Shown here in pieces: positions 1 through 58,727 of a stretch of 58,727 bases of DNA. The notes under the pieces are model-generated. The model was not told the DNA's origin, made no database searches, and saw only the letters and a list, made by a program, of their open reading frames with translations. Source of the stretch: a virus (taxonomy: Duplodnaviria; Caudoviricetes); the IMG/VR virus record IMGVR_UViG_3300032287_001165, positions 1 to 58,727 of that record; one strand, written 5' to 3'. Each line of letters begins with the position of its first letter. Within the stretch, counting starts at the first letter, position 1. Made by a program: the position numbers and the translations under genes.

Positions 1-162
1 AGCCCCTGCCAAAGAAGAATCAAGTCTGTAATACTGCTGAGTCGGAACAATGCCTCGCTGTGTGCCGATAGGTGTAGCGGCAAAGATGGGGCTTGTGTAT
101 TCAATTTGGCCAGCAGCCGCTGGGCTTGTCAGCGTGTCAGAAGTTAAAACAAGTATTGACAT
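1..162 (-). CDS. Tail-associated protein, runs off window edge (MSILVLTSDTLTSPAAAGQIEY...)
   Basis: ATG at 162 just after the stop of the 165..752 ORF; open to the edge; tail-module context. Confidence 0.6.
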   Translation of the reverse strand, partial: MSILVLTSDTLTSPAAAGQIEYTSPIFAATPIGTQRGIVPTQQYYRLDSSLAGA

Positions 163-164
163 GA

Positions 165-752
165 TTACCCTTCGTACAGAATGTTGACAGTGCCAGCATC
201 AAAAGTGTCTGTTCCGTTGACAGTGGTAAGACGAATCATATTTAATGTTCCAGCAAGTGTTTTACCGCCAGCAATAACGCTACAAGAACCCGCAACATCA
301 TAAATATTTCCAATACCAGACCACATATTAGAACCCATTGCTGTAAAAATAAAACTTCCAAAATAACTAGAAGGCCCTGAAGAACCATTAGTAAAAACAA
401 AACCTGCGGAAGATACTTGCGAACGGGTTGTATTGTTGGTAGTTGTAACAATGCCAGCCATTACTGAATAGCCTGTTGTTTCCGCTGAATTATTTACACC
501 TAATTGAATTTGTAAATTGCTTGTGCTGTTTGTACTCACAGCATTTACCATCAAAGTAATTCGTTTAATCCAACTTGGTAAACTTGTGAAGTCAATTGAA
601 GTGCCTGATGTAGACGCAACCGCTGTAGCCAATGTATTGACAGCATTTGTCGCAGTGGCGGCTTGAAGTGTCAGCGTGTTTGTCCCCGCAACAGCAGGGG
701 CGGCAATCGTTACCTGTCCTGATGTGTCGCCTGTTAATACAAGTGAAGCCAT
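165..752 (-). CDS. Tail fibre / receptor-binding-like protein
   Basis: 195 aa, Thr/Ser/Gly-rich; N-terminal LxGDTSGxVTIxAPAVAG and C-terminal FDAGTVNILYE typical of phage fibre modules. Confidence 0.65.
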   Translation of the reverse strand: MASLVLTGDTSGQVTIAAPAVAGTNTLTLQAATATNAVNTLATAVASTSGTSIDFTSLPSWIKRITLMVNAVSTNSTSNLQIQLGVNNSAETTGYSVMAGIVTTTNNTTRSQVSSAGFVFTNGSSGPSSYFGSFIFTAMGSNMWSGIGNIYDVAGSCSVIAGGKTLAGTLNMIRLTTVNGTDTFDAGTVNILYEG

Positions 753-761
753 TTCAATCCT

Positions 762-971
762 TTACAGAATAACCCAGCGTGAGCCAGAGGGTAGGGTTAC
801 TGTGACCCCTGTGTTTAGGGTGATTGGCCCGACAGACATGGCGCATGATCCTGATGTGATGGTGTACGAAGCTGTGACTGTCTTGGTGTTTTCGTAGATC
901 GGTACGAGCGGGGCAAACGACTGCCCACTGCCGTCACCAACCATTGAAGAAGCTACTTTAGTCAGTGCCAT
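762..971 (-). CDS. Small tail-associated protein
   Basis: 69 aa ending SVGPITLNTGVTVTLPSGSRWVIL; coupled to neighbour. Confidence 0.6.
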   Translation of the reverse strand: MALTKVASSMVGDGSGQSFAPLVPIYENTKTVTASYTITSGSCAMSVGPITLNTGVTVTLPSGSRWVIL

Positions 972-1135
972 CAGTTATTCTCCTCTGCGGGCAATGGCGT
1001 GTTGCCAGCTTCAAGCCAGCGCAGGTACTCTTGGTAGTCGGTGTTGGCTGGGTCGAATGGAATGCAAGCGTTGTCTGCAATCCGTTTTACTGTTTTGATT
1101 TCGCCTGTGATTGAGTCTTTTACTAATTTATACAT
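971..1135 (-). CDS. Small tail-fibre assembly/chaperone-like protein (54 aa, not in ORF track)
   Basis: Hand translation MYKLVKDSITGEIKTVKRIADNACIPFDPANTDYQEYLRWLEAGNTPLPAEENN; fills the gap exactly, TGATG overlap. Confidence 0.75.
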   Translation of the reverse strand: MYKLVKDSITGEIKTVKRIADNACIPFDPANTDYQEYLRWLEAGNTPLPAEENN

Positions 1136-1136
1136 T

Positions 1137-2069
1137 TTATAACTCTATGTTTGCAGTCCAAACTGCTGATTTTGTGCCGTAACTATTGGTGGCTCCATTT
1201 TTATACATACGACTCCTGTAAAAAGTTAAGTTTGTAGCATCAACACCGCCATCTGTCCATGTTCCACTCATAGAAACACTAGATTCCGTTACTGTTGGGG
1301 TAGCTCTTTTTGCAACAACAAATTGAGGGAAACTGTATTGACTTGTACCAGCATCCCAGTTTGCACCACTTAAGTTTGGAGCATTTATAATTGCGCTGCC
1401 ACCGCCAACTTCATAATATCTTTGGCAAAGTTGGAATTCAGTCCCATACGAACGATACTCAAACGGGGAGGCAGTGCTTCCCGCTTCAAGCTGCACATTA
1501 CCAATCACCCAAGTTCCAGATGTTTGTGCGCCAACAGTGAAAACAATTTCAATGCCTGTTGTAGCGGCTGATGGAATACTGATTTGAGTGCTGTAATTTG
1601 TCAGTGTTGAAGTAACAGTGAATGTTCCAGTAGAAATCTGTGTCCTCGTCGGGCTTGCCAATGTGCCAAATGTGTCAGCAGTGTTAGCGTAATAAGCAGT
1701 CCATGTCACAGTGGTCAACAAACTATTTGAAATATTGACAGACAAAGTGGCGGTAGAACCAGCCATGTCGTAGCTATTTAATTGCTCAATTCGTTGACCA
1801 ATGCCCACCGCAGTGACAGATGCCGCACCAGTAATTTGCAAATTGTTTTTGATTGCGCCTGAGCCAGCAACTTGTGCCGCAGTGACATTTGCGCCAGTGC
1901 AATAAACATAAAACCTATCAACAGTTGAATAACCAGCGGCAATAGTAGAACCTGCAGTAATTGTTGCAGACGTTGCCCTTTGCGCAATTTGCATCGCACC
2001 ATTGATGATCCTATTGCGGAAGGTGGTGTTGTTTGAGCCTTGTTGGGCAATGGTCACTGCGTTGGTCAT
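1137..2069 (-). CDS. Tail fibre protein with carbohydrate-binding-like domain
   Basis: FRNRIINGAMQIAQR ... VQLEAGSTASPFE ... LCQRYY signature common in phage fibres. Confidence 0.7.
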   Translation of the reverse strand: MTNAVTIAQQGSNNTTFRNRIINGAMQIAQRATSATITAGSTIAAGYSTVDRFYVYCTGANVTAAQVAGSGAIKNNLQITGAASVTAVGIGQRIEQLNSYDMAGSTATLSVNISNSLLTTVTWTAYYANTADTFGTLASPTRTQISTGTFTVTSTLTNYSTQISIPSAATTGIEIVFTVGAQTSGTWVIGNVQLEAGSTASPFEYRSYGTEFQLCQRYYEVGGGSAIINAPNLSGANWDAGTSQYSFPQFVVAKRATPTVTESSVSMSGTWTDGGVDATNLTFYRSRMYKNGATNSYGTKSAVWTANIEL

Positions 2070-2230
2070 GCTAATTGTTCCTCAGTTGGACGCGGTAATG
2101 TTGGGTGATTCCACGCCGCTATATAGTCCCCATGACCGTCAGAATCATTCTGCAAGCGGATGGTGTCTACGAAGTCCGCATCTTGCAGCTCAGGGTAGAG
2201 TGCTTTGATTTTTTCGTAAAGTGTCATCAT
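2066..2230 (-). CDS. XkdW-like tail fibre chaperone
   Basis: LQNDSDGHGDYIAAWNHPTLPRPTEEQL resembles XkdW; start moved to 2230 (ATGA overlap). Confidence 0.65.
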   Translation of the reverse strand: MMTLYEKIKALYPELQDADFVDTIRLQNDSDGHGDYIAAWNHPTLPRPTEEQLA

Positions 2231-3258
2231 GCCGACCTCACAAGTGCTGCTGAAAATTGACAACGACTTGCGTCAAGTGCTTGCGGGCTTGTTCCGCCAA
2301 CATAAGCATACGCCTCCAAATAATCCGTAGAGCCATTCAAATAAACAACCCCTGAATACACAGCAGAAATATTGCCCCATAAGTTTGTGGTTGGCCTATT
2401 ATCTGTTCCTGTTTTAAAAGACGAACCGTTTTTGTACAAGCTGACAATGGCAATGTTAATATTTGTAGAGGCTGAATAATAATTACAAACAATGTTTACT
2501 TGGTAATAGCCTGCAACATTTGGGGTAAAACGATAATTTGTTGTTGGGTCATAACAAGAAGCAGTATCAAACTCTTCACTGTTGAATGTAATTTTTGTAT
2601 TAACACCAGAACTAAGTGTTTGACTTGATGTTATGGTGGCGCTAAACGCAGGCCCAGTACCGGCAACGCCTGTTGCTAAATATGTTTGTGTGACACCGCC
2701 AGAACCAATGTTTGCAAGCGCAGAGCCACCAGCCAAATAAGTAGACGACACACTGCCTGCGGTCGCAGGAATGGCATTCAACACACTGGAGACATAAAAG
2801 CTCTCAGTCACCACTGTATCGCCTGCGGTGCAGGCGTTGGTCAAGACAACTGTTGTTCCTGTGGTGGCTGTGAAATCTGTTGAGACAAGGCGCACACCGT
2901 TTCTGTACACGTCAATGTAGCCAACGGTATAGCTTGGGGTTGAGAACGATGTCTGTCCTGCGGTCGCAGTGAAATTGGTCACAGTCCTGTAGGCCGTGGT
3001 GGTCACGCCCGATGCTGGGATGCCAAGGTAGCGAACAGAGATGTTGCTTGTCCCGCTCGGCGGGGCAGCAGAGAATGTCAGCGTTGTGCCGGATACTGAA
3101 TATGTCGATGGATCTTGCACCACACCAGTCACAGCCACAAGAATAGACGACGTGTTTGCCGGAGCCACCGTCATGGTGAACGCAGTCTGACTTCCCGTCC
3201 CGCTGAACGTGTCAGTCAGGAAGGCTACTGAGATTGGTGAGTTGCCGATATAGCTCAT
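2227..3258 (-). CDS. Tail fibre protein with C-terminal C1q-like domain
   Basis: Start MSYIGNSP at 3258 (ATGA overlap); C-terminal AFSA...FNSEEFD...YRFTPNVAGYY matches C1q-type pattern. Confidence 0.7.
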   Translation of the reverse strand: MSYIGNSPISVAFLTDTFSGTGSQTAFTMTVAPANTSSILVAVTGVVQDPSTYSVSGTTLTFSAAPPSGTSNISVRYLGIPASGVTTTAYRTVTNFTATAGQTSFSTPSYTVGYIDVYRNGVRLVSTDFTATTGTTVVLTNACTAGDTVVTESFYVSSVLNAIPATAGSVSSTYLAGGSALANIGSGGVTQTYLATGVAGTGPAFSATITSSQTLSSGVNTKITFNSEEFDTASCYDPTTNYRFTPNVAGYYQVNIVCNYYSASTNINIAIVSLYKNGSSFKTGTDNRPTTNLWGNISAVYSGVVYLNGSTDYLEAYAYVGGTSPQALDASRCQFSAALVRSA

Positions 3259-3806
3259 ACCGCAATCTCCGTGACAGTCATTGAAGAAATACAAACGCCG
3301 CCAAAAATTTGATTTGATGCACTGGCATTAACTGTTGTTGTTCCAGCGGAATTCTGTCCGTAACGCAATTTGAATGTTGTGGAAGATGTTGTTCCAGAAG
3401 TCATGTAATAAGTCAATGGAATAGTCACGCCACCTGTTGCAGACGCCATATAGGAAGTAGTTGCCGCAATCGCATTTGCTGTTGAATCTTGGAATATGGT
3501 AATTATTAGCCAACCTCCAGCACTTGAACTGAGTTCCACATTGGCAGTTATCAAAAGTTTTGTTGTTGCGCTTGTTGGGGTAATGGAAACTGTGAATAAT
3601 TCTGCGCCCTCAGTATTTTGAGGAATTGTGTTATCAAGCGGGATAGTAGTTGTTGTTGATGCAAGCGCCCCTGATTGCACATTTACAACTTGCAATACTG
3701 CACCGGCGTAGCCTATCTTTGCTCGGGTAACCGAACTAGAAGCAAGTTGAGTTGATCCAACCGAACTGCTTGCCAATCCATCTGATCCAATTGTGCTTAT
3801 TGCCAC
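3255..3806 (-). CDS. Tail fibre-like protein
   Basis: 183 aa; GAVLQVV...ITPTSATTKLLI...TVTEIA pattern of phage fibre heads. Confidence 0.6.
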   Translation of the reverse strand: MAISTIGSDGLASSSVGSTQLASSSVTRAKIGYAGAVLQVVNVQSGALASTTTTIPLDNTIPQNTEGAELFTVSITPTSATTKLLITANVELSSSAGGWLIITIFQDSTANAIAATTSYMASATGGVTIPLTYYMTSGTTSSTTFKLRYGQNSAGTTTVNASASNQIFGGVCISSMTVTEIAV

Positions 3807-4150
3807 GGTGTCACCTCAACCCAGTTTGTTGTAGCTTCATCCCAGCCATAAATTTTTCCGTCTGTTGGCATGGGAATGGGTGATTCCCACAAACATGTTT
3901 CTTCGTTCAATACCCAGCTTGGGAATGTTTTTGGCGGGATAAAAGCATCTCTTTGTCTGTCATAGGCAAAACCAATACCCGCATAGTTTTTACGAAGAGG
4001 TCTGCCTTCTGGATGTTGACCACCATGCGTGTTGTATGAAGTCTGAATCCATTCGCCGGGGCTTGTATCCACAAACGTGTCAAAGAACTCAGGCTCAGCA
4101 ACGATAACTTGAACAACAACGCCATCACAAACTTTTGCAAAATGACTCAT
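3797..4150 (-). CDS. Conserved tail-associated protein
   Basis: MSHFAKV...WIQTSYN...LRKNYAGIG...DAFIPP...W motif; typically follows glycine-rich fibre genes. Confidence 0.7.
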   Translation of the reverse strand: MSHFAKVCDGVVVQVIVAEPEFFDTFVDTSPGEWIQTSYNTHGGQHPEGRPLRKNYAGIGFAYDRQRDAFIPPKTFPSWVLNEETCLWESPIPMPTDGKIYGWDEATTNWVEVTPWQ

Positions 4151-5379
4151 GCTGTGTAACTCCCAGACGAAGTAAACTTTAAGATGGTGTTTGCGCCTGA
4201 CGTAGTCACAGTTGGTGAGCCTGTAGTTGTTCCTGTGTAGTTGATTGTTGGAACTGCAAGGATGACAACACCAGAACTTCCCGTGCCGCCAGCATTATTG
4301 CCGCCACCACCAGTGCCGCCATTACCAGTGTTTGCGCTAACAGCAGTGCCGCCAGCGGCATAAGTTACTGCGGAGCCTGTGATAGAAACAGACAAGCCAA
4401 CTCCGGCAGTCGACCCAGATGCTGCGCCTCCAGCACCGCCACCAGCACCGGGGTTAAAGTTACCCGGGCCACCAGAGCCAGCATTTCCTTGACCTGACGT
4501 TGCTGTACCACCACTTGTAGCAGATCCAACACCGCCGCCACCGCCACCCGAACCACCATTTCCGCCATTACTGTTACCTGAGCCATAACCGCCACCTATA
4601 GCGGTCAAACTAAGACCAGTTGAATTAGTTCCTTGAGTACCGTTTGTAGGCGAACCGCCTGCACCTCCAGCACCGCCACCGCCAACAACAAACGAATATG
4701 TAGTCCCAGCACTCAATGTTGATGTGCCTTGCAATAAACCCCCAGCGCCAGCTGATCCGCCATTATTTACAGTGCTTTGAGCGCCACCACCACCGCCACC
4801 TCCGGCAACAATAAGATATGAAACTGGATACGAAGTGTACGCATAAATAACTGCCCAGCCTGTAGACTGATAAGCCTCATATTGGGAAATTGTGGTGTTG
4901 TAGCGCATCATTCCAACAAGCGGGCTTGCAGGTCTTTGTGCAGTTGTGCCAGCAGGTAAATCAAAATACCCAGTAGATGTGTTGTCTTGATCTGAAACTG
5001 CGGTTGGCGTTACTGATACTGTTTGCCAAGAATTATCGCCCCGCAAAAATGTAGAAGAACTTGCTGTTCCTGTTGCTGTTAAAGCAGTTAAACCAACCGT
5101 ACCCTGACCCGGCGCAATAACCTGCGTGATCGGGCTTGTGTAATACACATAAATGTTGTTCGTGCCGCTGGACGGGGCAGAGGTAAACGTGATGGTGTTG
5201 CTGCTGACTGTGTAAGCGTCCGATGGCTTTTGAGGCACATTGTTGACAACCACCTGCACCTGCGCCACAGAGGCCACTGGGCGAGACAACGTAAACGCCG
5301 TGGTCGAAGCATTCCCGCTGAAGAAATCTACAGCAGGTGTAAACGCCTGTGTGGTTGGAGTGTTGCCAAGAAAAGCCAT
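4147..5379 (-). CDS. Glycine-rich tail fibre protein
   Basis: 410 aa; LPAGTTAQRP...MRYNTT linker, YLIVAGGGGGG glycine-rich domain, ends FTSSGSYTA. Confidence 0.75.
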   Translation of the reverse strand: MAFLGNTPTTQAFTPAVDFFSGNASTTAFTLSRPVASVAQVQVVVNNVPQKPSDAYTVSSNTITFTSAPSSGTNNIYVYYTSPITQVIAPGQGTVGLTALTATGTASSSTFLRGDNSWQTVSVTPTAVSDQDNTSTGYFDLPAGTTAQRPASPLVGMMRYNTTISQYEAYQSTGWAVIYAYTSYPVSYLIVAGGGGGGGAQSTVNNGGSAGAGGLLQGTSTLSAGTTYSFVVGGGGAGGAGGSPTNGTQGTNSTGLSLTAIGGGYGSGNSNGGNGGSGGGGGGVGSATSGGTATSGQGNAGSGGPGNFNPGAGGGAGGAASGSTAGVGLSVSITGSAVTYAAGGTAVSANTGNGGTGGGGNNAGGTGSSGVVILAVPTINYTGTTTGSPTVTTSGANTILKFTSSGSYTA

Positions 5380-5380
5380 A

Positions 5381-5704
5381 TCAGACCACCGTCAAACCAG
5401 AAACCCAAGCATCAGCGGAGGATGCCGCGCTCACTGCAATTTTTAACGCATCGGATGCTTGCAGAATAATTCTGTTGCCTTGAATTACTTCCAATGAACC
5501 ACCAACCGGCACGGTGGCTGTCTCCACCAAGTAATAATTGACTGCTGAACGTGTTATGTACACGTCGCAAGTGATAGGCGAAGTAACTGTGTTGGACACC
5601 ACAAGGCTGGCTACCGCCAAAGTGCCAGATGAAACCGTGGTCACAGTTGACCCGCTGGTGCTTATGTTCTTGACTGCGTACGATACGTTGGTGTAGGTCG
5701 CCAT
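5381..5704 (-). CDS. Virion structural protein (tail region)
   Basis: 107 aa beta-rich ORF tightly packed in tail operon. Confidence 0.6.
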   Translation of the reverse strand: MATYTNVSYAVKNISTSGSTVTTVSSGTLAVASLVVSNTVTSPITCDVYITRSAVNYYLVETATVPVGGSLEVIQGNRIILQASDALKIAVSAASSADAWVSGLTVV

Positions 5705-5707
5705 TTC

Positions 5708-6145
5708 TTATCCCATCATAAAAGCAAAATAGTACGCTTGGTCAACACTCGCCCCGGTATTTTCTTGCCAAGACGGGGCTACGCCCGTGCCGTTGGATGT
5801 CAGCAAATACCCGCTTGTACCCGGATTGTTGCTTGAGACTACGGTTGTTTCTGCGGGTTGAGTGACAAACACGTCCTTTGTACCGGCGCTGAAAACGACC
5901 AATGACCCGGCATTGCTGGAAGCCAGCACAGTGTTTCTGGCAAGCGTTGTACCCGAAGATGTGTACGTGCCAATACCAACTTCCCACTCTGTGCCACTCT
6001 GAGCTGAAATTGTGTAATAGGTGGTGTTGGCGTTCCCGATGACAGCAAACGACTGATACCCAGTCGATGCCCCGAGCAGAGTCACTGTTCCCGTACCAGT
6101 CGTCGTGGTTGTCTCTTTTACTCGGTCTGCAAGTACAAAAGCCAT
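5708..6145 (-). CDS. Tail fibre proximal/adaptor protein
   Basis: MAFVLADRVKETTTTTGTGT...WEVGIGTY...FSAGTKDVF motif; AAGGA RBS. Confidence 0.65.
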   Translation of the reverse strand: MAFVLADRVKETTTTTGTGTVTLLGASTGYQSFAVIGNANTTYYTISAQSGTEWEVGIGTYTSSGTTLARNTVLASSNAGSLVVFSAGTKDVFVTQPAETTVVSSNNPGTSGYLLTSNGTGVAPSWQENTGASVDQAYYFAFMMG

Positions 6146-6153
6146 GTGTGTCC

Positions 6154-7065
6154 TTATTCCGTCTCAACCAACGTCCAGTCGGATGTCTCTGTGTCATCCA
6201 CCAACGCCCAGTTGGACGTTTCTGAGTTATCGACCAAAGTCCAGTTGGCTGATTCCGCGTTATTCACCAACGCCCAGCCAGCAGATTGGGAATTGTTGAC
6301 ATTTTGCCAGTTTGCGGTCTGGCTGTCATCTACCAACTTCCAGTAGATAGCAATCACATTTCCAACCGCGCCTGCGGCTTGCACCCCAGACAGGGCAACC
6401 GAAACGTTCTTGACTACCGAGCCAACCGATCCAGTTGCACTGTCTCCAGTTATTCCGGCAACCTGCGCAAACTCGACATTACCAGCAGCGCCGTTTGCCT
6501 GAACCCCAGTTAACTCCCTTATCAGGTTGTAAGTGACTGTTCCAACTTCGCCTATAGCTACGTCGCCGGTTGTTGCGTCCGACTCGTTGTAGAGCATTGT
6601 CCCGACAGCGCCGGAAGCCTCTACGCCTGTCAGCGCGACCGTTCTTTCGCCAACCGTTACAGTGCCAACCGCGCCCGAAGCCTCTACGCCCGACAGAGCA
6701 AGCGTCAGCGCTGCTGCGGGCGCACCAACAAAGCAATCGGCGCGAACTTCTTGTATCTCAGGGAAGTTGGTTTCATCTACCCCGCCAGTCTCGGCAAGAA
6801 CAAAAACTCCTGTTAGAGGGATAGAAATATCAACGCTGACTGTTCCAACGCTACCTGTTGCCTGATCCCCTGTTATTGCCTGAGAGCCTTCGGCTACAAC
6901 TGTACCTACATTACCTACGGCTTCGACGCCAGTCAGGGCAAACGCCTTGACAAGCTCAACAGTCCCAACATTTCCAGACGCAGATACACCCGTCAGGGCA
7001 ACGACGACTACATTCTCACCAAGAGCGGCGTACGGTGACTGGGCGTATGCGGATATACCAAACAT
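6154..7065 (-). CDS. Repetitive virion protein (LTGVxAxGxVG repeats; C-terminal 11-aa Trp repeats)
   Basis: Repeats visible in translation; MFGISAYAQSPY start. Confidence 0.65.
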   Translation of the reverse strand: MFGISAYAQSPYAALGENVVVVALTGVSASGNVGTVELVKAFALTGVEAVGNVGTVVAEGSQAITGDQATGSVGTVSVDISIPLTGVFVLAETGGVDETNFPEIQEVRADCFVGAPAAALTLALSGVEASGAVGTVTVGERTVALTGVEASGAVGTMLYNESDATTGDVAIGEVGTVTYNLIRELTGVQANGAAGNVEFAQVAGITGDSATGSVGSVVKNVSVALSGVQAAGAVGNVIAIYWKLVDDSQTANWQNVNNSQSAGWALVNNAESANWTLVDNSETSNWALVDDTETSDWTLVETE

Positions 7066-7090
7066 GGTCTACGGCCTGCGCCGCCTCCGC

Positions 7091-7567
7091 TTAGGTTGTA
7101 GCCAGACGCAACAGTGCTGTGGAAGTGGTGTTTGCAGGCATGGTCAGCGTAAAAGTGCCTGCTGTAATGGTCTGAGAACCAAATGTGTGGACGCTCACCG
7201 CCTTGTTACTCTGCGATGCGTTGTAGATCAACACGGCATCAAACGCTGTGGTCAACGTCACTGAGGTGTAAGTCAAGCTGGCAGAAGGTGTCCAGTAGGC
7301 TACGCCAGCAGTTGCTGATGCGTTTGTTGCAATTGGAGCGGTTCCGTTTGTTACAACCACACCTCCAGCAGAATACCCCGCACCTGTTACTTCTCCAGTT
7401 GTTGAATACACGGTAGTTGCTGCGTTGATGGTGGCAGAAGCCAAGTACAAAGCGCCCCTGAAAGTGTCAGCGGCTGAAGATGCGCGGGTTGGTGCAGTGC
7501 CAAAGTTGTGTGTTGCAGTCAGCAGCTCGCCCATGAACGAGGTACACATTGATTGGGTATTTGCCAC
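7091..7567 (-). CDS. Virion structural protein, paralog of 7773..8198
   Basis: GTG start with AAGGAG RBS; shared ALY...GEV..GY.AGG...LIY...FG motifs. Confidence 0.7.
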   Translation of the reverse strand: MANTQSMCTSFMGELLTATHNFGTAPTRASSAADTFRGALYLASATINAATTVYSTTGEVTGAGYSAGGVVVTNGTAPIATNASATAGVAYWTPSASLTYTSVTLTTAFDAVLIYNASQSNKAVSVHTFGSQTITAGTFTLTMPANTTSTALLRLATT

Positions 7568-7578
7568 TTGGATTCTCC

Positions 7579-7773
7579 TTAAAACGAAGCTGCTTCACCA
7601 CCGGCGAATACCGGCGGCTTCTTCAAAGTCACATGCGCGGAACGGTGGACAAGCTCGCCATCCAACCAGTATTCAACCCATGTGGTGAGTTCATTGTCAT
7701 TATCGACTGTGCCTTCCTTCTTTACAAGCAAGGAGTCATCCATTTCGCCTTTGGTTGTCGTTACAAGTGCCAT
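7579..7773 (-). CDS. Hypothetical protein (MALVTTTKGEM..., 64 aa)
   Basis: Start moved to 7773 (TAATG overlap); WVEYWLDGELVHRSAHV. Confidence 0.65.
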   Translation of the reverse strand: MALVTTTKGEMDDSLLVKKEGTVDNDNELTTWVEYWLDGELVHRSAHVTLKKPPVFAGGEAASF

Positions 7774-8198
7774 TACACGATCCTTATGATTGCTGTGGTA
7801 TCTGTGGCAGCAGGGAACTGAACCACAAAAGTTGTTGTCGATGTTTTGTTTGCGCCGAAATCTAAAACACAGACTGCGCCATTGTCGCCTGCTTTGTAGA
7901 TCAACGCGCCACGGGCTGTGATTGCGCCTGTCCAAGAAGCGTTTGCAAAGGAAATGTACGCCGTTGTGTTTGGTGCATTGCCCGTGGTCGGTGTCTGATT
8001 TATTGTAAGAATCTGGCCACCTGCCGTATACCCAGAAGCCACAACCTCGCCCGTAGTCGTATAAGCAGTGGTAGTCGCATCAAGCGTGGCTTCATTGGTA
8101 TAGAGTGCAATGTAGAACGTGCCTGACGTAAAGTTAAACGTGCCGTTCAGCAAACCTGTACGGAACGTGTTGCAAGTGTAGTTGCCAGTAAACGCCAT
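7773..8198 (-). CDS. Virion structural protein
   Basis: 141 aa; coupled to neighbours; paralog of 7091..7567. Confidence 0.7.
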   Translation of the reverse strand: MAFTGNYTCNTFRTGLLNGTFNFTSGTFYIALYTNEATLDATTTAYTTTGEVVASGYTAGGQILTINQTPTTGNAPNTTAYISFANASWTGAITARGALIYKAGDNGAVCVLDFGANKTSTTTFVVQFPAATDTTAIIRIV

Positions 8199-8935
8199 TA
8201 CTTGACTCCATTGTTCTGAGGCAACGGAGCCACTCTGTACTGACCACTGCGATACGCATCGCTGCGCTCCAGACCATCGCCCAGACGGATAGCCAAGGCA
8301 AGTGCTTCCTTGTATTTCATGTCGTATCCGGTGATGATGTCAACCTCACCCTTCATAAAGGTGTATGCCTCCACCAAGGAGCCGTAGAGCAGCACAGAGT
8401 CAAAGTTGTCACCCAGCCATGTGGTCAAAGCTGTGGTGATGGATTCTGGGTAGTAGTAATAGTGCAGCTCGACGTAATACGCGGCATCCGGTGTTGGGCC
8501 AAGAATAAGAGACAGCTCATTTGTGATTGCTGAACTGACAATTGTGGGGCCAAACAGCGCGTAGTATTTTGGCTCGCCTGTATCGTTGGGGCTTGGGTAC
8601 GCCTGACGGATGAAGTTCACATCCTTGTTGAGTAGATACTCAAACGTGCCGGTATCCAAGTTTCCGCCGGTAACACCTGTCACCAACGCCAACGAATAGA
8701 CAGACAAGAAGTCGTTTGGCAAAGATATGTACTTGTTGTTTGCCGTGATTGGGGTGTATTGATTCTTGCGCAAAGACGGGAACTGAACCGAGTTGTAAAT
8801 GCGTTGTTCAGCCTGCTGGATGAACCGATTGATCTGAGTGGTTGAATTCTCAGTCGATCCATCAGCAAGGTATACATCGGGAAACTGGTTCTCCGTGTAA
8901 GACTGAATCGCAGTTACAAGCTGGCTGTAATTCAT
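8198..8935 (-). CDS. Head-tail adaptor / tail tubular-like protein
   Basis: MNYSQL..AIQSY...FIQQAEQRI...PTPD...LLYGSLVEAY pattern of podovirus connector proteins. Confidence 0.65.
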   Translation of the reverse strand: MNYSQLVTAIQSYTENQFPDVYLADGSTENSTTQINRFIQQAEQRIYNSVQFPSLRKNQYTPITANNKYISLPNDFLSVYSLALVTGVTGGNLDTGTFEYLLNKDVNFIRQAYPSPNDTGEPKYYALFGPTIVSSAITNELSLILGPTPDAAYYVELHYYYYPESITTALTTWLGDNFDSVLLYGSLVEAYTFMKGEVDIITGYDMKYKEALALAIRLGDGLERSDAYRSGQYRVAPLPQNNGVK

Positions 8936-9132
8936 GCCATCGGGCCTCTGGCCAACTTGCCTTTGGTCTGTGCTTTACCACCACGCACCACAATCCCAGA
9001 AGTTTTCATGGGAGGATAGTCTTGGCTACGTGTGTTGGCGACAGACACGTTTGCTTTGCGCATGGTTGTCTTTGCTGGCTCTTCACCAACAACGACATTA
9101 GGTTTTTTGGTGGCTTGTTTGTATGTGGCCAT
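8932..9132 (-). CDS. Small basic protein
   Basis: 66 aa, Lys/Arg-rich; ATGA overlap with next gene. Confidence 0.7.
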   Translation of the reverse strand: MATYKQATKKPNVVVGEEPAKTTMRKANVSVANTRSQDYPPMKTSGIVVRGGKAQTKGKLARGPMA

Positions 9133-9133
9133 C

Positions 9134-9328
9134 TCAGCCTCCGCGACCAGAAGAACGCTGGTTCATTATCTTGGCCATGTTGCGACCATACTTGAGCATG
9201 TCACTGTTGGTTTTACCGCCAGCGCGAAGCTTGGTCATGGGTTTGCCGGGGTGTAGCTTTTTCTCGTGCTTGTGCACGGCCCCAGCAATCATCTTTTTGT
9301 CTTGTGCTAAATCTTTCTTGTCCATCAT
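9134..9328 (-). CDS. Small basic protein (MMDKKDLAQDKK...)
   Basis: AAGGAG RBS before 9328; Lys-rich; contains LRAGG. Confidence 0.7.
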   Translation of the reverse strand: MMDKKDLAQDKKMIAGAVHKHEKKLHPGKPMTKLRAGGKTNSDMLKYGRNMAKIMNQRSSGRGG

Positions 9329-9335
9329 CGACTCC

Positions 9336-9764
9336 TTATGTCGTTGCAACTGTAACTGTACCAACTTCTACCGCTAAAACCAAGTTGTTTGGGGTGAGTC
9401 CGTCGTCATTTGCTCTTGACCCACCCACTGGTGCCCAACCCCATTGAAATATCCGACTACCGCCACCCACAATACCCTGCGCGTCCACGTTGGGGCTGTT
9501 GGTCAGGACAATCTGCAAACCTGTGCGCCCAGATAGCTGGTAGCTCAAGTCCGGCCTTGGGTCTCTCACCCCTTGCGGATCGTCCACTGGGTACATACCC
9601 AACTGGAGCTGTGGCTGATCGGGATCCCAGCACTGCGGGCACACCTTCAAGTCGTATGTCTTGGTCTTGACAACGAGCTTTTGGAGCGCCGTGAGCTTGA
9701 ACCTGAATCCACACCGGTCGCACTCGGCAATGGAGTTCTTGCCGGAGGAAAACCGGTTCCCCAT
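9336..9764 (-). CDS. Zn-finger protein (CDRC...CPQCWD)
   Basis: Two CxxC pairs; coupled in late operon. Confidence 0.75.
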   Translation of the reverse strand: MGNRFSSGKNSIAECDRCGFRFKLTALQKLVVKTKTYDLKVCPQCWDPDQPQLQLGMYPVDDPQGVRDPRPDLSYQLSGRTGLQIVLTNSPNVDAQGIVGGGSRIFQWGWAPVGGSRANDDGLTPNNLVLAVEVGTVTVATT

Positions 9765-10702
9765 TACGTACTGCTCCCAATGAACATCTGTCTGGGCACG
9801 AGACGCAACGCGGCGCGTTCTTGATCTTCGTCAGCCGCCGTCATCCATGCCTCGTCGTACTGCTGTTTCAAGACCCCAAGGCGATCCATACCCCCCGGCA
9901 CCTTGAGCGCGATGTAATAGGCCAGTCCAGCCACCATACAGGGCACAAAACGGAAGGGCACGTCCATGACATTGACACCACCGCCAGCATCCTGCACGCG
10001 ACGCATGCGCCAATACACGAATTGGTATGTCTGAGAGCCGTCAGGCGTTGGCCACATGGTTACGCGGGGGATGTTGTTGACGTAAATCTTGGCTGTGGCG
10101 CTTGCGGTATGCGATGCGGCTGTCGTTCCGTTCTGACCACGGTAGCAGTCCCCCAATGTGTTGCCTTCAATGTAGTTGTAGAAGATGGTTTCGCTGTCCA
10201 AATTGATGTAACCAATAGCAGGCAAACCCGCAACCGTGGAAAGTTCAATTGTGTTGATGGAAGCGTTGATACTTGTCGCCAAAACCGCCGATGTGGGGCT
10301 TATCTGGCCATCCAAACGCTGATACCAGACCTGAATGGGTCTGGCTTGGGTCAATTTGTTGGGTAATGTGGCGTAGGTGGACACGCTGATACGCGTGATT
10401 GTCAAATCTGACTGTGTTGACTGGACATTTGCCTGTGTTCTGATGACGTGATCGAGCAAATCGACAGTGTCAGCAGGGATGGGGTAGGTGTTCAAGCCTT
10501 GAGTTAGGGTGATCGTGCCCTGCTCGAACGTCCACATGTTGACACCGCGATTTGCCCAATCAGCAAACAATAAATTCAGCGACCGGCGAGCCGTTCTCAG
10601 GTCATACCCAGTGCGCATCTCTGAACCAGCACGCTCAAACGCCTCCTCCACCAGCTCGGTGAGGTCTAAATTAAAGCCTGACTGTCCAGAAGTTGTTGCC
10701 AT
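9764..10702 (-). CDS. Head-tail connector / stabilisation protein
   Basis: LVEEAFERAG...TARRSLNLLFADWANRG...WPTPD...AGLAYY pattern. Confidence 0.65.
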   Translation of the reverse strand: MATTSGQSGFNLDLTELVEEAFERAGSEMRTGYDLRTARRSLNLLFADWANRGVNMWTFEQGTITLTQGLNTYPIPADTVDLLDHVIRTQANVQSTQSDLTITRISVSTYATLPNKLTQARPIQVWYQRLDGQISPTSAVLATSINASINTIELSTVAGLPAIGYINLDSETIFYNYIEGNTLGDCYRGQNGTTAASHTASATAKIYVNNIPRVTMWPTPDGSQTYQFVYWRMRRVQDAGGGVNVMDVPFRFVPCMVAGLAYYIALKVPGGMDRLGVLKQQYDEAWMTAADEDQERAALRLVPRQMFIGSST

Positions 10703-10935
10703 TATCTAAATCCCGCCGTTTTCTTTGCCACCTTGGGTGGTTGCTTCACGAACTGTTTCCCTTTAGCTTTGCCAGCACGTTTTGCACGCGTTGTCGCAGC
10801 GTACTCAGCAGGGCTGAGAGCTTTGATTGCAGCTTCTGGAAGATACCTTTCGCCTGTGTCAGAAGATTTTTTGCCACTTTTGGTTCTCCACTTTTGGTCA
10901 CCCCAGTTTTTCAAGGACTGTTGCGGCGCTTTCAA
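10702..10935 (-). CDS. Small basic protein, resembles C-terminal half of DUF5872
   Basis: QQSLKNWGDQKWRTKSG...ERYLPEAA. Confidence 0.65.
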   Translation of the reverse strand: MKAPQQSLKNWGDQKWRTKSGKKSSDTGERYLPEAAIKALSPAEYAATTRAKRAGKAKGKQFVKQPPKVAKKTAGFR

Positions 10936-11207
10936 TCTTTGTACCCCCCGCCAGCAGCCTTGTACTTCTTGGCCACCAACTGGGCTTTTCTAGCCGACCA
11001 CTGACCTGCGCCAGTGCCGTGAGTTGCCGCCGCCTTGACCTGCGACACAATCCGTTTGCGCAAACTGGGTTTGGTGTAATTTCCAGACGCGTTCACTTTC
11101 CCGCCCTCTTTGTACTGGGTGAAATCGGTATCGTCCCGACGGGCTTTTTTCTTCCCGCCGGGCATTTTGGAGGGGTTGATGTCCCCCATACCACGGCTGG
11201 ACATCAT
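10932..11207 (-). CDS. Small basic protein, resembles N-terminal half of DUF5872
   Basis: NYTKPSLRKRI...GQWSARKAQLVAKKYKAAGGGY. Confidence 0.7.
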   Translation of the reverse strand: MMSSRGMGDINPSKMPGGKKKARRDDTDFTQYKEGGKVNASGNYTKPSLRKRIVSQVKAAATHGTGAGQWSARKAQLVAKKYKAAGGGYKD

Positions 11208-11208
11208 C

Positions 11209-11574
11209 TCAGCACATCTTTCCGCCGGACTTCATGGTAACCATCTTGCCTTTGGTTTTGCCTTTGACAGCAACACCGTCTTTACTGGGAGCAGCAGTTT
11301 TCACTGAACCCATCTTGGCGCTGGTCATGCCACCAGAAGCCATCTTCTTCATTGGCATTTCTTTTTTGCCTTTTGCCATTTCTTTTTTCTTGGCAATCAT
11401 TTCCATGAAAGGGTTTGCTTTAGCCATATCACCACCTCTTTTAAAAGTTTTGCCTTTGTCGGCGTTTGAAAAATCCTTGCCCACAGACTGCGGGACTCCT
11501 ACCCTCTTGGCAAACGCTGGACTGTGCGCCACCGCTTCCATGAATTTGTGCTGTTTCTTACTCGTGCTTGGCAT
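11209..11574 (-). CDS. Lys/Met-rich basic protein with three [FM]xxGG motifs
   Basis: MPSTSKKQHKFMEAVAH; FKRGG, MASGG, MKSGG. Confidence 0.75.
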   Translation of the reverse strand: MPSTSKKQHKFMEAVAHSPAFAKRVGVPQSVGKDFSNADKGKTFKRGGDMAKANPFMEMIAKKKEMAKGKKEMPMKKMASGGMTSAKMGSVKTAAPSKDGVAVKGKTKGKMVTMKSGGKMC

Positions 11575-11746
11575 ACTTGGCCACCAAGTTTTTAACAGTT
11601 TCAGTTTCCCAGATGCGGATAATCATCCACACAATGGTCAATATTCCACCAACAAGGGCTACGACGGGAGTCATCCAGCCCATGAAACCACCGAGTCCAA
11701 CAACCACAGCAGCGCCATCAGTCATTGTTTTTACATCGTTGTTCAT
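11558..11746 (-). CDS. Small membrane protein, possible holin
   Basis: 62 aa; long hydrophobic stretch and basic C-terminus. Confidence 0.5.
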   Translation of the reverse strand: MNNDVKTMTDGAAVVVGLGGFMGWMTPVVALVGGILTIVWMIIRIWETETVKNLVAKYAKHE

Positions 11747-11958
11747 ACCATCCGACCTTTTGTTTTGCCTTTGACAGCACAGCCGTCTGCACGGGCAGAG
11801 GCTGAACCACCCTTGGCATAATTCTTTGAAGGAATTTTTACTTCCGAATTGGGCTTACTGCGCTGCGCAGGAGGGGGTATACGTGCTTCAGGTTTTTCAC
11901 CCATATAAGGTAGCTGCTGAATTGGTACTTTGAACTGCGGAGTATCTGATTTAGCCAT
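11743..11958 (-). CDS. Small basic protein (YAKGG...DGCAVKGKTKGRMV)
   Basis: GAGG RBS; C-terminus shared with 11209..11574. Confidence 0.7.
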   Translation of the reverse strand: MAKSDTPQFKVPIQQLPYMGEKPEARIPPPAQRSKPNSEVKIPSKNYAKGGSASARADGCAVKGKTKGRMV

Positions 11959-11967
11959 GATGTTTCC

Positions 11968-12222
11968 TCAACATTTCCACGCCCGAAGGCTTTTGTTAAT
12001 CCTCGAATTTGGATCCTTGGCGGTTTTTTCGCTCGTCAATTTCTTTTTCATCCCTTCCATACGGGCGCAAAAAGAGTCGCGGCGACTGCCGCCCTCTGGC
12101 TGGGGAGCTTTCAAACCCGGTTTCCCCGGGTTCGCTTTGTTGTAAGAGGCGCGTCCTTTGGCGTTCAAGCCGCCTTTGGGATTCTTCCCCTCTGCTCGTT
12201 GCCATGCTGGTGATTTAGCCAT
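11968..12222 (-). CDS. DUF6321-like small basic protein
   Basis: AWQRAEGKNPKGGLNAKGR...RRDSFCARM...LRAWKC. Confidence 0.7.
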   Translation of the reverse strand: MAKSPAWQRAEGKNPKGGLNAKGRASYNKANPGKPGLKAPQPEGGSRRDSFCARMEGMKKKLTSEKTAKDPNSRINKSLRAWKC

Positions 12223-12505
12223 AGAACACAGTCACGCTGGCAATGTTTGTCAGCGTTGCATAAATGTTGGTATAGCATCTGACACCCTCGCCCGGCACCA
12301 AAACGTAGAACGAGTTGGGGTTTGAGTTGGATGGAATGTCGATCTCAATCACAGTTGTACCGCCGGAACCGCCATCTTTCAACAACAGTGTTCCAGCAGT
12401 ACTCGCTGTTGCGCAGATAGAAAACCCTTTGATACGCGCTGGCTGGGTAAAAACCGAACCAGACGCGTTCAAACGCGTTGACTTGACGTCATACTGCATC
12501 GTCAT
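12215..12505 (-). CDS. Virion structural protein
   Basis: 96 aa beta-rich; AGGAG RBS. Confidence 0.7.
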   Translation of the reverse strand: MTMQYDVKSTRLNASGSVFTQPARIKGFSICATASTAGTLLLKDGGSGGTTVIEIDIPSNSNPNSFYVLVPGEGVRCYTNIYATLTNIASVTVFYG

Positions 12506-12518
12506 GGGGTGCTCCTAA

Positions 12519-13058
12519 TCAGGAATTGGCAAACGGTGTGGCAACAGTGCCTGTACCCAATGCAACACCATTGACCATGTATTTGAGAGCAGCGATTGCG
12601 TAAATCTGCACCCAAGTACCAGCAACACCACCGGTTGTGCCACCGTTGAAGTTGATGAAGTCGTTTGCGGCTGCGGCAGTGTAGGCAACCAAAGCGTTGG
12701 AGCTGTCTGTGTCCACACCAAAGATGGTGCCAATGTACTTGTCAGTACCGTCAGTACCAATCTTCAAAGAGCTTGTGGCAATGGTTGTGGGAACCCAGAT
12801 GGTGTACACAACGCCTTGGTTGTTCGGTGTGCTGGGGTCTTGGCCGGGGCCAGAAGTGGTTGGGTTGGCATCAGCATTGATGGTAGGCAGAGTCAGTGTG
12901 ATGTCTGCGGCCAAAGTGCCACCAACGGAAAGAATGCGACCGCCGTGGTCAACGGGGTTCAATGTGGTTGAAGCGGTGATTGCGACAACAGAGGCGGGGC
13001 CTTGGTTGTACATGCCAGCCAAAGAACGGACTGGGCCTTGAAATGTGGTGCGTGCCAT
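12519..13058 (-). CDS. Capsid-associated (decoration/fibre) protein
   Basis: MARTTFQGPVRS start typical of genes following this MCP type; GAGG RBS. Confidence 0.65.
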   Translation of the reverse strand: MARTTFQGPVRSLAGMYNQGPASVVAITASTTLNPVDHGGRILSVGGTLAADITLTLPTINADANPTTSGPGQDPSTPNNQGVVYTIWVPTTIATSSLKIGTDGTDKYIGTIFGVDTDSSNALVAYTAAAANDFINFNGGTTGGVAGTWVQIYAIAALKYMVNGVALGTGTVATPFANS

Positions 13059-13065
13059 GTTTTTT

Positions 13066-13140
13066 CCTCACATGCGATTGAGGCGTATCTGTCTGCATGT
13101 CGTCAGCCGGGACTGTCAGATACACCGGAAAACCCCGGAA
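13066..13140 (-). ncRNA. Pseudoknotted RNA downstream of the gpT-like capsid gene, probable Mu-gpT-DE motif
   Basis: Crossing pairings CCGGG/CCCGG, GGUGUAUCUG/CAGAUACGCC, ACAUGC/GCAUGU; position matches the described motif. Confidence 0.6.
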
Positions 13141-13147
13141 TGGTTTG

Positions 13148-13176
13148 AATATACCTTAAATAAAAAGGGGGCACAA
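13148..13176 (-). promoter_or_regulatory. Putative sigma70 promoter TTGTGC-N17-TATATT
   Basis: Near-consensus spacing; -35 lies in the terminator hairpin. Confidence 0.4.
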
Positions 13177-13184
13177 GGCCCCCT
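13162..13184 (-). terminator. Intrinsic terminator after the major capsid gene
   Basis: AGGGGGC-CTTGT-GCCCCCT then T-run. Confidence 0.75.
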
Positions 13185-13193
13185 CCCAGTCGC

Positions 13194-14123
13194 TTACGCG
13201 CCTGCTGAACCCCACATACCGAGAGGATCAGACCAGCCGAAGCTGTAACGCTCACGAGCCTTGTAACGGACGTTGCCGGTATCAAAGTCGCCGTCCATTG
13301 AGTTGGACAGAGGCATACGCTCGAAGTGCTTCATGCCGTTTGGAACGTCCGTAATCAAATACCAGCCGTTAACGTCGGTCAAGAAGTGGTTGACGGTGTA
13401 GCCTTCAGGGATTGCGCCCATCTGCTTCAACGCGTTGATGTCGTTGTCGGCAGTAGAAACACGCAGCTCAGTGTCAAGCAAACGCTTGGCAACGAACATC
13501 AGTGAAGGAGGCACAATCATCTTGCGGGGCTTGGCGGCAATCAACAGGCCACGTTCATCAGTCCACGCTGCGATTTGAATCACGGCGTTTTCCAATGAAG
13601 TTTCGTTCAAGTCCACACCAGTGGTTGGGCTGTTGTAGTTAACAGAGCCGTTTACCAAAGGGTGGCCAACACGAGTGCTGGAGCTGTTGTTACCGAACAA
13701 AGTAACGCCGTCACCACCCAAGTAGGAGCCATTGAAACCGTTGTTGATAACAGCGGCTGCTTTGACTTGCTTGGTGTATGCCATTGCACGGGCCAAAGCT
13801 TTGGTGTAACGAGCAGACAAGCTGTCGTACAAGTTATCTTCAATCGCTTCTTCAGTGATTGAAAAACCCAAGGCGATGGTTTCGTGGTTGTAACGTGCAG
13901 TGAACGCTTCTTGCGCATTGTCATAAGCAATGGCAGAACCTTCGTTCTTGACGGGAGCAGCACCGAAACCAGCAAGCTTGGTCTCTTCTTCAAAGCTACG
14001 CTCAGATTTCTCTGTTTCGTAGATTTCTTTGTGCTCTTCGCCGTAGCGTGCATATTCCATACCGAACAAAGCGTTCAGGCCGGGGAGCAACTCTTTAAGT
14101 AGTTGTGCGCGTGAAATTGCCAT
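13194..14123 (-). CDS. Major capsid protein (Mu gpT-like, HK97 fold)
   Basis: MAISRAQLLKELLPGLNALFG...YKARERYSFGWSDP; follows portal and scaffold; strong RBS and terminator. Confidence 0.9.
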   Translation of the reverse strand: MAISRAQLLKELLPGLNALFGMEYARYGEEHKEIYETEKSERSFEEETKLAGFGAAPVKNEGSAIAYDNAQEAFTARYNHETIALGFSITEEAIEDNLYDSLSARYTKALARAMAYTKQVKAAAVINNGFNGSYLGGDGVTLFGNNSSSTRVGHPLVNGSVNYNSPTTGVDLNETSLENAVIQIAAWTDERGLLIAAKPRKMIVPPSLMFVAKRLLDTELRVSTADNDINALKQMGAIPEGYTVNHFLTDVNGWYLITDVPNGMKHFERMPLSNSMDGDFDTGNVRYKARERYSFGWSDPLGMWGSAGA

Positions 14124-14136
14124 TTTGAGTTACTCC

Positions 14137-14763
14137 TTACAGGCCAACAGCGTTGGTGAATGTGTGATAGCCGGGGTTAATTTTGACAAGGATGTCGGTG
14201 TAAGCGTCGCCTACAGTCGAGAAACCTTGCATATTAACGAACCCAACAACACGGAAAGCTGCGGTGGTAGTCACAGCCGAGGAACCTGCTACAACAGAAG
14301 CTGTAGAGTTACCTGTGGATGTGCTGCCAGTTGCCACAGCGCTGGTTGAGAAAAACACGTTTGCGCCAACCGCAGCTTGTGTCACACTGCCAGCGGACTG
14401 GACTTGGAACACAACACCGGGGTCATCCACAACGTAGGCGTTAATCACACCAGTTGTACCTGTGGGGTAGTACTGAGCGTAAATTACTTGGCCTTGTGTG
14501 TTGATGTAAGAACAACCAACAAACACACCTACGATACCGGTATTAGCGGTGCCAACGGGGAAACCATTGGTGGTCGCGTCAGCGCCGGTTGCGGTTGCCA
14601 CAGCCAGATAGCCAGACGAGTTCACATACACGGGCGAACCGTTGTAAATGTTCGAGGCAGTGCCTGCGGGGTCGATGAGATAAGAACGGGTTGCACCTGC
14701 GTATGGTGTGCCGCCCAACTCATTTACGGGTTTTAGGCCGTAAGGGGATGCTACTGATGCCAT
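14137..14763 (-). CDS. Capsid decoration/cement protein
   Basis: PYGLKPV...GVFVGCSY...VVDDP pattern; immediately upstream of MCP. Confidence 0.65.
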   Translation of the reverse strand: MASVASPYGLKPVNELGGTPYAGATRSYLIDPAGTASNIYNGSPVYVNSSGYLAVATATGADATTNGFPVGTANTGIVGVFVGCSYINTQGQVIYAQYYPTGTTGVINAYVVDDPGVVFQVQSAGSVTQAAVGANVFFSTSAVATGSTSTGNSTASVVAGSSAVTTTAAFRVVGFVNMQGFSTVGDAYTDILVKINPGYHTFTNAVGL

Positions 14764-14778
14764 TTAAGGACTCCTTGT

Positions 14779-15231
14779 TTATTTAGAACCTGAACCAAAT
14801 CCGGCTCCGCGACTGACTGACGATTTTTTCTCGGCAAACAGAGGCATCATCGGGTTGTTGTTTCGCATGAAGTGGTTGTCCACTGATTCCATCTGGTTCT
14901 GAGCTTGCGCGTCGTAGTACTCATCACGGGCTTTGGCGCGTTCGACGGGCATCTTGCAGAGCATGAGACCGCCAATTTCGACATTACCTGTTTTCTCACT
15001 ACCAACAATCATCAACTCAGGATGGTCTGCTGCTTTCACCGGCTCCCAGCCATCGCGAAACTTACGTGACACGTTGGTTGGTTCATGCTGACCCAAGACA
15101 TGTGTGGCTACCCAACGGTAGACATATCCGGGTTCAGGTGTCGGATCGGGCAGCGCAGTCGGCGGTACGTATACAGCACGAGCCTGCTTTTCGCGTGACA
15201 CATTGTCACGAGGGGTACGGTTTTCAGCCAT
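14779..15231 (-). CDS. Conserved head-module protein
   Basis: PEPGYVYRWV...REGWEPV-like motif, GGLMLCKMP. Confidence 0.7.
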   Translation of the reverse strand: MAENRTPRDNVSREKQARAVYVPPTALPDPTPEPGYVYRWVATHVLGQHEPTNVSRKFRDGWEPVKAADHPELMIVGSEKTGNVEIGGLMLCKMPVERAKARDEYYDAQAQNQMESVDNHFMRNNNPMMPLFAEKKSSVSRGAGFGSGSK

Positions 15232-16177
15232 TTTGATTCTCCAATTTTAAAACTTCAGCAACATATTTTTTCGGATCAAGGTTGTACTTTTTAATTAACG
15301 CAGCTTGAGACGGCGTTAACTGTATCTTCCTTGTCCCTGTTGACCGTGATGCCGGAGCAACCACGGATGAAGGCCGCTTTGGAGTCTCAACCGACCTTGG
15401 CTTGTCTTCGTTTCCTCCGAAAACTTCAGGGAACTTCGACTTCACGCGAGCATCAATTTGCTCGAAATATTCATCGGAGCGAGGATCGACTCCGTTGTTG
15501 ACTAGCTTTTGGTGCAGCCCTAGTGCAAAGCTGGTAACTTCCTCGAACCCGTCTGAGCCAAACCACTGGTTTTTTGCTTGCCAGCGCAAGGTTTTTTCGT
15601 CGGCTCGCACCGGTTCGGGTGCTTGTTGACGCGGTTGTACATCAATTTCTTTGGTTTGTAAAGCAGGCGGGCGAAAATTTTGTGCTTGCTGCAACTTTAT
15701 CTTTGCTTCAAACAACTTCTCCTGCGCAGCGATGATGGCATCGGTGTCAAAAGCCTCTTGCGCGGCCTTGTACTCCCGACGCGCATTGTCCAACTCCGCC
15801 TCAGCAGCGGTCTTGGCCATCGTCGTGTACTGCTCTGTACCAGTGCTGACGTACTGTTGAAGCTTCTTGTTTTCTTCAACATAGTGCTGTGCAAGACGCT
15901 CAAGTTCTTGCTTCTCCCTCAAAAGGGCTTCTTTGGCACGGCGTTCGTCGTGACGGGCATGGGTCAACTCCTTGATGCGTTTTTGGGCACCTTGGGTGTA
16001 TGACTCGATCTCGTCGTCGGTTGGGTCTTCTACCTCCCGGTCAAGGGGGCGACGGCCACGATCCTTCTCAGGTGTGTCGTCAACGATCTCAATTTCAACA
16101 TCCTCATTGGTTTCAATTTCAACCTTCTGATTCTTGTCGTCTTCAAGCTCGTCAGGGAACTTGTATTGCTCTGCCAT
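15224..16177 (-). CDS. Capsid scaffolding protein
   Basis: Acidic N-terminus, coiled-coil, W.AKNQWF; between portal and MCP. Confidence 0.65.
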   Translation of the reverse strand: MAEQYKFPDELEDDKNQKVEIETNEDVEIEIVDDTPEKDRGRRPLDREVEDPTDDEIESYTQGAQKRIKELTHARHDERRAKEALLREKQELERLAQHYVEENKKLQQYVSTGTEQYTTMAKTAAEAELDNARREYKAAQEAFDTDAIIAAQEKLFEAKIKLQQAQNFRPPALQTKEIDVQPRQQAPEPVRADEKTLRWQAKNQWFGSDGFEEVTSFALGLHQKLVNNGVDPRSDEYFEQIDARVKSKFPEVFGGNEDKPRSVETPKRPSSVVAPASRSTGTRKIQLTPSQAALIKKYNLDPKKYVAEVLKLENQNG

Positions 16178-16187
16178 ATCTGCTCCT

Positions 16188-16625
16188 TTAAGCGCGGGTT
16201 AGCCCACGAGGGTCTTGCACAACAGCGTCCACTTGGTCATCATTGATGAGCCGGAACTCTTTTCCGAAAATCTTGAACCGCGTACCGGAATATGTACGCA
16301 CGAGTACGAAGTCACCTTCCTTGCACCACGCGCCTGCGGGAAACTTGGTCTGGTCTTTGTACGCGTCAGGGCCGACCTTGAGCACAAACAGAACCGTTGT
16401 GGCATGTTCTTCTTGGCGCAGGGTGGATGTGGCTTTCACAAGATCAAGCTCGGTGCCGTCAATCTTTTCAGAAATGTCGGGCACGGCACACAGCAACTTC
16501 CAGCCTGTTGGCTCTGGCAGCATGGTGGCTTTCTCTTCGTTTGTTGCGTCGGGTGCTGGCGCATCGACGGGCTGAATTGCTTCAGGCAGGGCATACTGCC
16601 CCGGTTCTAGAACGGTGTCATTCAT
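16188..16625 (-). CDS. groES: Co-chaperonin GroES-like protein
   Basis: PTGWKLL...VLKVGPDAY...WCKEGDFV...YSGT...FRLINDDQVDAVV. Confidence 0.85.
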   Translation of the reverse strand: MNDTVLEPGQYALPEAIQPVDAPAPDATNEEKATMLPEPTGWKLLCAVPDISEKIDGTELDLVKATSTLRQEEHATTVLFVLKVGPDAYKDQTKFPAGAWCKEGDFVLVRTYSGTRFKIFGKEFRLINDDQVDAVVQDPRGLTRA

Positions 16626-16812
16626 CGGATTTTTCTACTTTCTCTGCAAGGTCAAGAAGATGGCGCTCTGCGATAGCTAGACCCTGAATAACACCGCAAA
16701 GTTTTTGATACTCATCGAAATTGCGACACCCACCACCGGCGCAGTCATCTGCGTAGTTGTTCATGTCGGTACGTATTTTTTCGCGCAATACGCGTGCGAA
16801 GTCTTGAATCAT
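16618..16812 (-). CDS. Small conserved protein downstream of portal
   Basis: 64 aa; YQKLCGVIQGL; ATGA coupling. Confidence 0.7.
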   Translation of the reverse strand: MIQDFARVLREKIRTDMNNYADDCAGGGCRNFDEYQKLCGVIQGLAIAERHLLDLAEKVEKSDE

Positions 16813-19244
16813 TTAGCAGGCTTCTCCTTTTGTTGGTTGAGTCGTTGTTGCATCTGCATTTGTTCGCGCTTGGTTTTGATGTCCCCCGCTTTACTGAATG
16901 CAGATATTTCGGCATTTTGTTTTTGCAACTTGAGCTGGCCAGCCTTGTTCATGGCATCCACTTCCAAACGTTTGTTCTCAAGTGCCAGCTTGCCTTCAAC
17001 CTCTTGCTGGCGCAGTGCCAACTCTTGTTGCTTGATCTGCAACTCTTGCTGCTGCATCTGAATGAGCGGGTCTTGCGCTTGCTGTTGAGCTTGCTGCTGC
17101 GCTGTCACCGCTTGACTTTGCTGGAGCACTTGCTGTGCCGCTTGAGCCATCATGCCCGACAACTGAATCTCCATCTCAGGCGGCAGCTTCTCATCTTCGG
17201 GAGGCAGTGGCATACCCAACTGTTGCTCAATCTTCTGACGGTAGGCGTAGCCAACGTGCTCGGCAACGTGCGCCATCATGGCTGCTTGAATCTGTGGAGC
17301 TTTGGGGTTCTGGCCAACCAACTGCATGACGATGGGGTCTTGCATCGCCATCATGTGCACTTTGATGTGGGACTCATGGTCTTGGTAGAAGAACGCCTTC
17401 AACGGCTCCATGCGCAACGCGGCCATGTTTTCAGACACGGGGTCTTTCGGTTTCTGGTCGTCAGGCAGGGGCACGAGCTTGTCGGCATCCTTGATACCCA
17501 GCACCGCCAACATCTGCCTGTGCAGCTGCGGCAAGTCGTAAATATCGGGAGCCATCTGCGCCATTTGGATCACAGCTTGGTACTGCACCACGCGCTGGCT
17601 CATGGTTGCTGCGTTGGGGTCGCTCACAGGGATGATGTCTACATGGTCGTAGTCAGCAGCCTTGGCTTTACGCGGCGCGTCGATGGGGTCGTAGTCGTAG
17701 ACGGGGTCAGTGAAGTCGCGGATGATCGCGGCCAACAGGCGCAGCTCTTGTTTGAATGTGTAGTGCAGACGGGCTTGAACCGCCGTCATCACCTTGAGTT
17801 GTCTCTCCAACAAAGCCAGTGTCGTGCCCACAGGCGCTTGGGCAGACATGTCCGACACCTTCATGTCGGCAGTCGCAGCAAACCTGCGGCCCTCCTCCAC
17901 AATCTTGTCCATCAGTCCAGACAAGACAATGCTTGGCTCCTTGTACGGCAGGGGCAGGATGCTGTCACGCAGTGCCCCAGACCCAATGTCTACGTCGCGC
18001 CATTCTCCGGGCGCGATTGGGGTGTCGTCACCTTTGATGCGCATGCCTCTGGACTTGAGGCCCCCGGGGAGGTTTGAGAGAGTACCTGCGTCAATAAGCT
18101 GGCGCATGAGACTCGTGGCCGATTTGGCATACCCTCCAATGAGATGGAATAAGCCGAAGCCGTAAGCTCCAAAACCCGGGATGTATTGATAGTGAACAAA
18201 GTGTTGTCGTTTAAGCTCAAGTGGATCGTCCTGTTCCCAGTTTCTACGGATGGCCAGAACATCGTTCGAGCCTTTGATTAGGGTAACTACGTATGGCCTT
18301 GTGATTTCTGTCGGCTCGCCGTCGTCACCTTTTGCTTCGTCGCCTTTGAGCACCAAGTCAACGTGGCACTCATACAGCGTGTAGCGTTCGTCGTTCAAGT
18401 CGGAGAACCCTGTCTCCTTGTCCTTGGCCTTCTTGATGTTGTCTTGTTCTTTGCCGGGGTCAGGCAACTCAATGTCGCGGTAAAAGCCTGCTTGCTGAAG
18501 CTTGACGATCTCGTTCTTTGTCTTGCGCATGACGTGCGTCAAGCGGTAGCAGGTATCCAAGTCGGTTGTGCCGTAAGGCAGGATGATGTCTTCTGCTGGG
18601 ACAAATATGGAAACTTGACGGCCAAGGTTCGGGTCGTAGTACACCTTTTTAAATGCTGAGCCGGTGGCTGGCAGGCTCCACAACATGCGCTCATGCTCAG
18701 GACGGAACTCGCGCATGACCTCCGTCAACTCGTAGTTCATGTCTTCTTGGACACGCACAGCAGCTTCTTGCTTGTCCGGTGTCTCCTTGCCCAGAATTTT
18801 TGTGCGCACCGGCCCTTGCGCGGGGAAGGTCTCAGTGATCGTCTCACTCTGGAAGCGCACCACGGCCTCGGTAATCATCGGGTGGAACACGCCAGAAGCG
18901 CCGTTCCACGGCTCAGTTCTTTCCTCGTACTGCAAGCCCAACAGCTTCAGTCCTTCTGTATACGCCTTCTCCCAGTCCTTGCGGGAGTTCTTGTCGTTCT
19001 CAATGTCTCCGGCCAACTCAGAGGCCATCGCCATGATTTCATCTTCGGGGAGCGTATCTGCCAAGTTCTCGTTGAACTCGTCGTCTTCACCATCTGGGCG
19101 AATGCTCAGTTCCAGATCGCCTACTTCAATATTGACTTCTTCGGGGTCAATGATCTCAATTTCAATCGGCGCTTCCTCTTGGGCAAGTTCCTCCATGCCC
19201 ACGGGGTTTTGGTACAGCGCTTTGTCTATGTTGGTGGCCATCAT
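16809..19244 (-). CDS. Portal protein
   Basis: 811 aa after TerL; SRKDWE, GSAFKKVY, YGFGL motifs; Gln-rich C-terminal coiled-coil (P22-like barrel). Confidence 0.9.
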   Translation of the reverse strand: MMATNIDKALYQNPVGMEELAQEEAPIEIEIIDPEEVNIEVGDLELSIRPDGEDDEFNENLADTLPEDEIMAMASELAGDIENDKNSRKDWEKAYTEGLKLLGLQYEERTEPWNGASGVFHPMITEAVVRFQSETITETFPAQGPVRTKILGKETPDKQEAAVRVQEDMNYELTEVMREFRPEHERMLWSLPATGSAFKKVYYDPNLGRQVSIFVPAEDIILPYGTTDLDTCYRLTHVMRKTKNEIVKLQQAGFYRDIELPDPGKEQDNIKKAKDKETGFSDLNDERYTLYECHVDLVLKGDEAKGDDGEPTEITRPYVVTLIKGSNDVLAIRRNWEQDDPLELKRQHFVHYQYIPGFGAYGFGLFHLIGGYAKSATSLMRQLIDAGTLSNLPGGLKSRGMRIKGDDTPIAPGEWRDVDIGSGALRDSILPLPYKEPSIVLSGLMDKIVEEGRRFAATADMKVSDMSAQAPVGTTLALLERQLKVMTAVQARLHYTFKQELRLLAAIIRDFTDPVYDYDPIDAPRKAKAADYDHVDIIPVSDPNAATMSQRVVQYQAVIQMAQMAPDIYDLPQLHRQMLAVLGIKDADKLVPLPDDQKPKDPVSENMAALRMEPLKAFFYQDHESHIKVHMMAMQDPIVMQLVGQNPKAPQIQAAMMAHVAEHVGYAYRQKIEQQLGMPLPPEDEKLPPEMEIQLSGMMAQAAQQVLQQSQAVTAQQQAQQQAQDPLIQMQQQELQIKQQELALRQQEVEGKLALENKRLEVDAMNKAGQLKLQKQNAEISAFSKAGDIKTKREQMQMQQRLNQQKEKPAK

Positions 19245-19250
19245 TTATCC

Positions 19251-20789
19251 TCAGTAGTACGCCGCAGTCCGGCGCTTAAAAAATCGTGGTTCGTCTGGTT
19301 CATCCGTGTCGATACGGATGAAGCCGCCTTGTCTGACTCGAAGCAGTGCTTGTGTTGTTGTGTCAACGTAGTCGTCATTCTCTCCGACTGGGAAAGCTGC
19401 AACTTCTTCAATCACTTCGCGTGCCCAGCGTGTGTCTGGTGCCCACACCAGTCCAGATGCAAACATGTCGGCCACGGCGTTGACACGTACCATCTTATCG
19501 TTTCCACGGCTCGGTGTAAATTCTTGTACAGGGATGCCCATGTTGCGCAACTCTTGGATCAACGGGCCACCAGCGGCTTTCTTCTCCACGATGAACGCGT
19601 CCGGCTCCCACTCACGCCACTGCTTGAATGCGACTTGTTTCAACTCGGGGAACGCCATCCTGTCCTTGAACGCGTCAAGCAATATGACCTGCGCTTGGCT
19701 GTTCTCCTCTTCGTTGTAGAACACACCCCACGTTGTGCACGCGCTGTAGTCAGATGTGCTCTTTGTCTCGTGCGCCGTGTCCCAGCTCTGGATGATGTAC
19801 TCGCAGTCAGGCGGTGTGTCGCTTGGCCAGATTCTCCAATGCTTTCGGGCAATGATGGCGGCTGTATCCGATGTGGGCTGCTGCATGTACTGCGCGTTCC
19901 AGTACCGAGGATCCATCGACGACTTGGCTGACTTTAAAGCGGAGAGCGGCCACTGCTCCGGCCAGAGCGACTTCTCGTTGTCCGTGCCCTCGTGCAGGAT
20001 GGCTGGCAGCTCCACGATCTCCCATGTGGGGGAGTCAGGGTTCTTGACTTGGTAGTCGATCAGCCGTCCGGTCAAGTCCAACTTCCCCCAGCGCGTCATG
20101 ATGACAATGATCGCCCCGCCCGGCATCAATCGCTGCAACGGGCCGGTCTGAAACCAAGACCACGCCGTGTCAAACGCCAGTCGGCTGTTGGCCTTTACGT
20201 CCTGTTCCGAATGTGGGTCGTCAATGACAAACAGATCAGCACCGCGACCGGCAAGAGCACCACCAACACCAGCCGCATAGTACTGACCGCCAGCCGCAGT
20301 GCTCCATTTGCCAGCAGCTTTTTGGTCGTCTGCCACAAGGGTTTGGGGAAAAAGTTCATGGTATTGCTCGTCGTCCAGTAAGTTTCTGACTCTGCGTCCG
20401 AAGTCCTCAGACAAAGAGGCCGTGTGCGTTCCCATGATGATCTTCTTGTCTGGGAAGTTGCCAAGGAAGAAAGCGGGGAACAGGTAGGAGGAGAACTCCG
20501 ACTTACCCATACGCGGCGCGATGTTGACAATCACCCGCTTCTTTTTCCCCGCAATCACATCTTGGAATATCTTGGCCAGCTTCCTGTGGTGTGGCCCCAC
20601 TTTGAACCCGGGGTAGACATGCTTGGCAAACTCAATCATGTCCGTGCGGCCAGCCACCAGCTTGTACCGCTTCTCGCGCTCCTCCAACATGTCCATCAGC
20701 TCCACCTTTTCCTGCAAAGTCATGGTGGGCAGGGCTTTTTGGATAGCCTGAATTTCAGTCGGGCTGAGCGTCAGGTTGCTGAGTTTCAT
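19251..20789 (-). CDS. terL: Terminase large subunit
   Basis: APRMGKS Walker A, LFVIDDP Walker B, QSWDTA and DDYVD nuclease motifs. Confidence 0.95.
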   Translation of the reverse strand: MKLSNLTLSPTEIQAIQKALPTMTLQEKVELMDMLEEREKRYKLVAGRTDMIEFAKHVYPGFKVGPHHRKLAKIFQDVIAGKKKRVIVNIAPRMGKSEFSSYLFPAFFLGNFPDKKIIMGTHTASLSEDFGRRVRNLLDDEQYHELFPQTLVADDQKAAGKWSTAAGGQYYAAGVGGALAGRGADLFVIDDPHSEQDVKANSRLAFDTAWSWFQTGPLQRLMPGGAIIVIMTRWGKLDLTGRLIDYQVKNPDSPTWEIVELPAILHEGTDNEKSLWPEQWPLSALKSAKSSMDPRYWNAQYMQQPTSDTAAIIARKHWRIWPSDTPPDCEYIIQSWDTAHETKSTSDYSACTTWGVFYNEEENSQAQVILLDAFKDRMAFPELKQVAFKQWREWEPDAFIVEKKAAGGPLIQELRNMGIPVQEFTPSRGNDKMVRVNAVADMFASGLVWAPDTRWAREVIEEVAAFPVGENDDYVDTTTQALLRVRQGGFIRIDTDEPDEPRFFKRRTAAYY

Positions 20790-21369
20790 CGGTGGTTTCT
20801 GGTGTGTTTATTTCTATGTCCTCAATAGGTTCAGCGTCGGTCACGCCCATGAACTTGGCCAACTTCTCCTTGAGTTTCTTGTCGATTTCCTCGTCGGTGA
20901 GGTCTGTCTTCTTGACCTCGATCTTGTCTGTGAACAGCCCGACTTCCGTGACTTTGCCCAGCAGGCCCAGTGCTTTCAGGCGGATATTGGCGTTGGGGGA
21001 CTGGGTTTCCTCAAACAGTTTGGCCACCGTGTACCCACGGAGTTCCTTGGCCATGGCCACAAACTCCCAGTCATATGCAGTCAGCATGCCCGTGATGTGC
21101 CGCACCGCCGCCGGGGTCTTGAGCTGGAGCAGTTTTGTTTTCTGGTCGTGGGGGTCTTGGTCAGCAATGACCACTTTGAATGCTTCGCGGGCTGCCGCCG
21201 TCTGGGCTTGGGCGCTGACCTCATCATCTGGCGTGGCCCCGAGTTCTTCTAACCACTCGGCTGTGGCAATTTGCGCCGACAGGAGATCCGCTGTATCTAC
21301 AGCATCAATCGTTACGAAATCTTCCAGACCGGCGTCGTCTGGTGAAAATTGCACCAAATGCTCCAACAT
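20755..21369 (-). CDS. terS: Probable terminase small subunit
   Basis: Upstream of and overlapping terL; RLKALGLLGK..GLF helical motif. Confidence 0.65.
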   Translation of the reverse strand: MLEHLVQFSPDDAGLEDFVTIDAVDTADLLSAQIATAEWLEELGATPDDEVSAQAQTAAAREAFKVVIADQDPHDQKTKLLQLKTPAAVRHITGMLTAYDWEFVAMAKELRGYTVAKLFEETQSPNANIRLKALGLLGKVTEVGLFTDKIEVKKTDLTDEEIDKKLKEKLAKFMGVTDAEPIEDIEINTPETTDETQQPDAQPD

Positions 21370-21414
21370 TTTGATTGCTGTGTTTTTTCACAGGGTTGTT
21401 GCGCGTTGGGGTGC

Positions 21415-21444
21415 AGTGTACACTTATTCCCAGCAGTTGCGCAA
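21415..21444 (-). promoter_or_regulatory. Putative late-arm promoter TTGCGC-N18-TACACT
   Basis: Sigma70-like elements about 45 bp upstream of terS. Confidence 0.45.
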
Positions 21445-21515
21445 GCACTTGCTCTCTCCTCAGTTGTGACCCAACTGTTAACACCCCTCGTCAGCAATGC
21501 CGGGGGGTTTTTTTT
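21431..21515 (+). ncRNA. Candidate ~85-nt sRNA with CUCUCUCCU seed
   Basis: TTGTTG-N17-TACACT upstream; CAGTTG/CAACTG hairpin; own terminator; no ORF. Confidence 0.35.
21484..21515 (+). terminator. Intrinsic terminator
   Basis: CCCCTCG...CGGGGGG followed by T8. Confidence 0.7.
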
Positions 21516-21524
21516 ACATGAGAC

Positions 21525-21540
21525 TGTCCATCGTTTGACA
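21525..21540. promoter_or_regulatory. TGTC-N8-GACA operator-like site
   Basis: TGTCCATCGTTTGACA resembles 27812-27827 and 39078-39093. Confidence 0.35.
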
Positions 21541-21724
21541 CAGGTTATTTTGAATTTTTATAAAATTTTGGGGTGTAGGGGATAAGTATTACAGGAATAC
21601 TCGAAGCGGGTGGGGAATAGTGTTCACGACCAAGTGGGTCATCGCTGCCCACAAGGGGTGGTGGGGGTATGGTGGGGTCTAAGGTATTACGATTTTTCAT
21701 GTCAAGGGTATTGTGAAACTCGTT

Positions 21725-21735
21725 TGTGCTATAAT
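21725..21735 (+). promoter_or_regulatory. Early promoter, extended -10 (TGTGCTATAAT)
   Basis: Perfect TGn-TATAAT upstream of first plus-strand gene. Confidence 0.65.
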
Positions 21736-21771
21736 AGATTTATCGATTGGGGGAACTCAGTCGGTCTGTCG

Positions 21772-21798
21772 CCCCGCCAGTTGCGGGGTTTTTCTTTT
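21772..21798 (+). terminator. Terminator-like hairpin in early leader
   Basis: CCCCGC-CAGTT-GCGGGG-TTTTTCTTTT directly before the GGAG RBS. Confidence 0.5.
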
Positions 21799-21810
21799 GG
21801 AGAGCTAACT

Positions 21811-22203
21811 ATGAAACTCGCAACTTACATCAACCCACGCACATATCGTGCAATCGTGCCTACTCTGAAACTCGCAGACATTGAGTCTGCCAGTTTGCTT
21901 GATGTCCTACTCAACAATGGTGTAGGCACACGCAAGGATGCAGTGCCTTATGTCGTGTTCTATGTGACGCAACTGCCCAATGTCACACGCAAGCCTTACG
22001 AGGGTCAGCGGGGTTGGACATTCGGGCGAGGTACTGCTGAGCAGAAACGCACAGACAGGATTCTTGACAACATCTTTGTGGATGTGAACGCAGACGCAAA
22101 GAAACCAAAGGCAAGCAAGAAGAAAGACAAGGTTGCTCGTCTTGTGTCAGCGTATGAGGCAATGACTGCGGCTGAGAAGCGCCGCTTCTTGGCTTCAATC
22201 TGA
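21811..22203 (+). CDS. First early gene, hypothetical (MKLATYINP...)
   Basis: GGAGAG RBS supports start 21811; basic C-terminus. Confidence 0.75.
   Translation: MKLATYINPRTYRAIVPTLKLADIESASLLDVLLNNGVGTRKDAVPYVVFYVTQLPNVTRKPYEGQRGWTFGRGTAEQKRTDRILDNIFVDVNADAKKPKASKKKDKVARLVSAYEAMTAAEKRRFLASI
21869..21895. repeat. 27-bp palindrome copy 1
   Basis: AACTCGCAGAC-ATTGA-GTCTGCCAGTT (inside CDS). Confidence 0.85.
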
Positions 22204-22230
22204 AACTGGCAGACATCTTGTCTGCGAGTT
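22204..22230. repeat. 27-bp palindrome copy 2
   Basis: AACTGGCAGAC-ATCTT-GTCTGCGAGTT. Confidence 0.9.
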
Positions 22231-22237
22231 TTTTCAA

Positions 22238-22277
22238 AGCGGTGTGGATGTCTCGTCCCACCGCTGTTCTTTTCTTT
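22238..22277 (+). terminator. Terminator-like hairpin
   Basis: AGCGGTG...CACCGCT followed by GTTCTTTTCTTT. Confidence 0.5.
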
Positions 22278-22303
22278 GTCAACCAACTTAACTGGAAAGC
22301 ATC

Positions 22304-22438
22304 ATGACACAACACTACCTGCGACTCTTAACCCTTCAAGACTACTGTTTCCGCACGAACAAACGCCGTTGGGCTAAAGCCATTGGCAAAGAACTCAAGG
22401 CGTTCCTGCTCGACAACCCATCCTTCCGCAACTACTAA
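22304..22438 (+). CDS. Early microprotein, 44 aa (MTQHYLRLL...)
   Basis: GGAAAGCATCATG start context shared with neighbours. Confidence 0.6.
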   Translation: MTQHYLRLLTLQDYCFRTNKRRWAKAIGKELKAFLLDNPSFRNY

Positions 22439-22455
22439 ACCCAAGGAAAGTCATC

Positions 22456-22563
22456 ATGACCAAGTCTCAACTCAAAGAAATCCGCCAAATCCTCGCGCAT
22501 GAATACCGCACGGCTATCGCCTGCAAGCGCACATTCACACCCATCTGGTATCTGTTCGTCTGA
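22456..22563 (+). CDS. Early microprotein, 35 aa (MTKSQLKEIR...)
   Basis: AAGGAAAGTCATCATG RBS. Confidence 0.6.
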   Translation: MTKSQLKEIRQILAHEYRTAIACKRTFTPIWYLFV

Positions 22564-22573
22564 AAGGAAAGCC

Positions 22574-22741
22574 ATGAAACCCGCAATCAAAGCCAAACTC
22601 AGCGCCCTCAAAGCCCAACTCAAACAAGACGAGGAACTCAGGCGCAAAGACCCACGGCGTGCCGAAGCACTGCGACAAGCGCGGTGGCAAGAGGAATGGA
22701 AAGAGATAAAAGCTCAGTGCACACAGCTCAAACTCCTCTGA
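22574..22741 (+). CDS. Early microprotein, 55 aa (MKPAIKAKL...)
   Basis: AAGGAAAGCCATG RBS. Confidence 0.65.
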   Translation: MKPAIKAKLSALKAQLKQDEELRRKDPRRAEALRQARWQEEWKEIKAQCTQLKLL

Positions 22742-22749
22742 AACCCCTC

Positions 22750-22776
22750 AACTCGCAGACATTTTGTCTGCGAGTT
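22750..22776. repeat. 27-bp palindrome copy 3
   Basis: AACTCGCAGAC-ATTTT-GTCTGCGAGTT. Confidence 0.9.
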
Positions 22777-22813
22777 CTCATACTACTTCCTTCTACTGTG
22801 TTTTTATACAGTA

Positions 22814-23135
22814 GTGGGTATCATACCCACCATTTTTCGCGTCTGGACACACTACTGGGTGCGAAATTTTTCCAGCGCTGGCGGGAGTTCTTGCGTTGTC
22901 CAGCCCACAATACCTATATATATATAAGAGATAAAAAGATAAATATATATATATATGGGTGAGTGGGTATGGTTTTTCTTGAAAAAAAGAAAAAAGGTTT
23001 TGGTTCCTCCAAAATCAGATAGGTATCGAGGGATGGAATGGTAGAATTCTCAGCATTCACGGGCACAAACACCTCACCCACCAGTGTGTCCGCACTCGAA
23101 AAATGGTGGGTATGGTCGAGCAACAAGTGGGTATC
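22814..23135. other. Putative replication origin
   Basis: 40-bp inverted repeat (22822-22861/23075-23114, 35/40 identical), GTGGGTAT repeats, central (TA)n and A-rich core, non-coding. Confidence 0.55.
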
Positions 23136-23161
23136 TCCCACTAAAATGAAAGGTCTTTCTC

Positions 23162-23800
23162 ATGCAAAAGGACTACAAAAAATGCGCCAAATGCGGGGTC
23201 GAAAAGCCCCTCCCACAATTCAACCGCCGACTGTCTCGTGCACAAATGCACGCACGAGGTATGAAAGGTGCCGTGCTGATGACCATCAGCTCAAAGAACT
23301 GCAAGGACTGCCAACCCAAACGCAAGCCCCCGCGCAAGCAGACACCCCGACAACTGCACAACATGGTGGCAAGTGGTGACATCAGTGAGCTGAAAGCCAA
23401 GCTGATATTGGAGGAACGCGAACGGGTCGCGCGGCTCATGATGAGCAAGGCGAGATATGAGGGGTGGGTTGACCAGTGGCGCAGAGGTTTAATGGCGGTG
23501 CTCAAGCCCATGACATACGAGATTCAGAAGGTGCGGGCGCAGAGACGATACGCGCATGAGGTGGGCAACGATGTCTACGCTGGTCTGCTGGAGAAGTACG
23601 AGTCGGTGCTCAAACGGGAGGTCAACCGCATCATGCTCGACTTCGAGGCAGACCCGCACAAGTACAAAAGCATTAAAGAAAACTGGTGGGACTTGGTGTC
23701 CGACTTCGGACTTGAGTCTCTGCGTGACAGGTGGATAACAACACAGAAGGAGGTGACAGGCAACATGAAAGTGCCCGAGCTGTTGGCTCGGCGTAAGTAA
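23162..23800 (+). CDS. Zn-finger protein (CAKC...CKDC)
   Basis: 212 aa; two CxxC pairs; AAAGG RBS. Confidence 0.75.
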   Translation: MQKDYKKCAKCGVEKPLPQFNRRLSRAQMHARGMKGAVLMTISSKNCKDCQPKRKPPRKQTPRQLHNMVASGDISELKAKLILEERERVARLMMSKARYEGWVDQWRRGLMAVLKPMTYEIQKVRAQRRYAHEVGNDVYAGLLEKYESVLKREVNRIMLDFEADPHKYKSIKENWWDLVSDFGLESLRDRWITTQKEVTGNMKVPELLARRK

Positions 23801-23825
23801 CTGGCAGACAAGATGTCTGCCAGTT
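23799..23825. repeat. 27-bp palindrome copy 4
   Basis: AACTGGCAGAC-AAGAT-GTCTGCCAGTT. Confidence 0.9.
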
Positions 23826-23851
23826 TGTATAAACAACTTTGGGAGAAGTAA

Positions 23852-24061
23852 ATGAAAAGAGAACCGCACAGCAAATACACATTTGCCATCACCGACTGCA
23901 AACTGCTAGTCATATGGAATGACGGCAAGGTTGAGGACTTGTCCCCCACTTTGCCTGACTACCTGCGTGAGGAGATTGAACGCTATCTTGATGAGATGGA
24001 TGACTTACGCACAGAAAGACCTGAGGAATACTTGATGGTAAACAAGGGAGAAGTGAGATGA
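23852..24061 (+). CDS. Hypothetical early protein
   Basis: GGAG RBS; ATGA coupling. Confidence 0.7.
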   Translation: MKREPHSKYTFAITDCKLLVIWNDGKVEDLSPTLPDYLREEIERYLDEMDDLRTERPEEYLMVNKGEVR

Positions 24062-24255
24062 ATGTGTACAAGATAACTGTTGACATGTGGGTGGTGGGCG
24101 ACGATGAAGCTAACGCCCTCGACAACGCGATAGGTGAGTTGGACTACCTGATGGGGTTTGATGCGGTTGACTTAAAGGTGCTCGGCTATGAGCACCCGCA
24201 ATACGCCGTGTTTGACGCGGAAGCAACTAAAAAGAACAAGGAGGTATGGGAATGA
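24058..24255 (+). CDS. Hypothetical acidic early protein
   Basis: ATGA overlaps at both ends. Confidence 0.7.
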   Translation: MNVYKITVDMWVVGDDEANALDNAIGELDYLMGFDAVDLKVLGYEHPQYAVFDAEATKKNKEVWE

Positions 24256-24431
24256 ATAATGACTTGTTTGCGTTGCCGTTCCATGAGTACATGGCGCGGC
24301 GTACCAAGTTTGCGGTGGACAGGATGCAGAGGGACAACCTGATTGACCCTGTCTACGCAAGCATTGCGTTGCTCCAAGCGATGTGGGCGCGGGAGTATTG
24401 GTTCAAGAAAAACGAGGAGGTAACAGAATGA
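24252..24431 (+). CDS. Hypothetical early protein
   Basis: GGAGG RBS, ATGA overlaps. Confidence 0.65.
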   Translation: MNNDLFALPFHEYMARRTKFAVDRMQRDNLIDPVYASIALLQAMWAREYWFKKNEEVTE

Positions 24432-24703
24432 AAGCTAAATGGAGACACGACTGCGACAAGTGTCGCTTCTTGGGCGGTATGTTCATGCCGCATGGGTCGA
24501 TGGACTGGTATGTGTGCGGGACAACCGACCGCACAATTTTGGCTAGGTTCAGCGACGAGGGTGCGGACTACTGGTCAAGGGACATACGCCATCTGGGTGA
24601 CGAGTACCGCACAGCCACAGAGTGGGGCACAGATTACAAGGGCTTCACGGGTATGAACCTACTGGCTGAGTTCATGTTGAAGACAGAGGAGGAAGCAACA
24701 TGA
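24428..24703 (+). CDS. Hypothetical early protein (HDCDKC motif)
   Basis: GGAGG RBS; start at 24428. Confidence 0.7.
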   Translation: MKAKWRHDCDKCRFLGGMFMPHGSMDWYVCGTTDRTILARFSDEGADYWSRDIRHLGDEYRTATEWGTDYKGFTGMNLLAEFMLKTEEEAT

Positions 24704-24870
24704 AACGATACAAAGGAGTGGTGGTATTTACATACTACAAGGAGGTTGAAGTGGAAGCCGAGGATGAAGACCAAGCGCACAGTCTTATGTATGACGCCTT
24801 TGAGCGTAGCAACGCATACGGAGAGAGTGAGATTCAAGACTTTAAAGAAATAACAGGAGAAACAACATGA
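24700..24870 (+). CDS. Small acidic protein, 56 aa (MKRYKGVVVF...VEVEAEDEDQA)
   Basis: GGAGG RBS, ATGA overlaps; not in ORF track. Confidence 0.7.
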   Translation: MKRYKGVVVFTYYKEVEVEAEDEDQAHSLMYDAFERSNAYGESEIQDFKEITGETT

Positions 24871-25094
24871 CACACAAACAAATAACCTTAACAGCGGAAC
24901 AAGCAGAGGCATTGTTCATCGCCATACAGGGGCACATCTACAGAAGGGCGGGGGGAAATGCGCGCGAGTATGTGGACTCACGCTATGAAGAACAGGATGA
25001 GGCGTGGCGCAATGTGAAGATAGGCGAGATACAACGCCGTTTCGATGTACTTAACCAAGTGCGTGAGAAGTTAACAACTGTGTACACCGCATAA
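24867..25094 (+). CDS. Hypothetical early protein
   Basis: AGGAG RBS. Confidence 0.7.
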   Translation: MTHKQITLTAEQAEALFIAIQGHIYRRAGGNAREYVDSRYEEQDEAWRNVKIGEIQRRFDVLNQVREKLTTVYTA

Positions 25095-25118
25095 CAACGG
25101 GAACACTCATCGTAGAAA

Positions 25119-25145
25119 AACTGGCAGACATGGTGTCTGCGAGTT
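25119..25145. repeat. 27-bp palindrome copy 5
   Basis: AACTGGCAGAC-ATGGT-GTCTGCGAGTT. Confidence 0.9.
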
Positions 25146-25196
25146 GCGTCGTTGGTGCGCTTCACCAACAAATCCGTAAACCAAAGGAAAGCAATC

Positions 25197-25817
25197 ATGA
25201 ATCAAATCACTCAACCAGAAGCACAAGCGTTGGAACAAGCAACCGAAGCACCACGCGAGGTATCACAACCCAAGCAAACACTTATCCACACACTACTCCA
25301 CGCAATCAATGAGCACATCGACACGCAGGTCAACGAGAAAGTCAGCGCCGTCCTGCAAGCTCATGGTACTGTGAAGTACATCGACGAGTCGTTCAGGGAG
25401 TCAATACATGACATCGCAACCTTTGTAGTCAGTACCCACATCGATGACGAAGACCATGTCAACGAGGACAGAGTCAAGGAAATCATGGATGACATGATTA
25501 CCGAGCAAGTACGCAGAGAGATGCGTGACACAGACATCAGTGACCAGATACACGACGCAATCACTGACTATGACTTCGATGACAAGTTTGATGCGTACGA
25601 TGTTGACGACAAGATTGAGATGTACCTAGACAGCAACGACTACCCTGACGCAGACCGCGTGGAGGAAATGATTACTGAAACTGTGGAGGAAATGCTTGAC
25701 AAGAAACTGAAGGAGGCATTGAACAAAGTGATAGACGAGTATGTTGAGAAAGCAATACACAAAGAAATGGAGGAGTGGAATGTACGAGTCGTATGGGACA
25801 GAAATCGTGGAATTTGA
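25197..25817 (+). CDS. Highly acidic helical protein
   Basis: AAAGGA RBS, start MNQIT at 25197; D/E-rich C-terminal half. Confidence 0.75.
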   Translation: MNQITQPEAQALEQATEAPREVSQPKQTLIHTLLHAINEHIDTQVNEKVSAVLQAHGTVKYIDESFRESIHDIATFVVSTHIDDEDHVNEDRVKEIMDDMITEQVRREMRDTDISDQIHDAITDYDFDDKFDAYDVDDKIEMYLDSNDYPDADRVEEMITETVEEMLDKKLKEALNKVIDEYVEKAIHKEMEEWNVRVVWDRNRGI

Positions 25818-26451
25818 AGACCTCAACCAACGCGCAAAGGACAACGCCATACACCTGTATGGCGAACCACCTGACGATTGGTGGGATTGTGTGTACGACC
25901 GCTTCAAAGAAGAGGGCTGCGTTAAAGGTTTCTACATTGATGAGATTCAATTCAGCGGGTTCTCTTCTCAGGGCGATGGTGCTTCGTGGACAGGGCGTGT
26001 GCATCTCATGCCTTTCATTGAGCACTTCGTCACGCACGAACACCCAGAGTTTTCAAGGTACACAGTACTGGTGGAACTACTGAGAAACGATTGGGTTGAC
26101 CCAACGATGGGCGTGTCACGCAAGTCGTTCTACTACAACCACTCAGGGACGATGAGCTATGACTCAATCAAATGCTTTGCGTCTCTGGGTGAGGACAACG
26201 GCGATGTCTTGGACAAAGGCATCTTGCAAGGTGCGTCAGTGGCTGAGTTAGACCAAGCAATCGACACCGAACGCTTGGTATGCGAGCTTGAAGAGTTTGC
26301 GATTAGTCGGGCAAAAGAATACGCCGATGAAATCTACAAAGCTCTGAGAGAAGAGTATGAGGTCTACACAAGTGAAGAGTACTTCAAAGAACTCATATAC
26401 CTCAATGGCTGGAGATTCAACAACAAAGGGGAGATGCAAGATGGGGTATAG
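25780..26451 (+). CDS. Mobile-element family protein (FSGFxSQGDGA motif)
   Basis: GGAGG RBS; motif recalled from plasmid/phage proteins often labelled 'antitoxin of TA stability system'. Confidence 0.65.
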   Translation: MYESYGTEIVEFEDLNQRAKDNAIHLYGEPPDDWWDCVYDRFKEEGCVKGFYIDEIQFSGFSSQGDGASWTGRVHLMPFIEHFVTHEHPEFSRYTVLVELLRNDWVDPTMGVSRKSFYYNHSGTMSYDSIKCFASLGEDNGDVLDKGILQGASVAELDQAIDTERLVCELEEFAISRAKEYADEIYKALREEYEVYTSEEYFKELIYLNGWRFNNKGEMQDGV

Positions 26452-26830
26452 GTCAGATGTAGCGTATGTCATACGCTTTGAAACAGCAGAGCAACGAGAC
26501 ACATTCGTTGAGTTGGTCAAGCATCGCAACGATGCTATGTCAGAGGCAATCAAAGAATGCGAGACAAGGTATGAGCAACCAATCATCACATTCGAGGTAG
26601 AGGATGTGAAGTGGTACTCAGACTTCGACGATGTGAAAGCACACAACGCAATTCTGGATTGGTCAATCGAGCTTTATCCAGAGGCAGCCTATCGCATCGT
26701 TCAAATGGGTGAGGATGGGCAAGAGGAGTCAAACCAAGACGGTGATGCAGACGACATTTGGGACTACATCTACACATCGCACTCACTCAACACCGAGTTC
26801 CCCGCAATCAAATCAACCACAGAGGAGTAA
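26441..26830 (+). CDS. Conserved phage protein (MGYRSDV...)
   Basis: GGAG RBS; acidic; common phage N-terminus. Confidence 0.7.
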   Translation: MGYRSDVAYVIRFETAEQRDTFVELVKHRNDAMSEAIKECETRYEQPIITFEVEDVKWYSDFDDVKAHNAILDWSIELYPEAAYRIVQMGEDGQEESNQDGDADDIWDYIYTSHSLNTEFPAIKSTTEE

Positions 26831-26835
26831 GCAAC

Positions 26836-27792
26836 ATGTTTGGAAACACAACAAGACATATGCCTTATGTACGCACATACGCAGAGGCAGAAGAGCAATT
26901 CAACAAGCGCGGTGCAGTGCGTAGTGCTAAGTGGGCACCGAACGAACGCCCCATCTACAAGACCTACCACCACTATCGTGTGGTAAAGCACGCTGAGTAC
27001 TACGACATCATGCTGTACCGCACAGTGATGGCAAGGTACTTCACACCGCAGACCATTGACGGCAAGCTACATGAACGCTGTCTGTACATGGGCGACCAGT
27101 CCATAACAAGCAGAGACTTTATGTACCATGTGTTGGGTGTGGAGAGAGGGCTTAGAGAAGTCATGCCTGATGGAACAAAGGTGATAGCACCCATCTATCA
27201 CAGGTCGTCGCTACACCACGACGGCGAGTCATTCAGTGCCGACTACCTGTATGTGGATGGCGTGTTGGATACCAGCAAGTCAGTGCACACAAGACACTAC
27301 CGCAAAGTATCAAGCAAAGACGACAAAGCACAGCGTGCTGAGATGGTCAAGCGGTTCGAGCCGTACATCATGCTGGCGCAGATGCGGATGCCTGAGTTTC
27401 ACAACAACACATCCATCGACTACCGCGCAGGGCGACCATTCGGTGGTGGCAACGAAAGCAAGTATCGTGATGCGATAAGCGATATGGCTGGGGGTAGCAC
27501 TGAGCAGACAGACATCAATCACTTCTTTGAGCTGTGCGAAGACGCGTACACCACGCTCGTATCCAAGCGGGCATACAACCAGCGCAGCTTCAACATGGGG
27601 ACTTACAGGAACCCCGACACTGACCCCATCGACAAGCTGGAGAAACAGGTAACCCCATCAGAGTTTCGTACCGCCATCGTCGGGCGCATCAATAGACTGA
27701 CAGGTGCAAACGAACGCACCGAGTTGGTAGAGATTCCACAATTCGTTGTGGAGAGTGATTACCCCCGCACAAACATCGTGCTCAAAGGGTAA
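26836..27792 (+). CDS. Hypothetical protein
   Basis: GAGGAG RBS supports start 26836. Confidence 0.75.
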   Translation: MFGNTTRHMPYVRTYAEAEEQFNKRGAVRSAKWAPNERPIYKTYHHYRVVKHAEYYDIMLYRTVMARYFTPQTIDGKLHERCLYMGDQSITSRDFMYHVLGVERGLREVMPDGTKVIAPIYHRSSLHHDGESFSADYLYVDGVLDTSKSVHTRHYRKVSSKDDKAQRAEMVKRFEPYIMLAQMRMPEFHNNTSIDYRAGRPFGGGNESKYRDAISDMAGGSTEQTDINHFFELCEDAYTTLVSKRAYNQRSFNMGTYRNPDTDPIDKLEKQVTPSEFRTAIVGRINRLTGANERTELVEIPQFVVESDYPRTNIVLKG

Positions 27793-27810
27793 TCCCTAGT
27801 ACTGTCAGAG

Positions 27811-27841
27811 CTGTCAAAGCTTTGACAGATTGTGTTATAGT
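27811..27841 (+). promoter_or_regulatory. Perfect 18-bp palindrome CTGTCAAAGCTTTGACAG next to extended -10 TGTTATAGT
   Basis: Intergenic, upstream of the vWA/AAA operon. Confidence 0.6.
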
Positions 27842-27867
27842 GTTAAACATTAAACAGGAGAAAACAA

Positions 27868-29064
27868 ATGAGCTTTGAGAAGATGACACTCAACCAGCGC
27901 ATACAAGCGGTCAACATAGACTGCATGCGCCATCCAAAGTTTGCACTGCTAAGCGGTGTGATATGTATGGGCAAGTCTGAGGTATCAGACAGCGTACCTA
28001 CTGCATCAACCAATGGGCGTGACAAGAAGTATGGGTCAACATTCATCGCGCCACTCAACCGCAAGCAACTACGCTACCTTGTACTGCATGAGAACTTCCA
28101 TGTGGCACTCAAGCACTGCGTGTTGTATCGCGCTGAGGTCAAGCGCATGCCTAAGCTATCCAACATAGCACAGGACTATGTGGTCAACGCACTCATCGAA
28201 GAGCTTGACCCTGACTTCACATTCGTCGAACGACCAACGCAGACCCTGTTGATTGACCGCAAGTATTTCGGTTGGTCTTTCCCTCAGGTGATGAACGACC
28301 TCATCAAACAGGGGCGCAAGGAACCTGAGGAAGGTGATGGGGGTAACAATGAAGACCACGGGTATGACGAACCCATCGACGCGCATGAGGATGGTGAGTT
28401 TGCTGACGACGACAAAGAGAAGCTAAGCAAACAGATTGACGATGCCAATCGTCAAGGCGAGATGCTTGCTCGCAAGCTTGCGGGTAAGGGCAGTGCGGGG
28501 CGTGACATCTTTGGCAATGCCAAGGAACGCATGACTAACTGGATACCATCCATGCAAGACTGGATAACCGCTGTGTCCCAAGGCGATGACAACTCACGCT
28601 TTTGTCCTCCCAACAAACGACTGCTTGCATCTGGCTACCTCATGCCGTCGCACTTCACCGAGTCAGTCGGCGAGTTGATACTTGCACCCGACACATCAGG
28701 TTCTATGTATCCGCACTATCGTTTACTCTTTGGTGAAATCTCTCGCATCTGTCAGCTAGTCAAGCCCGAGACTGTTCGCATCTTGTGGTGGGATGACGCT
28801 GTGTGCGGCGAGCAAGTATTCAAACCAAATGAATATGAACTGATTGCATCTCTCTTGCAACCCAAGGGTGGCGGTGGCACAACTCCGCAAGTTGTTGTCG
28901 ACTACATCCGCGAGAACAAGATAGATGCCAAAGCAATCGTATGGCTGACCGATGGATACCTCGGTTGCGATACGCCTAGCACCCCGATGCCGTCACTGTG
29001 GGGTGTGGTGGACAACGACTCGTTCGTTCCCACTCACGGCAAGGTCTTGCATATCACTCTTTAA
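27868..29064 (+). CDS. Metallopeptidase + vWA-like protein (DUF2201 type)
   Basis: HENFH (HExxH), DTSGS MIDAS, GGGGT, LTDG. Confidence 0.85.
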   Translation: MSFEKMTLNQRIQAVNIDCMRHPKFALLSGVICMGKSEVSDSVPTASTNGRDKKYGSTFIAPLNRKQLRYLVLHENFHVALKHCVLYRAEVKRMPKLSNIAQDYVVNALIEELDPDFTFVERPTQTLLIDRKYFGWSFPQVMNDLIKQGRKEPEEGDGGNNEDHGYDEPIDAHEDGEFADDDKEKLSKQIDDANRQGEMLARKLAGKGSAGRDIFGNAKERMTNWIPSMQDWITAVSQGDDNSRFCPPNKRLLASGYLMPSHFTESVGELILAPDTSGSMYPHYRLLFGEISRICQLVKPETVRILWWDDAVCGEQVFKPNEYELIASLLQPKGGGGTTPQVVVDYIRENKIDAKAIVWLTDGYLGCDTPSTPMPSLWGVVDNDSFVPTHGKVLHITL

Positions 29065-29085
29065 TCAACACAAAGGAAAGCAATC

Positions 29086-30210
29086 ATGAATCAATATCTC
29101 TCTTCTTCACAAGTCATTGACCTCATCTCTGCTGTGGGTCACAAGCGCACCATCATCGTCGAGGGTGAGAACGGCATCGGCAAGACCGCGCTGTTCCATC
29201 AGCTCAAGCGTCTGCCCAAGTTTGCCAATCACATTGCCGTTGACCCCATCGACTGCACTCAGTTGTCCGATGGCTCGGTGTGGATGCCTGACCTTGACCG
29301 CGAGAACGGCATATCGCGTGAGCTTCCCAATGAACGCTTCGGTGTATCGAAGAACAATCAACGCGGTGTCAATGGTGGCAAGCCTGTGCTTATCGCACTC
29401 GACGAGATTGCCAAAGCACCGCAGTTCATCAAGAATGTTCTTGCACCTATCGTGTACGAACGCCGTATCGGCAACTACCACATGGTTGAGGGTAGCAGTG
29501 TCGTGTGCTTTACCAACCTATCTATCGAGGGTCTAGGGGACTCCATTCAAGCTCACTTGCGTAATCGTCTTGTGTTCGTCAAGATGCGTAAGCCGACTGC
29601 GGTCGAGTGGGTGCGTTGGGCTACCGATGCGGGTATCAATCCTATGGTCATTGCATTCGTTGACAACAACCCGATGGTGATGGACTCGTTCCTCGACTAC
29701 GAGAAGGGTGGCAAGTATGAGGGCAAGACACTTTCCAAGGACAACGGACACATCTACAACCCCAAGTCCACACAGCTCGCATACGCAACGCCTCGTTCGT
29801 TGACTGCCGCTGGTGACATCTTGGATGAAGGCATGCACGTACTCGACGACGACACACTTGAGCAAGCACTCATCGGTACTGTCGGTGTCGTTACTGCTGA
29901 GGCGATGGCATCGTTCGTTCGTTTCGGTCGTGACATCTGTGACTATGCACGCGTCATCGCTGACCCTGCTAAAGCACCGCTGTCCGACAACCCCACTGCA
30001 CAGTTGATTCAAGTCTTTCAGTTTGTGTCTCGCGCACAGACAAGAGAAGAAGCAGCAGCAGTCACTGAGTATGTATGGCGCATGCGTGCAGAGATGCAAT
30101 CAATCTTCTGCAACACAGTGTCCACATCTCAGCGTGTAGGCGTGTTCGTTACCAACACTAACTTCGGCAAGATGTTGGCTGAGCACAAAATCTTTTTCGG
30201 CACTAAGTAA
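29086..30210 (+). CDS. MoxR-like AAA+ ATPase
   Basis: GENGIGKT, IALDE, LRNR finger, TPRS. Confidence 0.85.
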   Translation: MNQYLSSSQVIDLISAVGHKRTIIVEGENGIGKTALFHQLKRLPKFANHIAVDPIDCTQLSDGSVWMPDLDRENGISRELPNERFGVSKNNQRGVNGGKPVLIALDEIAKAPQFIKNVLAPIVYERRIGNYHMVEGSSVVCFTNLSIEGLGDSIQAHLRNRLVFVKMRKPTAVEWVRWATDAGINPMVIAFVDNNPMVMDSFLDYEKGGKYEGKTLSKDNGHIYNPKSTQLAYATPRSLTAAGDILDEGMHVLDDDTLEQALIGTVGVVTAEAMASFVRFGRDICDYARVIADPAKAPLSDNPTAQLIQVFQFVSRAQTREEAAAVTEYVWRMRAEMQSIFCNTVSTSQRVGVFVTNTNFGKMLAEHKIFFGTK

Positions 30211-30230
30211 TCAACCAAAGGAAACCAACC

Positions 30231-31118
30231 ATGAATACAAACACATCTTCCCGTTACAACATCGACACATGCGCGATGCTTGTTGAATTCAACGCATCAG
30301 TGTGGACAGCTCGCAAGCTGGACAAGACAACAACCGATGAGGTTGTAGCAACCAAGCATGCCGCCGCGAAAGATGCGGCTCGCGTCAACAAGCACCTGCT
30401 TGCAGGTCGCACAGAGCTGGAGGTTATTCAGCAAGCTGTTGGTCGTGCGCGTCAATATGTTTACGACAAGACATCGCCTTGGTCTGACTCAGGCTTGCGC
30501 TTGTTGCCCAACATATCGTTCATGTCTTTCACAGAGAAGCTTGATGACTTCGAGCATGAGTTCACTGCGTTGGTCAAGTCGTTCGTGACAATCTATCCAT
30601 CGTTGATTACCGCACAGGCGATGGCGTTGGGTGACATGTTCAAGAGAGATGACTACCCAAGCGCGAATGAAATCATGACCAAGTTCTCGTTCCGCGTGAA
30701 CTACATGCCCGTGCCCACATCGGGTGACTTCCGCGTAGATGTAGGCAATGCCGCACAAGCTGAGTTGAAAGCACGACTGGACAAGCTGACACAGGAACGC
30801 ATTGACAACGCGATGGCAGATGTACGCGAACGCCTCAGTGCCCACCTCAAACGCATGTCAGACAGGCTGACCACTGACTATGTGCAAGGTGAAGCTAAGC
30901 CCCGCCGTTTCCACGACACGTTGGTGGAAGGTGCGCTTGAGTTGTGTGACCTGACCAAGGCACTCAACATTGTGAACGACCCCGCGTTGGAGACAGCGCG
31001 TCGTGACCTCGAACAAGTACTGGTTGGTGTCACGCCAACTGAGTTGCGTAAGAACGAGGCGGTGCGTCAAGATGTCAAGAAGAATGTTGACGCAATCTTA
31101 AGTAAGTTCAGTTTCTAA
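30231..31118 (+). CDS. DUF3150-like protein
   Basis: VWTARKLD...K.L...PW...G.RLLP...DYP..F pattern; usual partner of AAA/vWA pair. Confidence 0.6.
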   Translation: MNTNTSSRYNIDTCAMLVEFNASVWTARKLDKTTTDEVVATKHAAAKDAARVNKHLLAGRTELEVIQQAVGRARQYVYDKTSPWSDSGLRLLPNISFMSFTEKLDDFEHEFTALVKSFVTIYPSLITAQAMALGDMFKRDDYPSANEIMTKFSFRVNYMPVPTSGDFRVDVGNAAQAELKARLDKLTQERIDNAMADVRERLSAHLKRMSDRLTTDYVQGEAKPRRFHDTLVEGALELCDLTKALNIVNDPALETARRDLEQVLVGVTPTELRKNEAVRQDVKKNVDAILSKFSF

Positions 31119-31133
31119 GAGGAGGGAACACTC

Positions 31134-31655
31134 ATGCCTGATTTAAAGACCGCGCTTACCACAGCGCTTTCATCGTGGGAACAAGACGACCAGAAAATTC
31201 AACAGGAGAAGAAATTGCCAAAACATATATTCACACCAACCAACAATGTGACGCAAGAGACATTCAACTATGTCAAAAACAACCCAAACAAGAACAGTGG
31301 TGAGATACGCGCCGCGCTTGTTGCGCGGGGGTTCAATGATGGGTCAGTAGGTTCTCTCATCACACAGTTCACAAAGCAAGGGCAGTTTGTGAAAGACCAC
31401 AATGGCAAGTACAAAACCATCGCGTCAACATACACCCCACTGAAATCATCCAAGCACTTTAGGGTAGAGGGTAAGACCAAAGTCAAAACAAAGGTGCCAT
31501 CAGTTAAGACAAAGCCACGCAGTGAAGGCATTGCCGCGCTGGCACCTCAAGTTACAGCAACAACTCAGTGGGATGCAGACACCATCATCAACAATATTGG
31601 CTTGAAACAGGCGCGAGCTTTGTATGATGAGCTGAAGAAGCTGTTCGGAGGTTGA
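31134..31655 (+). CDS. Putative winged-helix DNA-binding protein
   Basis: Central TFNYVKNNP...EIRAAL...SLITQF..QG pattern; GAGG RBS. Confidence 0.55.
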   Translation: MPDLKTALTTALSSWEQDDQKIQQEKKLPKHIFTPTNNVTQETFNYVKNNPNKNSGEIRAALVARGFNDGSVGSLITQFTKQGQFVKDHNGKYKTIASTYTPLKSSKHFRVEGKTKVKTKVPSVKTKPRSEGIAALAPQVTATTQWDADTIINNIGLKQARALYDELKKLFGG

Positions 31656-31657
31656 CC

Positions 31658-31777
31658 ATGTGGGATGTACTGGTGACGGTAATTTTGATGGGCTTCGGTG
31701 CGCTGATGGTTGTCGTCATCGGTGCATTTTTCATTGCGGCAATTTTTTATGTACAGAACGGGGGCAAGGATGATTGA
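31658..31777 (+). CDS. Small membrane protein, 39 aa
   Basis: GGAGG RBS; MWDVLVTVILMGFGALMVVVIGAFFIAAIFYVQNGGKDD. Confidence 0.65.
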   Translation: MWDVLVTVILMGFGALMVVVIGAFFIAAIFYVQNGGKDD

Positions 31778-31985
31778 GCCAACAACACCTGACGAAGACG
31801 AAGCGTTTAACGAGTTGGAACGCATCAGCAAAGTCAGACAAGAAATCATCAGAAGACAGATGGAGCCACCACAAGCACGCAATCAAGTCATCGAAGAAGT
31901 GGCACAACATATTGAGAAGCTGACAGGTTTCGGTAACGACACCATCAGTTCGTTTGCAATCTATATCAGGGGGATGAAGCGATGA
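31770..31985 (+). CDS. Hypothetical protein (MIEPTTPDEDEAF...)
   Basis: Coupled start; RNQVIEEVA...SFAIYIRGMK motif. Confidence 0.65.
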   Translation: MIEPTTPDEDEAFNELERISKVRQEIIRRQMEPPQARNQVIEEVAQHIEKLTGFGNDTISSFAIYIRGMKR

Positions 31986-32203
31986 GCTTCAGAGAATCAA
32001 CAATCAAATACATCAAAGATGTAATGCGAGCAAGAACCATACATGAGGTCATTGCCAAAGAGTTGCACGAAGCACACCTACGCAAGTTGGAAGCTGAGAC
32101 TGCGGCTGAGTATGCGTATGCGGCTATCCAATACAACGAGCAACGCATTGCTCGGTTGACTGCACGACTGACTGAGCATACGGAGGAGGGGGACTACGCA
32201 TGA
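31982..32203 (+). CDS. Hypothetical coiled-coil protein
   Basis: ATGA overlaps. Confidence 0.7.
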   Translation: MSFRESTIKYIKDVMRARTIHEVIAKELHEAHLRKLEAETAAEYAYAAIQYNEQRIARLTARLTEHTEEGDYA

Positions 32204-32412
32204 TTGACCGACTCATTCTCAGCGCAGTGTTGACCACAGTGGGGTTCAATGGTTTATTCCCTGACCCACCACCGCCACCCGCACCGCTGACGCTGAAACA
32301 AAAAGCAAAGATGAAGTCAATCAGTGGCGTATGCGAACGCAAGCGCGGGCAGAAACAAAGTGAAAACGTGAAACGTATGTGCAAACGATGGAAGGAACAA
32401 CAAAATGCTTGA
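32200..32412 (+). CDS. Small protein with hydrophobic N-terminus and poly-Pro
   Basis: GGAGG RBS; ATGA overlap. Confidence 0.65.
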   Translation: MIDRLILSAVLTTVGFNGLFPDPPPPPAPLTLKQKAKMKSISGVCERKRGQKQSENVKRMCKRWKEQQNA

Positions 32413-32572
32413 AGCAATCAGAACATTCTTTGGTAAAGTGCGCGGCTCACATGGTGAGCGCAAGACAATCGTTGAGCAGGGGTTGGTGTACAGATGCACT
32501 AGCTGCAATTTAATTTTCTTAACAAGAACCGCAGGGGAACAACATCAATGCCAAGACCCAAGACTGAACTGA
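32405..32572 (+). CDS. Small Zn-finger protein, 55 aa (YRCTSC...HQC)
   Basis: AAGGA RBS; hand translation. Confidence 0.6.
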   Translation: MLEAIRTFFGKVRGSHGERKTIVEQGLVYRCTSCNLIFLTRTAGEQHQCQDPRLN

Positions 32573-32709
32573 CGACCAACCCAAAGATTGTTGGGGCGCG
32601 GTTAACACAAGAGCTGTTCAAAGAATGGCGCAAGCTTGGCGGGGCAGTGTGGTTACGCAAGTATCTGGAAGAACACAAACAACGACGGGAAAAAACAAAC
32701 AAAGGCTAA
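32548..32709 (+). CDS. Ribbon-helix-helix-like protein, 53 aa
   Basis: MPRPK...VGARLT..LFKEWRKLGGAVWLRKYL. Confidence 0.6.
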   Translation: MPRPKTELTTNPKIVGARLTQELFKEWRKLGGAVWLRKYLEEHKQRREKTNKG

Positions 32710-32858
32710 GCGCGTATTTCAATTGTGGCGGGTGTAAGCCTAGTAGATGTGACCACATCGCCACGGACAACAGCAACGCTTAGCCTTGGGAAGAAGCTGT
32801 TGTTCGGCTTTCCGACCGTGAACCGAGGGGGCGCGGAATCTACTTGACCCCCTCACCA
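32704..32858 (+). ncRNA. Putative structured, pseudoknotted ncRNA
   Basis: At least six complementary segment pairs in 155 nt of essentially non-coding sequence. Confidence 0.5.
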
Positions 32859-32874
32859 ATTCAAAGGAAACTGT

Positions 32875-33159
32875 ATGGCATCGACACCGGAAGTAAAAGT
32901 AAAAAAGCAAATCCGAAAACTGTTGGATGAGCTGGGCGTGTACTACGCCATGCCCATCGGCACGGGCTACGGCAACTCAGGGGTGCCAGACTTTCTGGTA
33001 TGCGCCAATGGTAGGTTTATTGGCGTGGAAGCAAAGGCGGGGAAGAACAAACCGACCTTGTTACAAGAAGAACATATGCGCCGCATAAGAAGCGCAGGGG
33101 GAGTGGCAATGGTGGTGAACGAAGACAACATAAACGAATTGAGAAAGGTACTGACATGA
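32875..33159 (+). CDS. VRR-NUC nuclease
   Basis: PE..VK...GVPDF...FIGVEAK...PT.LQ. Confidence 0.9.
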   Translation: MASTPEVKVKKQIRKLLDELGVYYAMPIGTGYGNSGVPDFLVCANGRFIGVEAKAGKNKPTLLQEEHMRRIRSAGGVAMVVNEDNINELRKVLT

Positions 33160-33425
33160 AAGACGAAGATACTTTAGAAGCGCGGTTGGCGCTGATGGAT
33201 GACGATGAGAAGACGCACTTCAAGATGGCAGTCCTTGCCCTTGTCACGTGCTACGGCCCTGACCCAAACCAAGCGGTGCTGATGATTAAAAACAAAGGCG
33301 AGCTGTCACGACTTACCACAATGAACTGTGATGAGATGGAGGCAGCAGAGATATTGTTGGAAGTCAACAGTTTTTTCGGATTCTTAAACACTATCGACGC
33401 ACCCCCTAAAGAGGCATTCAATTGA
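33156..33425 (+). CDS. Hypothetical protein
   Basis: ATGA overlap; 89 aa. Confidence 0.7.
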   Translation: MKDEDTLEARLALMDDDEKTHFKMAVLALVTCYGPDPNQAVLMIKNKGELSRLTTMNCDEMEAAEILLEVNSFFGFLNTIDAPPKEAFN

Positions 33426-33613
33426 GCACACAAATCAGCAGAAAAAGAATCGTGGAACTTATGCACGAATCAACAGAAGAACCCTACCAGTTTGATGACG
33501 GTTGGATTGCCCGATTCATGGGGCGGCTACAACAAGAAGACCCAAAGCTCGCTGCCGCTGTGGTGCGGGAAGCAGATAAAAAACTGAAGGAACTCGATGA
33601 CAAAACCATTTGA
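33422..33613 (+). CDS. Hypothetical protein
   Basis: TTG start overlapping previous stop; GAGG RBS. Confidence 0.55.
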   Translation: MSTQISRKRIVELMHESTEEPYQFDDGWIARFMGRLQQEDPKLAAAVVREADKKLKELDDKTI

Positions 33614-35564
33614 CCGCATCATCACCACCGACTTTGAAACGCGTTGGGACAAGAAAGAGTACACGCTCTCAAAGATGACAACAGAGGAGTACATCCGTGA
33701 TAAGAGATTCAAAGCGTTTGGAGCATGCGTACACGAATTTGGAACTGACAACCCAATTGAATGGGTTGGAGGAGATGGATTACGTGAATACTTTTCTGGA
33801 ATCGACTGGGGACGAACCGCAGTGCTTGCGCACAACGCACAGTTCGATGTATCCATTATGGAGTGGATATACAACGCCAGACCAGCATTCATCTTCGACA
33901 CACTATCAATGGCGAGAGCTTTACGCGGTGTGGAAGTTGGAAATTCCTTGGGAAAGTTGGCGACTGACTTCTCTTTGCCGGAGAAGGGACAAGCCGTTCA
34001 TTCGACTGATGGACTCGTTGAACTTCCCGAAGACATCGAGCGGGCACTCGCTGCATACTGTGCGCATGATGTGTTTCTGTGTGAGGAAATATTCAAGAGA
34101 TTGGGGGAGGGTTATCCCAAATCCGAACTGCGTTTGATTGACATGACGCTCAAGATGTATACACGCCCAACACTTGAGCTTGATAGCAAGATGTTGATAC
34201 AAGCATTAACAGAAGAAGGAGAGCTGCGTGAAGGACTACTACAAAGACTCGGCATACAGGAGGCTGAGCTTGCGTCGAACCCGAAGTTTGCAAACGTACT
34301 TGAAAGCCTCGGGGTTACTCCCCCGACTAAGGTCAGTAAAACTACCGGCAAAACGACGTACGCTTTTGCCAAGAATGATGCCCTCTTCCAAGCGATGCTC
34401 AATGGTGAACGTGAAGATGTTGCCCTCCTTTGTGAAGCACGCCTTAAAGTTAAATCCACGACCGAGCGCACACGTGCACAACGCTTCCTTGACATTAGCC
34501 AGCGCGGCAAACTACCGGTTCCGCTCTCGTATTACGGTGCTCTCTCGGGTAGGTGGACAGCGGCGAAAGGTTCAGCAATCAACATGCAAAACCTCAAGCG
34601 CGGAAGTTTCCTACGCAAAGCGATTATGGCTCCCGAAGGCTATCAACTTGTCGTCGGGGATTTATCGCAGATTGAACCGCGAGTACTCGCGTGGTTGGCG
34701 GACTACCAAGATATGCTCGACATCTTCAGGGCAGGCGGTGACCCTTACGCCGCTTTCGGTGCGCAGATGTTTAACATATCCGGACTCACTAAAGACAGCC
34801 ATCCCGATCTGCGGCAGTCTGCAAAGAGCGCGTTGCTTGGTTGCGGGTATGGCCTTGGCTGGGCATCGTTCGCGTCCCAACTTCTTACTGGGTTCCTTGG
34901 TGCTCCGCCTGTACGGTACTCGAAGGACTTCGCCAAGGCGTTAGGGGTTAACTCTGAGTACGCACAGGAGTTTGCCAGTTGGGACGGCAACGACTCCAAG
35001 CTGTTCGACATCCCACACACTTGTTCTGATAAAGAACTCCTGACCCACGCCCTTGCCGCCAAGGCAATCATTGACACGTACCGCCGTACTGCTTGGCCGA
35101 TTGTTTCTATGTGGGGATTGTTCAGCGAGCTTATACACAGATGTTTGTACAGCGGCAAAGAGTACACGCACAAGTGTTTGACATTCCGCAAGGGTGAGAT
35201 AGAATTACCAAACGGAATGAAACTTCTGTACCCCAATCTTCGCCTTGAACAGGGTGATAACGGCAAACCGCAGTGGGTGTACGGAGAGCGTGCAACGAAG
35301 TTGTATGCTGGTAAAGTAACGAACAATGTGACGCAAGCGCTTGCCAGAATCGTGATGACGGATGGCATGTTGAGGGTATCGAAGAAGTACCACATCGCTG
35401 GCACGGTGCACGACGAGTTGATCGCTGTTGTGCCGGACGAAGAAGTTGTTGACGCTAAGACTTGGGTCTTGGCGCAGATGACTATGGAGCCGAGTTACAT
35501 GCCGGGGATACCTCTGGCCGCTGACGGTGGCGCTCACCGTAGGTACGGGTTAGCAAAATCATGA
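33597..35564 (+). CDS. polA: DNA polymerase family A with 3'-5' exonuclease
   Basis: DFET, AHNAQFD, YCAHDV exo motifs; DLSQIEPR (A), RQSAKSALLGCGYG (B), TVHDE (C). Confidence 0.95.
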   Translation: MTKPFDRIITTDFETRWDKKEYTLSKMTTEEYIRDKRFKAFGACVHEFGTDNPIEWVGGDGLREYFSGIDWGRTAVLAHNAQFDVSIMEWIYNARPAFIFDTLSMARALRGVEVGNSLGKLATDFSLPEKGQAVHSTDGLVELPEDIERALAAYCAHDVFLCEEIFKRLGEGYPKSELRLIDMTLKMYTRPTLELDSKMLIQALTEEGELREGLLQRLGIQEAELASNPKFANVLESLGVTPPTKVSKTTGKTTYAFAKNDALFQAMLNGEREDVALLCEARLKVKSTTERTRAQRFLDISQRGKLPVPLSYYGALSGRWTAAKGSAINMQNLKRGSFLRKAIMAPEGYQLVVGDLSQIEPRVLAWLADYQDMLDIFRAGGDPYAAFGAQMFNISGLTKDSHPDLRQSAKSALLGCGYGLGWASFASQLLTGFLGAPPVRYSKDFAKALGVNSEYAQEFASWDGNDSKLFDIPHTCSDKELLTHALAAKAIIDTYRRTAWPIVSMWGLFSELIHRCLYSGKEYTHKCLTFRKGEIELPNGMKLLYPNLRLEQGDNGKPQWVYGERATKLYAGKVTNNVTQALARIVMTDGMLRVSKKYHIAGTVHDELIAVVPDEEVVDAKTWVLAQMTMEPSYMPGIPLAADGGAHRRYGLAKS

Positions 35565-35574
35565 GGAGAGAATC

Positions 35575-35871
35575 ATGCAGATACCCAAGAAAATCAAAGT
35601 AGGCACCAAGACCTACGCAATCATCCAAGTCAAGAAAGCAAGGACAAAGAACACCCTTGCCGCCATTGACTACACGCACGGCATCATCTGGATGGCGACA
35701 CACGACGAGCAAGGCAACAAGCTCAGCAACGAGGAAATGTCCGACACGTTCTGGCATGAATTGACGCACGCTGTACTGCACGACATGAACCACGTCATGT
35801 GTTACGACGAGAAGTTTGTGACAGCCTTTGCCAACCGTTTATCCTCTGCCGTGGACTCAGCTCAACTATGA
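35575..35871 (+). CDS. Small zincin-like metallopeptidase
   Basis: WHELTH (HExxH) plus downstream E. Confidence 0.7.
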   Translation: MQIPKKIKVGTKTYAIIQVKKARTKNTLAAIDYTHGIIWMATHDEQGNKLSNEEMSDTFWHELTHAVLHDMNHVMCYDEKFVTAFANRLSSAVDSAQL

Positions 35872-36533
35872 AAAAACCAGCGTGGTCACACTCCTCCCTC
35901 AAAGACTTTGAGGGTTGTCAGCGCCGCTACCAAGAAGTCAAGGTACTCAAGAACTACCCGTTCACAGAGACTGAGGCAACGCGGTACGGCAATCAAGTTC
36001 ATGAAGCCTTAGAGCTGTATGTCAAGGACGGCACACCCATCCCGCCTGAGTACGCGCAGTTCCAGCCTGTCGTGGATGCGTTGCTGAATAAGTCTGGCCG
36101 CAAGCTGGCTGAGTATGAAATGGCTTTGACCGCAGACCTCTTGCCAACAAGCTGGAAAGCGGATAACGTGTGGGTGCGAGGCATCGCTGACCTGTTAATT
36201 GTTGATGACGAGAACCTGACCGCGTGGGTGGCAGACTACAAGACCGGCAACAACAAGTACCCAGATCGCGATCAACTTGTGCTCATGTCAATCATGGTGT
36301 TTGCGCACTTCCCCCACATACGCAAGGTTAACTCCGCGCTGTTGTTTCTTGTAAAGAATGACATTGTGAAAATGTCAATGACATCAGACGAAGTTAAGAA
36401 GCACTGGTGGAATTACCGTGAACGCTATGCGCGTCTGGAAGCATCATTCGCAAACGATGTGTGGAACCCAAACCAAACGCCTCTGTGCGGTTGGTGTCCG
36501 GTGAAAACATGCGAGTTCAATCCAAAACATTAG
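35868..36533 (+). CDS. PD-(D/E)XK exonuclease (RecB/Cas4-like)
   Basis: WSHSSLKDFEGC, RGIAD, DYKTG, QL, CGWCPVKTC; start 35868. Confidence 0.85.
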   Translation: MKKPAWSHSSLKDFEGCQRRYQEVKVLKNYPFTETEATRYGNQVHEALELYVKDGTPIPPEYAQFQPVVDALLNKSGRKLAEYEMALTADLLPTSWKADNVWVRGIADLLIVDDENLTAWVADYKTGNNKYPDRDQLVLMSIMVFAHFPHIRKVNSALLFLVKNDIVKMSMTSDEVKKHWWNYRERYARLEASFANDVWNPNQTPLCGWCPVKTCEFNPKH

Positions 36534-36542
36534 GGAACACTC

Positions 36543-36803
36543 ATGCCTTACAAGAATCCAGAAGACCGTCCGTCGTATGCCAAGTACGAACAAAAACCAG
36601 AGATCATTAAAAAACGAGCCGCTCGAAACAAAGCACGCGCAATGCTTATGAAAGAAGGACTCGTACACAAAGGAGATGGAAAAGATGTCGACCACAAACA
36701 GCCTTTATCAAAAGGTGGTGCTACAACCCGGAGCAATCTTAGGGTCAAGTCTGCCTCAAATAACCGCAGCTTCGCACGGAAGTCTGACCACAGCATTAAG
36801 TAA
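36543..36803 (+). CDS. HNH endonuclease
   Basis: DVDHKQPLSKGG...NLRV...NR. Confidence 0.8.
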   Translation: MPYKNPEDRPSYAKYEQKPEIIKKRAARNKARAMLMKEGLVHKGDGKDVDHKQPLSKGGATTRSNLRVKSASNNRSFARKSDHSIK

Positions 36804-37074
36804 TGGTGCAACCATTAACAGGCTTCGGCTGAAGCATGAGCTTGACAGTGAAATCACAACTGCAATGATGGACTCCGAAGCGTTCAACGTACCTGTTAGT
36901 AGGTTGATTGATATATGGGTAACACGTTTCGGAAACAAATGGATTGATCTAGAAACGATAGAGAGCGATGCGTTCTTTAGCAATGCGTTTAAGAGACTTA
37001 AACAACTCGGAGAAGTTGAAGTCCATTTCTTAACAGACAGGGCGCGTTACGTGTGCCGCATGCCCGAGCAATAA
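36685..37074 (+). CDS. Hypothetical protein, paralog of 37087..37479
   Basis: AGGAG 9 nt before ATG 36685; shared C-terminal domain; start uncertain. Confidence 0.6.
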   Translation: MSTTNSLYQKVVLQPGAILGSSLPQITAASHGSLTTALSNGATINRLRLKHELDSEITTAMMDSEAFNVPVSRLIDIWVTRFGNKWIDLETIESDAFFSNAFKRLKQLGEVEVHFLTDRARYVCRMPEQ

Positions 37075-37086
37075 CAGGAGAAGCAA

Positions 37087-37479
37087 ATGGGAAAAATGAA
37101 AGCGCTAGGTCAGCAACTGACAGAAAAATTAGAGGCGTACGCTAACGCACAAGGATCACAAAATGCAGGTATGCAGAACATGGGCATGCAAGCAGCACAG
37201 AATGTGTATGGGGGAAGAATAGTAAAACAAAGATCACAAATAGTAAGCAACATGCGCGGCGTAGACGACCCCAACAAACGTGAAGCGTATGCCATCCCCC
37301 TATCAAGACTGGTAGATATGTGGCGTATAAAGTTTGAGGATAAGTGGGTTGATGTATCTGAGCTAGACGAAGAGTTCTGGTCGGACGCATCGGGAAGACT
37401 GCACAGAAACAGACTCATGGAAGAAGTCGAGTTCAATGGTAGCAACACGCCGTGGGCGCGGTTGAAGGAAAATGCTTAA
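37087..37479 (+). CDS. Hypothetical protein
   Basis: AGGAG RBS; 130 aa. Confidence 0.75.
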   Translation: MGKMKALGQQLTEKLEAYANAQGSQNAGMQNMGMQAAQNVYGGRIVKQRSQIVSNMRGVDDPNKREAYAIPLSRLVDMWRIKFEDKWVDVSELDEEFWSDASGRLHRNRLMEEVEFNGSNTPWARLKENA

Positions 37480-39041
37480 TGGAGATCGTTGACAACAAAG
37501 CGCTGATACTGCGCACACGCGACCCAAACAAATACAGCATCATTCCAAAACACAAAGTACTTGGCCATGAAGATGGCATCTATCAAGTTGCTGTGTACTG
37601 GGGACTTGATGAGAGCAGAGTGCTGAAGAACCTTGGTGTCAAAGATGTACCGTCTCCAATCAAAGGACGCTATGGTTGGCCGGGCAAGTACAAGCCAATG
37701 GATCACCAAATTGAGACAGCGGCATTCTTGACGCTACATCGTAGAGCGTTCTGTTTCAACGACCCCGGCACTGGTAAGACGCTCTCTGCATTGTGGGCGG
37801 CTGACTACTTGATGGAACGTGGTGAAGTGCGTAGGGTGTTGGTGTTGTGTCCCCTGTCAATCATGCACAGCGCGTGGATGGGCGACATCATGAACAGCAC
37901 CATGCACAGAAGCGCCATCGTCGCTCACCATCAACAAGCCGCACGTCGAATTGAAATGATTCAGCGTGACTACGAAATCGTGATTGCCAACTACGATGGT
38001 CTGAACTTGATTGCTGATGAGATACGCAACGATGGTCGCTTTGACCTTGTGATTGTTGATGAGGCCAACGCATACAAGAACCCATCAACGCGGCGTTGGA
38101 AGGCGCTGGCATCCATTATCAAACCTGAGACATATCTGTGGATGATGACGGGTACTCCTGCGTCGCAGTCGCCTGTGGATGCGTATGGCCTTGCACGACT
38201 GGTTAACCCAAGCGGTGTGCCCAAGTTTCAAACTGCGTGGCGCGACAGGGTGATGAACAAGATCAGCATGTTCAAGTGGGTGCCAAAAGAAAACTCAAGG
38301 GCGATGGTGTATGACGCACTGCAACCCGCCATCCGTTTCACAAAAGGTCAGTGCCTTGACTTGCCGCCAGTCATCACAGTCACACGCGAAGTACCGATGA
38401 CACCACAACAGAACAAGTACTACCGGATGCTGAAAGAGCAGATGATGGTGCGTGCGGCGGGAGAAGTTATCAGCGCAGTCAACGCAGGTGTGGCAGTCAA
38501 CAAGCTGTTGCAAATATCCTGTGGAGCCGCGTACACAGACGACAAGGAAGTGGTGGAGTTCGATGCGTCTCCTCGACTGAATGTGCTGGACGAAGTGTTG
38601 GAGGAGACTGAACGCAAGGTCATCATCTTCGCGTTGTTCAGGTCAAGCATTGACACCATCGTCACGCACCTTACCAAGCAGGGCTACGCCGTGGGACAAA
38701 TTCATGGCGACGTGACTGCAACAAAGCGCGGGCAGATCATTGGCGACTTTCAGACCACTGACAAGATACGCGTGCTGGTGATGCAGCCACAAGCGACTGC
38801 ACACGGGATTACCCTAACTGCCGCAGACACTGTGGTGTTCTTTGGGCCACTGATGAGCGTGGAGATGTACACACAATGTATTGCACGCGCAGACAGGAAA
38901 GGTCAAAACTCTGACAAAGTTACTGTGGTACACATTGAGTCAAGCCCGATTGAGAAAAAACTATTCAAAGCAATGGACGGTAAAGTTACTGACCACAAGT
39001 TGCTGGTAGACATGTTCGACAGCGAAGTGAAAAATATTTAA
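37479..39041 (+). CDS. SNF2-family helicase
   Basis: DPGTGKT, VDEAN, MTGTP, HGITLT, QCIARADRKGQ; TAATG start. Confidence 0.9.
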   Translation: MEIVDNKALILRTRDPNKYSIIPKHKVLGHEDGIYQVAVYWGLDESRVLKNLGVKDVPSPIKGRYGWPGKYKPMDHQIETAAFLTLHRRAFCFNDPGTGKTLSALWAADYLMERGEVRRVLVLCPLSIMHSAWMGDIMNSTMHRSAIVAHHQQAARRIEMIQRDYEIVIANYDGLNLIADEIRNDGRFDLVIVDEANAYKNPSTRRWKALASIIKPETYLWMMTGTPASQSPVDAYGLARLVNPSGVPKFQTAWRDRVMNKISMFKWVPKENSRAMVYDALQPAIRFTKGQCLDLPPVITVTREVPMTPQQNKYYRMLKEQMMVRAAGEVISAVNAGVAVNKLLQISCGAAYTDDKEVVEFDASPRLNVLDEVLEETERKVIIFALFRSSIDTIVTHLTKQGYAVGQIHGDVTATKRGQIIGDFQTTDKIRVLVMQPQATAHGITLTAADTVVFFGPLMSVEMYTQCIARADRKGQNSDKVTVVHIESSPIEKKLFKAMDGKVTDHKLLVDMFDSEVKNI

Positions 39042-39050
39042 AGAAAGGAG

Positions 39051-39093
39051 TTGCGTTTGGATTTGTTCCGTGTATGATGTAAAAGGTTAGACA
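39051..39093 (+). promoter_or_regulatory. Promoter TTGCGT-N16-TATGAT with overlapping TGTAAAAGGTTAGACA operator-like site
   Basis: Intergenic; site matches 27812-27827 at 13/16. Confidence 0.5.
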
Positions 39094-39111
39094 AAATAAC
39101 AGGAGAAGCAA

Positions 39112-39561
39112 ATGACTGCAATAGTCGATGATGACGCTCCCCAACAGGAGGAGCAGAGTGAGCTGTCAACTGTCCCTATGGACAAGTTGGCCAAGGTGTA
39201 CCGCAGGATGGCGGCTCGAATCCAAGAGCTGACGCAAGCGTACGAAAACGAAGTTGAGGAAATCAAACGGCAACAAGACATCGTGAAGATTGCCCTCAAA
39301 GATCAGATGCTCGCACTGGGTGTATCCTCTGTGCGCACTGACCAAGGCACTGTGGTGTTGTCAACAAAGACACGCTACAACACACAAGACTGGGATTCAT
39401 TCAAGACATTCGTGCTTCAACACGAAGCCGTTGACTTGTTGGAGAAGCGTATTGCGCAGACCAACATGGCGACATTTCTTGAAGACAACCCCGGCCTCGT
39501 ACCACCCGGATTGAACTCATTGACTGAGTACGCAATCTCTGTTCGCAAACCAACCAAGTAA
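39112..39561 (+). CDS. Conserved replication-module coiled-coil protein
   Basis: SVRTDQGT...DWDSF...LLEKRIAQ...PPGL; AGGAG RBS. Confidence 0.7.
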   Translation: MTAIVDDDAPQQEEQSELSTVPMDKLAKVYRRMAARIQELTQAYENEVEEIKRQQDIVKIALKDQMLALGVSSVRTDQGTVVLSTKTRYNTQDWDSFKTFVLQHEAVDLLEKRIAQTNMATFLEDNPGLVPPGLNSLTEYAISVRKPTK

Positions 39562-39577
39562 TCAGGAGAAATATCAC

Positions 39578-40528
39578 ATGACCAATGTGACGCTTTTTAA
39601 CAAAGCAAACGTACCAGCGTTTGCAAAGAATCGTGAGGGCTTGTCCTCAGTAGCCAAAGCTTTGGCGGGTAACAATTTGGATACCACCAAGCGTATCTCA
39701 ATCAAAGGCGGCGTGTTCCGCTTGTATAGCGGCGGTAAAGAAATCGCCTCAATCGAAGAACGCTATCTGGACGTTGTGTTCGTTGCCGCTGCGCCAGACA
39801 TTGGCCGCGTGTTCTACGCCAAGTCCTACGATGGTGAGGTGTCTGCGCCTGACTGCTGGTCGGCTGATGGTAAGACACCCTCTATTGATGCTGGCAACAG
39901 ACAGCATTCAAACTGCAAAGACTGCCCACAGAACATTGCAGGGTCTGGTCAGAACAACAGCCGCGCATGCCGCTTCCAGCAACGTGTTGCCGTGGTGTTG
40001 GCCAACGACATGGAAGGCGACATCCTCCAGTTGACACTGCCAGCCAAGTCCATCTTTGGTGATGGCGAAGGCGAGAACCGCCCATTACAGGCGTACATCA
40101 AGTGGTTGATGGCACAGCAAGAACCCATCGACCCCAGCTTGGTTGTGACCCGTTTGAAGTTCGATACCAAGTCTGAAAGCCCCAAGCTGTTCTTCAAAGA
40201 GATGCGCTGGTTGAACGAAGACGAGTACGAAATCATTTCTGCCAAGGCTGAGTCAGCAGAAGCCAAACGCGCTGTTGCGATGACCATGCCGAAGCCCGCC
40301 ACTGTGGCGGCTCCTCTGGCTATTGCTGGTACACGTCCTGCCAAGGTTGAAGAAGCTGAGGAAGAAGAACCCCCAGCACCCCCACCCAAGGCAAAGAAAG
40401 CCAAGCCTGCGCCTGTTGAGGATGAGGGCGAAGAGCCGACTGTGCGTAAGGAAGAGAAGAAGCCGAGTGCCGTGCCTGCCAAGAAATCCAACTTGGCGGC
40501 AATGGTTGATGATTGGGACGAGTCTTAA
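39578..40528 (+). CDS. Probable single-stranded DNA-binding protein
   Basis: RISIKG, PDCWS.DG, C..CP.N..GS, ACR; acidic tail ending DDWDES. Confidence 0.65.
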   Translation: MTNVTLFNKANVPAFAKNREGLSSVAKALAGNNLDTTKRISIKGGVFRLYSGGKEIASIEERYLDVVFVAAAPDIGRVFYAKSYDGEVSAPDCWSADGKTPSIDAGNRQHSNCKDCPQNIAGSGQNNSRACRFQQRVAVVLANDMEGDILQLTLPAKSIFGDGEGENRPLQAYIKWLMAQQEPIDPSLVVTRLKFDTKSESPKLFFKEMRWLNEDEYEIISAKAESAEAKRAVAMTMPKPATVAAPLAIAGTRPAKVEEAEEEEPPAPPPKAKKAKPAPVEDEGEEPTVRKEEKKPSAVPAKKSNLAAMVDDWDES

Positions 40529-40556
40529 GAAGGGCGGGGCTTCGGCCCCTTACAAC

Positions 40557-40835
40557 ATGGCTTACTCAACTCAAACAATCAACATGGTCATGAAAGCGCC
40601 AAAGACGTTGGGCAATCAACTCGGGCGCTGGGCTGTTCACCACAACTTCTCTGTCGTAAGAATCTCTCAAGCACTTGGTGTGTCACGCCAATCTGTTTAC
40701 AACTGGTTCGGCGGTGGAGAAGTTTTTGTGGCGTACCGACCAACGGTAACGTCGCTTCTCAAAATCCTACAAACATCAAGCACAGCCGACGAGGCTTGGA
40801 GAAAAACATGCAAGGCGTTCAACCTAAGCAATTGA
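40557..40835 (+). CDS. Cro/XRE-like HTH regulator
   Basis: SVVRISQALGVSRQSVYNWF; start at 40557. Confidence 0.8.
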   Translation: MAYSTQTINMVMKAPKTLGNQLGRWAVHHNFSVVRISQALGVSRQSVYNWFGGGEVFVAYRPTVTSLLKILQTSSTADEAWRKTCKAFNLSN

Positions 40836-41017
40836 CAGACAACGAGCTTCTGCGCTACGTTTACATCATGGGTTTTGACCGAGTTCCTCCTGACTGGGTT
40901 GAAGTTCTTGTAGAACGCATGGCTGATTTGATCGACAAGAAACACAGTGTTTACCACGAAGGTTTTGAAGACGGTTTTCAGCAAGGCATAGAACACGCAA
41001 CAGACGACTTTAAATAA
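40808..41017 (+). CDS. Hypothetical protein (MQGVQPKQL...)
   Basis: GGAG RBS. Confidence 0.65.
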   Translation: MQGVQPKQLTDNELLRYVYIMGFDRVPPDWVEVLVERMADLIDKKHSVYHEGFEDGFQQGIEHATDDFK

Positions 41018-41031
41018 ACCAAAGGATAGAC

Positions 41032-43941
41032 ATGACTCCGCTTGAGTTCCTAGCGGTGGTTCTTCCGTCCCCGGGTTTAGGCTCGTACTGTGCGGTAGAA
41101 CTCACAAAAAGAAAACAACATGTGTTCACGGACACAATTGAGGAACTGCAACCCCACATAGACGACTGGAACACCAACCACTGCGACATCTTCTATGCCG
41201 TATCTTGCTTCAGCGGTAAGAAACGCGACGCTGAGAAGGCCACACACATAAAGTCATTCTTTGTTGACTTGGATGGGTACGCTTCCAAAAAGGAAGCAGT
41301 GTTGGCGTTGGACGCATTTATGGCCAAGGTCGGACTGGATAAGCTTGGCAAGCCGTGGATTGTTGGTTCTGGTGGTGGGCTTCACTGCTACTGGCCGATT
41401 ACACGCGATATGACTATTGCTGAATGGCGACCTGTTGCGCAGAGCATAAAACTCCTGTGTAAACAAGAAGGCATGGTCATTGACATGAATGTCACCGCAG
41501 ATGCAGCGCGGTTGATGCGCATACCCGGCACGATGAACCACAAGAAGAAGTACACAGTACCGCTTCCTGTAAAGCTGTTGATGGAAGGTGACCTGTTTGA
41601 CTTCGATGCGTTTGCTGAAGTCATCAACTCCAACCTCAAAGAAAAAGCAGTGCCGCAACCTGACCCCATCATGTTGCCGGGGGCACGGCCAAAGAACGCC
41701 AAGACTGCCGCGCAAGTCAAGATGATGCAAAACAGTCGCACAGTCTTTGCCGAGTTTGAACCTCACTGCGCACAGATTGCCGACTACGTTGCCACCGCCC
41801 AAGACGACGGCAAAGAACCTGTGTGGAGGGCGTTGCTGTCATGGGCCAAGGTCTGTGATGACGGCGCGGAGAAAGCTGTATGGCTGTCAGAGCTACACCC
41901 ATACACGCCAGACAGGATGAACCAGAAGCTGGCAGAGATCAAGGGGCCGTACTCCTGCGTGGCGATGGACTCACTGAACCCCGGCATATGCACAGGTTGT
42001 CCACACTGGGGCAAGATCACAAACCCACTGATACTTGGGCGGGAGATCAAAGCTGACAACACCGAGAAGGTCATACCCATGACCACGGTCAGCGAAGACT
42101 TTGTTGAAGAAGACTTCTTTGCGCTGGAGGATGCACCAGACAGCGACGAGCCAGAACATATTGATGCAGTCAAGCGCCCACTGCCCCCACGCGGGTACAG
42201 CTACGGCGAGAACGGCGGCGTGTATTTTGTGAAGGTGGAGGAGGATGAGGACGGCAAGAAGTCCAAGAAGACTGTCCAGCTTGTTCCGTACGACTTGTTT
42301 GTGGTTGACCTGCTCAAGATGGAGAACGACCACTTGGTTCACATGGCCGCTGTGCGTCCCGAAGGCGTGCTGACACTGAACTTCCCACAGAAATCAATCG
42401 TGAGCAAGGACGAGACGCTCAAGTGGCTGGCCAGTCAGAACATCGTGTCCACATTTGCTGGTTACGACAAACAGCTTTACGAATACGTGCGAGCCTGTGT
42501 AGGTGAGGCGTCGCAAGCCAAGAAGCCCATCGTCATTCCATACCAATGTGGCTGGCAAGAGAACAACAGCTTTGTGTACAACAACCGCGTGTTCACCAAG
42601 GAGGGTACAGAGACCCGCATCCCGATGCCCGGCCTTGAGAACATCAACCGCAACACGTCAGGTGCTGGCAGTCTGGAGAACTGGCGCAAGCTGTGGCAGA
42701 CCATATTCGTGGACAAGCCCGGCATGGAGACGGCGTTGGCTGTGTGTCTGGACTCGTTTGGTGCGCCGCTGATGCGTTTCACAGAGTATGAAGGCTTCGT
42801 GTGGCACATCGGGTCACGCTGGTCTGGTACTGGTAAATCACTGGTGCTGAGCGCCAAGGCTGGTGTATGGGGCAACCCTCTGCGTTACAGAACAGGTAAG
42901 GGTACATCGCCCGTAGCCATGCAACAACGCGCTGGTCTGCTCAACAGCATGCCGCTTCTGATTGATGAGATCACGAATACCCAGCGTGCTGACATGGAGT
43001 GGGCACCAACGTTCATCTTTGACTTTGCTGAAGCGCAGGGCAAAGAGCGTATGGAGTCTGGCGCGAACAAAGAACGCATCAACAACACCACATGGAAGAC
43101 AACATGCACGATGACTTCCAACGAAAGCTTGACCGACTACATGGCGGGGGCAAGAAAGTTCAGCTCAAACGGTGAGCTGCTACGTATGCTGGAGTGGAAT
43201 CCCAACGTCAAGCTGGAGTGGACACCCAAGGAACGCGAAGTGCTGTTGATGATGAAGCACAACTACGGCGTGGCTGGCGAAGCTTGGATTAAGTGGCTGA
43301 CAAGAAACCAGCACATTGCAGAAGAAGTTGTGGCCAAGACGCACAAGCACCTGAAGAAAGTCATGGAGTTTGATGATGACGAGCGGTACTGGCATGCTGG
43401 CTGCACAGTGGTCGTTGCGGCGGCTGTCTTATTGCGCAGGGACTACGCCAACATTCTGGACGTTGAGGTGCAGAAAGTCATTGACGCTTTGAAAGTGCTT
43501 GTAGAGAAAGCCCGTGGGATTGTGCGTGGCAGTGTGCGCACCGCTGAGGATGTGTTGAACGCCTACACCGGAGACAACTACGGCAACTTCATCATCATCA
43601 AGAAAGCCGAAGGCCGCCTCATGGCCGCATGGGGGGATGGTGAGACGGTTGACAAGTCGATCACAAGGTCAAAAGTACTGGGGCGTGTTGAGCACGGCAC
43701 GCTTGCCGACGGGTTCAGGGAGTATTACATTGAGGAACAACTGCTCAGGAAGCACTGCGTCAGCATGAGTTTCAGCTACGACGATTTTAAGAAGCAGATG
43801 GAGAAGATGTTCCGCGTCAAATACTCCAAGAAAGATATGCTGGGCAAGACCAACGGCCCGTCAATGCGCGTCAATGCAATGCACATAACTTTTGAGGAAG
43901 AGCATTTCAATGGAAATAATCTATCCGTGGGCGACACTTAA
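41032..43941 (+). CDS. Primase-helicase (AEP/RepB-like primase + DUF927 + P-loop helicase)
   Basis: VDLD, SGGGLHCYW, RLMRIPGT; Cys cluster; GTGKS, LIDE. Confidence 0.85.
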   Translation: MTPLEFLAVVLPSPGLGSYCAVELTKRKQHVFTDTIEELQPHIDDWNTNHCDIFYAVSCFSGKKRDAEKATHIKSFFVDLDGYASKKEAVLALDAFMAKVGLDKLGKPWIVGSGGGLHCYWPITRDMTIAEWRPVAQSIKLLCKQEGMVIDMNVTADAARLMRIPGTMNHKKKYTVPLPVKLLMEGDLFDFDAFAEVINSNLKEKAVPQPDPIMLPGARPKNAKTAAQVKMMQNSRTVFAEFEPHCAQIADYVATAQDDGKEPVWRALLSWAKVCDDGAEKAVWLSELHPYTPDRMNQKLAEIKGPYSCVAMDSLNPGICTGCPHWGKITNPLILGREIKADNTEKVIPMTTVSEDFVEEDFFALEDAPDSDEPEHIDAVKRPLPPRGYSYGENGGVYFVKVEEDEDGKKSKKTVQLVPYDLFVVDLLKMENDHLVHMAAVRPEGVLTLNFPQKSIVSKDETLKWLASQNIVSTFAGYDKQLYEYVRACVGEASQAKKPIVIPYQCGWQENNSFVYNNRVFTKEGTETRIPMPGLENINRNTSGAGSLENWRKLWQTIFVDKPGMETALAVCLDSFGAPLMRFTEYEGFVWHIGSRWSGTGKSLVLSAKAGVWGNPLRYRTGKGTSPVAMQQRAGLLNSMPLLIDEITNTQRADMEWAPTFIFDFAEAQGKERMESGANKERINNTTWKTTCTMTSNESLTDYMAGARKFSSNGELLRMLEWNPNVKLEWTPKEREVLLMMKHNYGVAGEAWIKWLTRNQHIAEEVVAKTHKHLKKVMEFDDDERYWHAGCTVVVAAAVLLRRDYANILDVEVQKVIDALKVLVEKARGIVRGSVRTAEDVLNAYTGDNYGNFIIIKKAEGRLMAAWGDGETVDKSITRSKVLGRVEHGTLADGFREYYIEEQLLRKHCVSMSFSYDDFKKQMEKMFRVKYSKKDMLGKTNGPSMRVNAMHITFEEEHFNGNNLSVGDT

Positions 43942-44128
43942 ACCGGGCGAGGGGTTTTTTGTTCCCGGACTGGACGTAGAAAAGGTAAGGGAGTTGGGGC
44001 TACGCGCCTCAATTCCCTACAAGTACCGCACTCAAGCGTTTGTTGGCATCAGAAAGGGATTGATAGGTGTATGGTTTTATCGGAAACCTCTCTCACCGTT
44101 TGAGCTACGGCGATCTTTATCTTCCTGA
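43910..44128 (+). CDS. Small conserved phage protein (YPWATLKPGEGFFVP)
   Basis: GAGG RBS; last plus-strand gene. Confidence 0.65.
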   Translation: MEIIYPWATLKPGEGFFVPGLDVEKVRELGLRASIPYKYRTQAFVGIRKGLIGVWFYRKPLSPFELRRSLSS

Positions 44129-47100
44129 TCTGGTCAAGTTGCTCACGCTTGGCTTCTGGTGTCATGCTTGATGCGGTGATTGCACGTTCGGCCTGAGTCA
44201 ACTTGTTCATGTTTGCTTTGAACTTGTTGGCCAAGTCTGCTTGCATGTATTCGTTGCCACGACGTTGGAGCAAGTCTTTGGCTTCCGACATACGCCCTTC
44301 CGCAACCATCCTGTCGAACGACTGTTTGACTTTGAGGTTCTCGTTCATGCGCTCATACACACTGTTGATGATGCCGCCAGCGTCGTTGGGTTGGAATGCC
44401 CCGCCAATGATTGGGTAGTCCGACAGCCGCTTGACCGCTTGCTCAGGAGTCTCACCTGTTGGTACGCCAACACTGAGTGCGTGCATGAACGCCAAGCCCA
44501 TCGTGCCTGTGTAGCCGCTGATGAGTTGCTCAAACACGATTGGGGAGATACCGAAAGCCTTACCGACCGACTTGGCCAGCTCAGATGTATTGGCGCGGAA
44601 CTGTTCTTCTGGTAACAGTTCTTTCTCCCGCGCAGACAGGATGTCCCTGCCTGTGTAGAACGACTTGCCAAGACCTGCCTCAATGGCGGGTTTCAAAGCC
44701 TGAGGTATGCCATAGGACGAACCGCCGGGGACTGTCTGCAACAAAATTTGTTTGAACGCCTTGACTGCTTCTTCGCCGCCATGCTCGTTGACCATGCTGT
44801 TGTACAGCGCCTCCGGCAATGCTTTGAAGATGTATCCAATCTCAAATGGGACGGGGATGCGCACAGGTTCATCCAGTCCGGGCACTCTCACAAACCAGTT
44901 GCCGTATTTCTGGTCAGGGGTAGCGTTCTTGTACGCGTCGTCGTCCTGCATCAAGGCGGCGTAGGCGAGGCTGGCAACAGCCATCATGGCTCCACGTTGC
45001 AACAACTTCTCACGGATACGCACCTGATCGTTGAACGGCATCTTGCCCATCGACGCTTTGTACAGCACGTTCAGACCTTGAATCTGGGCGTTGAAGAACG
45101 GGATCAGCGAATTGGCCACATGAACTGATGGGGATGCGCCACGCTTGTTAAAGTTCATGGACTCCAACGCCAGCAGTGTTGCCTCCATCTCAGACAGACC
45201 CTGCTCAATGTAGCTGTTGTACTGTGCACGACGTGTTGTGGCATCTGCCTCCATGCTCATGGCTTCAAGCTTACCCAGCGCAGTCATCCAACCCGGTTTG
45301 CCCTCAGCTACGTCACGCAGAATCTTGGTCAGGTCTGCGGCTCCACCAGTAAATTGCTGCCCACCAGTAACACCACGGCGCTCAAGTGTCTTTTTGGTTG
45401 TGGAGTTCAGTTCTTTCAATGCACCAATGACCGGCATAAAGTCTGCGCCAGAAAGAATAGGCGCGGCCAAGGAGTCACGGAACAATTGTTTTGCTGTGTA
45501 CAGCGGGCTGATGGTAATTGCTTTACGCAACAACTGAGATGGCATCGCCATTACACGCAGCATTGTGGGCATTTGTGTGGGAATACCCTTCATGCCTTTG
45601 ACCAGTATGTCGGCGGGCACACCAGTATCAAACTCTTTGTTGCCGATCTTGACTTTCTCGGTAGCAATCACAGCATAGCGATCTTTGCCGTCATCACGAA
45701 ACTTAACTACGTCAGGGCCGTCCGCAATTTTCACAAACTTAGCAGCTTTGAGATCAACCAATTCAAACACAGCGTTCTTGGTAGCCAAATTACGCATACC
45801 CATGTCCATCAACATGTTGGTGTTCTGCACCGAGCTTGTCATGAAATCAAGGATGGGTTTGTCGCCACCTATCAACTCATGTAAGTACGGTTGTTCAGCA
45901 ATACTGCCAATGCGGATGGGGGACTCGCCACCAATTAAAAGCTCGGCCACGCCGTTGCGTTCACGATAAAACGGGATGTAATCGTTCTCACTTAACAAAC
46001 GCTTGGCCACATCTTTAGACAAAGCACCAGTGCTAACAACAAACTCAACCAAGTTGCGGTTGTACGCGTTGTACTCATCTCGCGCAAGTTTAAGCACATC
46101 CTCTAGGCCGGGTGTAGCCTTGATGGCGGCCATAGTGTCATCCAGCAGTTCTTGAGTCACATCTTCACCAAAATTCAACGTGCTCAGCCCTTTGTTCTTT
46201 GCGCGAAGTGCGGCCATATACAAAGTAAAAACACTGTTCACAGCTTCTGCGTTGCCCACCATAGGTTGTGCGTCTTTCAGAATCTGCACCACGTTGTGAA
46301 TGTTGGCGCTTTCCTTGCTCTCTATCACACGCTCAACACGCCCATCTGGGCGAGTCTTCTCCACGATTGCAGGTGCGCCGTTGGAGATTGCTTGCGACAC
46401 AAAGTTCATGCGCTGGTCGTACATGCGCAAGTAGTACAGCATCTGCGTGCCTTTGAGTGGCTCCATGTATTTGGCCAAACGCTCGAAGCCTGCAAACCTG
46501 TCCACAAGCTGTGTCTCAAAAGCCAGACCGGTCAAGTTGGCTTTAATTTTCTGCCACAAACTTCTGTCCTTGGCCACAATCTTTTTGATAAAACCGCCAC
46601 GCTTGGCAATCTCAGGGTTTGTGAAATCTGCGGCACGCGAGAACAGTATCTCGCCTTTTTGCATTGGTTGTGTTTGATTGATTGGGTTGATGTCAGTAGC
46701 GATGATCTGCGCACCTTCATCTTTATCACCAAAGTCAACATAGTTGTATGTACCGGGTACTCCTGAGCTTGTAGCAGAATATCTTGATACACCATCAAAA
46801 AACTTAATACCCGCAACACCTTCAGCGTGCAACATCTCAGATGCAAACATGTCGCACAACTCACTTGGCATACCGTTTTGTTCAAGCACGGCACCTAAAG
46901 CGTTATACAAATCACGCCCATTTTGTCGGTCTGCCCGCACATGGCCTATTGAACGGTTAAACACTGCTTGTTGTTTTTTGTCCAATGAATCGTAAATGCG
47001 TTTGAACGCGTCTTTAACAACTTCTGGTTGTTTGTCTGCGTGGCTATCATAAAGAATGTACTCGTTTTCTGGACGCGTATGCAATGTGCGCATCATGTAG

Positions 47101-50100
47101 CCTGCTGGCTCAGGTACAGGTGGTGCCGACGCAGGGTTATATTGGAAATCGTTTACATCAAACGCATCAATAGCGTTTACAGTTTCTTTTGCTTCGTCGT
47201 ACACTTGTTTTGTGTAGGGGTCTTTTCCATAAGTAAAACGCTTAAAGAAATCTTCAAATTCTTTTAATGTTTTGGTTTCTTCGGTTTTCACACGGGCAAT
47301 AGCTTCTTTCCAAGACGGCGGTACACCGTCGTTGGCATCCATCATTTTTTCAAATGCGTGTATAACTTTTGCGGCAGCTATGTTTGTTTTATACGTGTCA
47401 ATGTAATCTTTGCCTCTGTAAACAGGCGCGTAATAAACAGCTGCCAAATCTGCATCTGCCGTTTCTGCAAACTTTTTAAGTTCTTGAATTTTTTTATCTA
47501 CTTCTTCAAGTGATAATCCGCGCATCCATTCAACACGCCAGCTTGTAGGTTTTGCTACTGTTTTTACGGCAACAGGCCCGTACCCGTAGTTTCTAATTGG
47601 GGTAGCAGTTACGCGTGTAGGCGTACCCATTGCCCTAACTTGTGCTGCGGTTATAGGTATAGCAGTTCGCGTTGGTTTTGCAGATGCGGGTAAATTTGCT
47701 AAAGGATATTTTGGTTTCTCCGCCTCAATGTTTTCTATTTCGCCTTGAATCGCTTCTTTAAAAACTTTATGTGGGTTTTCAATGCCGTTTGCGTTACCCG
47801 CTTCGCGCAAAGGCATATTTAAAAACTGTTCTGGAATACCTGCTGGCAGTTTACCTACAAATCTGGGTTTTTGGCTTTCAAACCATGCTTGTATATCCGG
47901 GCGATCAATCCATTGGTCATAAAGGCCGCCTATTTTTGTAACTGCTTCTACACGGTAAGATTCAGCAGTGCCGTATTTTTGTGCGCGATATGTTCCCCAA
48001 CCATATGATTGGGCTTTTGAACCCGTGTTCATATACGTATGGTCAAACATATCAAACTTGACGCCTGTACCGTGCCAAGTTCCTTTGAGTTCAAGGTGTG
48101 CCGCGCCGTAGGCAAAGTTCACCAAGTCTCCAGCAGTCAAGTTTTTGGCGCTGATACCAAACTTCTCAAGCGCTTTTCTAAACCCATCCACCACCATCTT
48201 CAACCAGTTCTTGACTGCGTTGCCGCCTTTAACACCGACAGGCTCAACACCCATCTGCATAGCTTCTTCAACAGCGTATGCCAACAACTCATCGTCAATC
48301 TGGTGTGGGGGAGTGTTAGCAGCCTCAACCCTGCGCACGGCGGCTTTACCAACACGCGCCTCCATTGAGTCTTCAGTTTTGTTTGCCCAGTTCTTGACTG
48401 TTTTGACCAACGCGTTGTACTGGCCTTCGTTAAAGAAGTTGCGGAACCCCATGTGCACGCCAACTTCGTGGAGCAGCACGCCAAGTCCGTGGCCTTTACC
48501 GATGTTGTTGGCAAACAGTACCGCTTTGCCGTTTTGTACAAAGCCTTTGGCATCTGCTGGAATTAAACCCTCGTATTCAGATTTGCCTGTACTTTTTAAT
48601 TTTGGTTGCTTATCAAGAAAATCTTGAACACTCTCATACACCGCCAATTTATTGGACACCAGCGCTTCAACCTTACGCCCAGTCACAGGCTCGCCCATAC
48701 CGGCGGTGAGTTCTGCTTCAAGCTCAGCCTTGGTCAGACCTTTTACGGGGGTGCCGCGAGAGAACTCAAAGTCATCAAACAACCCCATGTTGGGGTCAAG
48801 CATTTTTCCTTGCTTGCGTTTGCTTGGTTCTTTTAACTGTGGTGCTTTGGTACCAAAAATCTTTTTGGACAAGTCATTGGCATCGCGTATCTCAGCGCGA
48901 TTCATCTCATCCAGTTCTTCTGGCGTAAGTGCTTTAGTTACGCCTGACCCAGTGCGAAATGGCTTAGCCGCCGCCAACGCGGCGGTGCTCGGCACAGTAG
49001 CAGCCTTTGGTTCGGGAGCAGGTTTGCCTGCAAGGAACACTTCTTTCTGCGCTTCCAACGAAGCCAGCTTTTGCATAGCGCCCAACTTGAGCGTAGCTTG
49101 TACACGTTTGACGTTGGTTGTCTTGGGGTCGGCCATGATGTCGGCCAACTGATCCATGTTCTCAGGCCCCATGAACGACTGCACTTCACCACGTGCGTCA
49201 AAGATCTCGTCATCAAATATTTGAGTTTGTTTGTCTTTGACGCGTTGAAGCACTTCGGCTTCATCAACTTCTTTGGCTGCTTGCATGCCTTTGTCACGCA
49301 GATCATCAAGGCGCTTCTGCTCAGGCGTGCTGATCTCAGCAACTTTGCGGCCTTTTTCAAACACTGCGCCGGGCAAGTCTTTAACGCTGATGCCGTCTTT
49401 CTTGAACGCAGCAGTGACTTTGGGCCACCAGACCTGCACATCTTTCTGGAACTCTTCTGCACGTTTTTGCGCTTCGTCTACAGCAGCCTGCTGTGCTTTT
49501 ACTTGCGATTCCAAACGCTGTGCGGCAAACGGGTATTTGAGTTTACCTAGCGCACCCACTCTACCAGTCTCAACAGCCGTCAGTGGCTCCTTGCGCATAG
49601 TTGCAAGTTGACGCTCAAGCAACTCCAAGTACTCCCGTTCTGCCTTGAGGTCTTTGTCCAGCATTGCTTCAGTGACGACAACATCGTTTTCAATTTCACC
49701 AAAGCGTGCTTCTTGCAGGTCGGCCAGTTCTGTTTCAGCCGCCTCAATGTTCTCAACAAGCCCTTGAACTTTTTGCAAGTTGTTAATCAGGTTTGGCGCT
49801 TGGCCAGTACCCTCAGTCATTTCTTTCTTAGCCGCTTCAATCTGCGACTCAACTGTGGCCAGACGTGTCTTAGCAGCTTTCAAAGCACGACGTGCGCGTT
49901 CAATTTCAGGGTCAAGCAACTCACCCAACGTATTAGACAGGCGTTGACGGGCTTTGCCCATCGCCTTGGCCATGGCATCTTTGTAAGCGCCGCGTTGTGA
50001 TTGCAACGCAATTTCGGAGTCAAGCATTGCGCGTTGACCGTCAGTCAAAAAAACAGAGTTACGCAAACTGTCTTTGATGAGCTTTAACTTTTCCAGTAGT

Positions 50101-53100
50101 GGTTCAACAGTTTTGCGAGCTGCTTCTGATTGTTTACGCACAGCCGCATTACTGTCTTGCATCAGTTCAACTAAACGGTTGTTTGTGCTTTCAAGACGTT
50201 GCCCCAATGAAAGTGCTTGCAGAGCCTGCTTAACGTTCTTTTCGTACTCAGGAATTTTGTTTGTGTTGAAGTCTTGAATTAACTTGTTTACTTTTTGTTT
50301 TTGTTCTTCAGTAAACACAGACATTGCTTTTTCTTGTTGCGCAGCCGTCTTACCAATATTTTGTCTGGATACTTGCAAGTAACGATCCATCAGCAGCTTG
50401 TCTTCTTTTGTAACGCCTGCTTCTGGATATGACGCAAACATTTTTGCAATGTCTGCGTTCGAGTACTTGCCAATATTGAAGTCTCCCGGCTTAAGCAGGA
50501 AAAACTGCATTTGATTTTTAATGGCTTCAAGTTGTTCTTCTATTGCTTCAACTTGCGCAAAGCCTTGTTTGTCTCTGGCAGAACGTGCTTTTTGTTTGGC
50601 TTCTGTTTTTGCTTTGACTTTGCGTGCTTGCGCTAACGCTTCCCACACAGGTTTGATTTGTGGGGACTTGGCAAAGTTGGCGGCAGTGGCGCGGATGTAC
50701 CCCAGCTCTTTACGTGTTTCAGGGAACAACTGGCCTTGACCTTTTTCGCCTTCTCCAACCGCTTCACCTTCCTGAGCTGTACGTTCATACAGCTTAATGG
50801 CATCTTGAAGCTCACGCAATGAGCTACCTTCGGGTGCCAGTTCGGCTTCGTAACTTACCGTTTTGTATTTGCGCCCACGTTCTCCAAAGCGTGTTTCTGC
50901 TTCTCTGCCGGGGACATTCTCTACAACGCGTTTGCCGGAAACTGCTTCGCGTTTTGTGTATACCTGTTTGCCAAGGTCTTCGCCGCGCAAAATGCGGGCG
51001 GCTTGATTCTGGGCTGCGTCCAACAATGTTTTGCTGGCTTTGCCGTCGTCAATGATTTCTTTGGCACGTTCCAGTGAGTTTTGAATTTCTTCCGGCGGGT
51101 TGCGTGTCAGCGCTTTGTCTATCATGTTGCCCACGTATTCACGTAGGCGGCGCATTTCTCCACCAGTCGTCTTGGCTGTTTCACCACGGGCTTCGGCAAC
51201 CTTTTGCGCTTCAGTGGCGGCAAACTGTTGTTTCAGTACAGGAACTTCGCGGGTAGCTGTGGATGGCAGTTGGGATAAGTTGTCAACAACTTTGGCAATC
51301 TGGGCTTTGAAATGCTTGACTTCCTTGTCGCTCAGACGGGCAATCTCATTCAACGGCGTGGTGGCCAGATCACGGGTCTTCAAAACACGTTTGGTAACAG
51401 CGCCACGGATAAGTTTGTTTGCCCGCATCTGCGCTGGCTGCACCACTACTTCTTCAAGCTCAGGTTTCACAGGCGCTGCCTGTGCACGGCTCAACCATTC
51501 ACCCACCACATCATGAATGCGCGACGCGGCCTTGATAGCTTCGTCGTAAGTCAGTTCGGGTTTACCCGAAACACGGCGGTGGATGGCAGCTTCTTCCAAC
51601 ACGGCAGATATGTACTTGCCACGGGCTTCTTCAGCTTGCTTGGCCAACATTTCGGGGGTGGCAGCAGCCACACCTTTGCCGGGTTCTACACCTTCTCTGC
51701 CCAAAGCATCACCACGGCGCAGGCGGTCAATCTTGTCTTCAATCGTGTTTAAAGCCGTGTTTTGTTCATTTCGTACACGCAGTACTTCCCGGGCATAAAC
51801 GCTGGCTTGTGGGCTTGTTTTGGCGCTGGGGAAACGCCCTTTTGTCAGTTCTCCAGCAGGTGTGGGTTCTGCAAAAGCGTTGATTTGCTCAAGTGCCTGA
51901 TTGCCTCTTTCAAATGCTGCGGTTGCAGCGTCACGGTTGTTTGAACGCAGTGCGGCATCTCTGTCCGTATTAGCTTGGTCTATTTCATCCAGCAACGTGT
52001 TTATCTTTTCCCGCGAACGTTCTGCCATTTTGGGCTGCGTGAACGGTTTCAGCTCAGGGTTTACCGCTATGACTGGGGGTTTACCTTCAGCAATCTTCTC
52101 CAGCTTCGGCTCGACCATGTACTTAAAGAACATGTCATCACCAACGTCATCACGCTGGCTCTTGAGGTCGTCCATGTAAGACGTAAACGCCTGTACTTGC
52201 GGAGATTCTTCTGTCGGTTGAGGCACACCAAACGCGGTCTTGCGTGCGCCCATTTCTTGTTCAAAGGCGGTTTTTTCAGCGGTGGCTTTCTCTTTACGCG
52301 CAGGCGCAAGTTGCAATTTCAGCGCGTCCAACACCGCAGAATTACGCACACCGGTGGGCAATCCGGGCAGTTGCATTCTGTTGCGTTCAATGTCTTCAGC
52401 CAAGTTGGGGTTACGCATCAGGTATGCGACGTAGTCGGCCACCGCTGCGTTGGGGGCTTTCTCACTGGCAAGTTGCTGGTTGTTGGCCAACTGAATACTC
52501 TCAGCGGCATACCGCGTCGCAGCATCTTCCGCCTTCGGTGCCGTGGGCGGCACGATTTCTTGGTCGTAATACATCCGTGGTTCGGATGGCGCTTGTGCGG
52601 CTTCTTCTGGCTTCAAACCCAACGCATACTCGTACGGGGTCAGCTTGGCAACCTTCTCTTCTTCAGCAGCACGTTTCAGAATAGGCTTGACACGTACATA
52701 CTCATCCGCCAACGGTTTGAGTTCTTTGTTTATGGCTTCAATCTGGCGATTGATTTCGCGGTTGTTTGCATAGTCCGTTTCTGGGGATATGCCTTTCTTT
52801 ATGGGGATCAGCTGCGACTTGAGCGCCTTACGCTGGGCTTCCAAGTCCTGCGTCTTCTGGAACACTTCTTGGGCGTACTCAGGGCTGTTCAGCCGTATCT
52901 TTTCTTCTTCCTGCTGTTTCTCAGCTTCAGCACGGGCTTGCTTCACCTCATCTGTAAGCGGAGTTGTGGGCGCACGGCGACCGATAGCTAAGTCCAACAA
53001 CCCTTGTGCCAACGCACCGACTGCACCGCCGTAGGCAGCAGACTCACCAACCTGCTCAATGATTTCTTGCTCAGGTTTATATATACCTTTGGTAATAATG

Positions 53101-53774
53101 TTCTGCGCTGCTTGAGACGCGGCTTCTTGTGCGGCCTCCTCGCCGCCAGCCATCAGGGCACGCTTGACATACGACGTGGCACCCTCAAGCACAGGCTCCC
53201 CAAGACGTTTCAGAATACGTGTGGGGGCAAACATCTCTGTCGCACCGACCACGGCACCCAGTGCAGTGGAAGCAGTTTGTTGTCCTTCTGTCGCGCCTTC
53301 AGCGGCAGATTTCTCTACCTGTGTGCCAGCACCAGCGCCAATACCAAGGCCATATCCGGCTACACGCCCAGCCAGACCAAACGGCCCAGTGGCAAGGAAC
53401 GGTGCAATAGAGCCTGCGGCTTCACCAAACTTGCGCCCCACCGTGTCTTCATACCCCGGCGCAGCAGCAAACGGAGCCTTGGCTGCGGCAGCAGTCTCTT
53501 TGATGTATTTTTGTGTGGCTTTTTCTTGTTCTTCTGGGAGCAGTGCGGATATACCGGTACCAGCTTGCTCAACAAGACCAATAGCGCCGGGGACAAGACC
53601 TTTAAAGAATTCTTTGGTCTGCCCACCAAACGTGGTTTCTTTTGGTGCTGCCGGAGCTGCAAGTCTAAACGCCTCAGGATACATCTGCTGCGCTCGGGCA
53701 TATGCCTGCTGCGGGGTTTCCCCCTCTCTGATTGCTACGTAACTACCATCTGGTAACGGGACAGCTTGAGGCAT
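44049..53774 (-). CDS. Giant (3241 aa) polyvalent virion/ejection protein: metallopeptidase-like, ART-like and LPD38-like domains
   Basis: LLHEVGVH; WHGTG..FD.FD...TG..AQSYGWG.Y; C-terminal PFFNAQIQG...IPVPFEIG; follows ejection genes. Confidence 0.75.
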   Translation of the reverse strand: MPQAVPLPDGSYVAIREGETPQQAYARAQQMYPEAFRLAAPAAPKETTFGGQTKEFFKGLVPGAIGLVEQAGTGISALLPEEQEKATQKYIKETAAAAKAPFAAAPGYEDTVGRKFGEAAGSIAPFLATGPFGLAGRVAGYGLGIGAGAGTQVEKSAAEGATEGQQTASTALGAVVGATEMFAPTRILKRLGEPVLEGATSYVKRALMAGGEEAAQEAASQAAQNIITKGIYKPEQEIIEQVGESAAYGGAVGALAQGLLDLAIGRRAPTTPLTDEVKQARAEAEKQQEEEKIRLNSPEYAQEVFQKTQDLEAQRKALKSQLIPIKKGISPETDYANNREINRQIEAINKELKPLADEYVRVKPILKRAAEEEKVAKLTPYEYALGLKPEEAAQAPSEPRMYYDQEIVPPTAPKAEDAATRYAAESIQLANNQQLASEKAPNAAVADYVAYLMRNPNLAEDIERNRMQLPGLPTGVRNSAVLDALKLQLAPARKEKATAEKTAFEQEMGARKTAFGVPQPTEESPQVQAFTSYMDDLKSQRDDVGDDMFFKYMVEPKLEKIAEGKPPVIAVNPELKPFTQPKMAERSREKINTLLDEIDQANTDRDAALRSNNRDAATAAFERGNQALEQINAFAEPTPAGELTKGRFPSAKTSPQASVYAREVLRVRNEQNTALNTIEDKIDRLRRGDALGREGVEPGKGVAAATPEMLAKQAEEARGKYISAVLEEAAIHRRVSGKPELTYDEAIKAASRIHDVVGEWLSRAQAAPVKPELEEVVVQPAQMRANKLIRGAVTKRVLKTRDLATTPLNEIARLSDKEVKHFKAQIAKVVDNLSQLPSTATREVPVLKQQFAATEAQKVAEARGETAKTTGGEMRRLREYVGNMIDKALTRNPPEEIQNSLERAKEIIDDGKASKTLLDAAQNQAARILRGEDLGKQVYTKREAVSGKRVVENVPGREAETRFGERGRKYKTVSYEAELAPEGSSLRELQDAIKLYERTAQEGEAVGEGEKGQGQLFPETRKELGYIRATAANFAKSPQIKPVWEALAQARKVKAKTEAKQKARSARDKQGFAQVEAIEEQLEAIKNQMQFFLLKPGDFNIGKYSNADIAKMFASYPEAGVTKEDKLLMDRYLQVSRQNIGKTAAQQEKAMSVFTEEQKQKVNKLIQDFNTNKIPEYEKNVKQALQALSLGQRLESTNNRLVELMQDSNAAVRKQSEAARKTVEPLLEKLKLIKDSLRNSVFLTDGQRAMLDSEIALQSQRGAYKDAMAKAMGKARQRLSNTLGELLDPEIERARRALKAAKTRLATVESQIEAAKKEMTEGTGQAPNLINNLQKVQGLVENIEAAETELADLQEARFGEIENDVVVTEAMLDKDLKAEREYLELLERQLATMRKEPLTAVETGRVGALGKLKYPFAAQRLESQVKAQQAAVDEAQKRAEEFQKDVQVWWPKVTAAFKKDGISVKDLPGAVFEKGRKVAEISTPEQKRLDDLRDKGMQAAKEVDEAEVLQRVKDKQTQIFDDEIFDARGEVQSFMGPENMDQLADIMADPKTTNVKRVQATLKLGAMQKLASLEAQKEVFLAGKPAPEPKAATVPSTAALAAAKPFRTGSGVTKALTPEELDEMNRAEIRDANDLSKKIFGTKAPQLKEPSKRKQGKMLDPNMGLFDDFEFSRGTPVKGLTKAELEAELTAGMGEPVTGRKVEALVSNKLAVYESVQDFLDKQPKLKSTGKSEYEGLIPADAKGFVQNGKAVLFANNIGKGHGLGVLLHEVGVHMGFRNFFNEGQYNALVKTVKNWANKTEDSMEARVGKAAVRRVEAANTPPHQIDDELLAYAVEEAMQMGVEPVGVKGGNAVKNWLKMVVDGFRKALEKFGISAKNLTAGDLVNFAYGAAHLELKGTWHGTGVKFDMFDHTYMNTGSKAQSYGWGTYRAQKYGTAESYRVEAVTKIGGLYDQWIDRPDIQAWFESQKPRFVGKLPAGIPEQFLNMPLREAGNANGIENPHKVFKEAIQGEIENIEAEKPKYPLANLPASAKPTRTAIPITAAQVRAMGTPTRVTATPIRNYGYGPVAVKTVAKPTSWRVEWMRGLSLEEVDKKIQELKKFAETADADLAAVYYAPVYRGKDYIDTYKTNIAAAKVIHAFEKMMDANDGVPPSWKEAIARVKTEETKTLKEFEDFFKRFTYGKDPYTKQVYDEAKETVNAIDAFDVNDFQYNPASAPPVPEPAGYMMRTLHTRPENEYILYDSHADKQPEVVKDAFKRIYDSLDKKQQAVFNRSIGHVRADRQNGRDLYNALGAVLEQNGMPSELCDMFASEMLHAEGVAGIKFFDGVSRYSATSSGVPGTYNYVDFGDKDEGAQIIATDINPINQTQPMQKGEILFSRAADFTNPEIAKRGGFIKKIVAKDRSLWQKIKANLTGLAFETQLVDRFAGFERLAKYMEPLKGTQMLYYLRMYDQRMNFVSQAISNGAPAIVEKTRPDGRVERVIESKESANIHNVVQILKDAQPMVGNAEAVNSVFTLYMAALRAKNKGLSTLNFGEDVTQELLDDTMAAIKATPGLEDVLKLARDEYNAYNRNLVEFVVSTGALSKDVAKRLLSENDYIPFYRERNGVAELLIGGESPIRIGSIAEQPYLHELIGGDKPILDFMTSSVQNTNMLMDMGMRNLATKNAVFELVDLKAAKFVKIADGPDVVKFRDDGKDRYAVIATEKVKIGNKEFDTGVPADILVKGMKGIPTQMPTMLRVMAMPSQLLRKAITISPLYTAKQLFRDSLAAPILSGADFMPVIGALKELNSTTKKTLERRGVTGGQQFTGGAADLTKILRDVAEGKPGWMTALGKLEAMSMEADATTRRAQYNSYIEQGLSEMEATLLALESMNFNKRGASPSVHVANSLIPFFNAQIQGLNVLYKASMGKMPFNDQVRIREKLLQRGAMMAVASLAYAALMQDDDAYKNATPDQKYGNWFVRVPGLDEPVRIPVPFEIGYIFKALPEALYNSMVNEHGGEEAVKAFKQILLQTVPGGSSYGIPQALKPAIEAGLGKSFYTGRDILSAREKELLPEEQFRANTSELAKSVGKAFGISPIVFEQLISGYTGTMGLAFMHALSVGVPTGETPEQAVKRLSDYPIIGGAFQPNDAGGIINSVYERMNENLKVKQSFDRMVAEGRMSEAKDLLQRRGNEYMQADLANKFKANMNKLTQAERAITASSMTPEAKREQLDQIRKIKIAVAQTVREVSDKTIHLSIPF

Positions 53775-53849
53775 ATTATTTTCCGAATTGTGCGGCTTGG
53801 TCTTACAACCGCAGCAGGCCGAACTACTGCGGTTGTGGGAGTTTAACGC

Positions 53850-55547
53850 TTATGGGCGAAGATTTGTAGCACCCCCCGGCACGTTAACCGGATTAATCAT
53901 CATCCCTTGCATGTGCTGCTTGATAGACGCTGCCAACTGACGATCTTGTGCTGAACCAGCTTCAAGGCGCGGCAACAATGATGGGTCTTTAAGCGCTTCC
54001 AAAGCAAATGCGTTGATGCCTTTAGATTCTGTACCTGCTGTTGCATAGTCTTTGTATGCGGCAAGCAGTTTGGGGTTTGAAAGAATACGTTCGATGCCGG
54101 TAGGCGCATTGGCTTGTATTTGAGTACGTTGCAGTGCAGCAGCATTGTTTGCTGCGTCCCGTTGTGCTTGTGCGCTTTGCTCAAACACTGATTTGTTTGC
54201 TTGCATTTGCACGTCATTTGCTGAACGTGCGTTTGCAGAAGCCAACGTGGTGCTGGTATTCCAGATATTGGATGCGGCATCTTTGTTGGTTTTGAACAGT
54301 GTGGCGGTAATGTCAATACCTTTTTCATTGACCCGAGCCAGTCGATCAGTTGCTTTTTCTTGCAACCCCACAGACGTTTTAAAGTCGTCTCGTGCAGCAG
54401 CGTTGCGTGCGGCTTCAATTTCAGCGTAGGCTTTGTCGCGCTCAATGGCCAGTTTGCGGAAATCTTTGATAGACGCTGAGTAGTCTTCCAAACCTGCCAT
54501 TGCGCCTTTGCCAATATTCTCAAACGCGTTTTGGGACGTTCCAGCCATCATGCCCAGACCGGCTTTAAAGATTGCCATTGCCTTGGCATCTGCTTTGCTT
54601 ACAACATCTTCAGCCTCACGTTGTTTCAAACGCGCTTCTGCTTGTTCTCCGGGTTTTGCTAACCCAGCAAGACCTTTTTCGTAGGCTTTGGAAAGGTCTT
54701 CGTTTGACTTGATCGTGTCTGAGCGAAGTTGGTTAATACCCGTAGTGAGTTCTGATCCAGTGCCAAACTTGTTGCTTGCAGCCACAGCTTCTTCAGCAGT
54801 CATCGGTTCTGTTTTCAACGCTTTTACACCCGACATCAAATCAACAGGCGCAGCAGTTACGGCAGGCGCAACAGGTTTAGCCGCAACAGGAGCAGCGGCA
54901 GGAGTAGCAGGAGCAGCGGCAGGTGCAGCAGGTTTAGCCGCAACAGGAACAGGGGGCGCAACCTTGGCACCAACGGGGTAGTCAAACGGCCCAGATGGGC
55001 GGCTTGCTGCCGGAGCGGCAGCTGCTGGGCTTGAAAGCGCTTTGATTGCTGCAATTGCTTCTTCTTTGGAAGCAAACTTTTGTCCTTTTAACGGTGTCAA
55101 AGGGCTTGGATTACGTGGGTTGTAAGGGGCGCTAACGTAGTACGGCTGACCAATACCGCCGGTGTAAATGTAGTCTTCAGGGTTGCCCGTAAACACGCCG
55201 CCAGCATACCCCGGCACTTTGCCACCATCTTCAAACGCAACAATGCCGCCCTCAGCCATGCGCTGCATGTTCTGGGCAGGAAGCTGGCCAATGCCTGTAT
55301 CTTCGGGAAGCATTTGTTGTTGCGGTGCAGGAGCCACCATCTGGGCAATCTGTTGGTCAGCCACTTTGGGTTGCGGCATCATGCCTGCTTGGCCAGCTTG
55401 ACCCGCTTTCATCTGTTTCTTCTGGTTTGCAATAGACAGCGCCAGCGTCACGATGTAAGGATCGTTTTTGTGCAACGCAGCATATTGCTGCAACTGCGGC
55501 AGCTCCATGCGGGACATCGTATCGGTGAGAGTCTTTACGTTAAGCAT
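53850..55547 (-). CDS. Internal virion / ejection protein
   Basis: 565 aa Ala/Gln-rich helical; MAEGGIVAF; AAGGA RBS. Confidence 0.65.
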   Translation of the reverse strand: MLNVKTLTDTMSRMELPQLQQYAALHKNDPYIVTLALSIANQKKQMKAGQAGQAGMMPQPKVADQQIAQMVAPAPQQQMLPEDTGIGQLPAQNMQRMAEGGIVAFEDGGKVPGYAGGVFTGNPEDYIYTGGIGQPYYVSAPYNPRNPSPLTPLKGQKFASKEEAIAAIKALSSPAAAAPAASRPSGPFDYPVGAKVAPPVPVAAKPAAPAAAPATPAAAPVAAKPVAPAVTAAPVDLMSGVKALKTEPMTAEEAVAASNKFGTGSELTTGINQLRSDTIKSNEDLSKAYEKGLAGLAKPGEQAEARLKQREAEDVVSKADAKAMAIFKAGLGMMAGTSQNAFENIGKGAMAGLEDYSASIKDFRKLAIERDKAYAEIEAARNAAARDDFKTSVGLQEKATDRLARVNEKGIDITATLFKTNKDAASNIWNTSTTLASANARSANDVQMQANKSVFEQSAQAQRDAANNAAALQRTQIQANAPTGIERILSNPKLLAAYKDYATAGTESKGINAFALEALKDPSLLPRLEAGSAQDRQLAASIKQHMQGMMINPVNVPGGATNLRP

Positions 55548-55556
55548 GAGTGTTCC

Positions 55557-56723
55557 TTACTGCATTTTCATCAGTGCCAACTCAGCCAAACCGGCTGGTT
55601 GTTTTTTTGCTTTGATCGAACCGCCCTTGGCTTTGCCCGCGACTGAGCCGGTGCTACCCAGACCGCCAAGTTGAGACAGTCCGTATGCGGCTGTGCCTAA
55701 ACCAGCCAATTGAGAAGCCATGCTTGGCGCGGCTTGATACACCTGCGTGGTGGCTGACTGCATGGGCAGACCGCGAGTCAACGCGTTCATATTGGCCAAC
55801 TGCAACATGGGGTACTGCTGCGCGGTTGCGTAGTCCTGAATCTGTTGATTGATCTTGGCTTGCTCCAACGCTTGTTGTTGTGCGCCGTACTGGTTCTGCA
55901 ACTGGTTGATGCCCATTTGCTGGCCGTAGATATTTTGGCCGAGTTGCCCCAACTGGCCTGCGGCTTGTAGCCCGGTCTGAAGACCTTGCATACCGAGGGT
56001 GGCACCAAACTGTTGTTGGCCGATGTTGGCTTGTTGCGCCTGCATCCGTGCGGCTTGATCGGCGTTGAACTGCTGCTGCGCTTGGCTGAATGCGGTATTG
56101 AGTCCCTGCGCTTGGATAGCGCCTTGCTGGTCAGCTAACGCACGGTTTGCTTCGGCATCAGTAATGGCTTGACGTGAACCACCGAAAGCGCCAGCTTGCA
56201 CAGCTTGTGCATTGCGCCCTGTTCTGGCTATGTCGGCTTGGCGTTGGGCTGCGGCTTGCTGAACATTTACCACGCTTTGCATATACGGGTTCATGTACTG
56301 TTCAGCTTGACGTTGGCCAAACTGTTGAGACCGCGCCATCATCGGGTCATACTGCATACCCATAGCACCCATACCGGCAGCGCCGGTCATGCCCGCAGCA
56401 ATACCAGTTTCAGGCGTTACGCCCATATTTGCCGCTTGCCGTTGTGCTTGTTGTTGTAATGGAGAGAACCCCGCAAAGTAATCGTTGGGGTCAGTGCTGA
56501 ATGGTTTGTACGGCTTTATATTTGTGGGGTTGCCCGCAGCATCGTAGTTAAAAATTTCTTTTTGCGCGGAGCCAAGCATTTGCTCAACATATGGCTGAGC
56601 ATATTCAGGAATGTTTGATGTCTGTGAATACGTTGTGTTTGGTTGACTGCTTCCGCCACCGCCCATGTACAAGATGAACTGCTGACCAGTCAGCCAGTTA
56701 AAAAAACGTTTGACAATATTCAT
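55557..56723 (-). CDS. DNA pilot / ejection protein
   Basis: GGGGS N-terminal region, YMNPY, GAFGGSRQ, Gln-rich, hydrophobic Gly-rich C-terminal segment. Confidence 0.7.
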   Translation of the reverse strand: MNIVKRFFNWLTGQQFILYMGGGGSSQPNTTYSQTSNIPEYAQPYVEQMLGSAQKEIFNYDAAGNPTNIKPYKPFSTDPNDYFAGFSPLQQQAQRQAANMGVTPETGIAAGMTGAAGMGAMGMQYDPMMARSQQFGQRQAEQYMNPYMQSVVNVQQAAAQRQADIARTGRNAQAVQAGAFGGSRQAITDAEANRALADQQGAIQAQGLNTAFSQAQQQFNADQAARMQAQQANIGQQQFGATLGMQGLQTGLQAAGQLGQLGQNIYGQQMGINQLQNQYGAQQQALEQAKINQQIQDYATAQQYPMLQLANMNALTRGLPMQSATTQVYQAAPSMASQLAGLGTAAYGLSQLGGLGSTGSVAGKAKGGSIKAKKQPAGLAELALMKMQ

Positions 56724-57127
56724 AATTCAATCCTCATCACTTGGTGGGTGTTTTCCAGCCCCATCTTTTCGTACATCTGAACCAACGTGCCTCGCGCCCA
56801 ACACTGTGCTTTAGTTGCCCCAAAGGTTTTCATCCATTGTTTGGCTTCTTCAAACACGTGCTGTCGGACTATCCCTTTGCCGCCCATCAAATTGACGTGC
56901 GCGACGCGCTCACGCGGGTAGTCCATGAATTCCACAGTTACAGCACCTGTAATGCCTTCATTTGGTTCTTCCCACACCAAAAGAAACACTCTGCCGGTTC
57001 GCACCGAGTACTCCACTTGCTCAATGGTAATCATCTCAGGTTCAAGGTCAATGGCTTTTTGCAACAACGGCGCAGCAATAGGCCACACTTGCGGCAACTC
57101 ATTTGGGCGTATTTGGTACAGCGGCAT
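56720..57127 (-). CDS. GNAT-like protein in ejection module
   Basis: Alpha/beta pattern ending YEKMGLE; position analogous to T7 gp13. Confidence 0.5.
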   Translation of the reverse strand: MPLYQIRPNELPQVWPIAAPLLQKAIDLEPEMITIEQVEYSVRTGRVFLLVWEEPNEGITGAVTVEFMDYPRERVAHVNLMGGKGIVRQHVFEEAKQWMKTFGATKAQCWARGTLVQMYEKMGLENTHQVMRIEL

Positions 57128-57129
57128 GT

Positions 57130-58299
57130 TTAAGCTAAGTACTTCTCAGGGTTAATTTGTTTGCCTTGTTTCTTTGTGCCTGTACGGGCTTTACGAACCC
57201 TGTCCATCATCTTGTACAGCTGTTTGGCACCAGCTTCAGAGGAGCCATTACCGAGGTGGGAAACCACATCGGCAGGAACTACAAACTCTTCGTTGGCCAA
57301 GCGTGCGGGCTGTTTGTTGGCAATTGTTGCAGGGATGTCGTCAGACATGCCGTCTCCGGGGCCTTTGAGCATGCGCCCACCACGAGCATAGTCAGAGTAA
57401 CCACCCAAATCAGCCAGACCGCCATGTGCATATTGCGCACGATAGTAGTTTGGCGTTGGTGGTTCGTAGCCTGAGTATGCGCCAGCGTTAAACGTGGATT
57501 TGTATTTTGGTTTTTCGTAGGGTTTGGGTTTATTCAAGTAGTTGTACGCAGACATTGCCCCCAACCCCGTACTCAGTGGGTTTTTCTTTGCGTACTCAAC
57601 TCCTTGGTTAAGCAGACTTTCCAACCCGCCTGAACCCGGCGCAGCATTTGGCGCGGTTGTTTGCGGAGTCCACTCAAGAGGTTTTTCTACTTGGTTCATT
57701 GCCGAAGGCGCAGCTTCTGGCTGTCCTGCGAACTGCGTAGGAAACCTTGTATCAACAGGTGGTTGTGCAGCGGCGGGGGCTTCTACAACAGGTGCAGCAG
57801 GTAATTCCATGGTAGGCGCAACGGTAGGAGCCACAGTGTTAACGGGAGCTTGAGGAATCGGGGGTAGTGGGTTACCTACAGACCCCGGATAGTTCGCTGC
57901 ATTTACAAGAGGTTCAGCAGGGCCAGCAAACGAGTTGTTTAAAAACTCTGCCTGTGACATAGGGATATTGTTTGCTTGCGCTTGTTGAAATACTTGCTCA
58001 ATCCCTGTGGGATTTGCGTTTGCACCCACCTCTTGCGCCAAAGTCTGAATGCCGCTGGTTGATGCCTGTTGTGCGGCTTGTTGTGCAGCCTGTTGTGCAG
58101 CAGCTTCGGATGCAGCTTGTGTGGCGGCTTGCTGTGCGGCTTGTTCTGCGGCGGCTTGGGCTGCGGCTTGTGTGGCGGCTTCGGCAGCGGCGGCTTCGGC
58201 AGCGGCTTGGGCTGCGGCTTCGGCAGCGGCAATTTCTGCGGCAGTTGCGGTTGTTGCAACAGCGGCTTCTGCGGCTACAGGCAAAGCTAATTGGGGCAT
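57130..58299 (-). CDS. Internal virion protein with conserved GPGDGMSD domain
   Basis: Ala/Gln/Pro low-complexity N-terminus; GPGDGMSDDIPA...EFVVPADVVS..GNGS. Confidence 0.7.
   Translation of the reverse strand: MPQLALPVAAEAAVATTATAAEIAAAEAAAQAAAEAAAAEAATQAAAQAAAEQAAQQAATQAASEAAAQQAAQQAAQQASTSGIQTLAQEVGANANPTGIEQVFQQAQANNIPMSQAEFLNNSFAGPAEPLVNAANYPGSVGNPLPPIPQAPVNTVAPTVAPTMELPAAPVVEAPAAAQPPVDTRFPTQFAGQPEAAPSAMNQVEKPLEWTPQTTAPNAAPGSGGLESLLNQGVEYAKKNPLSTGLGAMSAYNYLNKPKPYEKPKYKSTFNAGAYSGYEPPTPNYYRAQYAHGGLADLGGYSDYARGGRMLKGPGDGMSDDIPATIANKQPARLANEEFVVPADVVSHLGNGSSEAGAKQLYKMMDRVRKARTGTKKQGKQINPEKYLA
58040..58280. repeat. Low-complexity GCGGCTT/GCAGC repeats encoding A/E/Q repeats
   Basis: Visible degenerate tandem repeats. 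Confidence 0.7.
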
Positions 58300-58300
58300 A

Positions 58301-58609
58301 TCAAACTCCTCGTTTCATCAAAACAAACCCGCCGTTACGAGCGAATTCTTTGAAACCAAACATGGTTATCAGCTTCTGGGCTTTTACATCATTTTCAAAG
58401 GGTGTAGCATACACTTCTGTGTACTTTTTGTCTTTAAAATTTTCAAGGATGCCTTTGAAAATTTGCTGATACCTTTTGAACTTGGATGGTGTCCAAGCAC
58501 CTTCTTTAAATGTCAAATGCAACGCCACCTTTGTGCGATTGAGCATGTAGTCACACAGCACTTCAATGTCGGTGTCTTCATAAAGCTTTTCTCTTACTGG
58601 TGGCATCAT
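58301..58609 (-). CDS. GNAT-like protein
   Basis: Start MMPPV; DVKAQKLITMFGF resembles GNAT motif B. Confidence 0.5.
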   Translation of the reverse strand: MMPPVREKLYEDTDIEVLCDYMLNRTKVALHLTFKEGAWTPSKFKRYQQIFKGILENFKDKKYTEVYATPFENDVKAQKLITMFGFKEFARNGGFVLMKRGV

Positions 58610-58727
58610 GTTGAGAGCGCAGACACAAATGAAAGTGTGGCTACGACGGACTGGGTGCTGGGGCGCACGGGGCCGGTTGAAGTGGGGTAGTGTTGAATTG
58701 ACACTGAGGCAAGGGTTGCTGACCACC
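58606..58727 (-). CDS. C-terminal end of a tail protein (partial)
   Basis: ...WSATLASVSIQHYPTSTGPVRPSTQSVVATLSFVSALST*; ATGA overlap. Confidence 0.55.
   Translation of the reverse strand, partial: WSATLASVSIQHYPTSTGPVRPSTQSVVATLSFVSALST

What the first reader, a model, noticed from the sequence alone, without database searches (positions are those of the whole stretch)
32704..32858. Densely paired, pseudoknotted intergenic RNA ending in a 7-bp stem plus ACCA
Seen: GGCTAAGCG(32704)/CGCTTAGCC(32777); GTGGCG(32725)/CGCCAC(32759); CACGG(32762)/CCGTG(32816); ACAACAGC(32767)/GCTGTTGT(32796); TCGG-CTTT-CCGA; AGTAGAT(32742)/ATCTACT(32838), the latter in the loop of GAGGGGG/CCCCCTC, followed by ACCA. 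Two pairings cross other helices and some are mutually exclusive. It is not a cloverleaf and I cannot match it to a known family. It sits at the head of the replication genes in an otherwise gap-free region. Inference: a novel ribozyme, switch or tRNA-acceptor mimic.
Basis: partly seen in the sequence, partly recalled or inferred. Interest (0 to 1): 0.7.

Follow-up and report, generated by a model that had tools for sequence, protein, structure and literature searches.

The report
New pseudoknotted phage leader RNA
The gap in front of this phage's DNA-replication genes encodes a conserved, intricately knotted RNA of about 150 bases that matches no catalogued RNA family, is shared by many uncultured freshwater phages, and most likely controls how the replication genes are expressed.

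Summary
Window 32704-32854 (+) is one copy of a structured RNA found in 251 full-length phage and metagenome copies: 151 distinct sequences in 48 clusters at 85% identity.

Crossings A×C, D×E and the long-range helix F make it multiply pseudoknotted. G·U outnumbers A·C 151 to 9, so the + strand RNA is what is selected.

Rfam 15 gives nothing significant. ARAGORN finds no tRNA or tmRNA.

The element travels with the downstream VRR-NUC/replication module, whereas the upstream genes fall into 14 unrelated families.

My best reading is a new cis-acting leader RNA that gates translation or mRNA fate of the replication operon. The effector is unknown. Riboswitch, ribozyme, RNase P-type minihelix mimic and antiterminator remain open.

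The parts
32704..32712 (+). Helix A, 5' strand (GGCTAAGCG). It contains the TAA stop (32707-32709) of upstream ORF 32548..32709 and pairs with 32777-32785.
   Evidence: In one search, 9 of 9 pairs show changes on both sides and 95.9% of cells pair in 70 distinct sequences. In one search the stop codon lies in or within 12 nt upstream of this strand in 37 of 54 distinct cases; the automatic frame choice was wrong for some of the rest, the window among them.
32725..32764 (+). Hairpin B/B2. The outer stem is 32725-32730 / 32759-32764 and the inner stem is 32731-32734 / 32754-32757. Its loop carries the conserved gCCtnGTAGATGYga motif.
   Evidence: B pairs in 84-87% of cells with 6 of 6 pairs covarying; B2 pairs in 85-98% with all pairs covarying. 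In one search the pair 32731-32757 is among the top mutual-information pairs. One search gives the consensus.
32742..32748 (+). Helix F, 5' strand (AGTAGAT), in the loop of hairpin B. It pairs over about 95 nt with 32838-32844.
   Evidence: The outer pair reads AU 42, UA 21, GC 8, GU 1 and other 2 of 76 distinct. The six inner pairs never change and pair in 98.7% of cells.
32765..32774 (+). Helix C, 5' strand. It abuts B and pairs with 32796-32805. It lies inside helix A while its partner lies outside, which makes pseudoknot A×C.
   Evidence: 10 of 10 pairs change on both sides and 95.7-96.6% of cells pair. In one search the seven strongest mutual-information pairs are all in C.
32777..32785 (+). 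Helix A, 3' strand (CGCTTAGCC).
32796..32805 (+). Helix C, 3' strand.
32806..32815 (+). Junction J, single-stranded and pyrimidine-rich (CTTTCC here, YTCC in most lineages). It is complementary to the Shine-Dalgarno core 32866-32870.
   Evidence: In one search, RNAalifold on a sequence-only alignment predicts 4 J:SD pairs, 126 of 136 cells paired by my count from its table. In one search the YTCC-like motif occurs in 34 of 45 cluster representatives that have a called start. In one search there is no own-versus-cross difference (-4.48 against -4.53 kcal/mol).
32816..32820 (+). Helix D, 5' strand (CCGTG).
   Evidence: In one search, 5 of 5 pairs form in 34 of 34 sequences of a MAFFT alignment, with six sequence variants; 98.3-98.9% paired, 3 of 5 pairs covary.
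32825..32831 (+). Helix E, 5' strand (GAGGGGG). It lies in the loop of D and abuts D's 3' strand with no linker, which makes the H-type pseudoknot D×E.
   Evidence: 96.8-99.2% paired. The two outer pairs covary and the five G-C pairs never flip.
32832..32836 (+). Helix D, 3' strand (CGCGG).
32838..32844 (+). Helix F, 3' strand (ATCTACT). It lies in loop 3 of the D/E pseudoknot.
32848..32854 (+). Helix E, 3' strand (CCCCCTC).
32855..32874 (+). G-poor A/C-rich tail (ACCAATTC...) with the ribosome-binding site AAAGGAAA. It leads to the VRR-NUC start at 32875, and the start codon lies 22 nt after helix E.
   Evidence: The spacing is mostly 17-45 nt in 58 distinct J/SD combinations, with a mode of 22-25.
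32875..33159 (+). VRR-NUC-type nuclease gene, the first gene of the replication module that the RNA precedes.
   Evidence: phrog_93 endonuclease, 1.7e-16. In one search it is the first downstream gene in 56 of 78 distinct elements and lies within 2.5 kb in 17 more.

Best explanation
SHOWN: window 32704-32854 (+) is one member of a widespread, previously uncatalogued family of structured RNAs of about 150 nt from uncultured freshwater-type phages.

The RNA has two pseudoknotted halves. In the 5' half, helix A encloses hairpin B/B2 and crosses helix C. In the 3' half, helices D and E form an H-type pseudoknot. The two halves are tied together by a 7-bp long-range helix F, which joins the loop of hairpin B to loop 3 of the D/E pseudoknot.

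The RNA is made as part of the sense-strand message. It begins at the stop codon of whatever gene lies upstream and ends about 20 nt before the start codon of the first gene of the replication module.

INFERRED: it is the cis-acting leader of that module and acts after transcription. The folded core sits at the edge of the ribosome-binding region. A conserved pyrimidine junction (YUCC, 32809-32813 here) can pair with the Shine-Dalgarno core. Whether the triple-pseudoknot fold is formed, or is stabilised by a still unknown ligand or protein, would then decide how well ribosomes start on VRR-NUC and the genes coupled to it. It could also decide how long that part of the message survives.

The sequence-invariant core (GUAGAUG, GGGGGCG, AAUCUAC, C-run) is taken to be the recognition or tertiary-contact surface.
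For: Structure:
-, 76 distinct sequences: 91.1% of cells paired against 71.4% in shuffles; covariation score 0.483 against 0.151; 0 of 500 shuffles as high.
- Sliding the partner strand by 1-3 columns drops pairing to 40-50%.
- Helix A has 9 of 9 covarying pairs and 95.9% pairing.
- One sequence per 85% cluster (46) gives 94.8% against 70.5% and 0.558 against 0.143.
- A structure-blind mutual-information ranking puts the proposed pairs on top.
- D, E and F are already perfect in a sequence-only MAFFT alignment.

Strand: G·U 151 against A·C 9.

Single copy per genome.

Link to the downstream module:
- VRR-NUC is the first gene in 56 of 78 distinct elements and lies within 2.5 kb in 17 more. Four have flanks too short to tell and one has none.
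- The upstream ORFs fall into 14 unrelated families.

Intercistronic position: the upstream stop lies in or next to helix A, which leaves no room for a promoter of the element's own.

A ribosome-binding site follows helix E, with a modal spacing of 22-25 nt.

RNAalifold on the MAFFT alignment independently predicts J pairing with the SD around the E hairpin. One pair changes CG to UA in 8 sequences.

Contigs from two metatranscriptome libraries run from inside the element into VRR-NUC: X15 record 6 covers 32739-33180 and X18 record 26 covers 32811-32961. This is weak, because DNA carry-over is possible.
Against: - The SD is not part of the conserved fold, and its distance from helix E varies from about 17 to 45 nt, up to 64-67 in a few lineages.
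- J:SD complementarity is no better for a sequence's own SD than for SDs of other lineages (-4.48 against -4.53 kcal/mol).
- The L018/L023 group breaks 2 of the 4 J:SD pairs.
- In the lineages around L116, L120, L092 and L424, a near-consensus sigma-70-like promoter (TTGACA, 16-17 nt, TATCAT or TAGTAT) lies between the element and the VRR-NUC start. There the gene can probably be expressed without the element in its mRNA.
- No conserved alternative (switching) helix was found.
- No ligand, protein partner or transcript end is known.
- Invariance of the core is partly by construction for loci found with DNA patterns. Only the 62 element-bearing loci found through the protein are free of that bias.
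Confidence: 0.45

Rival explanations
1. tRNA-minihelix mimic used as a processing and stability signal. Helix E (acceptor-like, G:C closing pair) stacked on helix D (T-stem-like, 5 bp), followed by A-C-C, is recognised by RNase P, or by RNase Z or the CCA-adding enzyme. Cleavage at the L1/E boundary would free a replication-operon mRNA whose 5' end is buried in helix E.
For: D is 5 bp in 144 of 151 distinct copies. E is 6-8 bp in 132 of 151. E+D equals 12 in 83 and 11-13 in 128 of 151. No linker separates the E 5' strand from the D 3' strand. The closing pair is G:C in 113 of 151. The base after E is A in 115 (C in 36, which are mostly register slips). The tail is ACC in 89 of 151 (crude register). 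The topology is the same as the pseudoknotted acceptor arm of plant-virus tRNA-like structures, which RNase P can cut (recalled, not from a call).
Against: There is no cloverleaf and no tRNA or tmRNA call. No T-loop-like motif was seen by eye in the consensus; this was not searched formally. ACCA as such is not conserved. Stems of 5 bp and 6-7 bp are ordinary sizes for any H-type pseudoknot. This reading gives no role to helices A, B, C and F or to the invariant loop motifs. No RNA end is known (one search shows none, but contigs cannot show ends).
Confidence: 0.15
2. A new class of self-cleaving ribozyme, or a glmS-like ribozyme-switch, that cuts the polycistronic message between the early genes and the replication genes.
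For: It has a compact multi-pseudoknot fold with invariant nucleotides in loops and junctions. It sits between cistrons in phages, where many small ribozymes are found (recalled). Its size of about 150 nt fits.
Against: There is no match to any ribozyme family of Rfam 15, even at E up to 10. The helix order (F, D, E, D', F', E') differs from the HDV-like nested double pseudoknot by my own comparison with the recalled HDV topology. No cleavage site can be named and there is no RNA-end evidence.
Confidence: 0.1
3. Transcription-level element. One version is a cis-acting RNA that modifies RNA polymerase for processive antitermination, as the put RNAs of phage HK022 do. The other is a regulated Rho or pause site at the early to delayed-early boundary.
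For: The position is analogous to nutR and putR, after a small early ORF and before the replication genes (recalled comparison). It needs no fixed spacing to the SD, which fits the variable tail. It also tolerates the lineages with an extra promoter. The tail is C-rich and almost free of G. The + strand gene block is about 22 kb long.
Against: No terminator-like site follows the element, and terminator-like hits in 21-41 kb number 29 against an expected 21.5 ± 4.6. The G-poor tail is only 10-45 nt long and is then covered by translation. put RNAs are two plain stem-loops (recalled), not pseudoknots. No evidence bears directly on polymerase.
Confidence: 0.1
4. Origin or primer RNA. The invariant G-run of the transcript re-anneals to the C-run of the template, giving a persistent R-loop (ColE1 RNA II style). 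The rest of the fold controls that step, and the element is inherited with its cognate replication proteins.
For: The five G-C pairs of helix E never flip or change in 46 cluster representatives, while helices A, B and C flip freely. The element is linked to the replication module rather than to the upstream genes.
Against: The C-run partner is also in the RNA, and the outer E pairs covary as an RNA helix. No AT-rich unwinding region or iterons were seen. Invariance is equally explained by tertiary contacts. No composition-skew turn is centred here.
Confidence: 0.05
5. Not a functional RNA: chance complementarity, a DNA-level inverted-repeat site, or a hidden small ORF.
For: The single-sequence folding z-score is only -2.0, and the reverse strand folds nearly as well. 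A 40-codon ORF (32725..32847) overlaps it.
Against: There is covariation in all helices, with 0 of 500 shuffles reaching it. G·U exceeds A·C 151 to 9. Indels of non-triplet length between relatives, and an immediate stop after the conserved ATG in the window, argue against coding. The element occurs in 48 sequence clusters.
Confidence: 0.01

Closest known systems
Autoregulatory pseudoknot in the leader of phage T2/T4 gene 32 mRNA (recalled; also mentioned in passages of PMC10690425)
   Same: It is an H-type pseudoknot in the leader of a phage DNA-replication gene. It lies a few tens of nucleotides upstream of the start codon and is followed by an unstructured G-poor tract. Stem 1 is about 5 bp, stem 2 about 7 bp, and loop 1 is very short.
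   Different: Here the pseudoknot is one of two. Its loop 3 is paired to a distant hairpin loop (helix F). The whole element is about 150 nt with an invariant core. The first gene is a VRR-NUC nuclease, not the single-strand-binding protein. No binding protein is known.
Pseudoknotted acceptor arm of plant-virus tRNA-like structures such as TYMV, and minimal RNase P hairpin substrates (recalled)
   Same: The strand order is the same: S1 5' strand, short loop, S2 5' strand, S1 3' strand, loop, S2 3' strand, then A-C-C. The coaxial stack is about 12 bp.
   Different: The element is internal to a DNA phage's polycistronic mRNA, not a 3' terminus. CCA is not conserved. There is no T-loop or anticodon-arm equivalent and no tRNA call. 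Loop 3 is 11 nt long and base-paired.
Riboswitches that use a regulatory loop-loop helix next to the ribosome-binding site, such as the L5-L13 kissing loop of cobalamin riboswitches, and pseudoknot riboswitches (SAM-II, preQ1-II) (recalled)
   Same: A long-range loop-loop helix joins a conserved sensing domain to a hairpin that sits just upstream of the ribosome-binding site. Nucleotides at pseudoknot junctions are invariant.
   Different: No Rfam riboswitch family matches. The SD is outside the conserved fold. No ligand can be deduced from the gene context.
Candidate structured RNAs predicted in bulk from IMG/VR (Fremin, Bhatt and Kyrpides 2023, PMC10690425; I saw the abstract, outline, matched passages and section 2.4)
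   Same: It uses the same data source (IMG/VR phage contigs) and the same kind of evidence (covariation, position within 25 nt upstream of a gene).
   Different: The main text names no motif upstream of VRR-NUC: a search of the text found 'nuclease' and 'DNA polymerase' 0 times. Its list of 879 gene-proximal candidates is in supplementary tables that I could not open, so prior listing cannot be excluded.

Membership tests
tRNA / tmRNA | Cloverleaf or tRNA-like domain recognisable by ARAGORN; a tag-peptide reading frame for tmRNA. | tested here: not met
   0 genes in the whole window.
Viral tRNA-like structure / acceptor mimic | A conserved 3' ...ACCA, or ACC completed to ACCA, at the RNA terminus. 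| tested here: not met
   the tail is ACC in 89 of 151 and the fourth base is T 62 / A 56 / C 33. The element is followed by a ribosome-binding site and a gene on the same strand.
Viral tRNA-like structure / acceptor mimic | A coaxial acceptor plus T-stem helix of about 12 bp. | tested here: met
   E+D equals 12 in 83 and 11-13 in 128 of 151 (crude register). There is no linker between the E 5' strand and the D 3' strand.
Viral tRNA-like structure / acceptor mimic | Aminoacylation, CCA addition or RNase P cleavage. | not testable with these tools
   This needs enzymology.
Any Rfam 15 family (riboswitches, ribozymes, leaders, sRNAs) | A covariance-model score at or above the family's gathering threshold. 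| tested here: not met
   (whole window) gave 0. One search (20 relatives' loci, 135 kb) gave 0. Permissive searches gave 0 hits or only hits with E of 1 or more and 10-16 bits, far below gathering.
H-type pseudoknot (structural class) | Two stems in which the loop of stem 1 pairs with sequence 3' of it, with short loop 1, both stems supported. | tested here: met
   D pairs in 98.3-98.9% and E in 96.8-99.2% of cells, each with covarying pairs. Loop 1 is 1-4 nt in 137 of 151.
Riboswitch (generic) | A conserved aptamer plus an expression platform with a mutually exclusive, conserved alternative pairing. | tested here: inconclusive
The conserved core is present. A possible J:SD pairing is predicted but without own-versus-cross specificity.
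Intrinsic terminator | A G+C-rich hairpin immediately followed by a U-tract. | tested here: not met
   One search finds no terminator-like site at 32700-32875. The tail after helix E is ACCAATTC.
T4 gene 32-type translational operator | A leader pseudoknot upstream of the gene of the protein that binds it (single-strand-binding protein). | tested here: not met
   The first downstream gene is VRR-NUC. No Pfam family (E up to 0.01) or PHROG family (E up to 0.001) was found for the two small ORFs that follow. Binding cannot be tested.
HK022 put-type antiterminator RNA | Two stem-loops acting in cis on RNA polymerase, giving terminator read-through. | not tested
   The features are recalled. The architecture here is different (pseudoknots) and the function needs transcription assays.

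The most novel reading that the evidence does not exclude
The element is the aptamer or catalytic core of a new class of riboswitch or self-cleaving ribozyme. Through it a whole clade of freshwater phages would couple the start of genome replication to a small-molecule signal, for example a nucleotide pool or a host alarm nucleotide. Its triple-pseudoknot architecture would be without precedent among known classes.
Probability: 0.3. Interest if true: 0.85.

Novelty: new variant of a known kind. Interest (0 to 1): 0.66.

Why it matters
Complex RNA folds with several pseudoknots and an invariant core have so far nearly always turned out to be riboswitches, ribozymes or parts of ribonucleoprotein machines.

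It sits exactly at the switch point between the early genes and the DNA-replication genes. It is inherited together with the replication module.

If it senses a ligand or a protein, it would be a new control point for the timing of phage replication. If it is cut by RNase P or by itself, it would show 'tRNA-punctuation'-like or ribozyme-based operon processing in DNA phages.

In either case the alignment and models made here (A6, R3) give a ready family definition for databases and for bench tests.

Tried and rejected
Searches and tests that led nowhere, and readings I rejected:

1. Rfam: nothing at gathering thresholds. Permissive searches gave no hits or only chance-level hits.

2. ARAGORN: nothing.

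3. Cultured phages. There was no DNA match in the 50,697-record phage collection, with the 1.1-kb region or with the 53-nt core at E up to 10. The low-complexity filter may mask the G and C runs. The nearest cultured VRR-NUC relatives are at most 44% identical. Pseudomonas phage Rollin and Xanthomonas phage Xp15 carry no element. A 12-nt match to the loop motif in Rollin is antisense to a gene and has no partner motifs, so it is chance.

4. Bacterial and archaeal genomes. Of 120 pattern hits, 0 had both flanking hallmarks.

5. More distant VRR-NUC loci (17 and 7) have no element by models R2 and R3.

7. Anti-SD covariation: own against cross duplex energies are equal. The apparent link 'no SD, no YUCC' broke down with locus L424 and with start-codon miscalls.

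8. Sigma-70 promoter and terminator scans are not above chance.

9. Sequencing runs. Only assembled contigs were on hand. They show that relatives' element and VRR-NUC are contiguous in two RNA libraries. They show no ends, no strand, and no proof of transcription. Parts without cover mean nothing.

10. HDV-like topology is rejected because the helix order differs (my reasoning against the recalled fold).

11. A coding explanation is rejected.

12. The internally deleted copy in L092 was considered as a 'minimal core'. With 3 nt between helices F and E the three helices can hardly coexist there, so I treat it as a decayed copy (inference).

Supplementary tables of PMC10690425 could not be seen and may list this motif.
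Full report
WHAT IS THERE. The window is a phage record (one search says so). It has terminase and portal genes on the minus strand. A block of about 22 kb on the plus strand holds small early ORFs, then a VRR-NUC nuclease, a family A DNA polymerase, a PD-(D/E)XK exonuclease, a helicase and a primase-helicase. I found no phage RNA polymerase among the proteins scanned. Between ORF 32548..32709 and VRR-NUC (32875..33159) lies a 165-nt gap, the only sizeable one between 29086 and 35564.

IS IT MORE THAN CHANCE? On the single sequence, hardly. The minimum free energy is -60.5 kcal/mol with z = -2.0, and 8 of 200 shuffles fold as well. The opposite strand gives z = -1.8. The answer comes from relatives.

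Collecting relatives went as follows.
- A protein-guided search with VRR-NUC returned 80 IMG/VR loci, the best 80 of 179 confirmed. Of these, 62 carry the element and 18 do not, one of which is cut off.
- A pattern taken from the most conserved core found it in 72 more IMG/VR loci. Another 42 hits were chance matches and 3 were partial or variant copies.
- A stricter gapped pattern found 120 metagenome contigs.
- The total is 251 full-length copies, 151 distinct sequences and 48 clusters at 85% identity.
- Each locus, and the window, has exactly one copy apart from weak reverse-strand shadows of the palindromic helices.

THE FOLD. I built two covariance models from eight close relatives, because pseudoknots cannot be put in one model. 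R1 contains A, B, B2 and E. R2 contains B, B2, C and D. I aligned the family to each and counted pairs.
- On 76 distinct sequences, 91.1% of 3323 cells are standard pairs against 71.4 ± 0.5% after shuffling partners. The covariation score is 0.483 against 0.151, with 0 of 500 shuffles as high. Sliding the partner by 1-3 columns gives 40-50%.
- Helix C (32765-32774 / 32796-32805) has changes on both sides in 10 of 10 pairs and pairs in 96.6% of cells.
- Helix F (32742-32748 / 32838-32844) pairs in 98.7%. Its outer pair reads A-U 42, U-A 21, G-C 8, G-U 1.
- Helix E (32825-32831 / 32848-32854) pairs in 96.8%, with its two outer pairs covarying.
- Helix A, fitted in the other alignment, has 9 of 9 covarying pairs and pairs in 95.9%.
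- With one sequence per cluster (46) the figures are 94.8% against 70.5%, and 0.558 against 0.143.

These alignments are fitted to part of the structure, which favours it. Three checks do not depend on that.
- In a plain MAFFT alignment, D is fully paired in 34 of 34 sequences with six variants. E is fully paired in 33 of 34 and pairs 6 of 7 in L022. F is fully paired in 34 of 34, and L022 carries a compensatory change in F.
- E and F were never part of model R2, yet they pair in 97-99% of cells on its alignment.
- A structure-blind mutual-information ranking with average-product correction puts the proposed pairs in essentially all of the top 23 places. It adds one pair, 32731-32757.

Helix A crosses C, D crosses E, and F crosses A, B and E. 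The supported helices share no nucleotide.

WHICH STRAND, WHICH MOLECULE. G·U pairs outnumber A·C oppositions 151 to 9, and 88 to 7 in the second alignment. So the plus strand, the sense strand of the flanking genes, is what is selected. That means RNA, or far less plausibly single-stranded DNA of that strand. The covariance models themselves favour G·U slightly. A coding explanation fails: relatives differ by indels of non-triplet length, and the conserved ATG is followed at once by TGA in the window.

CONSERVATION PATTERN. Across 46 cluster representatives almost everything varies except four things.
- The loop motif gCCtnGTAGATGYga.
- The inner pairs of D.
- GGGGGCG.
- AATCTAC, and the C-run.

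The five G-C pairs of E and six pairs of F never change, while A, B and C flip freely. Part of this invariance is built in, because two of the three collecting searches demanded those motifs. In the 62 element-bearing loci found through the protein alone the core is also invariant. The remaining 17 full loci of that set, and 7 further loci found with a divergent VRR-NUC, have no element detectable by R2 or R3.

CONTEXT.
- Downstream: of 78 distinct IMG/VR elements, VRR-NUC is the first gene (within 70 nt) in 56 and follows within 0.2-2.4 kb in 17. Four have flanks too short to tell and one has none within 2.5 kb.
- Upstream: the upstream ORFs belong to 14 unrelated families, from 50 to 410 residues. 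In almost all cases they stop 32-47 nt before helix F, that is, in or just before helix A. In the window the TAA is at 32707-32709, inside A. The automatic frame choice was wrong for several sequences, the window among them.
- What this means: the element is intercistronic, has no room for a promoter of its own, and is inherited with the downstream replication module.
- Tail: a ribosome-binding site follows, and the distance from helix E to the start codon has a mode of 22-25 nt and a usual range of 17-45. The tail is A/C-rich and nearly G-free.
- Exception: in the lineages of L116, L120, L092 and L424, a near-consensus promoter-like TTGACA, 16-17 nt, TATCAT or TAGTAT sits between the element and the VRR-NUC start.
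- RNA libraries: contigs of relatives run from inside the element into VRR-NUC in two libraries. This is compatible with co-transcription but proves nothing about ends, strand or even transcription.

HOW IT MOST LIKELY WORKS. What is shown is a conserved sense-strand RNA fold at the head of the replication module. What is inferred is a cis-acting leader acting after transcription.

The 3' domain is a textbook H-type pseudoknot. D is 5 bp in 144 of 151 copies, E is 6-8 bp in 132 of 151, loop 1 is 1-4 nt in 137 of 151, and there is no loop 2. Its 11-nt loop 3 is held by helix F to the loop of hairpin B in the 5' domain.

Just upstream of D lies a conserved pyrimidine junction (YUCC-like in 34 of 45 representatives with a called start). 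RNAalifold, run on the sequence-only alignment, pairs this junction with the Shine-Dalgarno core around the E hairpin. Four pairs are predicted, 126 of 136 cells paired by my count, and one pair changes CG to UA in 8 sequences of the window's group.

This suggests a gate on ribosome access whose setting depends on whether the long-range fold is formed or is stabilised by a ligand or a protein.

Against this reading:
- The J:SD complementarity is generic: own -4.48 against cross -4.53 kcal/mol.
- One lineage breaks it.
- The spacing is variable.
- The promoter-bearing lineages keep the element although VRR-NUC may not need it there.

I therefore give the cis-regulatory reading 0.45. Within it I do not choose between riboswitch and protein operator.

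RIVALS.
(a) Minihelix mimic. E on D makes a stack of about 12 bp, exactly 12 in 83 of 151 copies (crude). It has a G:C closing pair in 113 of 151 and is followed by A and mostly CC. This is the shape RNase P, RNase Z and the CCA-adding enzyme accept (recalled). But ACCA is not conserved, there is no T-loop, and such stem lengths are ordinary for pseudoknots. I give it 0.15.
(b) New self-cleaving ribozyme, 0.10.
(c) put-like antiterminator or another transcription-level device, 0.10.
(d) Primer or origin RNA using the invariant G-run, 0.05.
(e) Other, including a trans-acting RNA or pairing of F between two molecules, which covariation cannot tell from pairing within one. This takes the remainder.
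Chance, DNA-only or coding explanations are excluded (about 0.01).

COMPARISON WITH WHAT IS KNOWN. No Rfam 15 family matches, there is no tRNA or tmRNA and no terminator. The closest analogues by working principle are recalled, not tested. They are the gene 32 leader pseudoknot of T-even phages, kissing-loop and pseudoknot riboswitches, and the pseudoknotted acceptor arm of plant-virus tRNA-like structures. It is a member of none of them; see the membership table.

A 2023 survey predicted 10,006 candidate structured RNAs from IMG/VR and related sets (PMC10690425). I saw its abstract, outline, matched passages and section 2.4. The motif may be in its supplementary tables, which I could not open. 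Its main text does not mention a motif upstream of a nuclease or polymerase gene. A full-text search for VRR-NUC with 'RNA motif' and 'phage' found 0 papers. Three other survey papers (PMC5737381, PMC2864571, PMC10085705) were seen only in the search listing.

VERDICT. This is a real, abundant and uncatalogued pseudoknotted RNA family at the head of phage replication modules. The structure is firmly supported and the function is open. Interest is 0.66. Novelty: a new variant of a known kind, namely a structured phage mRNA leader. There is a 0.3 chance that it is a new riboswitch or ribozyme class.

Noticed in passing
window 44049-53774 (-): A 3241-residue ORF whose only Pfam match is LPD38 ('large polyvalent protein associated domain 38', residues 2945-3123, 2.5e-30). 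Its two PHROG matches have unknown function. It is not recognisable as an RNA polymerase.
   Followed up: partly
window 21874-21890 (+), 22209-22225 (+), 25124-25140 (-): Three near-identical 17-nt inverted repeats of the form GCAGACA-3 to 5 nt-TGTCTGC lie in the early region. They turned up as 'terminator-like' hits and could be operator sites.
   Followed up: no
L116 (- strand of locus, about 5130-5165 in the reversed frame), L120 6150-6185, L092 3390-3410, L424: In these lineages a near-consensus promoter-like TTGACA, 16-17 nt, TATCAT or TAGTAT lies between the RNA element and the VRR-NUC start, which follows 6 nt after the -10 box. This could give a leaderless or nearly leaderless mRNA.
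   Followed up: partly
L092 3318-3365 (+): A natural internal deletion of the element removes the 3' half of hairpin B, helices C and A (3' strands) and junction J. It keeps the F, D and E complementarity, with D carrying one bulge.
   Followed up: partly
L119 and L137 (- strands): This variant has the usual loop motif mutated (GTATAT) and a second possible partner for the AATCTA loop (TAGATT) a few bases downstream.
   Followed up: no
window 31697-31728 (+): A 14-pair hairpin followed by TTTTCATT lies in the 54-nt gap after ORF 31134..31655, about 1 kb upstream of the element. It is a possible terminator at the end of the preceding gene set.
   Followed up: no
window 27868-31118 (+): A gene trio lies upstream: a DUF2201 metallopeptidase/VWA-like protein, a PHROG 'ATPase', and a weak DUF3150 match just below the Pfam cut-off. 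In some relatives (L113, L147) a roughly 400-residue ORF is the gene directly upstream of the element, and it looks by eye like a homologue of the DUF2201 protein; I ran no family search on it.
   Followed up: no
L438 2501-2782 (Pseudomonas phage Rollin, OR577172.1 42723-43004): The best cultured-phage relative of the VRR-NUC protein (43.6% identity) lies in a stretch with no annotated gene in the record.
   Followed up: no
window 32822-32874 versus L018-L023, L029: The 3' core, the ribosome-binding site and the first codons are 96% identical to a group whose VRR-NUC protein is only about 80% identical and whose 5' domain is diverged. This suggests recombination within the element.
   Followed up: no
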